The notes under the pieces were generated by a model. That model made no database searches, had not been told where the DNA came from, and worked only from the letters and a program-made list of their open reading frames with translations. From the NCBI RefSeq assembly GCF_024502345.1, contig NZ_JALDNN010000001.1: a stretch of DNA of 64,000 nt. The stretch is one strand, 5' to 3'. The translations under genes were made by a program, and so were the position numbers. This document shows positions 1 to 64,000 of the stretch, in pieces. The stretch comes from Escherichia coli. Lineage in GTDB: Bacteria; Pseudomonadota; Gammaproteobacteria; Enterobacterales; Enterobacteriaceae. Within the stretch, counting starts at the first letter, position 1, and every line of letters begins with the position of its first letter.

Positions 1-968
1 TCAAGTAACACGCCCTCTTGCTGCCCGCCCCGATGCGGCCACCAGTACGATCCTGACTGGCTTAATACACAGCCAAAGCGTTCAGGCCAGTGCAGTCCTG
101 CATACAGCGCGGAAAGTCCACCAAAACTCTGCCCGGCGACCACGGTGCGATCGGCGCGATCGCTAAAAGGGGCAATAGCTTTCACCAGGGGTAATAACTC
201 TTGCTGTACTGCGAGCCAGAAATCCGCATTACACGGCAGTTCGTGGGCGCGGTGCGTGGTGTCGATAGCGTCGATCAACACATATACGGCGGGAGGAAGT
301 TGCTGACGATGGGTCAGCGAAGTCAGCACAGGCCAGACGGGCATACTTTGCGCCCAAAATTCGCCATCGAGCAAAACTGCCAGCGGGCGTTCTTCTGCTG
401 TTACATCGCCGGTGGTAAAAATCCATACACGACGTGAATTTTTCAACCGTTCACTTTTCCAGATAATTTCTTTGGCTGGTATTTCTGGCGCTTGCGGACA
501 ATCCCATCCCGGTTGCAGAGGCGCTTGCGGCATTTCGAGTGCAGAAACAGCGTGCCCTCGCCCGCCTTTCCAGCTTTGTGGATTCAGCGGATCGGCTATT
601 GCCTGGGGTAATAGTTTTCGCCAGCCTTCACGTAATTCGAGGCGATCGGGGGATGGTGCAGAAAAAATGTCATCGCGTTCGGTGGGAATAAAGCAGTAGC
701 TGCCGCGCCAGTTGGCATTGAGTTGTGTCGTCCACTGCCAGACATCAGTACCTGCAATTCGCTGCATCGACTGGGGCTGGCTGTTCTGATGATGATCGGT
801 CACACCAGTGATGTAGACCCATACACGCTTTATCGTCGAGTATTCTTCAGAACCTTGGGGATCACGCCACCAGAAAGTGACCTCAAACATTTCGTCATTC
901 AGACGCTGCCATTCCGGGCCATGTTTCGACTGCCACCAGCTCTCACTTCCTACTTTTAACGCCGTCAC
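1..968 (-). CDS. fes: Enterochelin esterase Fes, 5' portion (3' end lies beyond window start)
   Basis: Minus-strand translation reads MTALKVGSESWWQSKHGPEWQRLNDEMFEVTFWWRDPQG... and ...GGLSALYAGLHWPERFGCVLSQSGSYWWPHRGGQQEGVLL at the window edge; apparent GTG start at 966-968; divergent from fepA. Confidence 0.85.
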   Translation of the reverse strand, partial: MTALKVGSESWWQSKHGPEWQRLNDEMFEVTFWWRDPQGSEEYSTIKRVWVYITGVTDHHQNSQPQSMQRIAGTDVWQWTTQLNANWRGSYCFIPTERDDIFSAPSPDRLELREGWRKLLPQAIADPLNPQSWKGGRGHAVSALEMPQAPLQPGWDCPQAPEIPAKEIIWKSERLKNSRRVWIFTTGDVTAEERPLAVLLDGEFWAQSMPVWPVLTSLTHRQQLPPAVYVLIDAIDTTHRAHELPCNADFWLAVQQELLPLVKAIAPFSDRADRTVVAGQSFGGLSALYAGLHWPERFGCVLSQSGSYWWPHRGGQQEGVLL

Positions 969-1020
969 ACCATAACCCCATGTTTACTGTGCAATTTTTC
1001 ATTGATTGCAGAAATATATT

Positions 1021-1042
1021 GATAATATTATTGATAACTATT
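1021..1042. promoter_or_regulatory. Fur-box-like iron regulatory site in the fes-fepA divergent promoter region
   Basis: gataatattattgataactatt resembles the GATAATGATAATCATTATC Fur consensus; lies between divergent iron-uptake genes. Confidence 0.55.
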
Positions 1043-1210
1043 TACATTTGCAATAGCGTAATGGCGCGCCGTGGGAAGCGCGGACATTAATTAACCAACT
1101 GCACTGCGTGTCTTTCAGGATCAAAGGTTTTCGCGGTAGCGGGATGCGTCGTGTTGATGACGACCATGCCCGACAGTTGCAATTCGTGGCAAAAATGCAG
1201 GAATAAAACA

Positions 1211-3451
1211 ATGAACAAGAAGATTCATTCCCTGGCCTTGTTGGTCAATCTGGGGATTTATGGGGTAGCGCAGGCACAAGAGCCGACCGATACTCCTGTT
1301 TCACATGACGATACTATTGTCGTTACCGCCGCCGAGCAGAACTTACAGGCGCCTGGCGTTTCGACCATCACCGCAGATGAAATCCGCAAAAACCCCGTTG
1401 CCCGCGATGTGTCGGAGATCATCCGTACCATGCCAGGCGTTAACCTGACCGGTAACTCCACCAGTGGTCAGCGTGGGAATAACCGACAGATTGATATTCG
1501 CGGTATGGGTCCGGAAAACACGCTGATTTTGATTGACGGCAAGCCGGTAAGCAGCCGTAACTCGGTGCGTCAGGGCTGGCGTGGCGAGCGCGATACCCGT
1601 GGTGATACCTCCTGGGTGCCACCTGAAATGATTGAACGTATTGAAGTTCTGCGTGGTCCGGCAGCTGCGCGTTATGGCAACGGCGCGGCGGGCGGCGTGG
1701 TTAACATCATTACCAAAAAAGGCAGCGGCGAGTGGCACGGCTCCTGGGACGCATATTTCAATGCGCCAGAACATAAAGAGGAAGGTGCCACCAAACGCAC
1801 TAACTTTAGCCTGACCGGTCCGCTGGGCGACGAATTCAGCTTCCGCTTGTATGGCAACCTCGACAAAACCCAGGCTGACGCGTGGGATATCAACCAGGGT
1901 CATCAGTCCGCGCGTGCCGGAACGTATGCCACGACGTTACCAGCCGGGCGCGAAGGGGTGATCAACAAAGATATTAATGGCGTGGTGCGCTGGGACTTCG
2001 CACCATTGCAATCGCTGGAACTGGAAGCGGGTTACAGCCGCCAGGGTAACCTGTATGCGGGCGATACCCAGAACACCAACTCTGACGCTTACACTCGCTC
2101 GAAATATGGCGATGAAACCAACCGTCTGTATCGCCAGAACTACTCGCTGACCTGGAACGGCGGCTGGGATAACGGCGTGACCACCAGCAACTGGGTGCAG
2201 TACGAACACACCCGTAACTCGCGTATTCCGGAAGGTCTGGCGGGCGGTACCGAAGGGAAATTTAACGAAAAAGCGACACAGGATTTCGTCGATATCGATC
2301 TTGATGACGTGATGCTGCACAGCGAAGTTAACCTGCCGATTGATTTCCTCGTTAACCAAACGCTGACGCTGGGTACGGAGTGGAATCAGCAACGGATGAA
2401 GGACTTAAGTTCCAACACCCAGGCACTGACCGGAACGAATACCGGTGGCGCTATTGATGGCGTGAGTGCCACCGATCGTAGCCCGTATTCAAAAGCAGAA
2501 ATTTTCTCGCTGTTTGCCGAAAACAACATGGAGCTGACTGACAGCACCATCGTAACGCCGGGGCTGCGTTTCGATCATCACAGTATTGTCGGCAATAACT
2601 GGAGCCCGGCGCTGAACATATCGCAAGGTTTAGGCGATGACTTCACGCTCAAAATGGGCATTGCCCGTGCTTATAAAGCGCCGAGCCTGTACCAGACTAA
2701 CCCTAACTATATCCTCTATAGTAAAGGCCAGGGCTGCTATGCCAGCGCGGGCGGCTGCTATCTGCAAGGTAACGATGACCTGAAAGCAGAAACCAGCATC
2801 AACAAGGAGATTGGTCTGGAGTTCAAACGCGACGGTTGGCTGGCGGGTGTGACCTGGTTCCGCAACGATTATCGCAATAAGATTGAAGCAGGCTATGTTG
2901 CTGTAGGGCAAAACGCAGTCGGCACCGATCTCTATCAGTGGGATAACGTGCCGAAAGCGGTGGTTGAAGGTCTGGAAGGATCGTTAAACGTACCGGTTAG
3001 CGAAACGGTGATGTGGACTAATAACATCACTTATATGCTGAAGAGTGAAAACAAAACCACGGGCGACCGTTTGTCGATCATCCCGGAGTATACGTTGAAC
3101 TCAACGCTGAGCTGGCAGGCACGAGAAGATTTGTCGATGCAAACGACCTTCACCTGGTACGGTAAGCAGCAGCCGAAGAAGTACAACTATAAAGGTCAGC
3201 CAGCGGTTGGACCGGAAACCAAAGAAATTAGTCCTTACAGCATTGTTGGGCTGAGCGCGACGTGGGATGTGACGAAGAATGTCAGTCTGACCGGCGGCGT
3301 GGACAATCTGTTCGACAAACGTTTGTGGCGTGCGGGTAATGCCCAGACCACGGGCGATTTGGCAGGGGCCAACTATATCGCCGGTGCCGGGGCGTATACC
3401 TATAACGAGCCGGGACGTACGTGGTATATGAGCGTAAACACTCACTTCTGA
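1211..3451 (+). CDS. fepA: Ferric enterobactin outer membrane receptor FepA (TonB-dependent)
   Basis: ORF 1151..3451; start set at MNKKIHSLALLVNLGIYGVAQA signal peptide (746 aa); TonB box and C-terminal F typical of TBDT. Confidence 0.95.
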   Translation: MNKKIHSLALLVNLGIYGVAQAQEPTDTPVSHDDTIVVTAAEQNLQAPGVSTITADEIRKNPVARDVSEIIRTMPGVNLTGNSTSGQRGNNRQIDIRGMGPENTLILIDGKPVSSRNSVRQGWRGERDTRGDTSWVPPEMIERIEVLRGPAAARYGNGAAGGVVNIITKKGSGEWHGSWDAYFNAPEHKEEGATKRTNFSLTGPLGDEFSFRLYGNLDKTQADAWDINQGHQSARAGTYATTLPAGREGVINKDINGVVRWDFAPLQSLELEAGYSRQGNLYAGDTQNTNSDAYTRSKYGDETNRLYRQNYSLTWNGGWDNGVTTSNWVQYEHTRNSRIPEGLAGGTEGKFNEKATQDFVDIDLDDVMLHSEVNLPIDFLVNQTLTLGTEWNQQRMKDLSSNTQALTGTNTGGAIDGVSATDRSPYSKAEIFSLFAENNMELTDSTIVTPGLRFDHHSIVGNNWSPALNISQGLGDDFTLKMGIARAYKAPSLYQTNPNYILYSKGQGCYASAGGCYLQGNDDLKAETSINKEIGLEFKRDGWLAGVTWFRNDYRNKIEAGYVAVGQNAVGTDLYQWDNVPKAVVEGLEGSLNVPVSETVMWTNNITYMLKSENKTTGDRLSIIPEYTLNSTLSWQAREDLSMQTTFTWYGKQQPKKYNYKGQPAVGPETKEISPYSIVGLSATWDVTKNVSLTGGVDNLFDKRLWRAGNAQTTGDLAGANYIAGAGAYTYNEPGRTWYMSVNTHF

Positions 3452-3487
3452 TGCTAACGTCAGATTGTTGACAAAGTGCGCGTCGTT

Positions 3488-3590
3488 CATGCCGGATGCG
3501 GCGTGAACGCCTTATCCGGCCTACAAAAATCTTGCCAATTCAATATATTGCAGGACCATGTAGGCCTGATAAGCGTAGCGCATCAGGCAG
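3488..3590. repeat. BIME (pair of inverted REP elements) between fepA and entD
   Basis: gccggatgcggcgtgaacgccttatccggcctac and gtaggcctgataagcgtagcgcatcaggc REP-type palindromes. Confidence 0.8.
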
Positions 3591-3616
3591 TTTTGCGTTT
3601 GTCATCAGTCTCGAAT

Positions 3617-4246
3617 ATGGTCGATATGAAAACTACGCATACCTCCCTCCCCTTTGCCGGACATACGCTGCATTTTGTTGAGTTCGATCCGGCGAATTTT
3701 TGTGAGCAGGATTTACTCTGGCTGCCGCACTACGCACAACTGCAACACGCTGGACGTAAACGTAAAACAGAGCATTTAGCCGGACGGATCGCTGCTGTTT
3801 ATGCCTTGCGGGAATATGGCTATAAATGTGTGCCCGCAATCGGCGAGCTACGCCAACCGGTGTGGCCTGCGGAGGTATACGGCAGTATTAGCCACTGCGG
3901 GGCTACGGCATTGGCCGTGGTTTCCCGTCAACCGATTGGCGTTGATATCGAAGAAATTTTTTCTGCGCAAACAGCGACCGAATTGACAGACAACATTATT
4001 ACACCAGCAGAACACGAGCGACTCGCAGACTGCGGTTTAGCCTTTTCTCTGGCGCTGACACTGGCATTTTCCGCCAAAGAGAGCGCATTTAAGGCAAGTG
4101 AGATCCAAACTGATGCAGGTTTTCTGGACTATCAGATAATTAGCTGGAATAAACAGCAGGTCATCATTCATCGTGAGAATGAGATGTTTGCTGTGCACTG
4201 GCAGATAAAAGAAAAAATAGTCATAACTCTGTGCCAACACGATTAA
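3617..4246 (+). CDS. entD: Enterobactin synthase phosphopantetheinyl transferase EntD
   Basis: ORF 3476..4246; MVDMKTTHTSLPFAGHTLHFVEF... ; upstream part of the ORF is REP sequence so start placed at 3617 (alternative 3626). Confidence 0.9.
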   Translation: MVDMKTTHTSLPFAGHTLHFVEFDPANFCEQDLLWLPHYAQLQHAGRKRKTEHLAGRIAAVYALREYGYKCVPAIGELRQPVWPAEVYGSISHCGATALAVVSRQPIGVDIEEIFSAQTATELTDNIITPAEHERLADCGLAFSLALTLAFSAKESAFKASEIQTDAGFLDYQIISWNKQQVIIHRENEMFAVHWQIKEKIVITLCQHD

Positions 4247-4260
4247 TTGACAACATCTGG

Positions 4261-4770
4261 TACGATTCGCCCGCAGCCATCACTGACTGCGGGCGAAAGT
4301 GTAAAGCAGGTGCCTTACCACTCTGACCTGACAACCGGATATGCGGGGATTGCTCCCCGCACAACGGCTACTTCTTCGGTTCGTAAGCGAGAACAGCCTT
4401 AAACTCAATATTACGTTCCTTTACGGTGAACTCACACAGCGAGTCTCCGACCAGAAGCGTAAATCCCAGCACCGTCAAACACAGCACTATGACTGCCACA
4501 AGGGCATATTTCGTCAGCATGTTTATATTGCCTCCATGCGAAGAAGGGACTACCATCCGAGTTGTTCAGGTTCGGAGTGGCAGCCCCAGGATTGATAGAA
4601 ATATCTCCTGGGGCTTCATCTTTCCAAACCTCAGAGTTAACCTGAAACCGGAAAGCTTCAGGCACCCGCCGTTATCTTACCCTTCCTTAGCAAAATAGCT
4701 GTTTATTTATACAGTGAATCCTGTTTCGGACTTCTGTCGGCAAAACTCATCATTGCTCTTAAAACGAAAC
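4261..4770 (-). other. Intact hok/sok-type type I toxin-antitoxin locus (copy A), tandem to the IS186-split copy
   Basis: ~510-bp unit with near-identical direct repeat starting again at 4772; contains hok ORF, overlapping upstream mok-like frame, and 3' region. Confidence 0.7.
4368..4520 (-). CDS. Hok-family membrane toxin (50 aa), copy A
   Basis: [50 protein letters not shown] within ORF 4368..4556. Confidence 0.85.
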
Positions 4771-4859
4771 CGCCCGCAGCCATCACTGACCGCGGGCGAA
4801 AGTGTAAAGCAGGTGCCTTACCATCCTGACCTGACAACCGGATATGCGGGGATTACTCC

Positions 4860-6198
4860 CATAAGCGCTAACTTAAGGGTTGAACCATCTGAAGAATGCG
4901 ACGCCTCGGTGCCTCGTTAAGACGATGCCTCGCGTTCTTCAATTGCGTTTTGTAGGCTGTCAGGGATACTGTCCCACGAATGGCCACCTGTAAGCTCCAG
5001 ATGACCATTTTTGTTATTCTCCACAACGAGTTAGTTCTTCTTTTCGGATCCGGCACTTCTGGGGGGGAAATCCAGCGATGGCTGGATTATGTCGTCAATT
5101 AAAAATGCGGCGAGTAGATTAGCAAATATCCACGCTTTCGCGAGTTCAGGTTCCTTTGCACGCAAAGCATCCAGGTGCAGCAAACTTTTGAGCCGCTTAA
5201 AAGCCAGTTCAATTTGCCATCGCAGACGGTAACAATCAGCCACTTGCTCTGCTGAATATTCATCTTCCGGTAATGATGTTAGCAATAGCACATGGCCCGC
5301 TGCTTCCAGCGTTTCCGCCTGAACTACTCGTCCTTTTCGACGATTCTCGCTGAGCAGTCGGGTTTTACTGATTAATGCTTTTTCGGGAGGAAGTGATACG
5401 GCAATGAGACGTGCCGGAAAGGGAGCTCCGGCTTTTTTATTACCTGAATTGCCTATCATTACAGTGGTTTCACCGTTCTTACCGCAATCCAGCCCGCGCA
5501 GAAAACCCATCATGTCAAAGCGCATTCCTTCTGCAGTTAACCAGCGCAATCCTCGCCAGTGAACCCGGACGATATAATCAGCTTCTCCAAAAGCAAGTGA
5601 GCGGATACATTCGGGACGCGAACCGAATCCCCGGTCAGCAATGCGTATCTCGTCTGCCGTTTGCGCAAATCGGTCCAGCCGTTCAGCGTCTCTGCTGTCG
5701 GTTAGCTCAAAATCAGTGAACTGACAGGTATGAGGATCATATCCCATATGTAGTCGCCATTCAGCGCTGCCGCCCCCGGGCGCACTGATTGCTGTTCCAT
5801 CGACAAGACGCAATCTCTTTCCGCTTGTACAACCCGTAACTGCGGCGCGCACAGCAAGTGTTTGTGCGGCAAGTATGCCAAACCAGTCGGCGGCATTCCG
5901 CAGCCGCTTCAGGAGAGCCACGTCAGATAATGTTGCAACGTCATGGAGCTGAGCCCATGCAGTGACTTCACGTAATGACATCCCCCCGGGGCCGTAAGCC
6001 AGCCCCAGACGTAGCAGAGTTGCAGCATCACGAATTTCGCGGCGGCGGGTTAGAGCCCCGGCATTACGTGCCGAAGTATCCAGTTCTTCGGGCTTACCAA
6101 TATGGGCCAGAATTGCTGACCAGTTATCGTGAGAGTAATTCATCGGCACGTTAAATCATATCAGGCGTAATACCACAACCCTTAAGTTAGCGCTTATG
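4860..6198 (-). mobile_element. IS186 insertion sequence
   Basis: Ends cataagcgctaacttaagggttg... and inverted copy at 6176-6198; 10-bp target duplication ggattactcc at 4850-4859 and 6199-6208; target reconstructs to GGGGATTACTCCCC (G4-N6-C4). Confidence 0.9.
5031..6143 (-). CDS. insL: IS186 transposase InsL
   Basis: ORF 5031..6149, MNYSHDNWSAILAHIGKPEELDTSARNAG... (IS4-family DDE transposase). Confidence 0.9.
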   Translation of the reverse strand: MNYSHDNWSAILAHIGKPEELDTSARNAGALTRRREIRDAATLLRLGLAYGPGGMSLREVTAWAQLHDVATLSDVALLKRLRNAADWFGILAAQTLAVRAAVTGCTSGKRLRLVDGTAISAPGGGSAEWRLHMGYDPHTCQFTDFELTDSRDAERLDRFAQTADEIRIADRGFGSRPECIRSLAFGEADYIVRVHWRGLRWLTAEGMRFDMMGFLRGLDCGKNGETTVMIGNSGNKKAGAPFPARLIAVSLPPEKALISKTRLLSENRRKGRVVQAETLEAAGHVLLLTSLPEDEYSAEQVADCYRLRWQIELAFKRLKSLLHLDALRAKEPELAKAWIFANLLAAFLIDDIIQPSLDFPPRSAGSEKKN

Positions 6199-6219
6199 GG
6201 ATTACTCCCCGCACAACGG

Positions 6220-6372
6220 CTACTTCTTCGGTTCGTAAGCGAGAACAGCCCTGAACTCAATATTACGTTCCTTCACCGTAAACTCACACAGCGAGTCTCC
6301 GACCAGAAGCGTAAATCCCAGTACCGTCAAACACAGCACTATGACTGCCACAAGGGCATATTTCGTCAGCAT
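6220..6372 (-). CDS. hokE: Hok-family membrane toxin HokE (copy B, locus split by IS186 21 bp downstream of the stop)
   Basis: [50 protein letters not shown]; one aa difference (K/R) from copy A. Confidence 0.85.
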
Positions 6373-6812
6373 GTTTATATTGCCTCCATGCGAAGAAGGA
6401 ACTACCATCCAAATTGTCTGGTTTGGAGTGGCAGCCCCAGGGTTGATAGAAATATCTCCTGGGGCTTCATCTTTCCAGACCTCAGAGTAAACCTGAAACC
6501 GGAAAGCTTCAGGCACCCGCCGTTATCTTACCCTTCCTCAACAAAATAGCTGTTTATTTATACAGTAAATCCTGTTTCGGACTTCTCACTCCTCATTTAA
6601 TCAACTGAAGCTGAGCCCGTTTTTTCTGCATGCCTCAATCGTCAAAATTCTTCGCCACCAGCCAGCCGTGCCATAACTTGTCACATTGCAAAAGTAGCCA
6701 AATTGCTTCAGGCACCATCAGTTCACCATCACCAAAAAAAGAAACATTCCAGAACTTCCGCATCTCGCCCAGCCGCTCCGACTTCTATACTGAATAGAAA
6801 ACGCCAACATAA

Positions 6813-7940
<1,128 letters not shown>

Positions 7941-8005
7941 GCCTGGAATTGCCTTACAGAAGAATATCCCTGACAATGGTGTTTTAACTTACATTTAACA
8001 ATGTT

Positions 8006-8254
8006 ATGAAACACCCTTTAGAAACCTTGACCACCGCAGCAGGCATTTTGCTGATGGCTTTCCTCTCTTGCCTGCTGCTTCCCGCCCCCGCACTGGGGCT
8101 GACGCTGGCACAAAAACTGGTGACCACGTTCCATCTGATGGATCTTAGTCAGCTTTACACTTTATTGTTTTGTCTGTGGTTTTTAGTGCTGGGCGCTATT
8201 GAGTATTTTGTTCTGCGCTTTATCTGGCGACGCTGGTTCTCGCTGGCGGATTAA
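8006..8254 (+). CDS. ybdJ: Small inner membrane protein YbdJ
   Basis: 82-aa ORF with two hydrophobic helices, [25 protein letters not shown]... Confidence 0.8.
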
Positions 8255-8318
8255 ACGTCGATTATCGCCGTACTTCGCGGCATACTTTGCTTATTCTCCT
8301 TCGCCTAAAGGAACGTTT

Positions 8319-8687
8319 ATGGATAAGCAATCACTGCACGAAACGGCGAAACGCCTGGCCCTTGAGTTACCCTTTGTCGAGCTTTGCTGGCCTTTTGGCC
8401 CGGAGTTCGATGTTTTTAAAATTGGCGGCAAGATTTTTATGCTGTCGTCGGAGCTACGCGGCGTCCCCTTTATCAATCTGAAGTCCGATCCACAAAAATC
8501 CCTGTTAAATCAGCAAATATACCCAAGCATTAAGCCAGGGTATCACATGAATAAAAAGCACTGGATTTCGGTGTATCCCGGCGAGGAAATCTCCGAAGCG
8601 TTACTTCGCGATCTGATCAACGATTCGTGGAATCTGGTGGTTGATGGTCTGGCTAAACGCGATCAAAAAAGAGTGCGTCCAGGCTAA
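8319..8687 (+). CDS. ybdF: Uncharacterised protein YbdF
   Basis: Start set at [19 protein letters not shown] within ORF 8199..8687 (122 aa). Confidence 0.8.
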
Positions 8688-8780
8688 AGCGGAAATCTAT
8701 AGCGCATTTTTCTCGCTTACCATTTCTCGTTGAACCTTGTAATCTGCTGGCACGCAAAATTACTTTCACATGGAGTCTTT

Positions 8781-9434
8781 ATGGATATCATTTCTGTCGC
8801 CTTAAAGCGTCATTCCACTAAGGCATTTGATGCCAGCAAAAAACTTACCCCTGAACAGGCCGAGCAGATCAAAACTCTCCTGCAATACAGCCCATCCAGC
8901 ACCAACTCCCAGCCGTGGCATTTTATTGTTGCCAGCACGGAAGAAGGTAAAGCGCGTGTTGCCAAATCCGCTGCCGGTAATTATGTGTTCAACGAACGTA
9001 AAATACTTGATGCCTCGCACGTCGTGGTGTTCTGTGCAAAAACCGCGATGGACGATGCCTGGCTGAAGCTGGTTGTTGACCAGGAAGATGCTGATGGCCG
9101 CTTTGCCACGCCGGAAGCGAAAGCCGCGAACGATAAAGGTCGCAAGTTCTTCGCTGATATGCACCGTAAAGATCTGCATGATGATGCAGAGTGGATGGCA
9201 AAACAGGTTTATCTCAACGTCGGTAACTTCCTGCTCGGCGTGGCGGCTCTGGGTCTGGACGCGGTACCCATCGAAGGTTTTGACGCCGCCGTCCTCGATG
9301 CAGAATTTGGTCTGAAAGAGAAAGGCTACACCAGTCTGGTGGTTGTTCCGGTAGGTCATCACAGCGTTGAAGATTTTAACGCTACGCTGCCGAAATCTCG
9401 TCTGCCGCAAAACATCACCTTAACCGAAGTGTAA
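8781..9434 (+). CDS. nfsB: Oxygen-insensitive NAD(P)H nitroreductase NfsB
   Basis: Start at [17 protein letters not shown] within ORF 8730..9434 (217 aa). Confidence 0.92.
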
Positions 9435-9493
9435 TTCTCCTGACAGCCGGGCCCCCATCCCGGCTCAGATTGCTGACAAAGTGCGCTTTGTTT

Positions 9494-9582
9494 ATGCCGG
9501 ATGCGGCGTGACCGCCTTATCCTGCCTACAAGTTCGTGCCAATTCATTCAGGTAGGCATGATAAGCGTAGCGCATCAGGCAA
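9494..9582. repeat. BIME (REP pair) between nfsB and ybdG
   Basis: gccggatgcggcgtgaccgccttatcctgcctac and gtaggcatgataagcgtagcgcatcaggc; flanking sequence similar to the fepA-entD BIME. Confidence 0.8.
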
Positions 9583-9643
9583 TTTTGTATTTGCCATCAG
9601 CCCTCGCAGGAAATCCCCCCTCAGATTCTCCTGATTTGCATAA

Positions 9644-10939
<1,296 letters not shown>

Positions 10940-10942
10940 TTA

Positions 10943-10990
10943 AAAAAACCGCTCTCATCGAATGGATGAGAGCGGACATCGTTTTGTCGG
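10943..10990. terminator. Bidirectional rho-independent terminator between convergent ybdG and pheP
   Basis: Hairpin ccgctctcatc-gaatg-gatgagagcgg flanked by A-run and T-rich tract. Confidence 0.7.
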
Positions 10991-11006
10991 ATGTAGCGTG
11001 AATGCC

Positions 11007-12383
11007 TTATTTCCGACGCAGCGTTTTAAATGCCACAAACAGGAATACAATCCACACCGGCAGCAGGATCGCTGACAAGCGCATATCATCCATCGTGCAC
11101 ATCAGCAGCAAAATCATGCCGAGGAAGGCAATGCAGAGATAGTTTCCGAACGGATAGAGCAGCGCCTTAAACTGTGTTTCACGCCCCTGACGTCGCATCG
11201 CTGCACGAAAACGCAGATGCGCCAGACAGATCATAATCCAGTTCAACAGCAGCGTTGCTACCACCAGCGCCATCAGCAGACCAAACGCTTTTTGCGGCAG
11301 CAGATAGTTGATTAACACCACCAGCGAAGTGATCGCTCCGGAAAGCATCAGCGAGTTAATCGGCACACCGCGACGGCTGACGCGAGTCAAAAACTTCGGC
11401 GCATTACCCTGCACAGAAAGGCCAAACAGCATGCGGCTGTTAGAGTAAACCCCGCTGTTATACACTGACAGCGATGCTACTAGTATGACGAAGTTCAGCG
11501 CAGAAGCTACCACGTTGCTGTCGAGATTATGGAAAATCATCACAAACGGGCTACTGTTGGATTTCACTTCCACCCACGGATAGAGCGCCAGTAAAACCAC
11601 CAGTGAACCGATGTAAAACAGCAGGATGCGATACACCACCTGATTTACCGCTTTTGGAATGCTTTTTTCCGGATCGCGCGCTTCAGCGGCAGTAATCCCA
11701 ATCAGCTCCAGACCGCCGAAGGAGAACATAATTACCGCCAGCGACAAAATCAGCCCATTCCAGCCGGTGGCGAAGAAACCACCGTAGCGCCAGAGGTTGT
11801 CGATACTGGCTTTCTCGCCGCCGTGACCAGAAAACAGCAGCCACAGGCCAAAGCCGATCATACCGATGATTGCCAGCACTTTAATCAGCGCAAACCAGAA
11901 CTCGGTTTCGCCATATAAGCGCACGTTCACCAGGTTAACGGCGTTGATGATAATAAAGAAGGCGGCAGCCCAAATCCACGTTGGAACATCCGGGAACCAG
12001 TACTGCATATAGATGCCCGCAGCGGTCAGCTCTGCCATTCCCACCAGCACGAACATCACCCAGTAGTTCCAGCCGGAGAGGAACCCGGCGAACGGTCCCC
12101 AGTATTTATAGGCAAAGTGGGCAAATGAACCGGATACCGGCTCCTCAACCACCATTTCGCCAAGCTGGCGCATAATCAGGAAAGCGATGATCCCGGCGAC
12201 GCCGTAGCCCAGCAATACAGCCGGACCCGCCATCTGAATCGCCGGGCCAATGCCAAGAAACAGACCAGTACCAATTGCGCCACCCAGCGCAATCAGTTGA
12301 ATATGACGGTTATGTAATCCGCGATGAAGCGTCGGCTCTTGATTCGACGCAGTATCTTCCGATACGGTTGACGCGTTTTTCAC
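11007..12383 (-). CDS. pheP: Phenylalanine-specific permease PheP (APC family)
   Basis: ORF 11007..12419; start at MKNASTVSEDTASNQEPTLHRGLHNRHIQLIALGG (458 aa). Confidence 0.92.
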   Translation of the reverse strand: MKNASTVSEDTASNQEPTLHRGLHNRHIQLIALGGAIGTGLFLGIGPAIQMAGPAVLLGYGVAGIIAFLIMRQLGEMVVEEPVSGSFAHFAYKYWGPFAGFLSGWNYWVMFVLVGMAELTAAGIYMQYWFPDVPTWIWAAAFFIIINAVNLVNVRLYGETEFWFALIKVLAIIGMIGFGLWLLFSGHGGEKASIDNLWRYGGFFATGWNGLILSLAVIMFSFGGLELIGITAAEARDPEKSIPKAVNQVVYRILLFYIGSLVVLLALYPWVEVKSNSSPFVMIFHNLDSNVVASALNFVILVASLSVYNSGVYSNSRMLFGLSVQGNAPKFLTRVSRRGVPINSLMLSGAITSLVVLINYLLPQKAFGLLMALVVATLLLNWIMICLAHLRFRAAMRRQGRETQFKALLYPFGNYLCIAFLGMILLLMCTMDDMRLSAILLPVWIVFLFVAFKTLRRK

Positions 12384-12484
12384 GCCTTTCCCCTGTGTGT
12401 CTTTTTTGTTGAGGGGCACCTTTTAACATTTAGTGCCCATCGTCGCAAGACACAATCCACACGGTTAAACGGGGTATCCTGCTT

Positions 12485-15400
12485 TTATTTCCGTACCCGA
12501 TGTCGGTGCAGCCACATCAGCTTATACGCCGCCGGGATAATAAACAGCGACAGCAAAGGCGCGGTGATCATGCCGCCAATCATCGGCGCGGCAATCCGGC
12601 TCATCACTTCTGACCCTGCTCCTGTTCCCCACAGAATCGGCAACAGACCAGCGATAATCACCGCCACCGTCATCGCTTTCGGGCGCACGCGCAGTACCGC
12701 GCCGTGATACAACGCCTCATCCAGCTTCTGCTCACTGAATGTTTGCGGATTATTCAACGACGGCTCGGCCTCTATGGCGTGACGTAAATACATCAGCATC
12801 ACCACGCCAAATTCGGCGGCGACCCCGGCAAGGGCAATAAAACCGGTGCCCGTCGCCACAGAAAGATGAAAGCCCATCCACCACAGCAACCAGATGCCGC
12901 CCACCAGCGCAAACGGTACGCTGCTGATAATCAGCAACGCTTCGCCCACCCGACGGAACGCCAGATACAACAGCACGAAGATGATCATCAGTGTCATCGG
13001 CACCATGAGTTTCAGCTTATGGTTGGCGCGCTCCAGTAGCTCGAACTGCCCGGAGAATGCCACGCTGGTGCCCGGTTTTAACTGCACTTTTTCAGCTATC
13101 GCTTTTTGCAAATCGTGAACCACCGACACCATGTCACGATCGCGGGCATCGATATAAATCCAGCTCGTCAGGCGCGCATTCTCGGTTTTCAGCATCGACG
13201 GTCCGGTAGAGACTTTAACGTCGGCCACGTCTGCCAGGGTGATTTGCTGCTTCATCGGCGTCAGGATCGGCAACTGGCGCAGTGCCTGCGGACTATCACG
13301 CCAGCTTTGCGGATAACGCAGATTAATGGGATAACGGGCAATCCCTTCCACCGTTTCGCCAACCATCGCCCCGCCCACCGCAGAAGTCACAAACAACTGC
13401 ACATCCGCCACCGTCATACCGTAACGCGCGGCTTTTTCACGGTTAATCTCAACGTTGATATAGCGCCCACCTTCCAGACGCTCGGCAAGCGCAGAAGCTA
13501 CGCCTGGCACCGTTCGCGCCACTTCTTCAATTTGCTCCGCCATCGCGTCGATATCCGCCAGCACAGTGCCGGAAACTTTAATGCCGATGGGGCTTTTAAT
13601 GCCGGTCGAGAGCATATCGATACGGTTACGAATTGGCGGCACCCACAGATTCGCCAGCCCCGGCAGACGCACGGTGTTATCCAGTTCCTCAATGATTTTG
13701 TCCATTGTCATGCCTGGCCGCCACTGATCCTGTGGCTTAAGCTGGATGGTCGTTTCCACCATCTCCAGCGGAGCAGAGTCGGTGGCGGTTTCCGCTTTTC
13801 CGGTTTTGCCAAATACCCGCGCCACTTCAGGTACGCTCATAATCAGCTTGTCGGTTTTTTGCAGCATACTCGCCGCCTCCGCTGCGGAAATCCCCGGCAG
13901 CGTCGATGGCATATACAACAAGTCGCCTTCATTGATCTGTGGTAAAAATTCCCCGCCAACTTTATTGAGCGGCCAGAGAACCGTCAGCACCGAAAGCGCC
14001 GCCACCAGCAGCGTGGTTTTCGGCCTGTGCAGTACTTTCAGCAACAGCGGATGATAAACACGAATCAAAAAGCGATTGAGCGGGTTACTACTTTCTGGCG
14101 GAATTTTGCCACGGATCCAGTAACCCATCAGGATAGGGATCACTACGATCGCCAGCAGAGCCGCACCCGCCATCGCATAGGTTTTAGTGAACGCCAGCGG
14201 GCCAAACAGACGCCCTTCCTGCCCTTCCAGGGTGAAGATCGGGATAAACGACAACGTGATAATCAGCAGACTGATAAACAGCGCCGGCCCCACTTCAACA
14301 GACGCATCGGTGATCACCTGCCAGCGCGTTTTATTATCCAGCGTGGCGTCAGGATGCTGGTGCTGCCACTCTTCCAGCCGTTTATGTGCATTCTCGATCA
14401 TGACGATAGCAGCATCGACCATCGCCCCGACGGCAATCGCAATGCCACCCAACGACATAATATTGGCATTCAGTCCCTGGAAGTGCATGACAATAAAAGC
14501 AATACACAACCCCAGCGGCAACGAAATAATCGCCACCAGCGCCGAGCGCACATGCCAGAGAAACAGCGCACAGACTACCGCCACCACAATAAACTCTTCC
14601 AGCAACTTGCCGCTGAGGTTGTCGATGGCCCGGTCAATGAGCTGGCTGCGATCGTATGTTGTAACTATCTCCACGCCTTCCGGCAGACTACTTTTCAGCG
14701 TTTCCAGTTTGTCCTTCACGGCGGCGATCACTTCTCGGGCGTTTTTGCCGGAGCGCAGGATCACCACCCCGCCCGCAACTTCGCCTTCGCCGTTTAGTTC
14801 GGCAATGCCCCGGCGCATCTCCGGGCCAACCTGGACCTTCGCAACATCACGCAGATAAACGGGCACGCCATTTTCACTGGCTTTTAAAACGATGTGATTA
14901 AAGTCGTCGAGCGTTTGCAGATAGCCGCTGGCGCGCACCATATATTCCGCTTCCGCCAGTTCGATCGACGAACCGCCCGCTTCCTGGTTTGAAGCATCCA
15001 GCGCATTTTTCACTTCGCCGAGACTGATGCCATACTGCGCCAGGCGCTGGGGATCGATAACCACCTGATACTCTTTCACCACACCGCCCACCGACGCCAC
15101 TTCCGCAACGTCAGGGATGGTTTTTAGCTCATATTTGAGAAACCAGTCCTGCAATGAGCGTAAATCGGCAAGATCGTGCTTACCGCTGCGATCCACCAGT
15201 GCATATTCATAGATCCAGCCAACACCCGTGGCATCTGGCCCCAGCTCGGCGCTGACTCCTGCAGGCAGCTTACCCTGTACCTGGTTGAGGTACTCCAGCA
15301 CCCGCGAACGCGCCCAGTACGGATCGGTGCCATCTTCGAAAATGACATACACATAAGAGTCGCCAAACTGCGAGAAACCACGCACAGTCTTCGCGCCAGG

Positions 15401-15628
15401 CACCGACAACATGGTGGTGGTTAGCGGATAAGTCACCTGATTTTCAACGATTTGCGGTGCCTGGCCGGGATAGCTGGTTTTAATAATCACCTGCACATCG
15501 GAGAGATCCGGCAGTGCATCCACTGGCGTGTTAATGATGGTCCAGGTGCCCCAGATACTTAGAAACAACGCGCCCATCAGCACCAAAAAACGGTTCGCCA
15601 CCGAGCGACGAATAATCCATTCAATCAT
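12485..15628 (-). CDS. cusA: Cu(I)/Ag(I) efflux RND transporter CusA
   Basis: 1047-aa [32 protein letters not shown]... Confidence 0.95.
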
Positions 15629-15639
15629 TGGTTATTCCC

Positions 15640-16863
15640 TCAATGCGCATGGGTAGCACTTTCAGAGCGCATCCGCTCCAGTGCGCCAGAAATATTGGCT
15701 TCGGAATCAATCAGGAACAGGCCGCTGGAAACCACCTTTTCACCTTCCGCCAGACCAGAGCGTAATGCGGTGATACCTTGCGATGCCTGGAAAACGGCAA
15801 CGCGTTTTGGTACAAAGCGCCCGTCGGCATCAACGGTAATCACCCGCTGTTCGCTGCCGGTATCAATCAGCGCTTGTGACGGAATGAGCAGCATCGGTTC
15901 GCTGGCGGTATTGAGTTGCAACCAGGCGTTCATTCCCGGTTTTAGCGCCTCGTCGGCGTTGTCGACTTCCAGACGCAGCTGCAGCGTGCGGGTCGCGGCA
16001 TCCACGCCAGGTAGTAGCGTCCATTTGCGGATGGTGAGTGTTTTATCAGGTCGCGCCGGAACGGTGAGCGTAAACTGCGAGGCATCTTTCACCAGCCAGG
16101 CGATAGACTCCGGGATCGCAGCAGTGACCCACACCGGGTCCATACCCTGAATTTTCGCTACCACGTTATCTTTGGCGATATTCATTCCCGCGCGCAGATC
16201 AAACGCGGTGATCACGCCATCAATGGGTGCTTTGAGCGTAAAGCGAGTCTGGATTTTTTGCGTGGCGATCAGGCGGCGAATATCCGCCTCCGGCATTCCC
16301 GCCAGTCGCAGCCGCTCAAGAATGCCTTCAGTCTGGGTCGCCGTACCGCCGGTTTCGCGCAGCAGTAAATACTCACTCTGCGCTTCCACCCAGTCGGGAA
16401 TGGTCAGGTCGAGAAGCGGTGTGCCCTTTTGCACTTTATCGCCCACGGTAAGCGGATACACCTTGTCGATAAACCCGGCAGCGCGAGCCTGCACAATGGC
16501 ATACTGATACTCGTTGTAACTGACATTCGCCGGGAAACTCTGGGCAAAAGTCAGCGGCCCGCGCGTGACGGTAGCCGTTTTCACCCCCAGATTCTGCGTC
16601 TGAGTCGGGTCAATGCGCACACCAGACGCAGAACTCTCTTCATCGGCATATTTCGGCACCAGATCCATATCCATAAACGGCGATTTACCTGGTTTATCGA
16701 ACCGCGTATTAGGATACATCGGGTCGTACCAGAATAAGATTTTACGTTCTGCGGTCGACGTTTTTTCTGCGGGTGGTTCAGCCTTTGCAAACCAGGTAAA
16801 ACCTGCCGCAGAAATAATACCGCCCGCGATCATGCTGCCGATAATAAGCGCGATTTTTTTCAT
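15640..16863 (-). CDS. cusB: Cu(I)/Ag(I) efflux membrane fusion protein CusB
   Basis: 407-aa ORF immediately upstream of cusA. Confidence 0.95.
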   Translation of the reverse strand: MKKIALIIGSMIAGGIISAAGFTWFAKAEPPAEKTSTAERKILFWYDPMYPNTRFDKPGKSPFMDMDLVPKYADEESSASGVRIDPTQTQNLGVKTATVTRGPLTFAQSFPANVSYNEYQYAIVQARAAGFIDKVYPLTVGDKVQKGTPLLDLTIPDWVEAQSEYLLLRETGGTATQTEGILERLRLAGMPEADIRRLIATQKIQTRFTLKAPIDGVITAFDLRAGMNIAKDNVVAKIQGMDPVWVTAAIPESIAWLVKDASQFTLTVPARPDKTLTIRKWTLLPGVDAATRTLQLRLEVDNADEALKPGMNAWLQLNTASEPMLLIPSQALIDTGSEQRVITVDADGRFVPKRVAVFQASQGITALRSGLAEGEKVVSSGLFLIDSEANISGALERMRSESATHAH

Positions 16864-16878
16864 CTCATTAAACCTGGG

Positions 16879-17211
16879 TTACTGGCTGACTTTAATATCC
16901 TGTAATAAAGAAAGGTTGCCCTGCTGGACAAAATTAAACGCCACTTTGTCGCCAGTTTTAATTTCACTCATTTTCGTCTGCGGAGTGATGGTAAAGCGCA
17001 TGGTCATCTCCGGCCAGTTCACGGCAGCAATCGGATCGTGATGGATGGTGATTTTTTTGCTTTCCAGATCAACACCTTTTACCACGCCGGTGGCACTAAT
17101 GACCTGTGGTTGTGCTTCGCTCATGGTTTCATGATGATGTTCGTTAGCCTGGGCATTAAAGCCAATAACGGTAAACAGACTGAACATTGCGACTTGCAGT
17201 GCTTTTTTCAT
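16879..17211 (-). CDS. cusF: Periplasmic copper/silver chaperone CusF
   Basis: 110-aa ORF with signal peptide, MKKALQVAMFSLFTVIGFNAQA... Confidence 0.95.
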   Translation of the reverse strand: MKKALQVAMFSLFTVIGFNAQANEHHHETMSEAQPQVISATGVVKGVDLESKKITIHHDPIAAVNWPEMTMRFTITPQTKMSEIKTGDKVAFNFVQQGNLSLLQDIKVSQ

Positions 17212-17234
17212 TTATTCTCTCCTGGAGTTAAAAG

Positions 17235-18617
17235 TTATTGCTGCCAACCGCCACCAAGTGCGGTATATAAAGAAATTTCGTTAACCTGACGGGCATAATT
17301 CAGGTTAAGTAAAGTTTGTCGGGTTGCAAATAACGAACGCTCGGCATCCAGCACTTCCAGATAACTTACTGCTCCGTGCTGATATAATGCCCGCGCCCGT
17401 TGCAAAGTAATTTGCAGCGATGCCAGATAACGCTGCTGGGCGCTAATTTGATCGTTCAGGCTTTGACGTAATGCCAGCGCATCTGCCACTTCTTTAAAGG
17501 CGTTCTGGATTTTCTGTTCATAATTCACCACCGACTGCTGCTGGCGAATTTCGGCGATATCCAGATTGACCTGGTTGCGTCCGGCATTAAAAATGGGGAT
17601 CTCAATTTTAGGAATAAAATTCCACATCCCGCTGCTGGCGTTAAATAATGACGACAGATCGCTGCTGGCGGTTGATATTCCGCTGGTCAGGCTTATAGAT
17701 GGGAAAAATGCCGCGCGTGCAGCGCCAATATTGGCATTAGCCGCCATTAACGCGTGTTCAGCTTCCATAATATCCGGGCGCTGCAATAAGATTTGCGACG
17801 ACAAGCCCGCCGGTAATTTAACGCTTTGCAGACTGCCGCCGTTTACTGTCTGCGCTTGCGGCAGCTTGCCGTAGCTTCCCAATAACAGTTGCAATGCATT
17901 ATTCGCCTGCGCCAGTTCCCCCTGACGTTTAGCGATGTCGCTGCGGGTACTTTCAATCACCCCGCGAGCCTGTTCCAGCGCCAGAACATTACTGCTACCT
18001 GTCAACAGTTGTTTTTCGACAAACGCATATGACTGCTGATAATTACGCAGCGTTTCTTCGGCTATTTGCAATTGCGCATACGCCAGCTGCTGATTGAAAT
18101 AGCTTTGCGCGACATTAGAAACCAGCAGAATATGCACCGCGCGCTGAGCTTCCTCAGTGGCTAAATAATTTTGTCGCTCGGCTTCGCTCATGTTCTTTAA
18201 GCGCCCGAAAAAATCGAGGTCAAAGCTGGCGTTAAGGCCAGTAGAAAACTCCCGCGTCGTGGCTGAATCGCCTTTAAGATTGCCGCTCCAGCTGCCGCTG
18301 CCCTCACCATTGAGCTGTGGGTAGCGGTCGGCATCAGTCAGACGATATTGCGCCCGTGCCTCCTGCACTTTCAGCGTCTCCATGCGCAAATCCCGGTTAT
18401 TCTCCAGCGCCTCGCTAATCAGCGTCTTCACCTGATTATCAACAAAAAAGGTGCGCCAGCCCGCGTTCTGATAGTTATCTGCTGCGTTAACGAGGCCGTT
18501 CTGGCTGAGTGAGAACTGCTGAGGAACGGGCATTGCCGGACGCTGATAATCCGGTGCCAGTGAACAACCGGTTAGCGCAAGGGCCACACAAAATGGCAGA
18601 AGTTTACAAGGAGACAT
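17235..18617 (-). CDS. cusC: Cu(I)/Ag(I) efflux outer membrane factor CusC (lipoprotein)
   Basis: MSPCKLLPFCVALALTGCSLAPDYQRP... lipobox LTGC. Confidence 0.95.
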   Translation of the reverse strand: MSPCKLLPFCVALALTGCSLAPDYQRPAMPVPQQFSLSQNGLVNAADNYQNAGWRTFFVDNQVKTLISEALENNRDLRMETLKVQEARAQYRLTDADRYPQLNGEGSGSWSGNLKGDSATTREFSTGLNASFDLDFFGRLKNMSEAERQNYLATEEAQRAVHILLVSNVAQSYFNQQLAYAQLQIAEETLRNYQQSYAFVEKQLLTGSSNVLALEQARGVIESTRSDIAKRQGELAQANNALQLLLGSYGKLPQAQTVNGGSLQSVKLPAGLSSQILLQRPDIMEAEHALMAANANIGAARAAFFPSISLTSGISTASSDLSSLFNASSGMWNFIPKIEIPIFNAGRNQVNLDIAEIRQQQSVVNYEQKIQNAFKEVADALALRQSLNDQISAQQRYLASLQITLQRARALYQHGAVSYLEVLDAERSLFATRQTLLNLNYARQVNEISLYTALGGGWQQ

Positions 18618-18686
18618 AGGCTCATAATTTCTGGTGATTTTATGCCGCCAACTTTACTCGCCAGGCTCTGATTTTCCGGTGACAGG

Positions 18687-18708
18687 AAAATGACAAAATT
18701 GTCATTTT
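18687..18708. promoter_or_regulatory. CusR-binding palindrome in the cusC-cusR divergent promoter
   Basis: Perfect inverted repeat aaaatgacaaaattgtcatttt. Confidence 0.75.
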
Positions 18709-18773
18709 ACCAATAAGCGATTGCCATCTGATCCCGCTACTCTAGAATTGCCCGGGCAACATGCGGAGGAAAT

Positions 18774-19457
18774 ATGAAACTGTTGATTGTCGAAGATGAA
18801 AAGAAAACCGGAGAATACTTGACCAAAGGGTTAACCGAAGCCGGTTTTGTGGTCGATTTGGCCGACAACGGGCTGAATGGCTACCATCTGGCGATGACCG
18901 GTGATTATGATCTGATAATCCTCGATATTATGCTGCCGGACGTGAACGGCTGGGATATCGTGCACATGTTGCGCTCCGCCAATAAAGGGATGCCGATTCT
19001 GTTGCTTACCGCGCTTGGCACCATTGAACATCGCGTCAAGGGGCTGGAGTTGGGGGCAGATGACTACCTGGTGAAACCATTCGCTTTTGCTGAACTACTG
19101 GCGCGGGTGCGCACTCTCCTGCGGCGCGGGGCGGCGGTGATTATCGAAAGTCAGTTTCAGGTTGCCGATCTGATGGTCGATCTCGTCAGCCGCAAAGTCA
19201 CCCGCAGCGGCACGCGCATCACTTTGACCAGTAAAGAGTTTACTCTGCTGGAGTTTTTTCTCCGCCATCAGGGCGAAGTGCTGCCCCGCTCGCTTATCGC
19301 CTCGCAGGTATGGGACATGAATTTTGACAGCGATACCAATGCTATTGATGTGGCGGTGAAGCGGCTGCGCGGCAAAATCGACAACGACTTTGAGCCGAAG
19401 CTGATTCAAACCGTGCGCGGCGTGGGCTACATGCTTGAGGTGCCGGATGGTCAGTAA
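18774..19457 (+). CDS. cusR: Copper-responsive two-component response regulator CusR (OmpR family)
   Basis: 227-aa [23 protein letters not shown]... Confidence 0.95.
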
Positions 19458-20889
19458 ACCATTTCAGCGTCCGTTTTCGCTGGCAACCCGCCTGACCTTT
19501 TTTATCAGCCTGGCCACCATCGCGGCGTTTTTCGCCTTTGCATGGATCATGATCCACTCAGTAAAAGTGCATTTTGCCGAGCAGGATATTAATGATTTAA
19601 AAGAGATTAGCGCCACCCTTGAACGGGTACTAAATCACCCTGACGAAACGCAAGCCCGACGCTTAATGACGCTGGAAGATATCGTCAGTGGTTATTCCAA
19701 CGTGTTGATTTCCCTGGCAGATAGTCAGGGTAAAACGGTGTATCACTCCCCCGGTGCGCCGGATATCCGCGAGTTTACGCGTGACGCCATACCCGATAAA
19801 GACGCTCAGGGTGGCGAGGTGTATCTCCTTTCCGGCCCGACGATGATGATGCCAGGCCACGGTCACGGGCATAGGGAACACAGCAACTGGCGGATGATTA
19901 ACTTGCCGGTTGGCCCGTTGGTGGACGGCAAACCGATTTATACGCTCTACATCGCGCTTTCGATCGATTTTCATCTTCATTACATAAATGATTTGATGAA
20001 TAAACTTATTATGACCGCATCGGTAATCAGCATCCTGATCGTCTTTATCGTACTGTTGGCGGTACATAAAGGTCACGCGCCGATCCGCAGCGTCAGCCGT
20101 CAAATCCAGAATATTACCTCGAAAGATCTCGACGTTCGCCTCGACCCGCAGACCGTGCCCATTGAGCTGGAACAGCTGGTACTGTCGTTCAACCATATGA
20201 TCGAGCGTATTGAGGATGTCTTTACCCGCCAGTCCAATTTCTCAGCGGATATCGCCCACGAAATTCGCACGCCGATTACCAATCTCATCACGCAAACGGA
20301 AATCGCCCTCAGCCAGTCGCGCAGCCAGAAGGAGCTGGAAGATGTGCTCTACTCTAATCTCGAAGAGCTGACGCGAATGGCGAAAATGGTCAGCGATATG
20401 CTGTTTCTCGCTCAGGCCGATAACAACCAGCTAATCCCCGAAAAGAAAATGCTCAACCTGGCGGATGAAGTCGGCAAAGTGTTCGATTTTTTCGAGGCTT
20501 TAGCGGAAGATCGCGGCGTGGAGTTGCGATTTGTTGGCGACGAATGTCAGGTTGCGGGCGATCCGCTGATGCTGCGTCGGGCGTTAAGCAACCTGCTTTC
20601 TAATGCCCTGCGTTATACGCCACCCGGAGAGGCAATTGTAGTGCGCTGCCAGACGGTCGATCATCAGGTGCAAGTTATCGTCGAAAACCCCGGTACTCCC
20701 ATTGCGCCCGAGCACTTACCGCGATTGTTTGACCGTTTCTACCGCGTTGACCCCTCCCGCCAACGAAAAGGCGAAGGTAGCGGCATTGGGCTGGCGATAG
20801 TGAAATCGATTGTTGTCGCGCATAAAGGCTCGGTTGCGGTAACGTCAGATGCCCGGGGGACAAGGTTTGTTATCACATTACCCGCTTAA
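19447..20889 (+). CDS. cusS: Copper-sensing histidine kinase CusS
   Basis: ORF 19435..20889; start at [12 protein letters not shown] (480 aa), overlaps cusR stop. Confidence 0.93.
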
Positions 20890-21113
20890 TCCTTCAGCAA
20901 ACGGCAACTTTTATAACCAGTGTAAAAATAACGTGCCGCAATAGTCATACCTATTAATGGTAAAAAGCTGTCACAATTCATAAAAAACCTTAATATACGC
21001 CACCCTAAACATAACCAGCGTTAATGTAAGGTTTTTGTGTGGACTGGCTTCTTGATGTTTTTGCTACCTAGCTCTATGGCTTAAAAGTAATCGCGATAAC
21101 GTTAGCGGTCATC

Positions 21114-23276
21114 ATGTTCATCAGCGGGCTGGACGATTTTTTTATTGATGTCGTCTACTGGGTACGCCGCATTAAACGCAAGTTGAGTGTTTATCGCCGC
21201 TACCCGCGAATGAGTTACCGCGAACTGTATAAACCAGATGAAAAACCGTTAGCGATTATGGTTCCGGCGTGGAATGAAACGGGCGTCATCGGCAATATGG
21301 CCGAGCTGGCGGCGACCACGCTCGACTACGAAAACTATCATATCTTTGTTGGCACCTACCCCAACGACCCCGATACTCAGCGTGATGTTGACGAAGTGTG
21401 CGCTCGCTTTCCGAACGTGCATAAGGTAGTCTGCGCGCGTCCTGGCCCCACCAGCAAAGCCGACTGTCTGAACAACGTGCTGGACGCCATCACCCAGTTT
21501 GAGCGTAGCGCCAATTTCGCTTTTGCTGGTTTTATTCTGCATGACGCCGAAGATGTGATTTCACCGATGGAATTGCGTCTGTTCAACTATCTGGTCGAGC
21601 GTAAAGATCTGATTCAGATCCCGGTGTATCCGTTCGAACGCGAATGGACGCACTTCACCAGCATGACTTACATTGATGAGTTTTCAGAACTGCATGGCAA
21701 AGATGTTCCGGTGCGTGAAGCCCTCGCCGGACAAGTGCCCAGCGCAGGCGTCGGCACCTGTTTCAGCCGCCGCGCCGTGACCGCACTGTTAGCTGACGGT
21801 GACGGTATTGCTTTCGACGTGCAGAGTCTTACTGAAGATTACGACATTGGCTTCCGCCTGAAAGAAAAAGGTATGACGGAAATTTTTGTCCGTTTTCCGG
21901 TGGTGGACGAAGCCAAAGAACGCGAGCAGCGTAAATTTTTACAGCACGCACGGACATCAAACATGATCTGCGTGCGCGAATATTTCCCCGATACCTTTTC
22001 GACTGCGGTTCGACAAAAATCCCGCTGGATCATCGGCATTGTTTTCCAGGGCTTTAAAACCCATAAATGGACCTCCAGCCTGACGCTGAACTACTTTCTC
22101 TGGCGCGACCGCAAAGGGGCAATCAGTAACTTTGTCAGCTTCCTCGCGATGCTGGTGATGATCCAGCTTTTGCTGTTGCTGGCGTATGAAAGTTTGTGGC
22201 CCGATGCCTGGCATTTCCTTTCTATTTTCAGCGGCAGCGCATGGTTAATGACCCTGCTGTGGCTAAACTTTGGTTTGATGGTTAACCGCATCGTGCAGCG
22301 GGTGATTTTCGTTACTGGCTACTACGGCCTGACGCAGGGGCTGCTTTCCGTCCTGCGTCTTTTCTGGGGCAACCTGATTAACTTCATGGCCAACTGGCGC
22401 GCGCTAAAACAGGTACTCCAACACGGCGATCCACGTCGCGTCGCGTGGGATAAAACAACGCATGACTTCCCCAGCGTGACTGGCGATACCCGCTCGTTGC
22501 GCCCGTTAGGCCAAATTCTGCTGGAAAATCAGGTCATCACTGAAGAACAACTCGATACAGCACTGCGTAATCGCGTCGAAGGTCTACGCCTGGGCGGTTC
22601 AATGCTGATGCAGGGGCTGATTAGCGCCGAGCAGCTGGCACAGGCGCTGGCAGAGCAAAACGGCGTGGCGTGGGAATCCATCGATGCCTGGCAGATCCCT
22701 TCCTCGCTGATTGCCGAAATGCCGGCCTCCGTGGCGCTGCATTATGCGGTACTGCCGCTGCGTCTGGAAAATGATGAGTTAATTGTCGGCAGTGAAGATG
22801 GTATTGACCCAGTTTCGCTGGCGGCCCTGACGCGTAAAGTCGGACGCAAAGTGCGTTACGTCATTGTTCTGCGGGGACAAATTGTCACGGGGTTACGTCA
22901 CTGGTATGCACGCCGACGCGGTCACGATCCGCGGGCAATGTTGTACAATGCGGTTCAGCATCAGTGGCTCACGGAACAGCAGACCGGTGAAATCTGGCGG
23001 CAATATGTGCCGCATCAGTTCCTGTTCGCCGAAATACTGACCACGCTCGGTCATATTAATCGTTCAGCAATTAACGTGTTGTTATTGCGCCATGAACGCA
23101 GTTCTCTGCCGCTCGGCAAGTTTTTGGTCACCGAAGGTGTTATCAGCCAGGAAACGTTGGATCGCGTCCTGACAATTCAACGCGAATTACAAGTTTCGAT
23201 GCAATCACTATTACTCAAAGCAGGTTTAAACACAGAACAGGTTGCGCAACTGGAGTCCGAAAATGAAGGAGAATAA
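21114..23276 (+). CDS. nfrB: Phage N4 adsorption protein B (inner-membrane glycosyltransferase family 2); N-terminal extension interrupted by in-frame TAG
   Basis: 720-aa ORF MFISGLDDFFIDVVYWVRR...; in-frame upstream GTG(21039) DWLLDVFAT-TAG(21069)-LYGLKVIAITLAVI precedes the ATG. Confidence 0.85.
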   Translation: MFISGLDDFFIDVVYWVRRIKRKLSVYRRYPRMSYRELYKPDEKPLAIMVPAWNETGVIGNMAELAATTLDYENYHIFVGTYPNDPDTQRDVDEVCARFPNVHKVVCARPGPTSKADCLNNVLDAITQFERSANFAFAGFILHDAEDVISPMELRLFNYLVERKDLIQIPVYPFEREWTHFTSMTYIDEFSELHGKDVPVREALAGQVPSAGVGTCFSRRAVTALLADGDGIAFDVQSLTEDYDIGFRLKEKGMTEIFVRFPVVDEAKEREQRKFLQHARTSNMICVREYFPDTFSTAVRQKSRWIIGIVFQGFKTHKWTSSLTLNYFLWRDRKGAISNFVSFLAMLVMIQLLLLLAYESLWPDAWHFLSIFSGSAWLMTLLWLNFGLMVNRIVQRVIFVTGYYGLTQGLLSVLRLFWGNLINFMANWRALKQVLQHGDPRRVAWDKTTHDFPSVTGDTRSLRPLGQILLENQVITEEQLDTALRNRVEGLRLGGSMLMQGLISAEQLAQALAEQNGVAWESIDAWQIPSSLIAEMPASVALHYAVLPLRLENDELIVGSEDGIDPVSLAALTRKVGRKVRYVIVLRGQIVTGLRHWYARRRGHDPRAMLYNAVQHQWLTEQQTGEIWRQYVPHQFLFAEILTTLGHINRSAINVLLLRHERSSLPLGKFLVTEGVISQETLDRVLTIQRELQVSMQSLLLKAGLNTEQVAQLESENEGE

Positions 23277-26235
23277 CCTTAATCGCGTCATCGGATGGTC
23301 TGGTTTACTGCTGACGTCTTTATTGAGTACCAGCGCACTCGCAGACAATATCGGCACCAGCGCAGAAGAGCTGGGGCTGAGCGATTATCGCCATTTTGTT
23401 ATTTATCCCCGTCTCGATAAGGCGCTGAAGGCACAGAAAAATAACGACGAAGCAACCGCCATCCGCGAATTTGAATATATACACCAGCAGGTGCCGGATA
23501 ATATTCCGCTGACTTTATACCTTGCGGAAGCCTATCGCCATTTTGGTCATGATGACCGGGCGCGGCTGTTGCTTGAGGATCAACTGAAACGTCACCCAGG
23601 AGATGCCCGACTTGAGCGCAGTCTGGCGGCTATTCCGGTTGAAGTGAAAAGCGTTACAACTGTTGAAGAACTGCTTGCCCAGCAAAAAGCGTGCGATGCT
23701 GCGCCGACCCTGCGTTGTCGCAGTGAAGTCGGGCAGAATGCCCTGCGGCTTGCACAGTTACCTGTCGCCAGAGCGCAACTGAACGATGCGACGTTTGCTG
23801 CATCGCCGGAAGGAAAAACGCTGCGAACCGATCTGCTGCAACGGGCAATCTACCTGAAACAATGGTCCCAGGCAGATACGCTATACAATGAAGCACGCCA
23901 GCAGAACACATTAAGCGCGGCAGAACGCCGTCAGTGGTTTGACGTGCTTCTTGCCGGGCAGCTGGACGATCGGATCCTGGCACTGCAATCACAGGGGATC
24001 TTCACCGATCCTCAGTCATATATTACTTACGCGACCGCGCTGGCTTATCGTGGCGAAAAAGCACGCCTCCAGCATTATCTCATTGAAAATAAGCCGCTGT
24101 TTACCACGGACGCACAAGAGAAAAGTTGGCTCTATCTGTTATCTAAATACAGCGCCAACCCCGTTCAGGCATTGGCGAATTATACGGTGCAGTTTGCCGA
24201 TAACCGCCAGTATGTTGTTGGCGCGACGCTACCGGTGCTGTTAAAAGAAGGTCAGTACGACGCAGCGCAAAAACTGCTCGCCACCCTCCCCGCCAATGAA
24301 ATGCTTGAGGAGCGTTATGCTGTCAGCGTGGCGACCCGTAACAAGGCTGAAGCTCTGCGTCTGGCACGATTGCTGTATCAGCAAGAACCGGCAAATCTTA
24401 CCCGCCTGGATCAACTGACCTGGCAACTGATGCAGAACGAGCAGTCACGCGAAGCTGCCGATTTATTGCTGCAACGCTATCCTTTCCAGGGCGATGCGCG
24501 TGTCAGCCAGACTTTAATGGCGCGACTGGCGTCTCTGCTGGAAAGTCATCCTTACCTGGCAACGCCGGCGAAGGTGGCGATTTTATCGAAACCCTTACCG
24601 CTGGCGGAGCAACGTCAGTGGCAAAGTCAGTTGCCGGGTATTGCAGATAATTGCCCGGCAATAGTTCGCTTGCTGGGCGATATGTCGCCTTCCTACGATG
24701 CTGCCGCCTGGAACCGTCTGGCAAAGTGTTATCGGGACACGCTACCCGGTGTGGCGCTGTATGCATGGCTTCAGGCCGAACAACGACAACCGAACGCCTG
24801 GCAACATCGTGCGGTAGCCTATCAGGCGTATCAGGTTGAGGACTACGCCACCGCACTGGCGGCCTGGCAGAAAATCAGTCTTCACGACATGAGCAATGAG
24901 GATCTGCTTGCTGCTGCCAATACCGCCCAGGCGGCAGGAAATGGTGCAGCTCGCGATCGCTGGCTACAACAGGCAGAACAACGTGGACTGGGAAACAATG
25001 CCCTCTACTGGTGGCTGCATGCGCAACGTTACATTCCTGGTCAGCCGGAACTCGCACTGAGCGATCTCACGCGCTCAATCAATATTGCGCCTTCTGCCAA
25101 CGCTTACGTTGCGCGGGCGACAATTTATCGCCAACGTCATAATGTCCCGGCGGCGGTGAGTGATTTGCGCGCCGCGCTGGAACTGGAACCGAATAATAGC
25201 AACATCCAGGCAGCGCTTGGTTACGCCTTGTGGGATAGCGGTGATATCGCACAGTCGCGGGAAATGCTCGAACAGGCGCATAAAGGGCTACCGGACGATC
25301 CGGCACTGATCCGACAACTGGCCTATGTGAACCAGCGTCTGGATGACATGCCTGCGACGCAGCACTACGCCCGGCTGGTGATTGATGACATTGATAATCA
25401 GGCGCTGATAACCCCACTGACCCCAGAGCAAAATCAGCAACGCTTCAATTTCCGCCGTTTGCATGAGGAGGTCGGTCGCCGCTGGACGTTCAGTTTCGAT
25501 TCTTCCATCGGCTTGCGTTCCGGCGCAATGAGTACCGCTAACAATAATGTCGGCGGCGCAGCGCCAGGGAAAAGCTATCGTAGCTACGGACAACTGGAAG
25601 CCGAGTACCGCATCGGACGCAATATGCTGCTGGAAGGCGACCTGCTCTCAGTTTATAGCCGCGTCTTTGCCGATACCGGAGAAAACGGGGTGATGATGCC
25701 GGTGAAAAATCCGATGTCCGGCACCGGTCTGCGCTGGAAGCCGCTGCGCGATCAGATCTTTTTCCTCGCCGTCGAACAGCAGTTGCCGCTGAACGGGCAA
25801 AATGGCGCATCCGATACCATGCTGCGCGCCAGCGCCTCATTCTTTAATGGCGGCAAATACAGCGACGAATGGCACCCGAACGGTTCAGGCTGGTTTGCCC
25901 AAAACCTGTACCTCGATGCGGCGCAATATATCCGCCAGGATATTCAGGCGTGGACGGCAGATTATCGCGTCAGCTGGCATCTGAAGGTAGCTAACGGACA
26001 GACTATTGAGCCTTACGCTCACGTTCAGGACAACGGCTATCGTGATAAAGGCACTCAGGGCGCGCAGCTTGGCGGAGTCGGGGTCCGCTGGAATATCTGG
26101 ACCGGCGAGACGCACTACGACGCCTGGCCGCACAAAGTCAGTCTCGGCGTCGAGTATCAACATACCTTTAAGGCGATTAATCAACGTAACGGAGAGCGCA
26201 ACAACGCGTTTCTCACCATTGGAGTGCACTGGTAA
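23263..26235 (+). CDS. nfrA: Phage N4 adsorption outer membrane protein NfrA
   Basis: ORF 23242..26235; start at MKENNLNRVIGWSGLLLTSLLSTSALA (990 aa). Confidence 0.92.
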   Translation: MKENNLNRVIGWSGLLLTSLLSTSALADNIGTSAEELGLSDYRHFVIYPRLDKALKAQKNNDEATAIREFEYIHQQVPDNIPLTLYLAEAYRHFGHDDRARLLLEDQLKRHPGDARLERSLAAIPVEVKSVTTVEELLAQQKACDAAPTLRCRSEVGQNALRLAQLPVARAQLNDATFAASPEGKTLRTDLLQRAIYLKQWSQADTLYNEARQQNTLSAAERRQWFDVLLAGQLDDRILALQSQGIFTDPQSYITYATALAYRGEKARLQHYLIENKPLFTTDAQEKSWLYLLSKYSANPVQALANYTVQFADNRQYVVGATLPVLLKEGQYDAAQKLLATLPANEMLEERYAVSVATRNKAEALRLARLLYQQEPANLTRLDQLTWQLMQNEQSREAADLLLQRYPFQGDARVSQTLMARLASLLESHPYLATPAKVAILSKPLPLAEQRQWQSQLPGIADNCPAIVRLLGDMSPSYDAAAWNRLAKCYRDTLPGVALYAWLQAEQRQPNAWQHRAVAYQAYQVEDYATALAAWQKISLHDMSNEDLLAAANTAQAAGNGAARDRWLQQAEQRGLGNNALYWWLHAQRYIPGQPELALSDLTRSINIAPSANAYVARATIYRQRHNVPAAVSDLRAALELEPNNSNIQAALGYALWDSGDIAQSREMLEQAHKGLPDDPALIRQLAYVNQRLDDMPATQHYARLVIDDIDNQALITPLTPEQNQQRFNFRRLHEEVGRRWTFSFDSSIGLRSGAMSTANNNVGGAAPGKSYRSYGQLEAEYRIGRNMLLEGDLLSVYSRVFADTGENGVMMPVKNPMSGTGLRWKPLRDQIFFLAVEQQLPLNGQNGASDTMLRASASFFNGGKYSDEWHPNGSGWFAQNLYLDAAQYIRQDIQAWTADYRVSWHLKVANGQTIEPYAHVQDNGYRDKGTQGAQLGGVGVRWNIWTGETHYDAWPHKVSLGVEYQHTFKAINQRNGERNNAFLTIGVHW

Positions 26236-27126
26236 ATGCGTAAGTTCATTTTCGTATTGCTGACACTGCTTTTGGTCAGCCCTTTTTCCTTTGCGATGAA
26301 AGGTATTATCTGGCAACCACAAAACCGTGATAGTCAGGTTACCGATACCCAGTGGCAGGGGCTGATGAGTCAGTTACGTTTGCAAGGCTTCGATACCTTG
26401 GTTTTGCAATGGACCCGTTACGGCGATGCATTCACCCAGCCAGAACAGCGCGCGTTATTGTTTAAGCGTGCCGCAGCTGCGCAACAGGCTGGCCTGAAGC
26501 TGATTGTCGGGCTGAACGCCGATCCGGAATTTTTTATGCACCAGAAACAGTCGTCCGCAGCGCTGGAAAGCTATCTTAATCGCCTGCTGGCTGCCGATCT
26601 CCAGCAAGCCAGATTATGGAGCGCCGCGCCTGGCATAACGCCGGATGGCTGGTACATCAGCGCGGAAATTGACGACCTGAACTGGCGCAGCGAAGCTGCC
26701 CGTCAGCCTTTGCTAACATGGTTAAACAACGCGCAGCGGCTGATTAGCGATGTTTCAGCAAAACCGGTTTATATCAGTAGTTTTTTCGCCGGAAACATGT
26801 CGCCCGATGGCTATCGCCAACTGCTGGAACACGTTAAAGCAACCGGCGTTAATGTTTGGGTACAGGATGGCAGCGGCGTGGATAAACTGACCGCTGAACA
26901 GCGTGAACGTTATCTACAGGCCAGCGCCGATTGCCAAAGTTCCGCCCCAGCAAGCGGCATTGTTTATGAACTGTTTGTCGCCGGCAAAGGCAAAACCTTT
27001 ACAGCGAAACCGAAACCGGACGCAGAAATTGCCTCGCTGTTAGCGAAACGTTCCTCTTGCGGTAAAGACACGCTCTATTTCTCTCTGCGCTATTTGCCCG
27101 TCGCGCACGGCATTCTCGAGTATTAA
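26236..27126 (+). CDS. ybcH: Uncharacterised secreted protein YbcH
   Basis: 296-aa ORF with signal peptide MRKFIFVLLTLLLVSPFSFA. Confidence 0.85.
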   Translation: MRKFIFVLLTLLLVSPFSFAMKGIIWQPQNRDSQVTDTQWQGLMSQLRLQGFDTLVLQWTRYGDAFTQPEQRALLFKRAAAAQQAGLKLIVGLNADPEFFMHQKQSSAALESYLNRLLAADLQQARLWSAAPGITPDGWYISAEIDDLNWRSEAARQPLLTWLNNAQRLISDVSAKPVYISSFFAGNMSPDGYRQLLEHVKATGVNVWVQDGSGVDKLTAEQRERYLQASADCQSSAPASGIVYELFVAGKGKTFTAKPKPDAEIASLLAKRSSCGKDTLYFSLRYLPVAHGILEY

Positions 27127-27308
27127 ATCTCCTCCAGGTAAGTCGGGTACGACCTGGCTTACCTCTTTCGCTCTCGTCAGAATTCCATCAAGATTAATTG
27201 CTAAAAAGCATGCTAAAGAAAGAAGATCGTTATCGGCGAACGGGCCGATCACTCATGCAGGAAGCATAGATCCTTTGAGCGGAGTTTCTGATATCTGAGG
27301 AGTGCGAA

Positions 27309-28070
27309 ATGCAATTGAGCAGCAGTGAACCTTGCGTGGTGATCCTGACCGAAAAAGAGGTAGAGGTAAGCGTCAATAACCATGCTACGTTTACCCTTCC
27401 GAAAAACTACCTGGCCGCCTTCGCGTGCAACAATAACGTCATTGAACTCTCAACGTTAAATCACGTATTAATCACCCACATCAACCGTAACATCATCAAC
27501 GATTATCTGTTGTTTTTAAATAAGAACTTAACCTGTGTAAAGCCCTGGTCGCGGCTGGCTACCCCGGTTATCGCTTGTCATAGCCGTACACCGGAAGTGT
27601 TCCGGCTAGCCGCCAACCACAGCAAGCAGCAACCCAGCAAACCCTGCGAAGCGGAGTTGACGCGCGCATTGCTTTTTACCGTATTGTCTAACTTTCTTGA
27701 GCAATCGCGGTTTATTGCCCTACTGATGTATATCTTACGCAGCAGCGTCCGCGACAGCGTCTGCCGCATTATTCAAAGCGATATTCAGCACTACTGGAAT
27801 CTGCGAATTGTCGCCAGTTCGCTATGTTTAAGCCCCAGCCTGCTCAAAAAGAAATTAAAAAACGAAAATACCAGCTATAGCCAGATTGTCACAGAGTGTC
27901 GTATGCGTTACGCCGTACAGATGTTATTGATGGATAACAAAAATATCACTCAGGTGGCGCAATTATGTGGCTATAGCAGCACGTCGTACTTTATCTCTGT
28001 TTTTAAGGCGTTTTACGGCCTGACACCGTTGAATTATCTCGCCAAACAGCGACAAAAAGTGATGTGGTGA
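27309..28070 (+). CDS. envY: AraC-family transcriptional regulator EnvY
   Basis: 253-aa ORF with C-terminal AraC-type HTH. Confidence 0.88.
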   Translation: MQLSSSEPCVVILTEKEVEVSVNNHATFTLPKNYLAAFACNNNVIELSTLNHVLITHINRNIINDYLLFLNKNLTCVKPWSRLATPVIACHSRTPEVFRLAANHSKQQPSKPCEAELTRALLFTVLSNFLEQSRFIALLMYILRSSVRDSVCRIIQSDIQHYWNLRIVASSLCLSPSLLKKKLKNENTSYSQIVTECRMRYAVQMLLMDNKNITQVAQLCGYSSTSYFISVFKAFYGLTPLNYLAKQRQKVMW

Positions 28071-28114
28071 AGAGCAAAGCGGAACGGATAAGACGGGGTT
28101 AAATGAAGAAGAAA

Positions 28115-28159
28115 TGGCGCGCCCTGCAGGATTCGAACCTGCGGCCCACGACTTAGAAG
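28115..28159 (-). repeat. Prophage att repeat: 45-bp copy of the 3' end of tRNA-Arg (argU)
   Basis: tggcgcgccctgcaggattcgaacctgcggcccacgacttagaag is identical to the 3' 45 nt of the complete tRNA at 36672-36748. Confidence 0.85.
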
Positions 28160-28581
28160 TTCCTAGAACGACATTTTAAGTCAACAAATTACCGCGCCAT
28201 CTCTGCGCTCATACGTCCCACTACCTCAAAACATGTAAAGCCTTGCAAGCCATTGTGAGGCCTTATGTGTCTCAGTTTTGTCCCTCTTTTTTGTACTAAA
28301 AAACATAGCAATTGAGGATAAACCTCATGCTATTTTCGCTTATATGCCTTTAAAGGCATGGCGCTTAAATAGATAAAAACACCACAAAATCATAAAAAAC
28401 CACACAGTAAAACCGCAACATAAAACAATAACAGATAATTAAACCAAAAACAGATAGCGCATTGTGATAATCATTCAATACTAAACAAAATATAAACAGT
28501 GGAGCAATATGTGATTGACTCATTAAGTTAGATATAAAAAATACATATTCAATCATTAAAACGATTGAATGGAGAACTTTT

Positions 28582-28832
28582 ATGCGGGCGAAACTTCTGG
28601 GAATAGTTCTGACAACCCCTATTGCGATCAGCTCTTTTGCTTCTACCGAGACTATATCGTTTACTCCTGACAACATAAATGCGGACATTAGTCTTGGAAC
28701 TCTGAGCGGAAAAACAAAAGAGCGCGTTTATCTAGCTGAAGAAGGAGGCCGAAAAGTCAGTCAACTCGACTGGAAATTCAATAACGCTGCAATTATTAAA
28801 GGTGCAATTAATTGGGATTTGATGCCCCAGAT
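28582..28832 (+). pseudogene. ompT: ompT 5' fragment (outer membrane protease VII), truncated after ~83 codons by IS903-like element
   Basis: MRAKLLGIVLTTPIAISSFASTETISFTPDNINADISLGTLSGKTKERVYLAEEGGRKVSQLDWKFNNAAIIKGAINWDLMPQ then IS inverted repeat at 28833. Confidence 0.85.
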
Positions 28833-29889
28833 GGCTTTGTTGAATAAATCGAACTTTTGCTGAGTTGAAGGATCAGATCACGTATCTTCCCGACAACGCA
28901 GACCGTTCCGTGGCAAAGCAAAAGTTCAAAATCACCAACTGGCCCACCTACAATAAAGCCCTCATCAACCGTGGCTCCATAACTTTCTGGCTGGATGATG
29001 AAGCTATTCAGGCCTGGTATGAGTCAGCAACACCTTCTTCACGAGGCAGACCTCAGCGCTATTCTGACCTTGCCATCACGACTGTGCTGGTCATTAAACG
29101 CGTATTCAGGCTGACCCTGCGCGCTGCGCAGGGCTTTATTGATTCCATTTTTTCTCTGATGAACGTTCCGCTACGCTGCCCGGATTACAGCTGTGTCAGC
29201 AGGCGGGCAAAGTCGGTTAATGTCAGTTTCAAAACGCCCACCCGGGGTGAAATCGCACACCTGGTAATTGATTCCACCGGGCTGAAGGTCTTCGGTGAAG
29301 GCGAGTGGAAAGTCAAAAAGCATGGCCAGGAACGCCGCCGTATCTGGCGTAAGCTGCATCTCGCCGTTGACAGTAAAACACATGAAATCATCTGCGCTGA
29401 CCTGTCGCTGAACAACGTTACGGACTCAGAGGCCTTCCCCGGGTTAATCCGGCAAACCCACCGGAAAATCAGGTCAGCCGCCGCCGATGGCGCTTACGAT
29501 ACCCGGCTATGTCACGATGAACTGCGGCGTAAGAAAATCAGCGCGCTTATCCCTCCCCGAAAAGGTGCGGGTTACTGGCCCGGTGAATATGCAGACCGTA
29601 ACCGTGCAGTGGCTAATCAGCGAATGACCGGGAGTAATGCGCGGTGGAAATGGACAACAGATTACAACCGTCGCTCGATAGCGGAAACGGCGATGTACCG
29701 GGTAAAACAGCTGTTCGGGGGTTCACTGACACTGCGTGACTACGATGGTCAGGTTGCAGAGGCTATGGCCCTGGTACGAGCGCTGAACAAAATGACGAAA
29801 GCAGGTATGCCTGAAAGCGTGCGTATTGCCTGAAAACACAACCCGCTACGGGGGAGACTTACCCGAAATCTGATTTATTCAACAAAGCC
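28833..29889 (+). mobile_element. IS903-like insertion sequence (IS5 family), copy 1, no target-site duplication
   Basis: 1057 bp; terminal inverted repeats ggctttgttgaataaatcg / cgatttattcaacaaagcc; flanks gccccagat vs tcgctgaaa differ. Confidence 0.85.
28865..29833 (+). CDS. IS903-family transposase
   Basis: 322-aa ORF ...[39 protein letters not shown]...; identical to the copy at 56939..57907. Confidence 0.85.
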
Positions 29890-30078
29890 TCGCTGAAAGT
29901 GGAATGTATCCATGGAGAACACTTTATCAGCCGGGAAATAATGCGGGCAACGGTGTTTAATTATATCGAATGTGATTACAATCGGTGGCGGCGGCACAGT
30001 TGGTGTGGCGGCCTCAGTCCGGAACAATTTGAAAACCAGAACCTCGCTTAGGCCTGTGTCCATATTACGTGGGTAGGA
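29890..30078 (+). mobile_element. IS3 right-end remnant (3' end of orfB plus terminal inverted repeat)
   Basis: Encodes [53 protein letters not shown]; ends ...cctgtgtccatattacgtgggtaggatca. Confidence 0.75.
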
Positions 30079-30331
30079 TCACACCTTCTTCCACACTTTC
30101 TGGAACATTTAGGTAACAACCATCTGGATATTGGTGTTGGAACTGGGTTTTACCTTACTCACGTACCTGAGAGTAGTCTGATATCTTTAATGGATTTGAA
30201 CGAAGCTAGCCTGAACGCGGCATCTACAAGGGCTGGGGAATCAAAAATTAAACATAAAATTAACCATTGATGTAGCCCCCTGAAACACCGGACAGTAGCT
30301 GTATCTCCAGATAAGAGATAGGCTTGAATAT

Positions 30332-30727
30332 ATGTCTAACACTAACGCCAATTTTGAGATGACCGGGATCCTGTTAGGGCAAGAAGTCCGTAAACGTAAA
30401 ACTCCTCAGGAGAAGATCGCCATTATCCAGCAGACGATGGAGCCGGGTATGAATGTCTCCCATGTCGCCCGCCTGCATGGTATCCAGCCCAGCCTGCTGT
30501 TTAAGTGGAAGAAGCAATATCAGGAAGGCAGCCTCACCGCCGTTGCGGCTGGAGAGGAAGTCGTTCCTGCTTCTGAGCTTACTGCTGCTCTGAAGCAGGT
30601 CCGGGAGCTTCAGCGCCTTCTGGGCAAGAAAACGATGGAAGTTGAGATCCTGAAAGAAGCCGTGGAGTACGGTCAGTCGCGAAAATGGATAGCGCACGCG
30701 CCCTTGTTGCCAAAGGACGGGGAATAG
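30332..30727 (+). CDS. IS3-family transposase OrfA (HTH)
   Basis: 131 aa, ...[60 protein letters not shown]... similar to IS2 InsC. Confidence 0.8.
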
Positions 30728-31566
30728 CCATGGTCAGCCGGACCATGGGCGTGTCGCGTGCGCAACTGTCACTGCGGATTAACCGTTCTGCCGACTGGCA
30801 GGACAGGCGCTGTAACCGGCGTAATGAAGAAGCAGACGCAGAAATACTGTCGGCTATCCTCAACATTATCAGCGATATGCCGAGTTATGGTTATCGACGC
30901 GTGTGGGGCATCCTGCGCAAGCAACGTCGCACAGAGGGACAGCCACCTGTGAATGCCAAACGGCTTTACAGGATAATGAGCGAGCATAACCTGTTGTTGT
31001 TGCATCACAAACCAGAGCGACCGAAGCGTGAACATAAGGGCAAGATAGCGGTGGCAGAAAGCGATATGCGCTGGTGTTCAGATGGCTTCGAGTTCGGCTG
31101 CGACAACGGCGAAAAACTGCGGGTAACGTTCGCGCTGGACTGCTGCGACCGTGAGGCCATAGACTGGGCAGCAAGCACGGGAGGCTATGACAGTTCGACC
31201 GTGCAGGATGTGATGCTGAGGTCGGTGGAAAAGCGCTTCGGCGACAGGTTGCCCGACACAGCGGTGCAGTGGCTGACGGATAACGGTTCAGCGTATACCG
31301 CGTATGAAACGCGGAGGTTCGCGAGAGAGCTGAATCTGGAGCCCTGCACAACAGCGGTGAGCAGCCCGCAGAGTAATGGCATGGCCGAACGGTTCGTGAA
31401 AACGATGAAAGAAGACTATATCGCGTTCATGCCAAAACCGGATGTGAGAACAGCACTGCGAAACCTTGCAGTAGCGTTCACGCATTACAATGAAAACCAC
31501 CCGCACAGCGCGCTGGGATATCACTCCCCGAGGGAATACCGGCGGCAGCGGACATCGTTAACTTAA
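30685..31566 (+). CDS. IS3-family transposase OrfB (DDE catalytic domain)
   Basis: 293 aa overlapping orfA in another frame; ...[17 protein letters not shown]... Confidence 0.8.
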
Positions 31567-31615
31567 GATACAAAAGCTGTTCGGAGATGGAGGGTCAAGA
31601 TCACATAAAATTAAC

Positions 31616-31972
31616 CATGATGTTTTTGAACCTTATCCCGCGGCGTTACATGGTCAATTTGATTCCATTTCCATGTTTTACCTTCTTCACTGCCTGCCTG
31701 GAAATATATCTACAAAAAGCTGTGTAATACGCAATGCGGCGCAGGCCTTAACTGACGATGGAACTCTATACGGAGCCACAATTCTTGGCGATGGAGTTGT
31801 GCACAATAGCTTCGGTCAAAAACTGATGCGCATTTACAATCAGAAAGGCATCTTTTCAAACACAAAAGATTCCGAAGAAGGCTTAACACATATACTCTCA
31901 GAGCATTTCGAGAATGTTAAAACCAAGGTTCAAGGTACTGTAGTAATGTTTTCCGCTTCAGGGAAAAAATAG
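31616..31972 (+). CDS. Hypothetical protein, apparently 5'-truncated gene remnant
   Basis: Open frame begins immediately after the IS2-like flank with no start until 31673; followed by hairpin terminator at ~31980-32017. Confidence 0.3.
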   Translation, partial: HDVFEPYPAALHGQFDSISMFYLLHCLPGNISTKSCVIRNAAQALTDDGTLYGATILGDGVVHNSFGQKLMRIYNQKGIFSNTKDSEEGLTHILSEHFENVKTKVQGTVVMFSASGKK

Positions 31973-32281
31973 CATCCAACCGCAGCACGTTCTTGCATAA
32001 GGCGTGTCTGCGGTTTTTCAACTATTCAGATACATCACTCCCATCACATTCATTCCTCCGCATCATAGGCATATAGGCTATATCACCTTGATATTTTTCT
32101 TCTTCAGATAAAAACTGTTATCTATGTATACTTTTAAACCCAATCCGTGTAGAGTCTCTGCATAAGATAGTTTGCAGTTGCCACTTCAGCTTGCGCCATA
32201 AACCGCCTGATTTTTGCCGCCACCTGGGTGATGCTGCCAACTTACTGATTTAGTGTATGATGGTGTTTTTGAGGTGCTCCA

Positions 32282-32557
32282 GTGGCTTCTGTTTCTATCA
32301 GCTGTCCCTCCTGTTCAGCTACTGACGGGGTGGTGCGTAACGGCAAAAGCACCGCCGGACATCAGCGCTATCTCTGCTCTCACTGCCGTAAAACATGGCA
32401 ACTGCAGTTCACTTACACCGCTTCTCAACCCGGTACGCACCAGAAAATCATTGATATGGCCATGAATGGCGTTGGATGCCGGGCAACCGCCCGCATTATG
32501 GGCGTTGGCCTCAACACGATTTTCCGCCATTTAAAAAACTCAGGCCGCAGTCGGTAA
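32282..32557 (+). CDS. insA: IS1 InsA
   Basis: 91 aa [43 protein letters not shown]... Confidence 0.9.
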
Positions 32558-32979
32558 CCTCGCGCATACAGCCGGGCAGTGACGTCATCGTCTGCGCGGA
32601 AATGGACGAACAGTGGGGATACGTCGGGGCTAAATCGCGCCAGCGCTGGCTGTTTTACGCGTATGACAGGCTCCGGAAGACGGTTGTTGCGCACGTATTC
32701 GGTGAACGCACTATGGCGACGCTGGGGCGTCTTATGAGCCTGCTGTCACCCTTTGACGTGGTGATATGGATGACGGATGGCTGGCCGCTGTATGAATCCC
32801 GCCTGAAGGGAAAGCTGCACGTAATCAGCAAGCGATATACGCAGCGAATTGAGCGGCATAACCTGAATCTGAGGCAGCACCTGGCACGGCTGGGACGGAA
32901 GTCGCTGTCGTTCTCAAAATCGGTGGAGCTGCATGACAAAGTCATCGGGCATTATCTGAACATAAAACACTATCAATAA
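32476..32979 (+). CDS. insB: IS1 InsB (expressed as InsAB' by frameshift)
   Basis: 167-aa ORF in -1 frame relative to insA. Confidence 0.85.
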
Positions 32980-33439
32980 GTTGGAGTCATTACCTAAGTC
33001 AGGTATAAATATAAGTGACATTGCCCAAGAATTCAAAACCTCGCGGCAAACCATTTTAAGAGCTAAAGCAAAAAATCAGACACCTGATATATAAAAATAA
33101 TCTCGGTGTGAGATTCCTTACGTTTTCCAAGCCCCCCTTCCTAGCCTTAAATGGAAAGATACTTCTAATTATAGAATTTATATATCTTACCCTACGGTAG
33201 GGCTGGCCATTCAATATCCGGTGCAGTTGATGTATCAACACGGTTCAGCAACACCCGATACTTTTTCCAGGCTTCCAGCAACAAGGTTTCTTCCTCCGTT
33301 GCGATCTCCAGATCCACAGCATCCTGAAGCGGCGCTATATGCTCACTGGCTACCTGCATCAGGCTGTTTTTTGTTTCTTCCGCCTACCTGTAATACTGAT
33401 TGCGAGTTGAATGGTTTGATTTGTCATTATCAATTCCTA

Positions 33440-33500
33440 TTGGTATTGCAATGAATGAATAATAGCAATGCGTATTAATCCAAGCAATAGCAAAACGTGT
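33440..33500. promoter_or_regulatory. Putative operator/promoter region upstream of prophage repressor (OR-like)
   Basis: Palindrome attgcaat plus repeated aatagcaa motifs; tataaa -10-like hexamer 10 nt before the repressor ATG. Confidence 0.4.
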
Positions 33501-33537
33501 TTTGACCATCAATACGCAAGCGTATAAATTAAAACTT

Positions 33538-43241: not shown

Positions 43242-43751
43242 ATGTCTTCCCGCAATAATCCGGCGCGTGTCGCCATCGTGATGGGGTCCAAAAGCGACTG
43301 GGCTACCATGCAGTTCGCCGCCGAAATCTTCGAAATCCTGAATGTCCCGCACCACGTTGAAGTGGTTTCTGCTCACCGCACCCCCGATAAACTGTTCAGC
43401 TTCGCCGAAAGCGCCGAAGAGAACGGTTATCAGGTGATTATTGCGGGCGCAGGTGGCGCAGCGCACCTGCCAGGCATGATTGCCGCCAAAACGCTGGTGC
43501 CGGTGCTGGGCGTGCCAGTACAGAGCGCCGCACTGAGCGGTGTCGATAGCCTCTACTCCATCGTACAAATGCCGCGCGGCATTCCGGTGGGTACGCTGGC
43601 GATTGGTAAAGCTGGCGCGGCAAACGCGGCATTACTGGCAGCACAAATTCTCGCGACTCACGATAAAGAGCTACACCAGCGTCTGAATGTCTGGCGCAAA
43701 GCCCAGACCGACGAAGTGCTGGAAAACCCGGACCCGCGAGGTGCGGCATGA
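43242..43751 (+). CDS. purE: N5-carboxyaminoimidazole ribonucleotide mutase PurE
   Basis: Start at [20 protein letters not shown] within ORF 43215..43751 (169 aa). Confidence 0.95.
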
Positions 43752-44815
43752 AACAGGTTTGCGTCCTCGGGAACGGGCAGTTAGGCCGTATGTTGCGCCA
43801 GGCCGGCGAACCGTTAGGCATTGCTGTCTGGCCGGTCGGGCTGGACGCTGAACCGGCGGCGGTGCCTTTTCAACAAAGCGTGATTACCGCTGAGATCGAA
43901 CGCTGGCCGGAAACCGCATTAACCCGCGAGCTGGCGCGCCATCCGGCCTTTGTGAACCGCGATGTGTTCCCGATTATTGCTGACCGTCTGACTCAGAAGC
44001 AGCTTTTCGATAAGCTCCACCTGCCGACTGCACCGTGGCAGTTACTTGCCGAACGCAGCGAGTGGCCTGCGGTGTTTGATCGTTTAGGTGAGCTGGCGAT
44101 TGTTAAGCGTCGCACTGGTGGCTATGACGGACGCGGTCAATGGCGTTTACGCGCCGATGAAACCGAACAGTTACCGGCTGAATGCTACGGCGAATGTATT
44201 GTCGAGCAGGGCATAAACTTCTCTGGTGAAGTGTCGCTGGTTGGTGCGCGCGGCTTTGATGGCAGCACCGTGTTTTATCCGCTGACGCATAACCTGCATC
44301 AGGACGGTATTTTGCGCACCAGCGTCGCTTTTCCGCAGGCCAACGCACAGCAGCAAGCGCAAGCCGAAGAGATGCTTTCGGCGATTATGCAGGAGCTGGG
44401 CTATGTAGGCGTGATGGCAATGGAGTGTTTTGTCACCCCGCAAGGTCTGTTGATCAACGAACTGGCACCGCGTGTGCATAACAGCGGTCACTGGACACAA
44501 AACGGTGCCAGCATCAGCCAGTTTGAGCTACATCTGCGGGCGATTACCGATCTGCCGTTACCGCAACCAGTGGTGAATAATCCGTCGGTGATGATCAATC
44601 TGATTGGTAGCGATGTGAATTATGACTGGCTGAAACTGCCGCTGGTGCATCTGCACTGGTACGACAAAGAAGTCCGTCCGGGCCGTAAAGTGGGGCATCT
44701 GAATTTGACCGACAGCGACACATCGCGTCTGTCCGCGACGCTGGAAGCCTTAATCCCGCTGCTGCCGCCGGAGTATGCCAGCGGCGTGATGTGGGCACAG
44801 AGTAAGTTCAGTTAA
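43748..44815 (+). CDS. purK: N5-carboxyaminoimidazole ribonucleotide synthetase PurK
   Basis: 355-aa ORF overlapping purE stop (ATP-grasp). Confidence 0.95.
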
Positions 44816-44829
44816 CCTGGTGCTCATTT

Positions 44830-44945
44830 GATTGCCGGATGCGGCGTGAACGCCTTATCCGGCCTACACCGATCCGGTACCCATTGTAGGCCTGATAAGA
44901 CGCGTCAAGCGTCGCATCAGGCATGGTGCGCCGATTGCCGGATGC
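44830..44945. repeat. BIME / REP cluster between purK and arcC
   Basis: gccggatgcggcgtgaacgccttatccggcctac, gtaggcctgataagacgcgtcaagcgtcgcatcaggc, partial gccggatgc. Confidence 0.8.
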
Positions 44946-44953
44946 TCTCATCA

Positions 44954-45847
44954 CTACAGCGAAATACAGGTCCCCGCTTCGCCCGCCAGCGTCTCTTCAA
45001 TTCGCGATAACGCCCCAATCCACGCGGGTTTACCACGGCTTCTGACATAACCACTCACCGCCGTTACCTTCGGCCCCATCGAACCATCGGCTTTGGCAAA
45101 TGGCGCTAACTCATCCGGTGTGGTATGGCGAATGGCACGTTGCTGCGGCGTTCCCCAGTTTTCATATACCGCATCAGCATCGGTGAGGATCACCAGTCCA
45201 TCGGCATTAATCTGCTCGGCGAGCAACGCAGCGGCGAGATCTTTATCAATCACTGCTTCACTCCCTGCTCCGTCATCCGTCACAGGCACACCGCCGCCGC
45301 CACTGCAAATTACCACATGCCCCTCTTTGAGCAACAACTCGATGGCTTCGCTGTCGAGAATTTTACGCGGTTGCGGAGACGCCACCACCCGGCGTAAATA
45401 TTTACCATCACGTTTCATCTGCCAGCCGTAAGCCGCTTCCAGTGTCTCTTGTTCTTCTGGCTGATAAACCGGACCGATAAACTTCTCTGGCTGCAAAAAC
45501 GCCGGATCATCAGGCGAAACTTCAATGCGCGTCAGCACCGTCGTGACAGGCGGCATCTGCGGCTGTGCGCTCAAACTCTGCGCCAGCATATAGCCAATCA
45601 TCCCCTGACTTTCCGCTACCAGCACATCCAGCGGATACGGTTCTACCTCTTTCCACGCCAGATTCTGTAATGCCAGCAGCCCCACCTGCGGCCCGTTGCC
45701 GTGAACAATCGCCAGCCGATAAGAACGGGCCAGGCGCGCCAGCGCGGGCACAGCACTGGCAATATTGCGATATTGATTTTCTGCCGTCAGCGCCTCACCG
45801 CGCTGGAGTAAGGCGTTGCCCCCAAGAGCCACAACCAGTGTTTTCAT
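44954..45847 (-). CDS. arcC: Carbamate kinase-like protein (ArcC/YbcF)
   Basis: 297-aa [35 protein letters not shown]... Confidence 0.88.
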
Positions 45848-46659
45848 GGTTTTCCTTGTAATAATTGTTGGCCAAGCCAGAACCCCAGCAGCGTATCTGC
45901 CCCTGACGTATGCCCCAGCGCCAGCAGCGAATCAATCGCAACAGCGGTACGTTTCGGGCAACTCAGAGCATGAACAAAGTGCAGGAGTGGCGAGGCGAAA
46001 TATCCTTGCGCGGCATAACGTAAATAACTGACGCTCACCGCTGTGGTAACGAGTTGCAGATTGTCGGAACAGGCAAAAAACGGGCGACCGGCGCGCGCAT
46101 CTAAAGCGCCATAATACCAGGCCGCCAGCAGCATTCCGCTCAACGTGTCATCATGACTTGGCGTTAATCCGGGGCCTTTACCCAGCCAGTGCCGCCAGTC
46201 GGTCTTAACGCCATTGAGCGCGGCCTGAAAACAGTGACGAAACTGGCGTAATTCAGCGGGCAGCGGATCGCTTGCCGCCATCGCCAGTGGCCCGAAAAGT
46301 CCGGTTTCCTCCGCGCGTTGCATCCATGCAGCTGCAAGCGGTTGAGGATGCGAAGGCGGCGTAATACGCAGCAAACAATAACGCTGTGGCTGTTTAACCG
46401 TAAAACGCCCGAGGCGAATCCCTTGAGCCACAACCTGTGGTCGTTCATTGCCGCATAATCCACCGCATAACGCATCGAATTGCGCGCGGCGAAGCACCCA
46501 TCCTCCGGGGCCGAAACCACTACCCTGACGATGCAGCGTTAACAGTTCGCCGCTTTCCGTCATCAGGTTAATCGCCCGCCGCCACACTCCCGCTAACCGC
46601 CAGGACTGGCGATAATTCGGTGCGCTACTGCTGGCAAGCAGAGGATGGATGATCGTCAT
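45844..46659 (-). CDS. ylbF: Uncharacterised protein YlbF (DUF2877 family)
   Basis: Start at [16 protein letters not shown] within ORF 45844..46752. Confidence 0.8.
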
Positions 46660-46669
46660 TGCGCGTTCC

Positions 46670-47929
46670 TCAACCAATCCCCATGCTTTCAGCCAGTGCT
46701 TCCAGCGCCTGTTCAAAACACGCCAGCGGTGCCCGCACAGTGCCTGCGCCAATCTGCCCGATCCCCGCCTCTTTATGGGCGATACCGGTATTGATGAGTG
46801 GCGTAATGCCGGTTTCTACCACGCGACGAATATCCAGCCCCAGGCACGCGCCCTGAAAATCCCAGCCTGGGATCTGCAACTGCATATTGCGTTCAAGGTA
46901 AATTTCCGCCATCTCTTCAGATACCGCCCTGGCCGCTTCCATGCCACCCGCACCGACAAAGCGCGTTACGCCAGGCGCTGCGATCATTGCCGCACCTCCG
47001 ATACCAAAGGTTTCGGTAATCGCGCTATCGCCCATATCCGGGTTCGCCTGCTCCTGCGAGAAGCCGGTGAAAAACAGACCTTGCGGAGTGTTTACAGGCG
47101 CAGTAAACCAGCGTTCACCCAGCCCGCTTCCCCGAATCCCGAACATATTGCCGTTGCGGGTCATAGCCGTAACGATGCTGCCTGCGCGGATCATCGCGCC
47201 AGCATCCATCGCCGCCTTGCAGTAAGCCATCGCAAGGTTGAGGAAGAACTGATCGGTCACGCTGAGGAAATCCATCACTTCCGCGATGTGCTGTTTATCA
47301 TGATCGAGGCGAGCAATTTGTGGGGCCAGCGCACGCATTAACAGTGCTGAGGAAGCAATATTGCGTTGATGGAACTCATCGCCCATGGTAATGCCCTGCG
47401 CCATCATCGCCGTGAGATCGATACCGTGCTCCATGCGCCCCAGCGCCGCGCTTAATACTGGCATTAACACATCGCGCATCCAGCGATGGCGAGTCAGGAC
47501 ATCTTCGTCGTAAGCGCCAAAACGCATCACTTTGCCGATACCTTCGTTGAGGTTGCAGTACGCCCGGTTGCCGTCGGTCACGTTCTCGACCACCAGCATC
47601 GGCATACTGGCAGAAGTAATACCGCCCATTGGCCCGACGGCATTCACATGGTGACAAGGAATGAAGTTCACTTCCCCCTGCTCCAGCATCGCCAGTGCCT
47701 GCGCTTCATCTTTCGCCCAGCCTTCGAACAGACATGCGCCCACGCACGCCCCTTTCATGGGTCCGGTCATCTCCTGCCAGCGCATTGGCGGCCCGGCGTG
47801 AAGCAGTGTTTTGCCCTCGTTTAGTTCGCTGATAAGTGAAGACGCCGGTTGCACATCCAGCCAGTGTGGACGAGCACGACGAATTTGTTCGATAACCGCA
47901 GCATTGGCTTGCGCCACTGATGTAAACAT
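46670..47929 (-). CDS. ylbE: DUF1116 protein YlbE, intact reading frame
   Basis: Uninterrupted 419-aa [35 protein letters not shown]... Confidence 0.85.
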
Positions 47930-47938
47930 GGGAACCCC

Positions 47939-49606
47939 TTATTGCAAACGTTCTAATAAACGAGCCAGTTTTTTATTGCCGCCGGCGACTGGCGACCATT
48001 GGTAATGCACAACCGGTTTGCTGGCGCTTTGTAGCTCCAGCGCAAAGCTGCGTAATCCGATGTTAATCACGGCGACGTTTTCCAGTAATGACGGTGTGTG
48101 TTGCTGTGCGGCAGGCGAGAGCGGATGAATTAACGCTGCCGCCAGCAAGGTGGCTTCCAGTAGCGAACTCACGACCGCAATCCCCGCATCTTCCAGCGTG
48201 GCGATTTGCTGCGAGCGGCATTGCGGGTCACGTTCAGTGCCTGTCACCGTGGCAATGGCATACAGTGGTTGATTGTCTGAACGCGCAGCACAGGCTTTTT
48301 GCCAGGCGCTTACCAGCGAGGCGGCAGGATCGGCGGTCGCACCGAAGCCAATCACGACATCAAGCAGCAGCACACGCACTTGCGGTTTAGCGCCGAGATC
48401 GGTAATTAACTGGTTGCGTAAGGTTGGGTCGATCATCGGATGGGGACGCCCGACGGTGTAGAAATCATCGCCGAGGTCAATAATCTGGTGGCCATCGGCG
48501 TCGAGCATCATGCCGTGATGATGGGCATCATCGGCTTCCACGCCAAGGTGTCCGGCAAGTAATCCCGCCGCTTCGGCAGCCAGCGTACCGCCGGTATACA
48601 AACCGCAAATAAATCCGCTGCTGGCAGGCGTTATCGCGTTACGTCGCGCCGTAACGCGTGAAAGCAGGCAAGCCAGGCGTGCGGCCTCATCCAGCGAGGA
48701 GGCAAACCAGACATTCTCGTCGCGGGCCACCGCCGGGGTATAACCTAAAAACAGCGCCACCGTCGGTTTGCCGGTTGCTTTCATGGCATTAACAATTTTC
48801 AGACGCACAGCTTCGGCAGGCGGTTTTGAAACAAATGCCAGCACTTCGCTTTTCTCGTCTGCACTGAGCATTTCCAGCGCCGTCAGCGCACTGATGCCGC
48901 CCACTTCACGGCTGAGGTCGCGCCCGCCAAGGCCAATCGCGTGAGTAATTCCCTCCCCTGCCAGCGCAATCTGTGAGCACAGCTCCTGAATCCCGGTACC
49001 GGAAGCGCCAATGACGCCAATGTTGCCTTCCGGCATCACGTTAGCAAAAGCCAGCGGCGTGGCGGCAATCATCGATGTACCGCAGTCCGGCCCCATCACC
49101 AGCAAGCCTTTTTCCCGCGCGCGGGTTTTGAGTTGGATTTCATCTTCCAGCGTGACGTTATCGGAGAACATCATCACGTTGAGGTTGCGATCCAGCGCCT
49201 GATTCGCCAGCTCCGCCGCATACTCGCCAGCCACTGAAATCAGCGCCAGATTGGCATCGGATAATTTCTGACAGGCACTGTCCCAGCGACGCACCTGCGT
49301 CAACGCCTGGCTGCTGCCTGACCCCTGCGCCAGTTGTTTTAGCGCCTCTTCAAGCTGCTGCATAATCGCCAGCGCGATCCCCGCATCCGCCGCTTCGCTA
49401 CGAATTGCCACGCAAATATCGTTCGGCGTGGCGTTATTAAAATCGTCATGCCAGAAACCTGTGGTATCTAATAACGCTTTATTGGCGGGCGTACCCATCA
49501 TTACGGAAACATCATCAACATTTTCTGATTCGCTGAGTTTTCGTGAAATAATCATTAAACTGACCGAATCCTGAAAACACCCTTTTTTAATAAAGGCGTG
49601 GATCAT
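47939..49606 (-). CDS. fdrA: FdrA (acyl-CoA synthetase NAD(P)-binding-like protein)
   Basis: 555-aa ORF MIHAFIKKGCFQDSVSLMIISRKLSESENVDD... Confidence 0.88.
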   Translation of the reverse strand: MIHAFIKKGCFQDSVSLMIISRKLSESENVDDVSVMMGTPANKALLDTTGFWHDDFNNATPNDICVAIRSEAADAGIALAIMQQLEEALKQLAQGSGSSQALTQVRRWDSACQKLSDANLALISVAGEYAAELANQALDRNLNVMMFSDNVTLEDEIQLKTRAREKGLLVMGPDCGTSMIAATPLAFANVMPEGNIGVIGASGTGIQELCSQIALAGEGITHAIGLGGRDLSREVGGISALTALEMLSADEKSEVLAFVSKPPAEAVRLKIVNAMKATGKPTVALFLGYTPAVARDENVWFASSLDEAARLACLLSRVTARRNAITPASSGFICGLYTGGTLAAEAAGLLAGHLGVEADDAHHHGMMLDADGHQIIDLGDDFYTVGRPHPMIDPTLRNQLITDLGAKPQVRVLLLDVVIGFGATADPAASLVSAWQKACAARSDNQPLYAIATVTGTERDPQCRSQQIATLEDAGIAVVSSLLEATLLAAALIHPLSPAAQQHTPSLLENVAVINIGLRSFALELQSASKPVVHYQWSPVAGGNKKLARLLERLQ

Positions 49607-49922
49607 AACAACTCCTTAAAAATTGCACCCATGGCAATTGCACGAGCAGTGTTAATGTGGCGATTACGGTATCGATGACAACGGGTAAATAAGGTGATGA
49701 ATATCACACAGGGATTATTAACAAAAGAATTCAAATAACCGCCATGCTATTACGTGTTATTTTTTAATAAGCGTGGTTGTTTTAAAAACCAGGTTAAAAG
49801 CGAGCGGATTATCAAATAAATTCTAACTATATTTTTTTGCCTGTCTGGATCACATAATCCAGATATTTTCCCTGTATGTTAATTGCAGTCATGCTTCACA
49901 CCGTCGTTAAAAAGGAAGACAG

Positions 49923-50972
49923 ATGAAAATCAGTCGGGAAACACTCCACCAGCTAATTGAGAATAAACTCTGCCAGGCTGGGTTAAAACGTGAGCACGCT
50001 GCAACCGTGGCTGAAGTATTGGTTTACGCCGATGCCAGAGGGATCCACTCTCATGGCGCGGTGCGCGTGGAATACTACGCGGAACGCATTTCAAAAGGCG
50101 GCACCAACCGCGAACCGGAGTTTCGTCTTGAGGAAACCGGGCCGTGCTCGGCAATTTTACATGCCGACAATGCCGCCGGACAGGTCGCGGCGAAAATGGG
50201 TATGGAACATGCCATCAAAACCGCCCAGCAAAATGGCGTTGCGGTGGTCGGTATCAGCCGGATGGGTCACAGCGGCGCAATCTCTTATTTTGTGCAGCAG
50301 GCAGCCCGCGCCGGATTAATTGGCATTTCGATGTGCCAGTCCGATCCAATGGTGGTGCCGTTTGGCGGCGCGGAAATTTACTACGGTACTAACCCCCTGG
50401 CCTTTGCCGCGCCGGGAGAAGGCGACGAGATCCTTACCTTTGATATGGCGACTACCGTACAGGCATGGGGAAAAGTGCTCGACGCCCGCTCGCGTAATAT
50501 GTCTATCCCGGATACCTGGGCGGTCGATAAAAACGGTGCACCAACAACCGATCCGTTCGCGGTACATGCTCTGCTCCCCGCCGCCGGGCCAAAAGGGTAT
50601 GGCCTGATGATGATGATTGACGTCCTCTCAGGCGTCTTACTCGGCTTACCGTTCGGGCGACAGGTTAGTTCGATGTATGACGATTTACACGCAGGGCGTA
50701 ATTTAGGGCAATTACATATAGTTATTAATCCGAACTTTTTCTCCTCCAGCGAATTATTCCGTCAACATCTTAGACAGACCATGCGCGAATTAAATGCCAT
50801 TACCCCCGCGCCCGGTTTTAATCAGGTTTATTATCCCGGACAGGATCAGGATATTAAACAACGTAAAGCCGCCGTCGAAGGCATCGAAATTGTTGATGAT
50901 ATTTACCAGTATTTAATTTCCGACGCGCTTTATAACACGTCATACGAAACGAAAAATCCCTTTGCGCAATAA
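49923..50972 (+). CDS. allD: Ureidoglycolate dehydrogenase AllD
   Basis: 349-aa ORF MKISRETLHQLIENKLCQAGLKREHAATVAEVLVYADARGIHSHG... Confidence 0.92.
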   Translation: MKISRETLHQLIENKLCQAGLKREHAATVAEVLVYADARGIHSHGAVRVEYYAERISKGGTNREPEFRLEETGPCSAILHADNAAGQVAAKMGMEHAIKTAQQNGVAVVGISRMGHSGAISYFVQQAARAGLIGISMCQSDPMVVPFGGAEIYYGTNPLAFAAPGEGDEILTFDMATTVQAWGKVLDARSRNMSIPDTWAVDKNGAPTTDPFAVHALLPAAGPKGYGLMMMIDVLSGVLLGLPFGRQVSSMYDDLHAGRNLGQLHIVINPNFFSSSELFRQHLRQTMRELNAITPAPGFNQVYYPGQDQDIKQRKAAVEGIEIVDDIYQYLISDALYNTSYETKNPFAQ

Positions 50973-50993
50973 TTATTGAGACAGGACTTTCTT

Positions 50994-52229
50994 ATGATTA
51001 CACATTTCCGTCAAGCCATAGAAGAAACGCTACCCTGGCTTTCCTCTTTTGGCGCTGACCCAGCGGGTGGGATGACCCGTTTACTTTATTCGCCGGAATG
51101 GCTGGAAACCCAGCAGCAATTTAAAAAAAGAATGGCAGCAAGTGGGCTGGAAACACGTTTCGATGAAGTGGGGAATTTATACGGTCGCCTGAGTGGCACC
51201 GAATATCCACAGGAAGTGGTTCTGAGCGGTTCGCATATCGATACCGTGGTTAACGGCGGTAACCTCGACGGGCAATTCGGCGCGCTGGCGGCGTGGCTGG
51301 CAATTGACTGGTTGAAAACGCAATACGGCGCGCCGTTACGTACGGTCGAAGTGGTGGCGATGGCAGAAGAAGAAGGCAGCCGCTTCCCGTATGTCTTCTG
51401 GGGCAGTAAAAATATCTTTGGGCTGGCGAATCCTGACGACGTGCGGAATATCTATGATGCCAAAGGAAATAGTTTTGTCGATGCGATGAAGGCTTGCGGA
51501 TTTACTCTGCCGAACGCCCCACTAACTCCGCGTCAGGATATTAAAGCCTTTGTTGAACTGCATATTGAACAGGGCTGTGTGCTGGAAAGTAATGGTCAAT
51601 CAATTGGCGTGGTGAATGCAATTGTCGGGCAGCGTCGCTATACGGTGACGCTGAACGGCGAATCAAACCATGCAGGCACCACGCCGATGGGTTATCGTCG
51701 TGATACGGTTTACGCTTTCAGTCGCATTTGCCATCAGTCGATCGAAAAAGCGAAAAATATGGGCGATCCGCTGGTTCTGACCTTTGGCAAAGTAGAGCCG
51801 CGCCCGAATACGGTAAATGTGGTGCCGGGTAAAACCACGTTCACCATTGATTGTCGTCATACCGACGCTGCCGTGCTGCGTGATTTCACCCAACAGTTAG
51901 AAAACGACATGCGGGCGATTTGCGATGAAATGGACATTGGTATTGATATCGATTTATGGATGGACGAAGAACCCGTGCCGATGAATAAGGAGCTGGTCGC
52001 CACCCTGACAGAATTGTGTGAAAGAGAAAAACTGAATTACCGGGTGATGCACAGTGGTGCCGGGCACGACGCGCAAATTTTCGCGCCTCGCGTACCAACC
52101 TGCATGATTTTCATTCCCAGCATCAACGGGATCAGCCATAACCCGGCGGAACGCACCAATATTACCGACCTTGCCGAAGGGGTCAAAACGTTGGCACTCA
52201 TGCTTTATCAACTTGCCTGGCAGAAATAA
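50994..52229 (+). CDS. allC: Allantoate amidohydrolase AllC (M20 peptidase family)
   Basis: Start at MITHFRQAIEETLPWLSSFG within ORF 50976..52229 (411 aa). Confidence 0.92.
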   Translation: MITHFRQAIEETLPWLSSFGADPAGGMTRLLYSPEWLETQQQFKKRMAASGLETRFDEVGNLYGRLSGTEYPQEVVLSGSHIDTVVNGGNLDGQFGALAAWLAIDWLKTQYGAPLRTVEVVAMAEEEGSRFPYVFWGSKNIFGLANPDDVRNIYDAKGNSFVDAMKACGFTLPNAPLTPRQDIKAFVELHIEQGCVLESNGQSIGVVNAIVGQRRYTVTLNGESNHAGTTPMGYRRDTVYAFSRICHQSIEKAKNMGDPLVLTFGKVEPRPNTVNVVPGKTTFTIDCRHTDAAVLRDFTQQLENDMRAICDEMDIGIDIDLWMDEEPVPMNKELVATLTELCEREKLNYRVMHSGAGHDAQIFAPRVPTCMIFIPSINGISHNPAERTNITDLAEGVKTLALMLYQLAWQK

Positions 52230-52239
52230 GGAGTCATAA

Positions 52240-53025
52240 ATGGGATATTTAAATAACGTCACCGGTTACCGCGATGATTTACTGGCTAACCGTGCGATTG
52301 TTAAACACGGTAATTTCGCACTGTTAACCCCGGATGGTCTGGTAAAAAATATTATTCCGGGCTTTGAAAATTGTGACGCGACAATCCTCTCCACGCCAAA
52401 GCTGGGTGCCTCTTTTGTTGATTATCTGGTCACACTGCATCAAAACGGCGGCAACCAACAGGGCTTCGGTGGCGAAGGCATTGAAACGTTCCTGTATGTG
52501 ATCTCTGGAAATATCACTGCCAAAGCCGAAGGCAAAACATTTGCCTTAAGCGAAGGTGGCTATCTTTATTGCCCGCCAGGCTCCTTAATGACGTTTGTTA
52601 ACGCCCAGGACGAAGACAGCCAAATCTTTTTATATAAGCGCCGCTATGTTCCGGTAGAAGGCCATGCACCGTGGCTGGTTTCTGGCAATGCCAGCGAACT
52701 GGAACGCATTCATTATGAAGGCATGGACGATGTTATTCTGCTGGATTTTCTGCCCAAAGAGTTAGGTTTTGATATGAACATGCATATCCTCTCTTTTGCA
52801 CCAGGTGCCAGCCACGGTTATATCGAAACACATGTTCAGGAACACGGTGCCTATATTCTTTCCGGTCAGGGGGTTTATAACCTCGACAATAACTGGATCC
52901 CGGTGAAAAAAGGCGATTACATCTTTATGGGCGCTTATTCTTTACAGGCTGGTTATGGCGTAGGGCGTGGTGAAGCGTTCAGCTATATTTACTCGAAAGA
53001 TTGTAACCGCGACGTAGAGATTTAA
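52240..53025 (+). CDS. allE: (S)-ureidoglycine aminohydrolase AllE (YlbA, cupin)
   Basis: 261-aa ORF MGYLNNVTGYRDDLLANRAIVKHGNFALLTPDG... Confidence 0.9.
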   Translation: MGYLNNVTGYRDDLLANRAIVKHGNFALLTPDGLVKNIIPGFENCDATILSTPKLGASFVDYLVTLHQNGGNQQGFGGEGIETFLYVISGNITAKAEGKTFALSEGGYLYCPPGSLMTFVNAQDEDSQIFLYKRRYVPVEGHAPWLVSGNASELERIHYEGMDDVILLDFLPKELGFDMNMHILSFAPGASHGYIETHVQEHGAYILSGQGVYNLDNNWIPVKKGDYIFMGAYSLQAGYGVGRGEAFSYIYSKDCNRDVEI

Positions 53026-53152
53026 GTCATACCACTCGCCTGATTATTTTTAGCTATGTTGGATTTTGCCACGGTTTATACCGTGGCTTTTTTTGTAGTA
53101 AATTCAGGTAAAAAAGATGCGAAATAAATCGCATCCGCTTTAAAGGTAAGAG

Positions 53153-54298
53153 TCAGTTTTTAATTCCCTGACCTATTTTAATGGCGCAGGCAATATTTCG
53201 CGCGCTGTTGAAGAGATTGGTTTCACCGCTGGCGAGCACTTCGGCTAAAGGTGCCAGACGTGGCAAAATGCTGAATACCGCATCAATGCCGTACTGGTGT
53301 ACCACTTCCACGCCATCACCCAATACGCCAGCAATCCCAATCACCGGTACATTAAACTGCTTCGCCACCGACGCAACGCCCAGCGGCGCTTTACCGCCTG
53401 CCGTTTGCGAGTCAATGCGCCCTTCCCCGGTGATCACCAGTGCTGCCCCCTGCACCGCCTGCTCAAGGTTGACCGCACGCAGTACAATCTCAATGCCCGG
53501 TTTAATATCCGCATTGAGAAATACCGCCGCCGCAATACCCATACCGCCCGCAGCGCCGCCGCCCGCCATCTGGCAGACATTAATTTCAGTTTGCTGTTGT
53601 AAAACACGGGCGTAATTTTGCAGCCCCTGTTCCAGCTCTTCGACCATTTCCGGCGTTGCCCCTTTTTGCGGGCCAAACACCGCCGCCGCGCCGCGTGCCC
53701 CTACCAGCGGGTTATCAACGTCACATGCTACTTCAATATGGCAATTCGCCAGACGCGGATCGCATTCATCCATCTCAATGCTTGCCACGCGCGCTAAATT
53801 ACCGCCGTTAGCCACCAGCACCTGACCGTCGGCATCAAGGAAACGCACACCGAGCGCCTGCGCCATGCCCATACCACCGTCGACCGTCGCACTGCCGCCA
53901 ATGCCGAGAATAATATGGCGAATGCCGTTATCCAGCGCATGACGAATTAACTCCCCCGTACCAAAACTGGAGGCCAGCAACGGATTACGCTTTTCAGGCG
54001 CGACCAGCATCAGGCCACTTGCTGCCGCCATCTCAATCACCGCCGTTTTCCCGTCGCCGGTAAGGCCATAAAAAGCATTCACTTTTTCGCCCATCGGCCC
54101 GCAGACTTCAAGCGTCACGATGTTGCCGCCCGTCGCGGCGACCATCGCATCCACCGTTCCTTCGCCGCCATCCGCTATCGGCAAACAGATATAGTTCGCA
54201 TCGGGAAAGAGGGTCGAAAACCCGGCTTTAATTGCCTGACAACATTTTTCTGCACTTAAGCTCTCTTTAAAAGAGTCTGGCGCAATGACAATCTTCAT
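53153..54298 (-). CDS. glxK: Glycerate 2-kinase GlxK
   Basis: ORF 53153..54304; [27 protein letters not shown]... (381 aa). Confidence 0.92.
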
Positions 54299-54319
54299 TA
54301 TCAATCCTTTTTCAACAAA

Positions 54320-55627
54320 TTATTCGATACGTTCCCACGGAATAAGGTTATCCATAAGAACAGCCAGTAAAATCCCGACCAATAAGCCGTTACTGAGCAG
54401 AGGACGAAGCGTTAATGGAAGGTCTTGCAGATACACAGGCGGTAATGCCATTAAAAATATGCCGACAAATAACGGCAATGCGAGTCGATAAATATTGCGA
54501 GCGGTAAAGGTTATTTGCTGGCTAAACACCAGCGCGGAAAAGAGTAAAGGCAGATAAGAAACCAGCATGACCGCGCTACTCACGGGTAAAGGGATACTGC
54601 AAAACAGTCGTGTGAGTGCCGGAACCAGCGCCACCAGCAGGCAAATAACGCTGCCATAAATAAACGAACGCCGCGTGTAATCGCCTGTCTGGGTTAATAA
54701 ACCAATGGATGAAACAAACGGTGAAAATGGAATTACCGCCAGCGGTACGGTTATCAGCGTCATAAATCCGGTCGCCACAAAGCTGCGACGATAACGCGTA
54801 TTTCCCGCGCCCTGCTGCGGATAAAAAACATCCGTGCCCCGAATCGCACCGTAGGTATTGCTGATATTCACCAGACCTGTAATCACCGCCGTCAGAATAA
54901 TTCCCGGCGACAAAGCACCGCCACTGCCGAGCGGGAACCACTGCCAGTGCAACTCACCGGAGAGCGAATGCGAAGAAGGAAAGCAAAAGTACCACAACAA
55001 CCAGCCGGTTATCGTACCGACCAGCAGGCCATAACGGGCAAAACGTTGCGGCAGGAAAATAATCATCGCCAGTACCAGGCACATCACCGCCACCGAGAGC
55101 GCGAACGGTGGTAACTGAATTTTAAAATTTGGGTCGGCTATGCCAAACGGCAGCCCGAGCATACCTTTGAAAAAGATAGTGGTCAGCTGTGCGCCCAGCA
55201 TCAACATAAACAAGACCATCACCGACGGCGTAAATAACCGTGCCAGGCGATGGCCTAATCCGCTAAAACCAATCAACATCGTCAGCACGCCGGAGAGCGC
55301 AATCCCCACTGCCAGGCTGGTGGCGATATCGTTGATCGGTGTCCCGCGCGATGCTTCGCCAAGGGTGATAGTTAGGATGGTTCCCCACCACAGGCCCCCC
55401 GGCCCTTCCATAATAGCGCGACGATGGCCACAGAACGCCTGAGCGAAGCAGGCCAGTGCGGTAGCAAGAAAAGCATATTGTGTGAGTGTAAGCAGGCTAC
55501 TTTGCGGCAACTGAAAAGCAGAAAGTAGCGTAGGAGGAACCACAACCGTGTTGCAAAAAATAAAGAAAAACCACTGAAATCCTGATAACAGGCTTTCGCG
55601 GCTGACTGCAAAATTGAACATAAACAC
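54320..55627 (-). CDS. ybbY: Putative purine/allantoin-pathway permease YbbY (AllW), NCS2 family
   Basis: 435-aa multi-TM ORF. Confidence 0.85.
   Translation of the reverse strand: MFMFNFAVSRESLLSGFQWFFFIFCNTVVVPPTLLSAFQLPQSSLLTLTQYAFLATALACFAQAFCGHRRAIMEGPGGLWWGTILTITLGEASRGTPINDIATSLAVGIALSGVLTMLIGFSGLGHRLARLFTPSVMVLFMLMLGAQLTTIFFKGMLGLPFGIADPNFKIQLPPFALSVAVMCLVLAMIIFLPQRFARYGLLVGTITGWLLWYFCFPSSHSLSGELHWQWFPLGSGGALSPGIILTAVITGLVNISNTYGAIRGTDVFYPQQGAGNTRYRRSFVATGFMTLITVPLAVIPFSPFVSSIGLLTQTGDYTRRSFIYGSVICLLVALVPALTRLFCSIPLPVSSAVMLVSYLPLLFSALVFSQQITFTARNIYRLALPLFVGIFLMALPPVYLQDLPLTLRPLLSNGLLVGILLAVLMDNLIPWERIE

Positions 55628-64000: not shown

Follow-up and report, generated by a model that had tools for sequence, protein, structure and literature searches.

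The region between entD and ybdK in a 64,000-nt stretch of Escherichia coli DNA (hereafter the window) carries two tandem, diverged units of hokE/sokE, a chromosomal type I toxin–antitoxin locus. The two-copy layout is already known, common and annotated in E. coli genomes. The reading that we consider very probable is that this is an ancient two-copy hokE/sokE locus in which copy B has been broken twice, Hok-A is probably translated weakly or not at all, and both sok genes look intact.

Organization of the Tandem Locus

The units occupy positions 4268–4735 (copy A) and 4771–4859 plus 6209–6586 (copy B). With one copy of the target-site duplication (TSD) removed, they are 468 nt and 467 nt long, and they repeat with a start-to-start period of 503 bp. 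Tandem, diverged units between entD and ybdK had been proposed in the first-pass annotation, and the alignment upheld that description with refined coordinates. The divergence was also real, but the figure of about 15 differences was an undercount: we counted 22 substitutions and a single 1-nt indel, for an identity of 95.1%. The features of the locus are listed in Table 1.

Table 1. Features of the tandem hokE/sokE locus and its flanks (window positions; TSD, target-site duplication; IR, inverted repeat).
Feature	Position	Strand	Basis or remark
entD, left flank gene, convergent with copy A	3626–4246	+	ORF list; RefSeq annotation of identical Santai DNA
3'-terminal hairpin, copy A hok mRNA	4268–4295	-	inverted repeat; closed in all folds
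fbi of copy A, mRNA nt 353–360, AGGCACCU	4308–4315	-	pairs with tac in MFE and centroid folds
Empty IS186 target GGGG-ATTGCT-CCCC, copy A	4345–4358	.	sequence; motif PMC5009759
hokE copy A CDS, 50 aa, K41	4368–4520	-	protein = WP_000956465.1; Pfam PF01848; NCBIfam; RefSeq names
sok-A promoter TTGCCT, 17-nt spacer, TACCAT	4528–4556	+	hexamers and spacing as in K-12 sokE b4835
Sok-A antisense RNA, 60 nt	4564–4623	+	homology to annotated K-12 sokE; fold
Copy A leader ORF (probable mokE), AUG at mRNA nt 49, 17 codons	4566–4619	-	ends at derived TGA 4566–4568
tac and 5' end of copy A hok mRNA (GGGUGCCU)	4660–4667	-	RF01794 position 1 at 4667; folds
Putative hok-A -10 hexamer TAAGAT, 6 nt before +1	4674–4679	-	comparison with K-12 hokC TATAAT-AGCGGC-G, equal spacing
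LexA box of copy A (CACTGTATAAATAAACAGCT), -30 to -49	4697–4716	-	20-mer identical to K-12 hokE box
Spacer between units, non-repeated, 35 bp	4736–4770	-	supplies copy B terminator U-tract (GUUUCGUUUU)
Detached 3' part of copy B	4771–4859	-	terminator hairpin 4771–4798, fbi 4811–4818, half IS186 target, TSD 4850–4859
10-bp target-site duplication GGATTACTCC	4850–4859 and 6199–6208	.	sequence
IS186, 1339 bp, 23-bp perfect IRs	4860–6198	-	1338/1339 nt identical to K-12 IS186A/B (99.9%)
insL transposase CDS	5031–6143	- (same as hok)	370-aa ORF; NF033592 133 bits, cutoff 115
hokE copy B CDS, 50 aa, R41	6220–6372	-	RefSeq protein WP_000956467.1; NCBIfam
Copy B leader ORF, 22 codons	6402–6470	-	-1 deletion; UAG stop 30 nt before hok AUG
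Sok-B antisense RNA, 59 nt	6416–6474	+	promoter TTGCCT-17-TACCAT at 6380–6408
tac and 5' end of copy B hok mRNA	6511–6518	-	RF01794 match 6364–6518, 80.2 bits
LexA box of copy B (TACTGTATAAATAAACAGCT)	6548–6567	-	CTGT-N8-ACAG motif
ybdK, right flank gene	6822–7940	+	ORF list; RefSeq annotation of strain Santai

A simple recent tandem duplication was ruled out by the spacer between the units, which was absent from all three single-copy hokE loci compared and is conserved across species, being kept in E. whittamii, MOD1-EC7003 and AR_0055. Of 5426 complete E. coli genomes, 2028 (37%) have the tandem junction, with both copies annotated hokE, and in 168 genomes the tandem comes with an IS186 insertion in copy B. 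A comparison with reference E. coli genomes, which the first-pass annotation had proposed, thus showed the two-copy layout to be common and already annotated. Outside E. coli, the junction and spacer were present in E. whittamii and in one further Escherichia species (MOD1-EC7003). Matches to an 18-mer in a Leucobacter metagenome-assembled genome (MAG) and in Paenibacillus were without hok context and were set aside as chance. The repeat had earlier been argued not to be an assembly artefact, and this holds. Nothing beyond the general assembly risk from repeats favors an artefact or a duplication that arose very recently in this strain alone, and the 4.9% divergence of the copies, the unique spacer, and the occurrence of the junction in so many complete genomes and in other Escherichia leave that explanation with practically no probability.

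Toxin Genes and Identity of the Locus

Both copies retain an intact 50-codon ORF for a small (≈50-aa) hydrophobic toxin of the Hok/Gef type. The Hok peptide matched Pfam PF01848 (HOK_GEF) with an E-value of 2.5e-8 over model positions 1–42 of 42. The NCBIfam HokA and Hok-family models gave E-values of 1e-13 to 1e-10, yet scored below their curated cut-offs, and the naming therefore rests on Pfam and on RefSeq, in which both copies are called hokE in identical or near-identical DNA. The single residue by which the two peptides had been said to differ (K vs. R) is at position 41, and the codon changes comprise five synonymous and one nonsynonymous. The dN/dS for Hok was 0.06; the peptide is under strong purifying selection, an argument for toxin expression having mattered until recently.

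The locus had been described only as hok/sok-type. It is specifically hokE/sokE, on account of the Pfam Hok/Gef match, the Rfam leader match, the homology to K-12 sokE, the predicted tac/fbi pairing and the LexA boxes. A hokE orthologue is also indicated by the location, between entD and ybdK, and by the high identity to K-12 (94–96%) and to Santai copy A (100%).

Predicted Structure and Putative Promoters of the hok mRNA

The Rfam hok leader model (RF01794) matched both leaders in the hok sense over its full length, scoring 79.3 and 80.2 bits (gathering score, 59) and placing the tac/ucb stem and the leader hairpins in each copy. The long-range fbi/tac pairing that the first-pass annotation suggested looking for was indeed predicted for copy A, in which the 3' region is uninterrupted: the full-length mRNA had a folding energy of −182 kcal/mol (z = −7.95), and its nt 1–8 paired with nt 353–360. 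These eight tac/fbi pairs appeared in the MFE, centroid and consensus folds and were kept in eight of eight alleles; being invariant, they carry no covariation support. Two compensatory pairs were found in leader hairpin 3 in the same comparison. A helix between nt 87–93 and nt 345–351, considered as ucb/dcb, was dropped, as ucb and dcb both belong to the leader (PMC9841398); this helix varies among alleles and is absent from the consensus fold. In copy B, tac and fbi are both present, but IS186 separates them, leaving no contiguous tac/fbi transcript. The 3' hairpin of copy A is followed by AAUCGUACC, which has no U-tract, and the terminator scan missed this hairpin while calling that of copy B.

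A consensus promoter scan of positions 4200–4900 returned no σ70-like site at threshold, and the hok and sok promoters were placed solely by homology to K-12 hokC and sokE. The motif CTGT-N8-ACAG occurs only twice in the 64-kb window, at 4699–4714 and 6550–6565, corresponding to the two predicted LexA boxes, one upstream of hok in each copy, as in K-12 hokE. The LexA boxes were not mentioned in the first-pass annotation. hokE is counted among the classical SOS genes, with an HI of 4.9 for K-12, and in RNA-seq K-12 hokE was not SOS-induced (0.47-fold) (PMC11228462).

The Leader Open Reading Frame

We infer that the ORF starting at nt 49, the only candidate, is probably the coupling ORF (mokE). 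The putative mokE is not annotated, and the canonical mok AUG of hokC and R1 reads AAC in every hokE allele compared. In neither window copy does this ORF reach hok, as it does in most hokE alleles and in sister species. The stop in copy A arose by a change from TCA to TGA at mRNA nt 100–102, 46 nt before the hok AUG at nt 148, and the allele is found in 21 of the 5426 genomes; E. albertii and Escherichia sp. E1V33 have the copy-A allele with TCA. In copy B, the stop is at nt 115–117 and the hok AUG at nt 147; this truncated allele occurs in 1119 genomes. The copy B frameshift had also gone unmentioned previously. Three alleles let the ORF run on in frame into hok: that of K-12 (2222 genomes), the common one of copy A (1106) and that of O157 (305). 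In the sequenced examples of a fourth, which occurs in 2286 genomes, the ORF overlaps hok in another frame; read-through into hok, or overlap with it, is found in ≈84% of alleles. In one E. whittamii copy, a +1 and a −1 indel jointly restore read-through.

Premature mok stops upstream of the hok Shine-Dalgarno sequence abolish Hok translation and toxicity in R1 (PMC9841398). Because the leader ORFs are cut short in both copies here, and because such stops have this effect in R1, both hok copies are probably silent by analogy, with Hok-A untranslated or weakly translated. A further in-frame AUG is found 36 nt before hok, 10 nt past the stop of copy A and overlapping that of copy B, and termination–reinitiation at this codon could rescue some translation.

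The Sok Antisense RNAs

The sok promoter of copy A, which the first-pass annotation had listed as something to look for, was located by homology to K-12 sokE. It has 8 of 12 consensus matches, which is under the scan threshold. Both predicted Sok RNAs have the features of a cis-antisense Sok, namely homology to sokE, promoter hexamers and spacing identical to those of K-12, and a predicted fold with a 10-nt single-stranded 5' tail and a hairpin. The hairpin of Sok-A is long and its end U-rich, as is the end of Sok-B. Judged by these features, neither sok gene appears damaged. Four positions distinguish Sok-A from Sok-B, and since three of these are in the 5' tail that nucleates pairing, cross-protection between the copies is uncertain.

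IS186 and Its Target

Copy B is split, as had been proposed, by IS186, which occupies a G4-N6-C4 site flanked by a 10-bp duplication and starts 21 nt past the hok-B stop codon. The insertion has the terminal inverted repeats and the IS4-family DDE transposase of IS186. The reconstructed copy B target is GGGG-ATTACT-CCCC; the published IS186 target is GGGG(N6/7)CCCC (PMC5009759). The unoccupied target ascribed to copy A is there as well, and its RNA form would be a hairpin just 3' of hok that, by analogy, may be a 3' stabilizer of the processed mRNA. In 88COLEC, O104:H4 and HB-Coli0, the copy A site carries IS186. Across the 5426 complete E. coli genomes, IS186 is present at this hokE site in 1741 (32%), including K-12 IS186B, in both orientations and in both tandem copies. 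With IS186 oriented as in the window and in K-12, transcription from the LexA-box hokE promoter would run into insL.

Probable Functional State of the Two Copies

Each unit would be transcribed from its LexA-box promoter into a ≈400-nt hok mRNA, held in an inert, closed form by pairing of the 5' tac with the 3' fbi. As in R1 hok/sok, slow trimming from the 3' end would then open the leader, allowing translation of the nt-49 ORF, which lies within the Sok-complementary region, up to the hok Shine-Dalgarno sequence and thereby synthesis of the 50-aa membrane toxin. Constitutive 60-nt Sok would block translation of the leader ORF and trigger decay of the mRNA. Copy B is doubly broken, with IS186 severing fbi and the terminator and the −1 deletion shortening the leader ORF. 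Copy A is free of insertions and retains the LexA box and promoter region, the tac/fbi elements, the hok ORF and the sok gene, but its leader ORF carries a lineage-specific stop.

The first-pass annotation had taken copy A as intact and possibly functional. Its uninterrupted 3' region stands; its intactness does not, given the leader TGA. We therefore consider it rather doubtful that copy A is a fully functional hok/sok module whose toxin would kill or depolarize cells upon depletion of Sok-A. The uninterrupted 3' region with its tac/fbi pairing, the LexA box, the seemingly intact sok promoter and Sok-A fold, and an intact 50-aa Hok that is the most widespread copy-A protein would all suit such a module, as would the low dN/dS, the toxicity of over-expressed HokE (bioRxiv 10.1101/2025.08.07.668861) and the AUG that could permit reinitiation 10 nt after the stop. 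However, the stop is derived and rare, equivalent stops abolish Hok synthesis in R1 (PMC9841398), and IS-free chromosomal hok loci were reported inactive in killing assays (bioRxiv 10.1101/2025.08.07.668861). Since intact chromosomal hok loci tested earlier gave no post-segregational killing (summarized in the same preprint), even “intact” hokE alleles may not act like R1.

With lesions in the expression elements of both hok copies, and with both sok genes keeping the K-12 promoter hexamers, the tail-plus-hairpin fold and the U-rich end, the locus might now be mainly a source of two orphan Sok antitoxin RNAs left over from decayed toxin genes. If so, these RNAs could protect against hokE-like loci entering the cell, or against one another. 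The differences in the 5' tails, which make cross-protection uncertain, and the strong purifying selection on the Hok peptide weigh against this possibility, which we regard as unlikely. The frequency of IS186 at hokE, in both orientations and both copies, and its presence also at hokC led us to consider that the conserved GGGG-N6-CCCC hairpin in the hok 3' UTR may be more than a chance hot spot, and that recurrent capture of IS186 there could be a selected switch that turns hok off. The hokE promoter reading into insL could then tie expression of the IS186 transposase to SOS. Separately, the 5'-tail differences between Sok-A and Sok-B could make the two copies regulatory orthogonals; the whole proposal strikes us as highly improbable. 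An old two-copy locus, with copy B broken twice and copy A probably silenced in its leader, thus remains our preferred reading.

The locus has little import beyond its correct annotation, being a textbook chromosomal type I locus with an IS186 insertion long known from K-12. A hok copy free of IS elements is not to be presumed functional, and its leader (mok) frame, broken in both copies here, needs to be checked. The population figures (tandem in 37%, IS186 in 32%, three leader frame states) provide background for the evolution of hok and the targeting of IS186.

Comparison with Known Systems

The nearest described locus is hokE-sokE-IS186B of K-12 MG1655 (b4415, b4835), which shares the ybdK/entD position and 96% nucleotide identity with the window. 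It has the same LexA box as copy A and the same sok promoter, and its IS186B matches that of copy B in orientation, site and 10-bp duplication. K-12 hokE is a single unit with a copy-B-like body and the downstream flank of copy A, whereas the window has an extra, entD-proximal unit; in addition, the K-12 leader ORF is in frame into hok, unlike that of either window copy. Tandem hokE-hokE loci in RefSeq (O157:H7, O157:H16 Santai, O111:H8, O104:H4 and others) have the 503-bp period and the spacer of the window, and Santai is 100% identical to it over 711 nt. About local duplication in general, 10% of Hok genes are found in “Hok islets” of two to six genes that arose in this way (bioRxiv 10.1101/2025.08.07.668861). 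What distinguishes the window is that the rare leader allele of copy A is combined with an IS186 insertion confined to copy B; in 88COLEC, the nearest complete genome, IS186 is in both copies.

The hokC (gef)/mokC/sokC locus of K-12 with IS186A has the family and leader architecture in common with the window locus, and IS186 sits there at the homologous 3' hairpin GGGG-ATCACT-CCCC, 19 nt past the stop. The annotated mok of hokC starts 57 nt upstream of hok, whereas hokE has AAC at that place and its sole candidate ORF starts 99 nt upstream. Plasmid R1 hok/mok/sok resembles the locus in its small Hok/Gef toxin, in a cis-antisense Sok whose 5' tail is single-stranded, in the tac/fbi closure and tac/ucb open form (the latter from the Rfam model structure), and in the presumed requirement for leader-ORF translation. 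The window locus differs from R1 in being chromosomal, in having a LexA box, a leader 26 nt shorter and a leader-ORF start elsewhere; no post-segregational-killing role is known for it, and both of its copies have lesions. The ldr/rdl, ibs/sib and zor/orz systems of E. coli belong to toxin families unrelated to Hok and have other regulatory RNA architectures. They too form tandem, diverged type I copies, each with its own cis-antisense RNA, and their antitoxins tell their targets apart by a few variable nucleotides.

The tandem hokE/sokE locus

In K-12 MG1655, sokE (b4835), hokE (b4415) and IS186B lie between ybdK and entD, and the K-12 hokE unit shares 96% identity with copy A, the uninterrupted unit of the window, over its 5' part. 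The Hok peptide matched the whole Pfam HOK_GEF model (E 2.5e-8), and also NCBIfam Hok models, but under their curated cut-offs. Rfam RF01794 matched both units over the full model on the hok-sense strand at 79.3 and 80.2 bits (gathering score 59), and these matches placed the hok mRNA 5' ends at 4667 (copy A) and 6518 (copy B). Thus, the locus previously called hok/sok-type is hokE/sokE. The RF01794 family is named "sok", but its matches (4512-4667 and 6364-6518, minus strand) fall on the hok-sense leader instead of on the Sok (antisense) strand; the consensus structure of the family corresponds to the "open" fold of the leader, with tac paired to ucb.

Features of the tandem hokE/sokE locus
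Feature	Coordinates	Strand	Remark
Copy A	4268-4735	-
Spacer	4736-4770		35 bp, outside the repeat
Copy B	4771-4859 + 6209-6586	-	IS186 and one target-duplication copy removed
IS186	4860-6198		1339 bp, perfect 23-bp inverted ends
hok-A ORF	4368-4520	-	50 codons
hok-B ORF	6220-6372	-	50 codons
Sok-A	4564-4623	+	mapped from 60-nt K-12 sokE
Sok-B	6416-6474	+	mapped from 60-nt K-12 sokE
LexA boxes	4697-4716 and 6548-6567	-	predicted, strong; at -30 to -49 relative to the hok mRNA start

Direct reading and a repeat computation both revealed a head-to-tail repeat on the minus strand. Global alignment of copy A (468 nt) with copy B (467 nt) gave 95.1% identity, confirming a tandem of diverged units; the 22 substitutions and the single 1-nt indel that it showed make the "about 15" differences of the first-pass annotation an undercount. 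The single-residue Hok difference that it described was borne out at position 41 (K in hok-A, R in hok-B); five further changes are synonymous, and the dN/dS of 0.06 (Fisher p 0.004) indicates that purifying selection has acted on Hok since the two copies diverged. At codon 46 (Tyr46 plus G; 4382-4385 and 6234-6237 on the minus strand), both copies carry UACG, the motif for A-to-I editing by TadA, which is reported to recode Tyr46 to Cys in hokE (bioRxiv 10.1101/2025.08.07.668861).

The terminator of copy B consists of a hairpin (4771-4798) and a U-tract supplied by the spacer. The 3' hairpin of copy A (4268-4295) is followed by AAUCGUACC and, unlike that of copy B, lacks a U-tract. In E. coli AR_0055 (NZ_CP021935.1 3778188-3789136), an island of ≈11 kb, encoding a transketolase, a ribose-type ABC transporter, an FGGY kinase and two SDR oxidoreductases, lies between entD and copy A and begins exactly where the copy A hairpin ends; the end of the hok 3' hairpin therefore borders three flanks: entD, spacer and island. 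Between fepA and entD there is a match to the Rfam ES036 (CssrF) sRNA (3526-3567, plus strand; 40.5 bits, gathering score 37.6) and a truncated naRNA4/REP-like match (3500-3521, minus strand).

Antisense RNAs and mRNA fold

Both sok genes are preceded by TTGCCT-17-TACCAT, the same promoter as in K-12 sokE, and each predicted RNA folds with a single-stranded tail of 10 nt followed by a long hairpin and a U-rich end; both genes are probably still active. In R1 Sok, the single-stranded 5' tail nucleates target recognition. The tails here differ at three positions, GUUCAGGUUCGG in Sok-A (4564-4575, plus strand) and GU-CUGGUUUGG in Sok-B (6416-6426, plus strand), and given these differences the two RNAs may not be interchangeable. 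The long ORFs that run opposite hok and its leader (4426-4698, 90 aa, and 6196-6549, 117 aa; both plus strand), whose RefSeq equivalents are called "hypothetical protein" and often flagged as frameshifted, are probably spurious calls antisense to a structured RNA.

The full-length copy A transcript (4667 down to 4262) folded at -182.4 kcal/mol (z = -7.95 relative to shuffles). The long-range pairing between the 5' (tac) and 3' (fbi) elements proposed as a check was predicted in both the MFE and centroid structures, joining nt 1-8 (GGGUGCCU) to nt 353-360 (AGGCACCU). The eight pairs were kept in the MFE of 8/8 reconstructed hokE allele variants and in the RNAalifold consensus; being invariant, they offer no covariation evidence. 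In leader hairpin 3, two pairs have changed on both sides, from A-U to G-C. In copy B, IS186 separates fbi (4811-4818) and the terminator from the rest.

The leader ORF

In R1, mok, the leader ORF coupled to hok, must be translated at least to the hok SD, and toxicity is lost when mok terminates prematurely upstream of hok (PMC9841398). The canonical mok AUG of K-12 hokC aligns with AAC in hokE. The sole upstream ORF able to reach hok starts at an AUG at nt 49 (4619-4617), within the Sok-complementary region, and we infer that it is mokE.

Leader alleles, counted as exact 37-38-nt sequences in 5426 complete E. coli genomes
Allele	Genomes	Reading
K-12	2222	in frame into hok
Common copy A	1106	in frame into hok
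O157	305	in frame into hok
Fourth	2286	62 codons, overlapping hok in another frame (three readable loci)
Window copy B	1119	cut to 22 codons by -1 deletion
Window copy A	21	cut to 17 codons by TGA

E. albertii and Escherichia sp. E1V33 have the copy A leader allele with TCA in place of the TGA, and the stop is thus derived. One E. whittamii copy (L016, unit from 9950 in the reverse-complemented locus) has a +1 insertion (GAC GAT) in the leader ORF followed, 40 nt later, by the -1 deletion of window copy B. The pair restores in-frame read-through, which suggests selection for translation into hok rather than for the peptide.

We infer that leader-hok coupling has been lost in both window copies. 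Copy A had been considered intact and possibly functional; its 3' region is indeed free of IS, but its leader ORF ends early at the TGA. Translation might reinitiate at an in-frame AUG located 36 nt before hok. The proposed mechanism is a hok/sok circuit resembling that of R1 and carrying a LexA box, in which copy B is disabled by IS186 and the leader frameshift, and copy A probably by the rare leader nonsense mutation.

IS186 insertions

IS186 starts 21 nt past the hok-B stop and is flanked on either side by GGATTACTCC, while copy A retains the empty site GGGG-ATTGCT-CCCC (4345-4358), all as the first-pass annotation had it. The element encodes a 370-aa IS4-family transposase (NF033592, 133 bits, cutoff 115). 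IS186 targets GGGG(N6/N7)CCCC, of which K-12 has only 19 N6 sites (PMC5009759). Both hokE copies are occupied in strain 88COLEC (L008) and O104:H4 2011C-3493 (L010), and the orientation is opposite in copy B of HB-Coli0 (L012) and copy A of O104:H4. Since IS186 occurs in both copies and both orientations across strains, insertion at hokE is recurrent; the insertions in L008, L010 and L012 are independent events at one 14-bp target. In 2011C-3493, from the German outbreak, one of the two copies is inverted and frameshifted.

Distribution and comparison with known loci

The tandem junction was found in 2028 of the 5426 genomes, and the tandem with IS186 in copy B in 168, O104:H4 outbreak strains among them; IS186 occupied this site in any hokE copy in 1741. 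RefSeq names both tandem copies hokE. A scan of species representatives found the same tandem, with a period of 502-503 bp, in E. whittamii and Escherichia sp. MOD1-EC7003, both of which keep the inter-unit spacer (33/35 in E. whittamii), and single units in E. albertii and Escherichia sp. E1V33. The tandem is therefore old. The spacer is missing from the three single-copy loci compared and conserved across Escherichia species (window, L016, L018, L006). In single-copy loci such as those of K-12 and STEC2018-553, the upstream flank is that of copy B and the downstream flank that of copy A, and within the hokE bodies A-type sites are mixed with B-type ones, a pattern compatible with repeated collapse of the tandem by recombination.

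CTGT-N8-ACAG occurs at only two sites in the 64-kb window (4699-4714 and 6550-6565). The corresponding LexA boxes, absent from the first-pass annotation, overlap the -35 region of each hok unit. The copy A 20-mer is identical to the K-12 hokE box, and the copy B box is one position nearer the consensus. hokE is listed as a classical SOS-box gene (HI 4.9), and K-12 hokE was without SOS induction (0.47-fold) (PMC11228462).

The window locus is a known and common arrangement, correctly described beforehand. According to earlier work, tested intact chromosomal hok loci did not kill, and K-12 hok loci are IS-inactivated (both summarised in bioRxiv 10.1101/2025.08.07.668861); the same preprint places 10% of Hok genes in islets of 2-6 members that arose through local duplication. 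The window IS186 differs from K-12 IS186A and IS186B at 1/1339 positions. In K-12 hokE, the IS186 junctions and 10-bp duplication are identical to those of copy B, and in K-12 hokC, IS186A occupies the homologous site GGGG-ATCACT-CCCC.

What the first reader, a model, noticed from the sequence alone, without database searches (positions are those of the whole stretch)
21039..21116. In-frame amber codon in the N-terminal extension of nfrB (phage N4 receptor component)
Upstream of the first ATG of the 720-aa nfrB ORF, the same frame continues with a hydrophobic stretch (LYGLKVIAITLAVI) and, beyond a TAG at 21069-21071, an SD-preceded GTG start (GTG-DWLLDVFAT-TAG). This looks like a full-length NfrB start with a TGG-to-TAG change at codon 11. 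NfrB would then be made only by reinitiation at the internal ATG, lacking its first transmembrane segment, or by amber suppression. That could alter phage N4 adsorption and c-di-GMP-dependent exopolysaccharide export.
Basis: partly seen in the sequence, partly recalled or inferred. Interest (0 to 1): 0.55.

Follow-up and report, generated by a model that had tools for sequence, protein, structure and literature searches.

The report
Recurrent amber stop in nfrB
One G-to-A change puts a stop at codon 11 of nfrB, the gene for the sugar-polymer synthase that phage N4 needs; the same change is already flagged in E. coli CFT073 and present in Nissle 1917 and has probably arisen several times at a DNA-methylation hotspot, so it is real but an ordinary loss-of-function variant.

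Summary
The GTG at 21039 is the RefSeq start of the 745-aa NfrB. Codon 11 (21069-21071) is TAG instead of TGG because of a single G>A at 21070, and the next canonical in-frame start is ATG-26 at 21114.

It is not a sequencing error. The same allele on the same haplotype occurs in at least 11 independent assemblies. A metagenome sibling (L013) differs from the window at only this base across the 6,088-nt nfrB-nfrA-ybcH operon.

It is not new. 79 of 5,426 complete E. coli genomes carry W11*, including CFT073, Nissle 1917 and ATCC 25922. RefSeq marks CFT073 nfrB as a pseudogene with an 'internal stop'. Other nfrB amber alleles are common (Q193* in E. coli B and C, Q376*, Q704* in ETEC H10407), and premature stops in nfrB have been reported in the literature.

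TGG-11 lies in a Dcm site (CCTGG). Deamination of 5-methylcytosine on the opposite strand gives exactly CCTAG. W11* sits on four nfrB haplotypes that are 17-43 nt apart, each with a near-identical TGG twin. Sampled carriers of control alleles mostly share one haplotype.

The most likely effect is a null or severe hypomorph. A Met-26 restart has a weak Shine-Dalgarno match and would lack the N-terminal membrane helix kept in all 22 distant homologues examined. No phenotype was tested.

The parts
21028..21031 (+). Shine-Dalgarno-like AAGG, 7 nt upstream of the native GTG start
   Evidence: Sequence. Duplex with the anti-SD is -3.9 kcal/mol.
21039..21041 (+). Native GTG start codon of the full-length (745-aa) nfrB
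   Evidence: Same position as the RefSeq CDS start in O157 PV15-279, K-12, PapRG-04-4 and ABU 83972.
21067..21071 (.). Former Dcm site. It reads CCTAG here and CCTGG (CCWGG) in wild-type alleles.
   Evidence: G>A at 21070 is the change expected from 5-methylcytosine deamination at the inner C of the bottom strand.
21069..21071 (+). In-frame amber codon (W11*), caused by G>A at 21070
   Evidence: Sibling L013 has TGG and no other difference across the 6,088-nt operon.
21066..21131 (+). Coding region for the N-terminal transmembrane helix (residues about 10-31, followed by RRIKRK). The stop interrupts it, and a Met-26 restart would omit most of it.
   Evidence: Hydropathy analysis. The helix is conserved in all 22 distant homologues aligned.
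21114..23276 (+). Remaining 720-aa ORF from ATG-26. The GT2 catalytic residues (D169, D267, QKSRW330) and the MshEN c-di-GMP-binding residues (L490, G491, G519, L537) are intact.
   Evidence: (Pfam GT2 and MshEN). Residue roles are taken from PMC8669469 and PMC8669472.
21039..23276 (+). nfrB as a whole: a nonsense allele (W11*) of the c-di-GMP-activated glycosyltransferase gene
23263..26235 (+). nfrA, intact at 990 aa. Its start overlaps the end of nfrB by 14 nt, so its expression may suffer from polarity.
   Evidence: The operon structure and the 14-nt overlap are described in PMC8669469.
26236..27126 (+). ybcH (DUF4434), the third gene of the nfrBA-ybcH operon, intact
   Evidence: (NF007404, 522 bits).
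19435..20889 (+). cusS, the gene immediately upstream on the same strand. This is the K-12-type arrangement, with no ISAs1/rhs insert.

Best explanation
The window carries a natural nonsense allele (W11*) of nfrB. The gene encodes the inner-membrane, c-di-GMP-activated family-2 glycosyltransferase that, together with NfrA and YbcH, makes and exports the N-acetylmannosamine-based surface glycan phage N4 uses as its receptor.

Origin (inferred). Trp-11 (TGG) lies inside the Dcm methylation site CCTGG. Spontaneous deamination of the 5-methylcytosine on the complementary strand gives a T:G mismatch. If very-short-patch repair does not correct it, the site becomes CCTAG, which is TAG in frame. Because this nucleotide is a hotspot, the same change has probably arisen independently in several E. 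coli lineages, one of them the window's own.

Consequence (inferred, not tested here). Ribosomes starting at the native GTG stop after 10 residues, so full-length NfrB is not made. Any restart at ATG-26 would be inefficient, and its product would lack the conserved N-terminal membrane helix. The untranslated stretch may also reduce expression of the overlapping nfrA. The strain is therefore expected to make little or none of the Nfr glycan and to resist N4-type phages that depend on NfrB.
For: Shown directly:
- A single G>A at 21070 converts TGG to TAG at codon 11 of the RefSeq-defined CDS.
- The allele is reproducible in at least 11 independent assemblies of the same haplotype and in 79 complete genomes, including CFT073, Nissle 1917 and ATCC 25922.
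- RefSeq labels the CFT073 gene a pseudogene with an 'internal stop'.

Dcm context:
- The ancestral sequence is CCTGG. It is one of seven Dcm sites in nfrB and one of five that can produce an amber codon.
- Amber hotspots at Dcm sites are the classical lacI result of Coulondre et al. 1978, as reviewed in PMC12606429.
- A laboratory-selected phage-resistant mutant carried nfrB W391*, which is another of those five sites (PMC12548472).

Recurrence:
- TAG occurs on four nfrB haplotypes that are 17-43 nt apart.
- The window differs from L013 (TGG) at this base only over 6,088 nt.
- CFT073 differs from ABU 83972 (TGG) at this base only over 2,238 nt, and EA13 differs from K-12 at this base plus two others.
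- G-restored versions of the CFT073 and L004 haplotypes have perfect 900-nt matches in complete genomes.
- The window's TAG haplotype differs from every other TAG haplotype 7 nt downstream of the variant.
- Controls: sampled carriers of Q193* (4 of 5), Q376* (2 of 2) and Q704* (3 of 3) each share one haplotype.

Loss of function:
- The N-terminal helix is conserved in all 22 homologues at 32-62% identity.
- The SD-like match before ATG-26 is weak.
- nfrB knockouts abolish N4 plating (PMC8669469, PMC8669472).
- BL21 (E. coli B) is not infected by N4 (PMC7553319), and E. coli B REL606 carries Q193*.
Against: - No phenotype, transcript or protein was measured, so 'null' is an inference.
- The 720-aa ORF downstream is fully intact with all catalytic and c-di-GMP-binding residues. 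RefSeq annotates a 728-aa CDS from a non-canonical ATC at codon 18 in Nissle and four other genomes. Residual function is therefore not excluded.
- The stop is so recent in the window's lineage (0-2 substitutions in nfrB within the clade) that the intact ORF says nothing about selection either way.
- The Dcm origin is circumstantial. The dcm gene lies outside the window, so methylation in this strain is unverified. Q704*, also at a Dcm site, looked single-origin in three carriers. Non-Dcm ambers (Q193*, Q376*) are also frequent.
- PBS4 shows that recombination can move an nfrB nonsense allele onto another background within a tract of about 430 nt. Some of the four W11* backgrounds could therefore share an origin, most plausibly EA13 and L004, which are identical for 326 nt around the site.
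Confidence: 0.72

Rival explanations
1. Functional truncated NfrB. After termination at codon 11, ribosomes restart at ATG-26 (or at ATC-18, as RefSeq's WP_137506159.1 assumes). The product of about 720-728 aa retains glycosyltransferase activity, so the allele is a hypomorph or is neutral, not a null.
For: The downstream ORF is intact with all catalytic and MshEN residues. The restart codon lies only 43 nt after the stop. The conserved G-L-D-D-x-F-x-D motif (residues 30-37) would be kept. PGAP accepts a downstream start in five genomes. The GT2 domain is cytoplasmic and would stay so without the N-out/C-in helix (inference).
Against: All 22 distant homologues keep the N-terminal hydrophobic helix and are co-linear with the 745-aa form. 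The SD-like match before ATG-26 is weak at -2.4 kcal/mol, and it is -1.5 kcal/mol before ATC-18. There is no evidence of purifying selection after the stop arose, because divergence is too low. One clade member has already gained a frameshift (L014).
Confidence: 0.15
2. Read-through. The UAG is decoded by a suppressor tRNA or by near-cognate read-through, which yields enough full-length NfrB.
For: UAG followed by C is regarded as a relatively weak termination context in E. coli (my own knowledge, not tested here). The Nfr system is naturally expressed at low levels (PMC8669469), so a small amount of protein might matter.
Against: No suppressor tRNA is present in the window, where the only tRNA is Arg-TCT. 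The rest of the genome is unavailable. Natural isolates rarely carry amber suppressors, and basal read-through is typically 1% or less (own knowledge). RefSeq treats the codon as an internal stop.
Confidence: 0.04
3. Artefact. The A at 21070 is a sequencing or consensus error, for example the known systematic nanopore miscalls at Dcm motifs.
For: The site is a Dcm motif. One complete genome (CM128593) shows two Dcm-site ambers at once, W391* and W551*, which could be such an artefact.
Against: The identical allele appears in at least 11 independent assemblies of the window's haplotype from Logan, ENA and NCBI, in CFT073, and in several independent Nissle 1917 and ATCC 25922 assemblies.
Confidence: 0.01
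4. Single origin spread by recombination. W11* arose once and was moved onto other nfrB backgrounds by short-tract homologous recombination, so there is no hotspot.
For: PBS4 carries Q193* inside a tract of about 430 nt identical to REL606 on an otherwise different haplotype. The tracts shared around W11* between EA13 and L004 (326 nt) and between CFT073 and EA13 or L004 (153 nt) are long enough for short gene-conversion events.
Against: The window's haplotype differs from all other TAG haplotypes 7 nt downstream of the variant. Its TGG twin L013 shows no other change over 6 kb, so an import would need an endpoint inside a 7-nt interval. CFT073 and ABU 83972 likewise differ at this base only. 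The change is exactly the Dcm deamination product.
Confidence: 0.12

Closest known systems
nfrB (RefSeq 'nrfB') pseudogene of E. coli CFT073, locus C_RS03030, note 'internal stop'; the same allele is in Nissle 1917, ATCC 25922 and clone D i2/i14
   Same: The same nucleotide change (TGG>TAG at codon 11), the same gene, the same K-12-type cusRS-nfrB-nfrA-ybcH neighbourhood, and intact nfrA and ybcH downstream.
   Different: The nfrB haplotype is different: 36 substitutions from the window, with TAC instead of TAT at codon 13. The window's allele most likely arose independently on a phylogroup-A-like background and is absent from all 5,426 complete RefSeq E. coli genomes.
Other natural nfrB nonsense alleles: Q193* (E. 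coli B REL606, E. coli C, ATCC 8739), Q376* (strain 7/2 and an estimated 90 genomes), Q704* (ETEC H10407 and an estimated 160 genomes); premature stops in nfrB were noted by Sellner et al. 2021 (PMC8669472)
   Same: These are amber codons that truncate the same enzyme. RefSeq annotates them as 'internal stop'. E. coli B (BL21) is reported as not infected by N4 (PMC7553319).
   Different: The positions differ. Sampled carriers of each allele mostly share a single haplotype. All sampled carriers have an ISAs1 transposase directly upstream of nfrB in place of cusS, and a flanking rhs remnant is annotated in two of them, strain 7/2 and PBS4. W11* is the earliest stop and the one found on several backgrounds.
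lacI amber hotspots at Dcm sites (Coulondre, Miller, Farabaugh and Gilbert 1978; reviewed in PMC12606429)
   Same: A GC>AT transition at the methylated inner cytosine of CCWGG creates an amber codon. The site-specific excess comes from 5-methylcytosine deamination.
   Different: The lacI hotspots were measured as mutation rates in the laboratory, with CAG>TAG on the coding strand. Here the evidence is population-genetic recurrence, and the event is on the opposite strand (TGG>TAG). No rate was measured.
Laboratory-selected phage-resistant nfrB W391* mutant of E. coli TK001 (PMC12548472)
   Same: Trp>amber at a CCTGG Dcm site in nfrB, with the same type of strand and base change. It was selected by an NfrB-dependent phage, and wild-type nfrB complemented the resistance.
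   Different: The codon is 391, not 11. The mutant arose under deliberate phage selection in the laboratory and also carried an ompA mutation.
Contingency (phase-variable) loci that switch phage receptors on and off
   Same: An elevated, site-specific mutation rate inactivates a surface structure used by phages.
   Different: There is no simple repeat or invertible element. The CCTAG product is no longer a Dcm site, so reversion would occur only at the ordinary rate. There is no evidence that the hotspot is maintained by selection.

Membership tests
NfrB, the c-di-GMP-activated GT2 exopolysaccharide synthase (nfrBA-ybcH system) | Family-2 glycosyltransferase domain with DxD, TED and QxxRW signatures (D169, D267, W330) | tested here: met
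   Pfam GT2 families are recorded on the 720-aa product. D169, D267 and QKSRW330 are present. Residue roles come from PMC8669469.
NfrB, the c-di-GMP-activated GT2 exopolysaccharide synthase (nfrBA-ybcH system) | C-terminal MshEN c-di-GMP-binding domain (L490, G491, G519, L537) | tested here: met
   PF05157 MshEN. All four residues are present.
NfrB, the c-di-GMP-activated GT2 exopolysaccharide synthase (nfrBA-ybcH system) | Operon context nfrB-nfrA-ybcH, with nfrB and nfrA overlapping by 14 nt | tested here: met
   The overlap sequence is ATGAAGGAGAATAA.
NfrB, the c-di-GMP-activated GT2 exopolysaccharide synthase (nfrBA-ybcH system) | Uninterrupted reading frame from the native start through the N-terminal transmembrane helix | tested here: not met
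   TAG at codon 11. The helix at residues about 10-31 is conserved in all 22 homologues aligned. The locus is an nfrB orthologue by descent, but it does not encode the full-length protein.
Dcm-site 5-methylcytosine deamination hotspot | The ancestral sequence matches CCWGG, and the change is C>T at the inner cytosine of one strand | tested here: met
   CCTGG>CCTAG, which is G>A on the top strand and C>T at the inner C of the bottom strand.
Dcm-site 5-methylcytosine deamination hotspot | The same base change recurs independently | tested here: met
   TAG is on four haplotypes, each with a near-identical TGG twin. At least two origins are strongly supported, because the window differs from all the other TAG haplotypes at +7 nt. 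Three or four origins are probable. Control alleles are mostly on a single haplotype.
Dcm-site 5-methylcytosine deamination hotspot | The host has an active Dcm methyltransferase, and the site's mutation rate is higher in dcm+ than in dcm- cells | not testable with these tools
   dcm and vsr lie outside the 64-kb window. No methylation or mutation-rate data are available.
Decaying pseudogene | Further disabling mutations or relaxed constraint after the first lesion | tested here: inconclusive
   Among the 11 other TAG-bearing loci of the window's haplotype, one has an additional 1-nt deletion (L014). The other substitutions in nfrB are few and synonymous. Divergence is too low to measure constraint.
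Programmed stop-codon recoding or suppression | A dedicated suppressor tRNA or recoding signal, and conservation of the stop among orthologues | tested here: not met
   There is no suppressor tRNA in the window. The orthologous codon is a sense codon (W, Y, L and others) in all homologues and in about 98% of E. coli genomes. The whole-genome tRNA set could not be tested.

The most novel reading that the evidence does not exclude
The Dcm site at codon 11 may act as a methylation-driven 'soft switch'. It would raise the rate at which lineages lose the Nfr surface glycan, and with it sensitivity to N4-type phages. Its position before the first membrane helix would leave an intact 720-aa ORF that can be re-activated by a single reversion, or that provides low-level activity through restart at Met-26. 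In that case W11* would be a recurrent, selectable and reversible receptor-off or receptor-low state, not a dead pseudogene.
Probability: 0.08. Interest if true: 0.5.

Novelty: already known. Interest (0 to 1): 0.2.

Why it matters
The practical value is modest. Strains with W11*, including the probiotic Nissle 1917, the UPEC model CFT073 and the QC strain ATCC 25922, are predicted to lack the Nfr glycan and to be non-hosts for N4-like phages that depend on NfrB. That matters for phage host-range prediction, for design of phage cocktails, and for interpreting c-di-GMP and DgcJ phenotypes in those strains.

The case also exposes inconsistent RefSeq annotation of one and the same allele. It is a pseudogene in CFT073 and a 728-aa CDS from a non-canonical ATC start in other genomes.

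It is also a clear natural example of the textbook Dcm amber hotspot acting on a phage-receptor gene. None of this changes current understanding.

Tried and rejected
1. Shigella origin. I considered this because the best complete E. coli genomes were only 98.3% identical over 24 kb and the window has many IS elements. I rejected it. Identical operon sequences occur in contigs that carry the exact NfrA sequence NCBI names as E. coli, and those contigs carry ompT. The window itself keeps the first 251 nt of ompT, cut by IS5.

2. First composite control query. It returned 2,035 genomes, but a local replay showed a leak. A SNP at a separator base let the wild-type O157 haplotype seed on the W545 segment. 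I discarded that number and rebuilt the query with 26-nt flanks and double separators that mismatch every haplotype. The rebuilt query gave 193 genomes.

3. dN/dS as evidence of retained function. The 31-40 synonymous and 0-3 non-synonymous differences between TAG alleles first looked like purifying selection after the stop. The TGG twins show that this divergence predates the independent stops, so the argument does not hold.

4. Homologue search in the 90%-clustered database. It returned only E. coli variants. I took N-terminal conservation from the 50%-clustered library instead.

5. Promoter and terminator scan of 20700-21400. Nothing exceeded shuffled expectation, so there is no evidence for an internal promoter serving the 720-aa ORF.

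6. Site-level enrichment of Dcm versus non-Dcm amber sites. All 5 Dcm sites were hit, against at least 12 of the 38 control sites seen in the 60 sampled rows. This is only suggestive. Genome counts are confounded by clonal descent, only 60 of 193 rows were visible, and two of the Dcm hits come from a single genome that may be a nanopore artefact.
Full report
**Observation.** The described sequence is present at the stated coordinates. An AAGG motif at 21028-21031 precedes a GTG at 21039. The frame reads V-D-W-L-L-D-V-F-A-T, then TAG at 21069-21071, then L-Y-G-L-K-V-I-A-I-T-L-A-V-I and ATG at 21114. That ATG opens a 720-aa ORF ending at 23276. RefSeq starts nfrB (often misspelt 'nrfB') at exactly this GTG in O157:H7 PV15-279, K-12 MG1655, PapRG-04-4 and ABU 83972, giving a 745-aa protein. 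In a 141-nt alignment around the start, the window differs from the O157 allele at a single base, 21070 A versus G, which is TAG versus TGG at codon 11. Over the whole gene there are 27 synonymous changes, 2 missense changes and the stop.

**Not an artefact.** The exact 720-aa product has been called on contigs from many independent samples. Eleven loci from Logan, ENA and NCBI assemblies (L002, L003, L005, L006, L012, L014-L019) carry the same TAG on the same haplotype. One gut-metagenome contig (L013) has TGG and differs from the window at no other position across the 6,088-nt nfrB-nfrA-ybcH operon.

**Already present in reference genomes.** I used a 55-nt query centred on the variant, so that every 28-nt seed must contain the A. 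It matched 79 of 5,426 complete E. coli genomes, among them CFT073, Nissle 1917, ATCC 25922 and clone D i2/i14. In Nissle 1917, EA13, strain 9, Ecol_244 and FDAARGOS_1255 the same allele is instead given a 728-aa CDS (WP_137506159.1 in four of the five; EA13 has WP_249979453.1). That CDS starts at codon 18, a non-canonical ATC. None of the 5,426 genomes has the window's own haplotype with TAG.

**Other nfrB nonsense alleles are common.** nfrB contains seven Dcm sites (CCWGG). At five of them (W11, Q337, W391, W551, Q704) deamination of the methylated cytosine would create an amber codon. I built composite queries of variant-centred segments to count carriers.
- The four other Dcm-prone sites matched 172 genomes. 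Most were Q704*, which I verified in ETEC H10407.
- A first control query was leaky, and I discarded its result.
- A rebuilt control query was validated locally. Across 38 non-Dcm TGG and CAG codons it matched 193 genomes. These include Q193* in E. coli B REL606, E. coli C and ATCC 8739 and Q376* in strain 7/2 and an estimated 90 others. The remaining hits map to segments covering W443, Q498, W330, Q433, Q648, W545 and Q734.

Every carrier I inspected is marked 'internal stop' in RefSeq. Together, about 444 of roughly 5,090 nfrB-bearing complete genomes carry an amber at a TGG or CAG codon. [quoted passage not shown] Mutalik et al. report that N4 does not infect BL21 (PMC7553319).

**Origin.** The TGG of codon 11 is the last three bases of the Dcm site CCTGG. 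Deamination of the 5-methylcytosine on the complementary strand gives exactly CCTAG. Dcm sites are the classical amber hotspots of lacI (Coulondre et al. 1978, reviewed in PMC12606429). A phage-resistant mutant selected in the laboratory carried nfrB W391*, another of the five Dcm-prone codons (PMC12548472).

The population pattern fits a hotspot. TAG occurs on four nfrB haplotypes separated by 17-43 substitutions: the window type, a K-12-like type (EA13), the CFT073/ST73 type and the L004 type. Each has a TGG counterpart.
- Window versus L013: 0 other differences over 6,088 nt.
- CFT073 versus ABU 83972: 0 other differences over 2,238 nt.
- EA13 versus K-12: 2 other differences.
- L004 versus strain M3: 0 other differences in the first 812 nt.
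- G-restored versions of the CFT073 and L004 haplotypes have perfect 900-nt matches in complete genomes.

The window's haplotype differs from all other TAG haplotypes 7 nt downstream of the variant. An import by recombination would therefore need an endpoint inside that 7-nt interval.

As a control, sampled carriers of Q193* (4 of 5), Q376* (2 of 2) and Q704* (3 of 3) each share one haplotype. The exception is PBS4, which shares a tract of about 430 nt around Q193* with REL606 on an otherwise different background. Recombination can therefore move such alleles. My conclusion is that at least two independent origins of W11* are strongly supported, and three or four are probable.

**Consequence.** This part is inferred, not measured. 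NfrB is a c-di-GMP-activated processive GT2 enzyme that, with NfrA and YbcH, makes and secretes a ManNAc-based glycan required for N4 adsorption (PMC8669469, PMC8669472). The stop precedes a hydrophobic helix (residues about 10-31) that is followed by RRIKRK. In 22 homologues at 32-62% identity this helix and the following G-[LI]-D-D-x-[FL]-x-D motif are conserved, and the proteins are co-linear with the 745-aa form. Trp-11 itself is variable. The first canonical restart codon is ATG-26. Its SD-like pairing is weak, at -2.4 kcal/mol against -3.9 for the native start. No promoter-like signal above chance serves the downstream ORF. The only tRNA in the window is Arg-TCT. The 720-aa ORF retains D169, D267, QKSRW330, L490, G491, G519 and L537. 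Because the stop is so recent in this lineage, that intactness carries no information about selection. One clade member has already acquired a 1-nt deletion in nfrB (L014). nfrA overlaps the end of nfrB by 14 nt, so polarity on nfrA is possible. The most probable state is a null or severe hypomorph. A functional truncated enzyme (about 15%) and read-through (about 4%) remain possible.

**Verdict.** It is an ordinary, already-annotated kind of polymorphism: a natural nonsense allele of a phage-receptor pathway gene. The added points are that the window's copy most likely arose independently on its own haplotype, that the site is a Dcm methylation hotspot, and that RefSeq handles the allele inconsistently. 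Interest is low at 0.2.

Noticed in passing
window 28582-29833: ompT is truncated. Only its first 251 nt (28582-28832) match the sibling contig L012, and co-linearity ends at 28832. An IS5-family transposase ORF follows at 28865-29833. The strain is probably OmpT-negative.
   Followed up: partly
window 5031-6149(-), 28865-29833(+), 30685-31566(+), 32476-32979(+), 37915-38418(+): IS density is high for 64 kb: IS4-family, IS5-family and IS2 (TnpB) transposases plus two 167-aa ORFs. The first 167-aa ORF was confirmed as IS1; the second was assigned by its size only. The IS5, IS2 and first IS1 lie between the envY-like gene and tRNA-Arg(TCT) at 36672-36748, where K-12 has the DLP12 prophage. This explains the many scattered BLAST places.
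   Followed up: partly
L009, L023-L026 (Nissle 1917, EA13, strain 9, Ecol_244, FDAARGOS_1255) versus L008 (CFT073): RefSeq annotates the identical W11* allele in two ways. It is a pseudogene with 'internal stop' in CFT073, and a 728-aa CDS starting at the non-canonical ATC of codon 18 elsewhere (WP_137506159.1 in four genomes, WP_249979453.1 in EA13). The gene symbol also alternates between 'nrfB' and 'nfrB'.
   Followed up: yes
L001, L020, L021, L022, L029-L036 (upstream of nfrB): In O157:H7 PV15-279 and in every sampled carrier of Q193*, Q376* or Q704*, an ISAs1 transposase lies directly upstream of nfrB in place of cusS. Rhs-related sequence is annotated beside it in three of these loci (PV15-279, strain 7/2, PBS4). 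The W11* carriers and the window keep the K-12-type cusS-nfrB junction. I did not examine whether the insert affects nfrB transcription.
   Followed up: no
proteins P0038-P0095, P0100-P0149: Gene callers produce many structural variants of the nfrB product in E. coli. There are 1268-aa forms in which a PAAR/DUF6531 (Rhs-type) N-terminus runs in frame into NfrB (P0057 is seen on 527 contigs), and 670-aa forms (P0106 on 330 contigs, P0108 on 233).
   Followed up: no
NZ_CM128593.1 (hit H166): One complete genome (strain 100416) matches both the W391* and the W551* segments, which means two Dcm-site ambers in one nfrB. This could be a genuine double mutant or a systematic nanopore consensus error at Dcm motifs.
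   Followed up: no
L027 (ABU 83972) versus L008/L009 (CFT073, Nissle 1917): Among these closely related B2 strains, regarded as ST73-type (sequence types not determined here), the allele is polymorphic. ABU 83972 has TGG, while CFT073, Nissle 1917 and ATCC 25922 have TAG, with no other difference between ABU 83972 and CFT073 in the 2,238-nt gene.
   Followed up: partly
L014 (GCA_032324195.1), equivalent to window 22789: A member of the window's own clade carries an additional 1-nt deletion in nfrB, which gives further stops from codon 597. L015 has no nucleotide difference from the window in nfrB, yet its gene caller reported a 688-aa product. So different start choices are made for the same sequence.
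   Followed up: partly

Follow-up and report, generated by a model that had tools for sequence, protein, structure and literature searches.

In the 64-kb window analysed here (the whole stretch of 64,000 nucleotides from an Escherichia coli contig), ompT is broken after nucleotide 251 and runs into a complete IS903B element whose other end abuts the 3' part of an IS3, and we consider it highly probable that this structure is a real IS903B-associated deletion that nullified the ompT locus, irrespective of the route by which it arose. The window covers the E. coli cus-nfrBA-ybcH-envY / argU-fimZ-folD neighbourhood, in which two 47-bp repeats bound an 8.6-kb DLP12-type prophage remnant with ompT as the first gene inside. 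The partner repeat (36670-36716) overlaps argU, a tRNA-Arg(TCT) gene at 36672-36748 on the minus strand, and the prophage integrase is reduced to a C-terminal ORF of 92 aa. The setting is a cryptic DLP12-type prophage at argU, and the deletion itself is recent. The features around the break, together with a second IS903B copy, are the following:

28113-28159, no strand assigned: 47-bp repeat of the argU 3' end (attR-like), 100% identical to 36670-36716 (self-BLAST)
28582-28832, plus strand: ompT 5' remnant, nt 1-251 (codons 1-83 plus 2 nt)
28833-29889, plus strand: IS903B copy 1, complete (1,057 bp), transposase ORF intact, no target-site duplication
29890-30081, plus strand: IS3 3' fragment, IS3 nt 1067-1258, 192/192 aligned at 99.5% identity
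30082-30267, plus strand: class I SAM-dependent methyltransferase gene, nt 130-315, adjoining the IS3 end
30268-31603, plus strand: ISEcl1-like IS (IS3 family, IS2 group), 1,336 bp, inside the methyltransferase gene
31604-31972, plus strand: methyltransferase gene 3' part, nt 301-669
32227-32994, plus strand: IS1 copy without target duplication, replacing the ynaM-ydfK-pin segment seen in contigs L020 and L003
56883-57939, minus strand: IS903B copy 2, a simple insertion in allB with the 9-bp duplication CCATGCCCG

The ompT remnant and the junctions of IS903B

From the ompT start codon at 28582 to the last ompT base at 28832, the sequence is the same as that of the reference gene (...ATGCCCCAGAT), after which it continues as GGCTTTGTTGAATAAATCG, the IS903 terminal repeat. 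The remnant comprises the 20-residue signal peptide and 63 mature residues, is identical to same-clone relatives over OmpT residues 1-83, and reads through into the element as a 93-aa fusion ORF (28582-28863). It is matched by the Pfam Omptin model (PF01278, E 2.4e-22) at model positions 1-60 of 283 only. About 80% of the OmpT barrel is lost, including all four catalytic residues (D83, D85, D210 and H212 in mature numbering), which lie downstream of the break at mature residue 63; because these residues are absent from the remnant, the locus is null. The remnant is a pseudogene without a complete beta-barrel, and the locus is incapable of producing OmpT. The earlier sequence-only reading, which placed the cut at codon ~84 after about 60 mature residues, was essentially right, and its description of the strain as OmpT-protease negative holds for this locus, where the catalytic residues are gone, but not as a strain-wide claim, the window being 64 kb only. 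No second ompT-like sequence was detected in these 64 kb by tblastn; in some E. coli, OmpP and the plasmid-encoded ArlC (arlC/ompTp) are active omptins (PMC6854850).

The element at the break has the hallmarks of IS903 (IS5 family), with a length of ~1,057 bp, 18-bp terminal inverted repeats and a DDE transposase, and is 98.7% identical to an element annotated as IS903B. Both terminal repeats (GGCTTTGTTGAATAAATC) are present, and the transposase ORF (28865-29833) is intact (IS5-family model NF033579, E 6e-107). The 9-bp duplication expected of a simple insertion is absent, the left flank being GCCCCAGAT and the right flank TCGCTGAAA, which bears out the earlier observation that ompT runs straight into an IS903-like element with no target duplication. 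Copy 2, which is 100% identical to copy 1 over 1,057 bp in inverted orientation (self-BLAST), served as an internal control for a normal IS903 insertion: its flanks (56874-56882 and 57940-57948) form a perfect 9-bp duplication. The mismatched flanks of copy 1, set against the duplication at copy 2, indicate that copy 1 was rearranged rather than simply inserted, and a decayed 9-bp duplication at copy 1 is already excluded. Copy 2 breaks allB (allantoinase) at about codon 55 (...LVVSPGM / IS / GMVDAHTH...), an interruption that should abolish allantoin degradation.

The identity and inverted orientation of the two copies would also suit an inversion or exchange between them as the source of the mismatched flanks. 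The chance of this is practically nil, given that copy 2 retains its perfect duplication and interrupts allB co-linearly, that reference genomes share the folD-to-allB gene order as a single 18.4-kb piece, and that the missing interval is absent from the window rather than relocated within it (tblastn). Copy 2 was rejected as a rearrangement partner on account of its intact duplication.

On the other side of copy 1, the IS3 fragment covers the final 53 codons of orfB with their stop codon, plus the right terminal repeat, and no further IS3 sequence occurs in the 64-kb window. Thus far the sequence-only reading had correctly recognised an IS3 end with its terminal repeat, with the corrections that it spans 53 codons rather than 52 and ends at 30081 rather than 30078. 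It had missed that the IS3 sits inside the methyltransferase gene of the same prophage remnant, a gene which in other E. coli lies downstream of ompT. The bases CACC at 30082-30085, directly after the IS3 end, form the right-hand copy of the target duplication made by IS3, and the first 9 bp of the fragment (29890-29898) are the sequence that simple IS903 insertions at this IS3 site duplicate.

The ompT break thus belongs to a cluster of five IS-derived segments within 4.2 kb. The ISEcl1-like element duplicated 15 bp, CATAAAATTAACCAT (30253-30267 and 31604-31618), and target duplications of 15-16 bp accompany five of six independent copies of this element (the copies in the window, L012, L047, L048 and L049 among them). 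Target duplications in the IS3 family are usually 3-5 bp, so that 15-16 bp is much longer. The IS1 copy at 32227-32994 is 100% identical to another at 37666-38433, likewise without duplication, which lies between fimZ (36928-37623) and folD (38601-39467) and replaces the whole sfm fimbrial operon. Elsewhere in the window, the hokE/entD region contains 390-bp direct repeats (4346-4735 and 6198-6586, 95% identical) with an IS4-family (IS186/IS421-like) transposase gene between them (5031-6149), as well as a 90-bp repeat (4268-4357 and 4771-4860).

The undeleted state in the same clone and the reality of the structure

The exact sequence of the window's NfrA protein was looked up in public assemblies. 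Two of the resulting contigs, L032 (GCA_036619395.1) and L033 (ERZ1755925), are 99.98-99.99% identical to window positions 13263-28832, with 2-3 mismatches in 15.57 kb. Past ompT nt 251, both continue through an intact ompT (317 aa), a gene for a 494-aa alpha/beta-hydrolase, a tail-fibre-assembly remnant and methyltransferase nt 1-133 into the left end of an IS3 (...GGAACACC / TGATCTTACC...); the contigs of intact-ompT relatives end at IS3 nt 390-462. When combined, the left IS3 junction of L033 (...GGAACACC / TGATC) and the right junction of the window (GGATCA / CACCTTC) restore a 4-bp duplication, CACC, indicating that relatives and window carry one and the same IS3 insertion. When the window is compared with these sisters, the stretch corresponding to L033 15571-18622 (3,052 bp) is missing, as is IS3 nt 1-1066 (1,066 bp); the gap thus begins at ompT nt 252 and ends at IS3 nt 1066, and a single complete IS903B joins its two break points. 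Besides the rest of ompT, the deletion removed the hydrolase gene and the 5' part of a methyltransferase gene that was already dead.

Among contigs that share this NfrA allele, most of the 23 longest have an intact ompT, and L034 (GCA_050022275.1) carries the deletion allele, with one mismatch in 15.6 kb relative to the window. The existence of near-identical relatives with and without the deletion indicates that it is a recent polymorphism inside one clone, which the sequence-only reading did not see. That reading had proposed that a deletion associated with an IS, and not a simple insertion, had occurred, and had suggested a comparison with intact ompT loci; the comparison with L032 and L033, identical to the window up to the break points and retaining the interval, shows such a deletion directly.

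The ompT/IS903 junction was found in 9 independent contigs from NCBI and ENA assemblies, GCA_050022275.1 among them, and the IS3/methyltransferase junction in a JGI metagenome contig (OGCV01002408.1, L020), there without the later ISEcl1 and IS1 events. None of the 5,426 complete RefSeq E. coli genomes contains the ompT/IS903 junction, and the same count of zero was obtained in that collection for the IS3/methyltransferase and the ISEcl1/methyltransferase junctions; among the matches listed for the IS1/folD-side junction, none covers it as one piece, all being in two pieces. The best backbone identity to this collection is ~98.5%, indicating that the lineage of the window is not represented in it. 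The IS903/IS3 junction occurs among the complete RefSeq E. coli genomes only on plasmid NZ_CP145709.1, which is likewise the only record with it in PLSDB. Exact-protein look-ups in public assemblies gave no match for the minus-strand ORF across IS903/IS3, for the predicted methyltransferase'-IS3 fusion with either of two alternative starts, or for the truncated AllB; a 143-aa methyltransferase product was returned, and gene callers also call it at intact loci. A search of the literature on ompT and IS903 retrieved no description of this allele.

Could the structure be an assembly artefact, in which ompT and IS3 each contain an IS903B, the 4-kb interval still separates them, and the assembler merged the two copies into one? 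Formally this might happen, given the perfect identity of the two IS903B copies that the window contains, and in this lineage the IS903/IS3 joint has no independent confirmation, its sole trace elsewhere being a single base, T, that follows IS903 in the metagenome contig L004. Yet the window crosses seven IS-derived segments, including identical pairs of IS1 and of IS903B, with correct flanks throughout, and copy 2 keeps its duplication, as is typical of a long-read or finished assembly. Furthermore, nine independent contigs carry the ompT/IS903 junction, and no IS903/ompT-nt-243 junction was found for the 217-aa ompT 3' product (10 places returned, 24 longest contigs). A weaker point is that the base after IS903 in L004 is the T of IS3 and not the G expected for a simple insertion in ompT. 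We therefore regard a collapse as extremely unlikely and treat the deletion as real.

Contig L004 (ERZ19692831 k141_15271) aligns with window positions 22583-28832 and has the identical ompT/IS903 junction, with 0 differences over 28100-28832 and 28 differences spread across 22811-28099 (nfrB-envY). This pattern possibly reflects a chimeric metagenome assembly or a deletion-bearing prophage segment in a second backbone.

Many E. coli have no prophage at argU altogether, and it was mainly prophage-free strains that a look-up of the YbcH allele retrieved, with no intermediate among them. One metagenome contig of the same backbone, L031 (ERZ917174), has 3 mismatches in 14.9 kb of shared sequence and no prophage at argU, with envY adjoining argU-fimZ; either precise loss of the remnant between the 47-bp repeats still happens, or the backbone has recombined. 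In the same contig the sfm operon is intact (15847-21759), which indicates that the sfm loss is another recent IS-linked deletion in the clone.

Possible routes to the deletion

The relatives preserve the ancestral order envY - attR - ompT (intact) - alpha/beta-hydrolase (494 aa) - tail-fibre-assembly remnant - methyltransferase::IS3. From this state, a normal IS903B insertion at one of the two break points would have been the first step. In the second, one end of the element may have attacked the second break point by intramolecular transposition, as in a classical IS903 'adjacent deletion', or, alternatively, homologous recombination may have taken place with a second, directly oriented IS903B located there. 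By either route a single IS copy would remain between co-linear flanks, with no target duplication, and the predicted end product is the same for both, as it is for either break point being used first. Junction and exact-protein look-ups found no intermediate between the intact and the deleted states.

Adjacent deletion and recombination between IS copies are both recognised causes of missing duplications (PMC11708052), and that source, citing Weinert et al. 1983, states that adjacent deletions are common with IS903 and often account for a missing duplication. The window resembles the IS903 adjacent deletions attributed there to Weinert, Schaus and Grindley (1983; PMC11708052) in that one IS is kept, with one flank original and one new, and further in that the flanks are co-linear, the interval between them is missing and there is no 9-bp duplication. 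It differs from that system in that the product equals that of two-copy recombination and that one break point lies within an IS3 at a hot spot for IS903. Our assessment is that an intramolecular adjacent deletion is the probable route, and recombination between two IS903B copies a rather unlikely one.

The IS3 side of the junction coincides with a recurrent IS903 target. Plasmid NZ_CP145709.1 (pAA-type) carries IS903 in IS3 at the same site and in the same orientation with a full 9-bp duplication, TCGCTGAAA, and contig L037 also has IS903 at this site with a full duplication. The predicted fusion protein of such an insertion, OrfB(1-238)+GFVE, was found in 14 contigs and in many contexts. Insertions at IS3 nt 1067-1075 occur in both orientations, involve IS903 variants of 94-100% identity and one 94%-divergent IS3 relative, and span at least six genomic contexts (L007 4004-5060; L037, L038, L039, L040, L042, L045 and L046). 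This recurrence, with varied orientations and variants, marks IS3 nt 1067-1075 as an IS903 hot spot, a property that the sequence-only reading had missed at the IS903/IS3 joint. The hot spot lies within the palindrome CTTTCA-N5-TGAAAG; IS903 is said to prefer palindromic targets, a preference reportedly described by Hu and Derbyshire in 1998, and the hot-spot palindrome fits.

The finding of simple IS903 insertions there in many genomes gives us a mild preference for IS3 nt 1067-1075, rather than ompT, as the site of the first insertion. The hot-spot character also makes the reverse order plausible, with IS903B in ompT first and its right end attacking the hot spot 4 kb away, and it removes what would have been a strong argument for IS903 in IS3 first. 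Accordingly graded, an adjacent deletion that started from the IS3 side is a tentative proposition, and one that started from the ompT side is unlikely.

Other routes, whether a one-step capture at a break or an artefact, are together distinctly improbable. In the one-step scenario, a double-strand break or a deletion junction would have taken up IS903B outside the usual transposition chemistry. A proposed precedent is an IS5 (IS903 subgroup) element associated with a 62-kb deletion in E. coli C, with no duplication, and some IS-plus-deletion events have been argued not to be classical adjacent deletions (PMC11708052). In the window, however, the right junction matches to the base the 9-bp target of bona fide simple IS903 insertions, a coincidence that a transposase choosing its target would produce but a random break would not, which makes one-step capture very improbable.

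Comparison with other ompT lesions and significance

Inactivation of ompT by IS903B is also seen in pig E. coli NT1N25/NT1W25 (NZ_CP075484.1). There, in contrast, the element is a simple insertion at ompT nt ~760 with a 9-bp duplication, ATTCTGTTG, and both gene halves are kept; it is an independent event without deletion. Chromosomal ompT of the DLP12 region is lost in BL21(DE3) as well, but in that strain the whole nfrB-nfrA-ybcH-envY-ompT block is absent and prophage tail-fibre remnants adjoin cusS; nfrB, nfrA, ybcH and envY are all absent from the 50-kb stretch examined (NC_012971.2 535001-585000). The window has these four genes intact, its loss being confined to 4 kb within the prophage. 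The comparison with protein-expression hosts drawn in the sequence-only reading is accordingly an analogy only, and an E. coli B/BL21 origin of the lesion was rejected because the window keeps nfrB-envY.

Shigella/EIEC strains reportedly lack the whole DLP12 prophage, and Nakata et al. are said to have treated the absence of ompT in these strains, in 1993, as a 'black hole' or antivirulence locus. The window is similar in that OmpT was lost in a region with IS-driven gene loss (sfm operon, allB), and different in that the att repeats and other prophage remnants persist and that the window contains no sign of an invasive pathotype.

Other ompT 5' lesions are present in many unrelated E. coli assemblies (contigs L050-L059), where the gene has suffered frameshifts, an internal duplication, a deletion that reaches nt 34 or, at nt 150, the insertion of an IS5. 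A 217-aa product of the ompT 3' remnant appears in 240 blocks of the collection, indicating that ompT decay is widespread. Loss of ompT function is thus a common event, brought about here by a textbook mechanism; the allele itself is new.

A more far-reaching interpretation is that the loss of ompT was adaptive, with an IS-expanding clone shedding surface functions in parallel and the deletion allele possibly having moved between backgrounds. Contig L004, in which an identical attR-ompT'-IS903 segment stands beside a backbone differing by 0.5%, would be in keeping with such movement. If this interpretation were true, OmpT, Sfm fimbriae and allantoin use would have been lost together, much as in early Shigella/EIEC-like reductive evolution. 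We hold it to be highly doubtful. The ompT deletion is an ordinary, frequent kind of gene loss and opens no new question.

Isolates with the deletion allele should lack chromosomal OmpT activity, and OmpT loss affects the cleavage of cationic antimicrobial peptides as well as protein stability in lysates. The allele would also defeat PCR typing that uses ompT as a marker. The locus also offers a well-documented case in which IS elements inserted into one another and a deletion linked to an IS came afterwards, the 'before' and 'after' states both being captured in one clone.

Follow-up and report, generated by a model that had tools for sequence, protein, structure and literature searches.

An IS3-family insertion sequence that interrupts a prophage gene in the Escherichia coli DNA analyzed here – a stretch of 64,000 nucleotides, referred to throughout as the window – is bordered by a perfect 15-bp direct repeat, and comparison with other insertions of the same lineage indicates that this repeat is the duplication made on insertion and that its length is inherited with the element. 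We assign a probability of roughly 0.88 to the reading, drawn from sequence comparisons, that the element is an intact and recent copy of ISEcl1 in a methyltransferase gene, that its lineage would attack target DNA with a stagger of 15–16 bp, that the first step of its transposition would resemble that of IS2, and that its fused transposase, OrfAB, would be produced by ribosomal slippage. Duplication length mirrors how far apart the two active sites sit on the target and is regarded as constant within a family, at 3–5 bp in the IS3 family and 5 bp in the IS2 group; the behavior of this lineage should interest both researchers of transposition and annotators of resistance plasmids.

The element and its target gene

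The features of the insertion, in window coordinates, are as follows.

30081..30267, + strand: upstream fragment of the interrupted gene, a prophage class I SAM-dependent methyltransferase whose own 5' end is also missing
30253..30267, no strand: left copy of the target-site duplication, CATAAAATTAACCAT, present as a single copy in the empty site
30268..31603, + strand: complete ISEcl1 isoform, matched along all 1336 bp at 100% identity by copies in E. coli and Citrobacter
30268..30295, + strand: left terminal inverted repeat, core of 28 nt, starting TG (TA in IS2)
30332..30727, + strand: orfA, 131 aa from the first ATG, with an HTH_Tnp_1 DNA-binding domain (PGAP start at 30359)
30682..30686, + strand: putative -1 slip site A AAA U, read CGA AAA UGG in the orfA frame and aligned with A AAA AAG of IS2
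30685..31566, + strand: orfB, 293 aa, ATG at 30685, in the -1 frame relative to orfA (frame open from 30646)
30692..30700, + strand: 5' arm of a conserved long-range RNA stem, GCGCACGCG, 6 nt downstream of the slip site
30755..30763, + strand: 3' arm of the conserved stem, CGCGUGCGC, in a 9-bp pairing with 30692–30700
31577..31603, + strand: right terminal inverted repeat, core of 27 nt, ending CA-3'
31604..31618, no strand: right copy of the target-site duplication, an exact 15-mer abutting the element
31604..31972, + strand: downstream fragment of the interrupted methyltransferase gene, continuing to the stop codon

The element at 30268–31603 on the + strand is 1336 bp long, starts TGATG and finishes GATCA. 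These ends are set by more than 20 independent copies, among which identity halts exactly at TGATG and GATCA and beyond which the flanks are unrelated. The terminal inverted repeats are imperfect, with 28 nt at the left pairing with 27 nt at the right (up to ...CCGGACAG / CCGAACAG) across a 1-nt indel, and weaker similarity extends to about 39 nt. OrfB contains the Pfam domains HTH_21, rve and rve_3 and has its catalytic residues at D133, D199 and E235 with a DD(35)E spacing; the Pfam E-values for the transposase are 6.5e-19 (HTH_Tnp_1) and 2.8e-17 (rve). The fused protein passes the NCBIfam model transpos_IS3 with 267.9 bits against a cut-off of 160, whereas its top NCBIfam match, the IS2 TnpB (2.1e-124), reaches 415 bits where the subfamily cut-off is 597, and all of the IS2-specific models remain below their cut-offs. 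Protein domains, ends and gene layout place the element in the IS3 family, and similarity assigns it to the IS2 group, in agreement with an earlier note on this DNA that had described an IS2-group element with imperfect TG...CA ends. Its 1336 bp fall within the usual lengths of both, 1.2–1.6 kb for the family and 1.3–1.4 kb for the group. Three features typical of the IS2 group are absent from it, however, namely a 5-bp duplication, an A6G window and a TA left end.

The same 1336 bp are found with 99.9–100% identity at loci annotated as 'IS3 family transposase' on plasmids of E. coli, Citrobacter, Klebsiella, Enterobacter and Salmonella, and one plasmid record names a 99.9% identical copy 'ISEcl1like'. 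A copy adjacent to mcr-8.2 is 98.7% identical to the window element and is named ISEcl1 in published papers (PMC9909390, PMC12210879), and the length of ISEcl1 is given as 1336 bp (PMC8805313). From this length and this identity we conclude that the window element is an isoform of ISEcl1 with nothing of substance different, a name reached via the mcr-8.2-adjacent copy and not via the reference, AF342826. That reference we take to be an Enterobacter cloacae element of the IS3 family, IS2 group. A copy 98.4–98.7% identical to the window element is present on about 1,500 Klebsiella plasmid records, and ISEcl1 is carried on about 1,500 plasmid records of Klebsiella, Enterobacter and E. coli. Copies with exactly the sequence of the window element occupy different positions in E. 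coli and in Citrobacter, and most have perfect flanking repeats, which implies recent activity; relatives with 88–99% identity are located at different sites in at least six other genera, and one Sodalis genome holds more than 40 copies of the lineage.

The interrupted methyltransferase gene sits in a defective lambdoid prophage adjoining appY and ompT, in a region crowded with insertion sequences. Homology to the methyltransferase begins only at 30081, where it adjoins an IS3-family remnant. The junctions of the insertion read ...AAACATAAAATTAACCAT / TGATGTAGCCCCC ... GGGTCAAGATCA / CATAAAATTAACCAT GATG..., so that, as the earlier note had recorded, an exact 15-mer borders the element on both sides (30253–30267 and 31604–31618). 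A repeat finder reports 16 nt at this location because the terminal A of the element (31603) is the same as the base preceding the left copy of the 15-mer; with the complete 1336-bp element, the duplication is 15 bp. The chance of an exact 15-mer at a fixed abutting position is approximately 4^-15 (1e-9).

The proposal accompanying that observation was that a 15-bp repeat had been there beforehand, with the element landing in one of its units, or that the two copies mark a recombination junction. An imperfect 12-bp tandem is in fact present in the target gene (AAAATTAAACAT / AAAATTAACCAT, at 30244–30267), and slippage there is conceivable, although its natural period is 12 and not 15. The search for an empty site in related genomes that the earlier note had called for was successful: a 350-nt reconstruction in which the flanks are joined with one 15-mer matches thousands of E. 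coli chromosomes at 100% identity, and in an alignment to one such genome the window segments 30081–30267 and 31604–32226 overlap by exactly the 15-mer. The tandem-15-mer allele is absent from all 3,816 E. coli genomes that hold the methyltransferase gene, in which the best full-length match to a tandem query is 95.9%, equal to a 15-nt gap. With a single copy in the empty site, no tandem allele among the 3,816 genomes, and 15–16-bp repeats at the unrelated sites of 20 other insertions (see below), a pre-existing repeat or a recombination junction is exceedingly improbable, and the 15-bp repeat is, by comparison with these genomes, a genuine target-site duplication. Among the complete E. coli genomes searched, no copy of the window insertion itself was found. 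As an event it is ordinary, a recent hop of ISEcl1 into a prophage gene.

Duplication length across the ISEcl1/ISEc48 lineage

The earlier note was also right that the repeat is far longer than the 3–5 bp expected of the IS3 family, and the window is no exception within its lineage. Counting the window, 21 independent insertions have exact abutting repeats of either 16 bp (n = 12) or 15 bp (n = 9). They comprise copies of ISEcl1 and of relatives 88–99% identical to it, together with a 409-bp deletion derivative and ISEc48, in E. coli, Citrobacter, Klebsiella, Enterobacter, Leclercia, Yersinia, Pantoea and Candidatus Sodalis. The identical element is bracketed by 16-bp repeats in ydjK of E. coli H1, in E. 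coli LZYWN_4 and on plasmid pYLPD7a. An OrfB scan of one genome per species, which returned 80 loci, contains relatives with 88–95% identity and exact repeats of 16 bp in Enterobacter asburiae, 16 bp in Yersinia artesiana and 15 bp in Pantoea stewartii. In Candidatus Sodalis endolongispinus, seven copies have repeats of 15 or 16 bp and three further sites are slightly decayed (13/14, 14/16 and 15/16 matches). Further plasmid copies have repeats of 16, 16, 16, 16, 16 and 15 bp; the mcr-8.2-adjacent copy of ISEcl1 is bracketed by the 16-bp TGACACGCCTGCTTAT; the internally deleted 409-bp derivative has a 15-bp repeat; and ISEc48, at 77% nucleotide identity, has a 15-bp repeat in a carbohydrate porin gene. 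Empty sites were compared for three of the 21 insertions – the window, ydjK (16 bp) and ISEc48 in the porin gene (15 bp) – and the latter two are likewise confirmed at 100% identity, the ISEc48 case by comparison with sister plasmids. Flanking repeats are lacking at most of the Candidatus Sodalis copies and at a widespread Klebsiella IncFIB copy, which may be due to later recombination or to one-ended events.

No clear target motif emerged from a consensus of 20 sites. The duplications at these sites have a GC content of 42% and a weak base bias, with A as the second-last base in 11 of 20 and as the last base in one of 20. In four insertions of the identical element (the window and three others) the first duplicated base is C, and we considered whether the right end might be longer by a conserved C after GATCA; this was dropped, as duplications elsewhere in the lineage begin with G, A or T.

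The loci returned by the same scan that are IS2-like, with 61–68% OrfB identity, have 5-bp repeats in at least nine cases identified by script and about six more by eye, among them Burkholderia and Pseudomonas elements with ends closely resembling those of ISEcl1. The distance from the tip of the element to a conserved GCCCC block is 7 nt in both the long-duplication and the 5-bp groups, and the ends are thus drawn equivalently in the two. This bears on the possibility that the ends are misdrawn, such that the true element is some 10 bp longer or shorter and the duplication is 3–5 bp. We give that almost no credence: identity among more than 20 insertions stops at TGATG and GATCA, the first duplicated base varies beyond these ends, the empty sites hold the whole 15- or 16-mer once, and the 7-nt spacing is that of IS2. 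It is also highly improbable that the long repeats reflect an odd host repair of a normal 5-bp stagger and not the geometry of the transposase, for they are 15–16 bp only, in at least eight host genera, while IS2-like elements in Klebsiella and Enterobacter give 5 bp; a host effect would not track the phylogeny of the element.

Since duplications of 15–16 bp recur across insertions of the lineage while 5-bp relatives have equivalently drawn ends, the long duplication is, as judged from natural insertions, a heritable property of the ISEcl1/ISEc48 lineage, and its presence in both elements shows at the level of sequence that it is older than the split between them. Our literature search found 15–16-bp repeats reported neither for ISEcl1 or ISEc48 nor for any other IS3-family element, with the ISfinder entries, which may record the value, outside the scope of that search; for ISEcl1 the literature gives only the generic 5 bp of the IS2 group, cited from ISfinder (PMC10425158). 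A hunt for a 5-bp footprint misses the real ISEcl1 duplication, for example beside the colistin-resistance gene mcr-8, and the insertion could then be taken for a rearrangement. Programs in which each family has an upper limit on the expected duplication length would similarly mis-call ISEcl1 insertions.

The orfA/orfB overlap and the circle junction

The A6G heptamer of IS2 was correctly described as missing from this element, with orfB having an ATG of its own: the overlap at 30679–30688 is GCGAAAATGG, the ATG lies at 30685, and CGAAAATGG stands where IS2 has its slip site, A AAA AAG (PMC3299598). Its absence is no defect of the window copy, as the lineage normally lacks it. Every member of the ISEcl1/ISEc48 lineage examined has CGAAAATGG (an A4 site, CGA AAA TGG), whereas IS2-like loci have A AAA AAG or A AAA AAA (A6G or A7) at the homologous position. 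A Pseudomonas relative with a 5-bp duplication also reads CGA AAA TGG, and the slip-site sequence and the long duplication are thus separable.

A AAA U departs from the canonical heptamers, A6G, A7 or A6C, on which -1 frameshifting typically yields the fused transposase in the IS3 family, and it is a weaker-looking slip site than A AAA AAG. The putative slip-site stretch, CGAAAAUGG, is followed by a stem spanning 30692–30763, in which 93% of cells are paired as compared with 3–64% when the partner is slid by one to three columns, and which is present in all groups. One pair shows a compensatory change (CG to UA, in five sequences), C-to-U wobble changes occur in nine sequences, and RNAalifold predicts the same 30692–30700/30755–30763 stem; because both arms are also coding sequence, support for it is modest. 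PGAP annotates a 402-aa transposase with a 'programmed frameshift'. Two candidate OrfAB sequences of 402 aa, one slipping at AAA-U and the other at CCA-AAG, had no exact match in the protein collection. Most likely OrfAB is made by -1 slippage of tRNA-Lys on the putative A AAA U site: a single tRNA-Lys would slip from AAA to the overlapping AAA and the ribosome would land on the orfB ATG, aided by the stem 6 nt downstream.

The earlier note had suggested that production of the fused transposase may be impaired, and in its broader form this possibility would have the copy, or the whole lineage, deficient in OrfAB for want of A6G and either mobilized in trans or immobile. The weaker appearance of A AAA U and the separate orfB ATG at 30685 are compatible with such a deficiency. 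IS2, however, likewise has an in-frame start, a GTG, at the position of the ISEcl1 orfB ATG, and the stem that follows the slip site is conserved. The slip site of IS3 itself is a short tetranucleotide, A AAA G, with downstream structure. The same CGAAAATGG is present in all lineage members examined, including the more than 40 Sodalis copies and those on about 1,500 plasmids. Given how widespread the lineage is, and that identical copies lie at different sites, most with perfect duplications, impairment of transposase production appears unlikely, and the annotated frameshift agrees with slippage as the more probable route.

The IS2 minicircle has a 1-bp spacer that builds a junction promoter, and the insertion that follows has a 5-bp duplication (PMC3299598). 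A scan of metagenomes for the right end of ISEcl1 followed by 0–30 nt and the left end found one contig, in which element positions 313–1336 are followed by a single G and then positions 1–171. The opposite end of this contig is plainly chimeric (31% GC), and the junction is the only one observed; but since assembly through a duplicated target would leave 15–16 nt and not one, the junction in this single contig is probably that of a real circle or tandem dimer with a spacer of IS2 length. A query of right end plus left end found no tandem dimers in about 1,900 plasmid records. Apparent dimers on plasmids proved to be the internally deleted 409-bp derivative and a pair of separate copies with 750 bp between them. 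A junction promoter model recovers the IS2 promoter TGGAAA-17-TAGACT at a 1-bp spacer (8.5 bits); for ISEcl1 it gives nothing above zero at spacers of 0–18 bp, and is uninformative as to the spacer. In the Klebsiella IncFIB copy without a flanking repeat, a single C links the right end to the left end of an IS2 fragment, apparently a comparable end-to-end joining that involves two different elements.

A possible mechanism and comparison with known systems

In transposition of this kind the two 3'-OH ends of the element attack the target strands at staggered points, with the stagger equal to the length of the duplication. The IS2 model places the catalytic centers 5 bp apart on the target (PMC3299598). 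In ISEcl1 and ISEc48, judging from the natural insertions, the strand-transfer attacks would be 15–16 bp apart and gap repair would duplicate 15 or 16 bp. The stagger may equal that of IS2 (5 bp) with roughly one turn of the helix (10.5) added, such that the attacked phosphates would lie on the same face of the DNA, one turn further on; the occurrence of both lengths, 15 and 16, agrees with a spacing near 15.5. Transposition would still begin as in IS2, as suggested by the one head-to-tail junction with a 1-bp spacer.

OrfB of the long-duplication elements can be aligned over its whole length with OrfB of the 5-bp elements, and the two sets differ consistently at 22 positions. Specific to the lineage are two fixed charge changes, R236 (S in the 5-bp elements) and E243 (R), which flank the conserved E(x)7K signature by the catalytic glutamate, and a two-residue insertion at 49–50; these are candidate determinants of duplication length. 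We tentatively entertain, at somewhat less than even odds, the fuller account in which ISEcl1 and ISEc48 represent an undescribed branch of the IS3 family that would attack its target 15–16 bp apart, one turn beyond IS2, and keep the 1-bp junction, having arrived there by S236R, R243E and the two-residue insertion within some 35% divergence from IS2. The lineage and IS2, at 63–68% OrfB identity, make a natural pair for the question of what sets the spacing in DDE transposases and their integrase relatives, and the list of candidate residues for swaps between ISEcl1 and IS2 is short.

Among known elements the closest comparison is with IS2. The two share a layout of orfA in frame 0 and orfB in frame -1, an OrfB identity of 63–68%, ends in which 7 nt precede GCCCC and the left repeat is 1 nt longer than the right, TGGATAGCGCACGCGCC together with a stem 3' of the slip site, and a 1-bp head-to-tail junction, seen in one case for ISEcl1 and established as the minicircle spacer in IS2. 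They differ in the duplication (5 bp in IS2, 15–16 bp in ISEcl1), in the slip site (A AAA AAG in IS2 and the putative A AAA U in ISEcl1), and in the left end, which in IS2 is TA, donor-inactive, and makes the -10 box of the junction promoter, whereas in ISEcl1 it is TG. ISEc48 (the name as annotated in CP122798.1) shares 77% nucleotide identity, the same CGAAAATGG site and a 15-bp duplication with ISEcl1, but is a separate element with other end sequences (TGAGCTGG...AAGAACA).

IS3 and IS911, of the IS3 group, are alike in using a copy-out, paste-in pathway via a circle junction, and have 3–4-bp duplications with a junction spacer about as long as the duplication (PMC3299598). That correspondence between spacer and duplication is not seen in IS2, nor in ISEcl1, where the two are far more unequal (1 bp against 15–16). 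Duplications of more than 10 bp are otherwise found in IS4, at 11–13 bp, and in IS1634/IS1549, at tens to hundreds of bp; these belong to unrelated DDE families with another pathway, and the lengths in IS1634/IS1549 vary widely whereas those of ISEcl1 are held tightly at 15–16 bp.

Surroundings and target of the insertion

The ISEcl1 copy sits among insertion sequences clustered within window positions 28865-32994, and the neighbouring features are as follows.

28865-29830, IS5-family transposase ORF
29899-30048, IS3-family transposase remnant (C-terminal)
32282-32979, ORFs of an IS1-family element

The methyltransferase gene that carries the insertion is also truncated at its 5' end, with homology beginning only at 30081, and alignment of the window with the intact prophage ends at 32226 and restarts at 32995. 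At the adjoining IS1 element, approximately 1.3 kb that is present in E. coli AMSHJX01 is absent from the window. The target gene itself contains an imperfect 12-bp tandem repeat (30244-30267; AAAATTAAACAT / AAAATTAACCAT) coding for KIKHKINH, the second unit of which lies within the duplicated 15-mer.

The frameshift region and a distant relative

Where the A-rich heptamer would be expected, a distant relative in Pseudomonas sp. SJZ074 (61% OrfB identity) has CGAAAATGG, as in ISEcl1, and its target duplication is 5 bp (GGTCT). This element combines a short slip site with a 5-bp duplication, so a short slip site does not depend on a long duplication and the two traits are independent. Within the loop that the conserved long-range stem closes, at window positions 30728-30748, the window element has a near-perfect hairpin, CCATGGTC-AGCC-GGACCATGG, which is not conserved among the relatives.

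Rearranged copies in other genomes

The genome of the insect symbiont Candidatus Sodalis endolongispinus has at least 40 copies of an ISEcl1 relative with about 91% identity (loci L009-L047 and L063), all of them on one 2.69-Mb contig of a single genome. Internal deletions are frequent among these copies, and the majority are without flanking repeats, as would be expected had they recombined with each other while the genome degenerated.

An internally deleted derivative of 409 bp is present in K. pneumoniae pINF357.1 (locus L098, 1601-2009), in which ISEcl1 positions 1-271 are fused to 1196-1336 with the two ends intact and a flanking 15-bp repeat, AGGGCGGGGATAACG. It occupies an identical location in about ten plasmids from four Klebsiella species, and may be a non-autonomous element, or the internal deletion may postdate the insertion.

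Junctions between element ends

An ISEcl1-like element in metagenome contig OJTV01001662.1 (locus L100, 957-2152) has a head-to-tail junction with a 1-bp spacer, a G at 1981. Because the first 956 bases of this contig are 31% GC and unrelated, a chimeric assembly is suggested.

The most widely distributed ISEcl1 copy, on Klebsiella IncFIB plasmids (L089 and L094-L097), is without a flanking repeat. Its left flank lies within an IS1 element, and its right end is linked by a single C to the left terminus of a fragment of IS2 (TAGACTGGCCCCC...; locus positions 1536-1690), which is itself interrupted by IS1. The 1-bp spacing resembles that of an IS2 minicircle junction, here with two different elements joined.

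Follow-up and report, generated by a model that had tools for sequence, protein, structure and literature searches.

The segment at positions 31604-32226 of the 64,000-nt Escherichia coli stretch analysed here (the window) is very probably the 3' piece of an inactivated prophage methyltransferase gene. It comprises codons 101-222 of the parent gene, the hairpin that follows them and 207 bp of spacer DNA, and we are confident that the gene is split by an insertion sequence (IS) and that this piece of it is inert. The parent is a member of the ybcY family known from the DLP12 prophage, and the neighbouring IS2-group element separates the fragment from a second piece of this gene. The fragment is thus an ordinary IS-disrupted pseudogene piece of an already catalogued kind.

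The 3' fragment and its parent gene

The initial annotation described an open frame of about 118 codons that begins without a start codon at the flank of an IS2-like element. Translation of 31616-31975 bears this out, with 118 sense codons running from 31616 to a stop codon at 31970-31972. The gene-derived part begins 12 nt further upstream, at 31604, and comprises 122 codons. The frame as such has been open since 31562, directly after a TAA at 31559-31561, and its first 14 codons are IS-derived. No in-frame ATG, GTG or TTG precedes the ATG at 31673, which opens an ORF of 99 aa (31673-31969). The placement of the piece between an IS2-like element and IS1 was also accurate, as the IS2-group element occupies 30268-31603 on its left and IS1 occupies 32227-32994 on its right.

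A megablast search with 31560-32240 matched 4,936 of 5,426 complete E. coli genomes. As reference for the parent gene we used its locus in E. coli O103:H2 12009 (L001). Window positions 31603-32226 correspond to L001 6001-6624 with 100% identity over 624 bp, and the same identity is found in hundreds of E. coli genomes. The parent in L001 is a 669-bp gene of 222 codons annotated as a class I SAM-dependent methyltransferase. The window retains its codons 101-222 and the stop codon (31604-31972, plus strand, 100% identical to L001 6002-6370) plus 254 bp of equally identical downstream DNA. The last part of the latter (32020-32226, plus strand) is native intergenic DNA of the parent locus, which matches L001 without a mismatch up to 6624 and is ended by IS1. 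The proposal that the frame is the C-terminal part of a prophage or accessory gene is therefore borne out: it encodes residues 101-222 of the 222-aa protein WP_000239874.1, which occurs in prophages and temperate phages. Homologues with an N-terminal extension exist, as they should for a gene fragment and should not for a chance open frame.

Profile searches place the 222-aa parent protein among the class I SAM-dependent methyltransferases. It scores above the Pfam cut-offs for Methyltransf_12 (39.2 versus 30), Methyltransf_23, Methyltransf_25 and Methyltransf_11, and the domain covers residues 58-155. Residues 59-65 form motif I, the SAM-binding loop DIGVGTG. This motif is absent from 31604-31969 and is encoded in the second gene piece at 30081-30267. 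On its own, the fragment yields partial methyltransferase matches of 18.5-18.9 bits, which are sub-threshold against Pfam cut-offs of 27-30. Judged by these profiles, the fragment descends from the class I methyltransferase family but is not a complete domain. The closest PDB structures to the parent are UbiG and juvenile-hormone acid methyltransferases, both marginal (E ~ 1e-3), and an NCBIfam search of the parent matched no model. The parent matches PHROG 2132 with E = 2.7e-156, a family listed as function unknown, and the titles and abstracts of literature naming ybcY indicate no functional study.

In L001, the parent gene is flanked by a tail-fibre-assembly pseudogene on one side and by ynaM/ynfT-ydfK-pin on the other, with ompT, envY, ybcH and nfrA nearby. 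The full-length gene is also present in 14 records of temperate E. coli phages. It is an accessory gene near the tail-fibre end of argU-integrated lambdoid phages and belongs to the ybcY family of DLP12. The initial annotation did not recognise the sequence, which this family membership now places; the 99-aa ORF had itself already been deposited publicly as a DLP12 methyltransferase fragment. In location, the window gene agrees with the family, since it lies beside ompT and envY, where a lambdoid prophage integrated at argU has its tail-fibre end. It departs from the family in its reading frame, of which the 5' 128 nt are gone and the remainder is split by an IS.

The best-known relative is ybcY (b0562) of E. 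coli K-12, a DLP12 pseudogene with 98-99% nucleotide identity to the window gene. It sits at the right end of the argU prophage, where its position and orientation with respect to tfa', ompT and envY match those of the window gene, as does its placement relative to tfaX, appY, ompT and envY. Both copies are pseudogenes, but the K-12 copy is uninterrupted and has lost no more than its first 16 nt, start codon included, whereas the window gene lacks 128 nt and carries a 1336-bp IS. Copies of the WP_000239874.1/PHROG 2132 type in E. coli O103:H2 12009 and in the phages ev243, 2G7b, Kati, Turner and the PhiR series are 100% identical to the window across the surviving codons and the hairpin. These copies have 222 intact codons, a start codon and motif I, whereas the window copy has lost its start and is split.

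The IS2-group element and its target duplication

The element to the left of the fragment (30268-31603, plus strand) is a 1336-bp member of the IS2 group of the IS3 family, as judged from profiles and from identical copies elsewhere. It carries the overlapping frames orfA (30332-30727) and orfB (30685-31566), and its ends read TGATGTAGCCCCC... and ...GGGTCAAGATCA (TG...CA). OrfA and OrfB match the Pfam models HTH_Tnp_1, rve and rve_3, and OrfB matches NCBIfam transpos_IS3 (199 versus 160). The IS2 TnpA and TnpB subfamily models match OrfA and OrfB below their cut-offs. Copies identical to it over the full length are present in other E. coli chromosomes and in plasmids, where they are annotated as IS3 family transposase with programmed frameshift.

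The element is bordered by a perfect 15-bp target duplication, CATAAAATTAACCAT, at 30253-30267 and 31604-31618, which corresponds to gene nt 301-315. On its far side lies the middle piece of the same pseudogene (30081-30267, plus strand; gene nt 129-315, codons ~44-105, including motif I), identified by BLAST of the parent locus against the window. The fragment described as an orphan is thus one of two pieces. When 30081-30267 is joined to 31619-31972, the product equals parent nt 129-669 at 541 of 541 positions. By inserting into gene nt 301-315, the IS2-group element, probably ISEcl1, duplicated 15 bp and left the pieces 30081-30267 and 31604-31972. Because the duplication is perfect, gene nt 129-315 lie on the far side and the pieces rejoin without a mismatch, the arrangement is a simple transposition into a continuous gene by an element with both inverted repeats complete.

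The initial annotation had instead attributed the missing 5' end to removal by the adjacent IS. Two features of the locus speak for such a deletion: the start-less frame abuts the IS, and gene nt 1-128 are truly absent from the window. The missing 128 nt end, however, at a separate junction at 30081, and a deletion that left an orphan 3' end would account neither for the intact target duplication nor for the upstream gene piece that adjoins the IS and restores the parent sequence. We therefore regard a deletion by the IS2-group element as ruled out in practice, with only a very small residual probability, and the simple insertion is taken as the cause of the split in what follows.

The name ISEcl1 is probable. 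It derives from the length of the element, its group and its host range, including an abundance on Klebsiella plasmids, and not from sequence comparison; the published length of ISEcl1 is 1336 bp (PMC5001619 Table 2; PMC10425158 Table 8). The name ISEhe3 was also considered and dropped, as one paper places ISEhe3 in the IS51 group. The window element resembles IS2/ISEcl1 in its two overlapping ORFs, its TG...CA ends, its length and its DDE integrase core. It differs in its target duplication: the IS2 group is listed, quoting ISfinder, with 5 bp (PMC10425158 Table 8), and the duplication in the window is three times as long.

We compared the duplication in the window with those at loci L002-L005 and L020-L024. 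Among nine independent sites, the duplication measures 15 bp at six, 16 bp at one and 5 bp at one, and one site has none. Hence, 15-16 bp were duplicated at seven of the nine sites, the window and six others. To our knowledge, target duplications of 3-5 bp are documented for every subgroup of the IS3 family, and 15-16 bp is three times that. A text search of the literature found no description of a 15-bp duplication for the IS3 family or ISEcl1; the ISfinder record may still list such a length. We tentatively suggest that the element consistently duplicates 15-16 bp, which, if undescribed, might mean that this DDE transposase makes its two strand-transfer cuts about 1.5 helical turns apart, unusually far for the IS3 family. 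The 15-bp duplication is the only feature of this locus that may be of interest to transposition specialists.

Coding potential of the fragment and its terminal hairpin

The fragment is almost certainly inert, a reading derived from its sequence: it has no start codon, no Shine-Dalgarno sequence, no promoter-like site and no motif I. A consensus promoter scan of 31400-31700 found no promoter-like site upstream of the fragment, and the 30 nt ahead of the ATG at 31673 contain no AGGAG-like run that could serve as a Shine-Dalgarno sequence. From these features we infer a loss of expression. Both gene pieces show zero substitutions relative to intact alleles, an identity that is best read as reflecting recent IS events and not selection on the fragment; it fits recency and is no proof of functionlessness.

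Two other readings of the open frame have to be weighed against an inert gene remnant. That the frame is a chance opening in non-coding DNA, as its missing start codon might suggest, can be rejected with near certainty, because its sequence recurs with 100% identity in the 3' 366 nt of a conserved gene that has 222 codons and a phage protein family profile. Production of a protein with residual or new function, either from the 99-aa ORF or by read-through from the IS, has slightly more in its favour and is nevertheless very improbable. The 99-codon ORF is intact and has been called as a protein on at least 48 contigs in public annotations, and read-through transcripts are conceivable, with the stop codon of orfB no more than 38 nt upstream. 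The opposing evidence is the lack of a Shine-Dalgarno sequence and of an upstream promoter-like site just described, and the nature of the product, which would have neither motif I nor the first strands, i.e., the N-terminal half, of the Rossmann fold. Moreover, the same ORF arises on many contigs wherever unrelated lesions break the gene, as a by-product of decay would. The inert remnant thus remains the preferred reading, and the proper annotation is part of a split ybcY-family pseudogene and not a hypothetical 99-aa protein.

The frame was also said to end with a hairpin terminator. A strong, G+C-rich hairpin is indeed present directly after the stop codon; the terminator assignment, on the other hand, received no call from a simple consensus terminator scan, which we ascribe to a long interrupted stem and a short U run. 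The native hairpin (31978-32015, plus strand; 31978-32019 with its U run) has a 13-bp stem with one bulge and a 3-bp stem on top and is followed by UUUC. The U tract consists of five consecutive U, two of which are paired in the stem, and then C. The 71-nt stretch folds with -22.3 kcal/mol (z = -3.5), and one of 200 shuffled sequences was as stable. The hairpin is, according to this predicted fold, likely a candidate intrinsic terminator of the parent gene. In K-12, it sits between the convergent genes tfaD and ybcY, and the similarity to K-12 DLP12 stops exactly there. The consensus scan also placed a promoter-like site at 32103-32132, inside the downstream spacer 32020-32226.

Alternatively, the hairpin and the region behind it might encode an sRNA akin to Shigella CssrB on the minus strand, or terminate transcription in both directions. 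The minus strand of 31981-32118 matches the Rfam model RF02799 (CssrB), the 3' end of which falls on the hairpin, and the convergent arrangement in K-12 would suit either role. The match reaches, however, only 28.5 bits against a gathering score of 76 and is essentially the hairpin alone, as 49 unrelated bases stand in for the 87 positions at the centre of the model. In addition, the U run on the minus strand lies ~10 nt past the stem, and IS1 has removed the upstream DNA of that strand. We therefore consider these alternatives unlikely and retain the candidate terminator of the methyltransferase gene. A text search of the literature on CssrB returned nothing relevant.

CssrB is a chromosome-encoded Shigella sRNA. 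The position of this sub-threshold match on the minus strand of the methyltransferase terminator hairpin suggests that CssrB may have been defined in a homologous prophage spacer.

Erosion of the argU-site prophage and its neighbours

The pseudogene lies in a decayed lambdoid prophage of DLP12 type at the argU site (28113-36716), delimited by 47-bp att direct repeats at 28113-28159 and 36670-36716. The prophage measures 8.6 kb, more than one third of which is IS DNA. The gene for tRNA-Arg(tct) follows at 36672-36748, then fimZ. Gene order across the window is nfrB-nfrA-ybcH-envY-ompT' ... cI-like-int'-argU.

The methyltransferase gene actually loses its 5' end at gene nt 128/129, at window position 30081, where it is joined to the 192-bp 3' remnant of an IS3-family element (29890-30081, plus strand). 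This remnant encodes the end of a transposase integrase-core domain (Pfam rve_2). It is preceded by a complete IS903B of the IS5 family (28833-29889, plus strand, 1057 bp), which has no 9-bp target duplication and cuts ompT after codon 83. The 83 remaining ompT codons (28582-28832) lie to the left of IS903B and are preceded by intact envY, ybcH, nfrA, nfrB and cus genes. Compared with L001, positions 2783-5829 are missing. These ~3 kb hold ompT codons 84-317, the gene of an alpha/beta hydrolase, a fragment of tfa and, together with its promoter, the 5' 128 nt of the methyltransferase gene. They are missing where the IS3-family element meets the gene at nt 128/129 and is in turn interrupted by the IS903B next to ompT codon 83. 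Elsewhere, the ompT'/IS903B junction was found in a single draft assembly, GCA_050022275.1, and in a small number of metagenome contigs.

IS903B and the 192-bp IS3-family remnant also occur as a contiguous 1249-bp block, with 97.5% identity, on the E. coli plasmid NZ_CP145709.1. From this sequence match, the junction of IS903B within the IS3-family element may be older than its arrival at the window locus. A second, identical copy of IS903B lies in inverted orientation at 56883-57939 (minus strand) with its 9-bp target duplication, CCATGCCCG, intact and is a simple insertion. An inversion between the two copies was considered as the reason why the first has no duplication and is not supported, because the second has a duplication of its own and the gene order is ancestral.

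In its truncated ompT, the window is reminiscent of Shigella and enteroinvasive E. coli (EIEC), which are ompT-negative. A 'black hole' in these organisms, in which ompT is absent together with DLP12 material, was reportedly described by Nakata et al. in 1993. Common to both cases are an inactive ompT and a prophage at the DLP12 site reduced to IS-riddled remnants. The window differs in that 83 ompT codons remain and that the IS903B junction is the cause.

On the other side of the fragment, IS1 (32227-32994, plus strand, 768 bp) begins 254 bp past the stop codon and has no 9-bp target duplication. It marks a deletion of 1.3 kb and stands in place of L001 6625-7960, where ynaM/ynfT, ydfK and the greater part of a pin-type recombinase gene lie. 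To its right, the window resumes at L001 7961 with the 3' end of pin and a 3' fragment of tfa that extends up to 33388. From 33384, it is collinear with the immunity and early-left region of the argU prophage of strain OkiPb01695 (L025), including a cI-like repressor gene. Since target duplications are absent from the first IS903B and from both copies of IS1, any order proposed for the three IS events would be conjectural.

Further rearrangements are visible in the same region. Relative to OkiPb01695, the early-left arm carries deletions at 36050 (gam-bet-exo, L025 6668-8269) and at 36427, neither with an IS at its junction. At 36427, the lost DNA (L025 8649-10650) comprised a number of small genes and the greater part of the integrase gene. 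A second IS1 at 37666-38433, identical to the first, in the same orientation and also devoid of a target duplication, replaces the entire sfm fimbrial operon (sfmA-F; L025 11895-17807) between fimZ and folD. The Rfam model IS009, an E. coli candidate sRNA, matches over its full length at 33226-33426 (minus strand) and above threshold (177.7 bits versus 117). This match spans the tfa 3' fragment and crosses the boundary at 33388/33389 into the start of a cro-like gene.

The same arrangement of IS/gene junctions is absent from the 5,426 complete E. coli genomes and from the GTDB species representatives. Judged from these comparisons, the allele is a strain-specific combination of junctions and not a new kind of feature. 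The fragment is of little importance in itself, and its surroundings are of modest value. They document a prophage at the DLP12 site that has shrunk to 8.6 kb, with ompT and the sfm operon lost, through four kinds of IS. IS-driven decay of such a kind is seen in host-restricted E. coli and Shigella lineages.

Follow-up and report, generated by a model that had tools for sequence, protein, structure and literature searches.

The interval 46,670..47,929 (minus strand) of the window, by which we mean the whole 64,000-nucleotide stretch of Escherichia coli DNA that was analysed, is very probably the ordinary chromosomal ylbE gene, now named allG, in an intact state that is ancestral and nearly universal in E. 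coli, MG1655 included. The frameshift that has been ascribed to MG1655 at this locus belongs to an old reference sequence and is no trait of that strain, and ylbE is therefore unsuitable as a lineage marker. There is nothing new in the intact allG, as the gene is already known. The main value of the analysis is a correction: the lesion persists in the W3110 record of 2006 and in a few assemblies that share its coordinates.

Reading frame and identity of allG

The original prediction described ylbE as an uninterrupted reading frame of 419 codons, and the ORF listing gives the same frame at the same coordinates, running from ATG to stop over 419 amino acids plus stop with no interruption. The chance of 419 stop-free codons is (61/64)^419, or ~2e-9 per start, so the length of this minus-strand ORF is far above chance. 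The encoded protein matches Pfam PF06545 (AllG; Oxamate carbamoyltransferase subunit AllG) with E = 1.8e-96 and a score of 322.2 bits against a gathering cut-off of 27, and the match covers profile positions 1-215 of 215. When aligned to ylbE of MG1655, both genes measure 1260 nt and are separated by 24 substitutions and no indels. Read in the minus-strand frame, 19 of these changes are synonymous (dN/dS = 0.077), leaving 414 of 419 residues identical (98.8%) and five amino-acid changes. This synonymous bias and the low dN/dS indicate that the minus strand carries the coding frame, which is under purifying selection.

Plus-strand ORFs of 230, 112 and 94 amino acids also lie within the allG interval, and the overlap of the 230-residue ORF could be taken to mean that the minus-strand frame is fortuitous or antisense, the true gene lying on the opposite strand. 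We regard the probability of this as close to nil, since it is the minus-strand frame that yields a Pfam match at 1e-96, a homolog of solved structure and 583 family representatives, and in which synonymous changes make up 19 of the 24 substitutions. Judging from the sequence, the three plus-strand ORFs are antisense by-products of allG. Database labels for AllG lag behind: in RefSeq (PGAP, MG1655 record) and NCBIfam the protein is called 'DUF1116' or 'YlbE family', or is left without a model, and NCBIfam holds no model for either YlbE or YlbF.

The frameshift in legacy K-12 records

According to the original prediction, the MG1655 reference carries a frameshift that splits ylbE, and an intact frame would hence mark a host outside the MG1655 lineage. 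The frameshift itself is real as far as legacy records are concerned (W3110, CIT, LIM and CAR); it is absent from the current MG1655 sequences. In NC_000913.3, ylbE (b4572, YP_009029994.1) is annotated as an intact CDS of 1260 nt and bears no pseudogene flag, and the gene is likewise intact in the independent MG1655 assembly CP032667.1. In the W3110 record NC_007779.1, which dates from 2006, ylbE is 1259 nt long (positions 2582-3840 of the retrieved locus) and is flagged 'frameshifted'. Compared with NC_000913.3, the W3110 copy has A for G at nt 114 and a run of four G (G4) for a run of five (G5) at nt 252-256; A114 is silent, and the G4 run shifts the frame into a stop at codon 87. At both sites the window agrees with NC_000913.3. 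Gene nt 114 (47,816, minus strand) is G where legacy W3110 has A, and the run at gene nt 252-256 (47,674..47,678, minus strand) is G5, as against G4 in the legacy K-12 records. The signature of the legacy frameshifted allele (A114, G4) is thus absent from the window, which has G114 and G5.

Passages in three papers (PMC4759930, PMC4404585, PMC3045373) describe the old MG1655 reference as differing from real stocks at ylbE by a SNP and a 1-nt indel, the stocks being ylbE+. The A114 and G4 of W3110 are exactly the two differences that these passages report. Our account of the history of the lesion draws on the W3110 record and on such passages in papers citing Freddolino et al. 2012; a literature search for papers pairing ylbE with U00096.3 returned none. 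To survey the spread of the lesion, all complete E. coli genomes were searched with a 241-nt segment of the lesion version. Of the 5,426 complete genomes at least 5,411 contain the ylbE region, and the lesion version was found identical in four of ~5,417 matching records, namely W3110, CIT, LIM and CAR. In the last three, the lesion segment lies at the coordinates of the W3110 record (with an offset of 1 nt in LIM). In CIT, with a chromosome of 4,639,673 bp, ylbE likewise bears the annotation 'frameshifted', and NZ_CP026028.1 holds the legacy lesion version of ylbE at positions 1422-2680 of the locus. Given the matching coordinates, we infer that CIT, LIM and CAR are probably reference-guided assemblies built on the old sequence.

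The G5 version is found in MG1655 re-assemblies as well as in C600, DH5alpha, J53, ME8067 and BW25113. In a spread sample of 40 complete genomes, ylbE aligns over exactly 1260 nt in 39. The fortieth, AR_0085 (NZ_CP029741.1, 2774-4439 of the locus), has a deletion by which the 3'-terminal 444 nt of ylbE are fused to a 5' portion of fdrA, and both genes are annotated there as partial pseudogenes; this is a rare but genuine loss.

Could an intact ylbE nonetheless be diagnostic of a non-MG1655 host, on the grounds that MG1655 is frameshifted? The legacy K-12 records (W3110 NC_007779.1, CIT) do show a frameshifted gene, and the literature passages cited above do report that the old MG1655 reference and the stocks disagree by one SNP and one 1-nt indel. 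Both NC_000913.3 and CP032667.1 have an intact 1260-nt ylbE, however, K-12 derivatives such as C600, DH5alpha, J53 and BW25113 carry G5, and the lesion is limited to the four records, so that we consider the idea very improbable. Since an intact ylbE is near-universal, with MG1655 among its carriers, it holds no strain information, and its use as a non-MG1655 marker has to be abandoned.

Host background

That the host is not MG1655 is correct, on grounds of which ylbE is no part: an identity of ~98.3% over ~54 kb together with differences in IS elements, sfm and prophage content. The window aligns collinearly, in inverted orientation, with MG1655 533,252-613,704, showing ~902 mismatches in ~54 kb aligned (98.3%). 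It comes from a non-K-12 E. coli that is ~1.7-2% diverged from MG1655. With membership of the K-12 lineage taken as >99.9% identity and the indel structure of NC_000913.3, the window falls outside that lineage, and an exact match of the whole window to an MG1655-derived genome, named beforehand as the result that would speak against a different background, was not obtained (98.3% against MG1655).

Whether ylbE or 22-24-kb pieces of the window are compared, no complete RefSeq E. coli genome comes closer than ~98.8% identity, the best lying at 98.4-98.8%. Closer relatives were found through an exact-protein look-up of the window YlbE, which led to draft and metagenome contigs. Draft and gut-metagenome contigs with an identical YlbE are 99.9-99.99% identical to the window over 18.5 kb. 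The closest relative, LLYC01, is E. coli ccpm3961, a commensal of a healthy child whose phylogenetic position was given as 'between groups B1 and E' (PMC7133007). This would seem to be a commensal lineage that is not represented among the complete genomes. Shigella was also considered, in view of the number of IS elements, the broken ompT and the lost sfm operon, and was set aside, as the exact proteins bear the label E. coli at NCBI and the relatives have contigs of 200-340 kb.

The structural differences that the original prediction had listed beside ylbE were all recovered. Its IS903-like copies are two IS903B elements, identical to each other (100%), mutually inverted and 27 kb apart. One of them interrupts allB and is discussed below. 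The second (28,833-29,889), inverted with respect to the allB copy, truncates ompT after nt 251 (region 28,582-29,889), and as it has no target duplication an adjacent deletion or rearrangement is implied. Two inverted identical IS903B copies could mediate an inversion. For the allB copy, an IS903B-mediated inversion was considered and ruled out: allB sequence is present on both sides of the element and the target duplication is intact.

The sfm operon is missing, as had been predicted. MG1655 557,880-563,805, between fimZ/sfmF' and folD, is replaced by IS1. This IS1 copy (37,666-38,433), standing in place of the 5.9-kb operon, is identical to another at 32,227-32,994, and both are without target duplication. 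As to sfm in the related draft contigs, several end at the IS1 boundary and others keep the operon. The prophage content at argU differs as well, most of DLP12 having been replaced by a degraded remnant (29,890-36,748) beside the tRNA-Arg(UCU) gene, which forms its edge (36,672-36,748). Within this remnant lie an IS3 end fragment (29,890-30,085), an IS2-like element (about 30,274-31,603), ybcY/tfa fragments, an S24-peptidase-type repressor-like ORF (33,502-34,230), a DicB/FtsZ-inhibitor-like ORF (35,498-35,788) and the last 235 nt of intD (36,422-36,656). The extra hok unit, finally, is a second copy of hokE/sokE with the entD-proximal spacer; the two copies (4346-4735 and 6198-6586) are 95% identical. 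An IS186 that is 99.9% identical to the K-12 IS186B lies between them (4346-6586 region), whereas K-12 has the IS186-adjacent hokE/sokE copy only.

Several smaller differences from K-12 were observed elsewhere in the window. Codon 11 of nfrB (21,069-21,071) is changed from TGG to TAG, a nonsense mutation (W11*) in a gene whose remainder is 99.3% identical to K-12. Between nfsB and ybdG (9440-9619) there is a palindromic, REP-like insert of ~150 bp relative to K-12. A 120-bp element that K-12 has between cusC and cusF is missing (17,212-17,244), and the stop codon of cusC is changed from TGA to TGG, which adds three residues.

The allFGHK operon and its function

In the window, allG is the second gene of a four-gene operon on the minus strand, allF-allG-allH-allK, formerly named fdrA-ylbE-ylbF-ybcF. 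The first gene, allF (47,939..49,606), is intact and encodes 555 amino acids with CoA_binding and Ligase_CoA domains; allG itself (46,670..47,929) encodes the AllG (DUF1116) protein. It is followed by an intact allH (45,844..46,659; 271 amino acids; Pfam PF11392 AllH) and an intact allK (44,954..45,847; 297 amino acids; Pfam AA_kinase), the catabolic carbamate kinase (PMC9843812). The junction between allF and allG measures 9 nt, the allG stop and the allH start are 10 nt apart, allH and allK overlap by 4 nt (ATGA), and Shine-Dalgarno-like sequences are present at the junctions. These features point to a translationally coupled allFGHK operon. The operon genes together with allE, allC and allD are all intact, collinear with MG1655 and in the K-12 order, allD-allC-allE lying upstream of the operon and divergent from it.

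AllF, AllG and AllH of K-12 together form the oxamic transcarbamylase, which catalyses oxalurate + phosphate <-> oxamate + carbamoyl phosphate (Kim et al. 2024, PMC11326118). Deletion of allG in K-12 abolishes oxamate production, and the purified AllF-AllG-AllH is active (PMC11326118). AllK converts carbamoyl phosphate and ADP to ATP (PMC9843812). By analogy with these K-12 experiments, the window AllG would have the same enzymatic role. AllFGH would split oxalurate with phosphate in the final branch of anaerobic allantoin breakdown to yield nitrogen and ATP, and AllK would then draw ATP from carbamoyl phosphate and ADP.

The operon is activated by AllS and ArcA from the allD-allF intergenic region (PMC12535856). 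In the window this region, with the allF promoter, spans 316 bp (49,607..49,922, minus strand) and differs from MG1655 by 10 substitutions, all from -195 to -78 and inside the published AllS and ArcA binding fragments (PMC12535856). Nine of the ten window bases recur in O157:H7 and all ten in strain AHM8C212RI, making K-12 the outlier. We set the cluster aside as ordinary polymorphism common to O157:H7 and other strains.

Disruption of allB and lineage changes in AllG and AllF

The gene for allantoinase, allB (55,678-58,105), is interrupted by the other IS903B copy. The element (56,883..57,939; 1057 bp) sits at about codons 53-55 and cuts the gene into 55,678-56,882 and 57,940-58,105. It is flanked by a perfect 9-bp target duplication, CCATGCCCG, at 56,874-56,882 and 57,940-57,948, and is bounded by GGCTTTGTTGAATAAATC terminal inverted repeats. 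Over its 1057 bp it is 100% identical to annotated IS903B copies (IS5 family, IS903 group), and its transposase scores 357 bits with NCBIfam NF033579 (cut-off 140). Downstream of IS903B, a 399-residue ORF starting from Met55 of allB is left; an exact-protein look-up of the truncated AllB product found no such protein on record. The closest draft relatives (99.9-99.99% identical) lack the insertion, and no genome among the 5,426 complete ones of E. coli contains the allB-IS903B junction, which argues for a recent event private to this strain.

The pathway opens with the AllB reaction, from allantoin to allantoate (PMC11326118). By that assignment, the split of allB should block this step and starve AllFGHK of its substrate. 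In view of the allB disruption the operon may have nothing to work on, and hence the word 'intact' is no proof of 'in use'. The insertion is also probably polar on the downstream ybbY and glxK.

Two residues in the oxamic transcarbamylase subunits deserve attention in this respect. Among the five differences between the window AllG and that of K-12, D141 and G267 are lineage-specific; at position 141, Asp is more frequent in the family than any other residue. At position 267 (codon GGA, 47,129..47,131, minus strand) the window has Gly, and in 64 of 64 diverse full-length homologs the column holds V (51), L (8), I (4) or M (1), and never Gly. The residue lies inside the conserved motif N-G-x-x-F-G-I-R-V-S-G-L-G and is the final one of a beta-strand (262-267) in the AlphaFold2 model. 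V267G was present in every relative checked, including ones that are ~0.6% diverged and have a complete allantoin cluster, and must therefore be at least tolerated. In AllF, the change Q79L is due to an A at window position 49,371 that occurs in the window only; every relative checked has T, and MG1655 has Gln at this residue. The window AllF allele is WP_256632813.1 (MCQ7031496.1), labelled E. coli and known from one contig only.

These observations raise the question of whether allG could be an open-frame relic, in which the pathway has newly been switched off, V267G with or without Q79L may weaken the enzyme, and the time for decay has been too short for the frame to break. Such a reading would fit the position of AllB at the first pathway step, the split of allB with its perfect target duplication, the lack of the insertion in near-identical relatives and in all complete genomes, and the full identity of the two IS903B copies, which indicates a recent event. 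It would also fit a Gly in an AllG column that is otherwise V, L, I or M, and the AllF Q79L private to the window. V267G, however, is shared with relatives that keep a complete allantoin cluster and has thus been tolerated or neutral for some time, the dN/dS of allG is low overall (0.077), and a single private substitution such as Q79L is no evidence of relaxed selection. We consider a relic unlikely and prefer to see the interval as an ordinary intact allG. A related suggestion, that the lineage may carry a naturally weakened oxamic transcarbamylase (through V267G in the most conserved motif of the AllG family) and that this strain may have newly lost anaerobic use of allantoin (through IS903B in allB and AllF Q79L), is rather improbable. 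If it were true, we would be looking at an early stage in the loss of a pathway whose final enzyme became known only in 2024. In any case, the combination of an allB knockout with AllG V267G is mildly useful and of local interest only.

Comparison with known AllG proteins

A search of the whole protein library gave 583 representatives of the AllG family at E <= 1e-30. The invariant residues W274, G300, G309 and G311, as well as the nearly invariant columns, are kept in the window AllG, and Gly stands at position 267, which is aliphatic in all 64 homologs. The AlphaFold2 model of the protein has a pLDDT of 97.4, and its sole structural match is PDB 3CLQ (TM-score 0.96, rmsd 1.0 A, 46% identity over 413 columns), which suggests that the fold is specific to the AllG family. 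PDB 3CLQ, the one relative of solved structure, is a conserved protein of unknown function from a Gram-positive bacterium, Enterococcus faecalis V583, and its counterpart of residue 267 is Val.

Many members of the family are proteins of ~950-1100 amino acids in which CoA_binding and Ligase_CoA domains, as in AllF, are followed by AllG (for example P0003, P0009, P0010 and P0015). In P0015 we also observed an additional C-terminal cupin domain. The AllG part of the fusions P0003, P0009 and P0015 is 36-58% identical to the window protein over the whole AllG part. The fusions form one polypeptide, whereas in E. coli allF and allG are separate genes lying 9 nt apart; that AllF and AllG are naturally fused elsewhere supports the view that the two make up a physical unit.

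The closest known counterpart is YlbE/AllG of K-12 (b4572, formerly b0519; UniProt P77129). Both proteins have 419 amino acids and the AllG domain, and both genes occupy the same position in an allF-allG-allH-allK operon beside allECD. The window protein differs from that of K-12 by M81, D141, H168, G267 and G355 (window residues).
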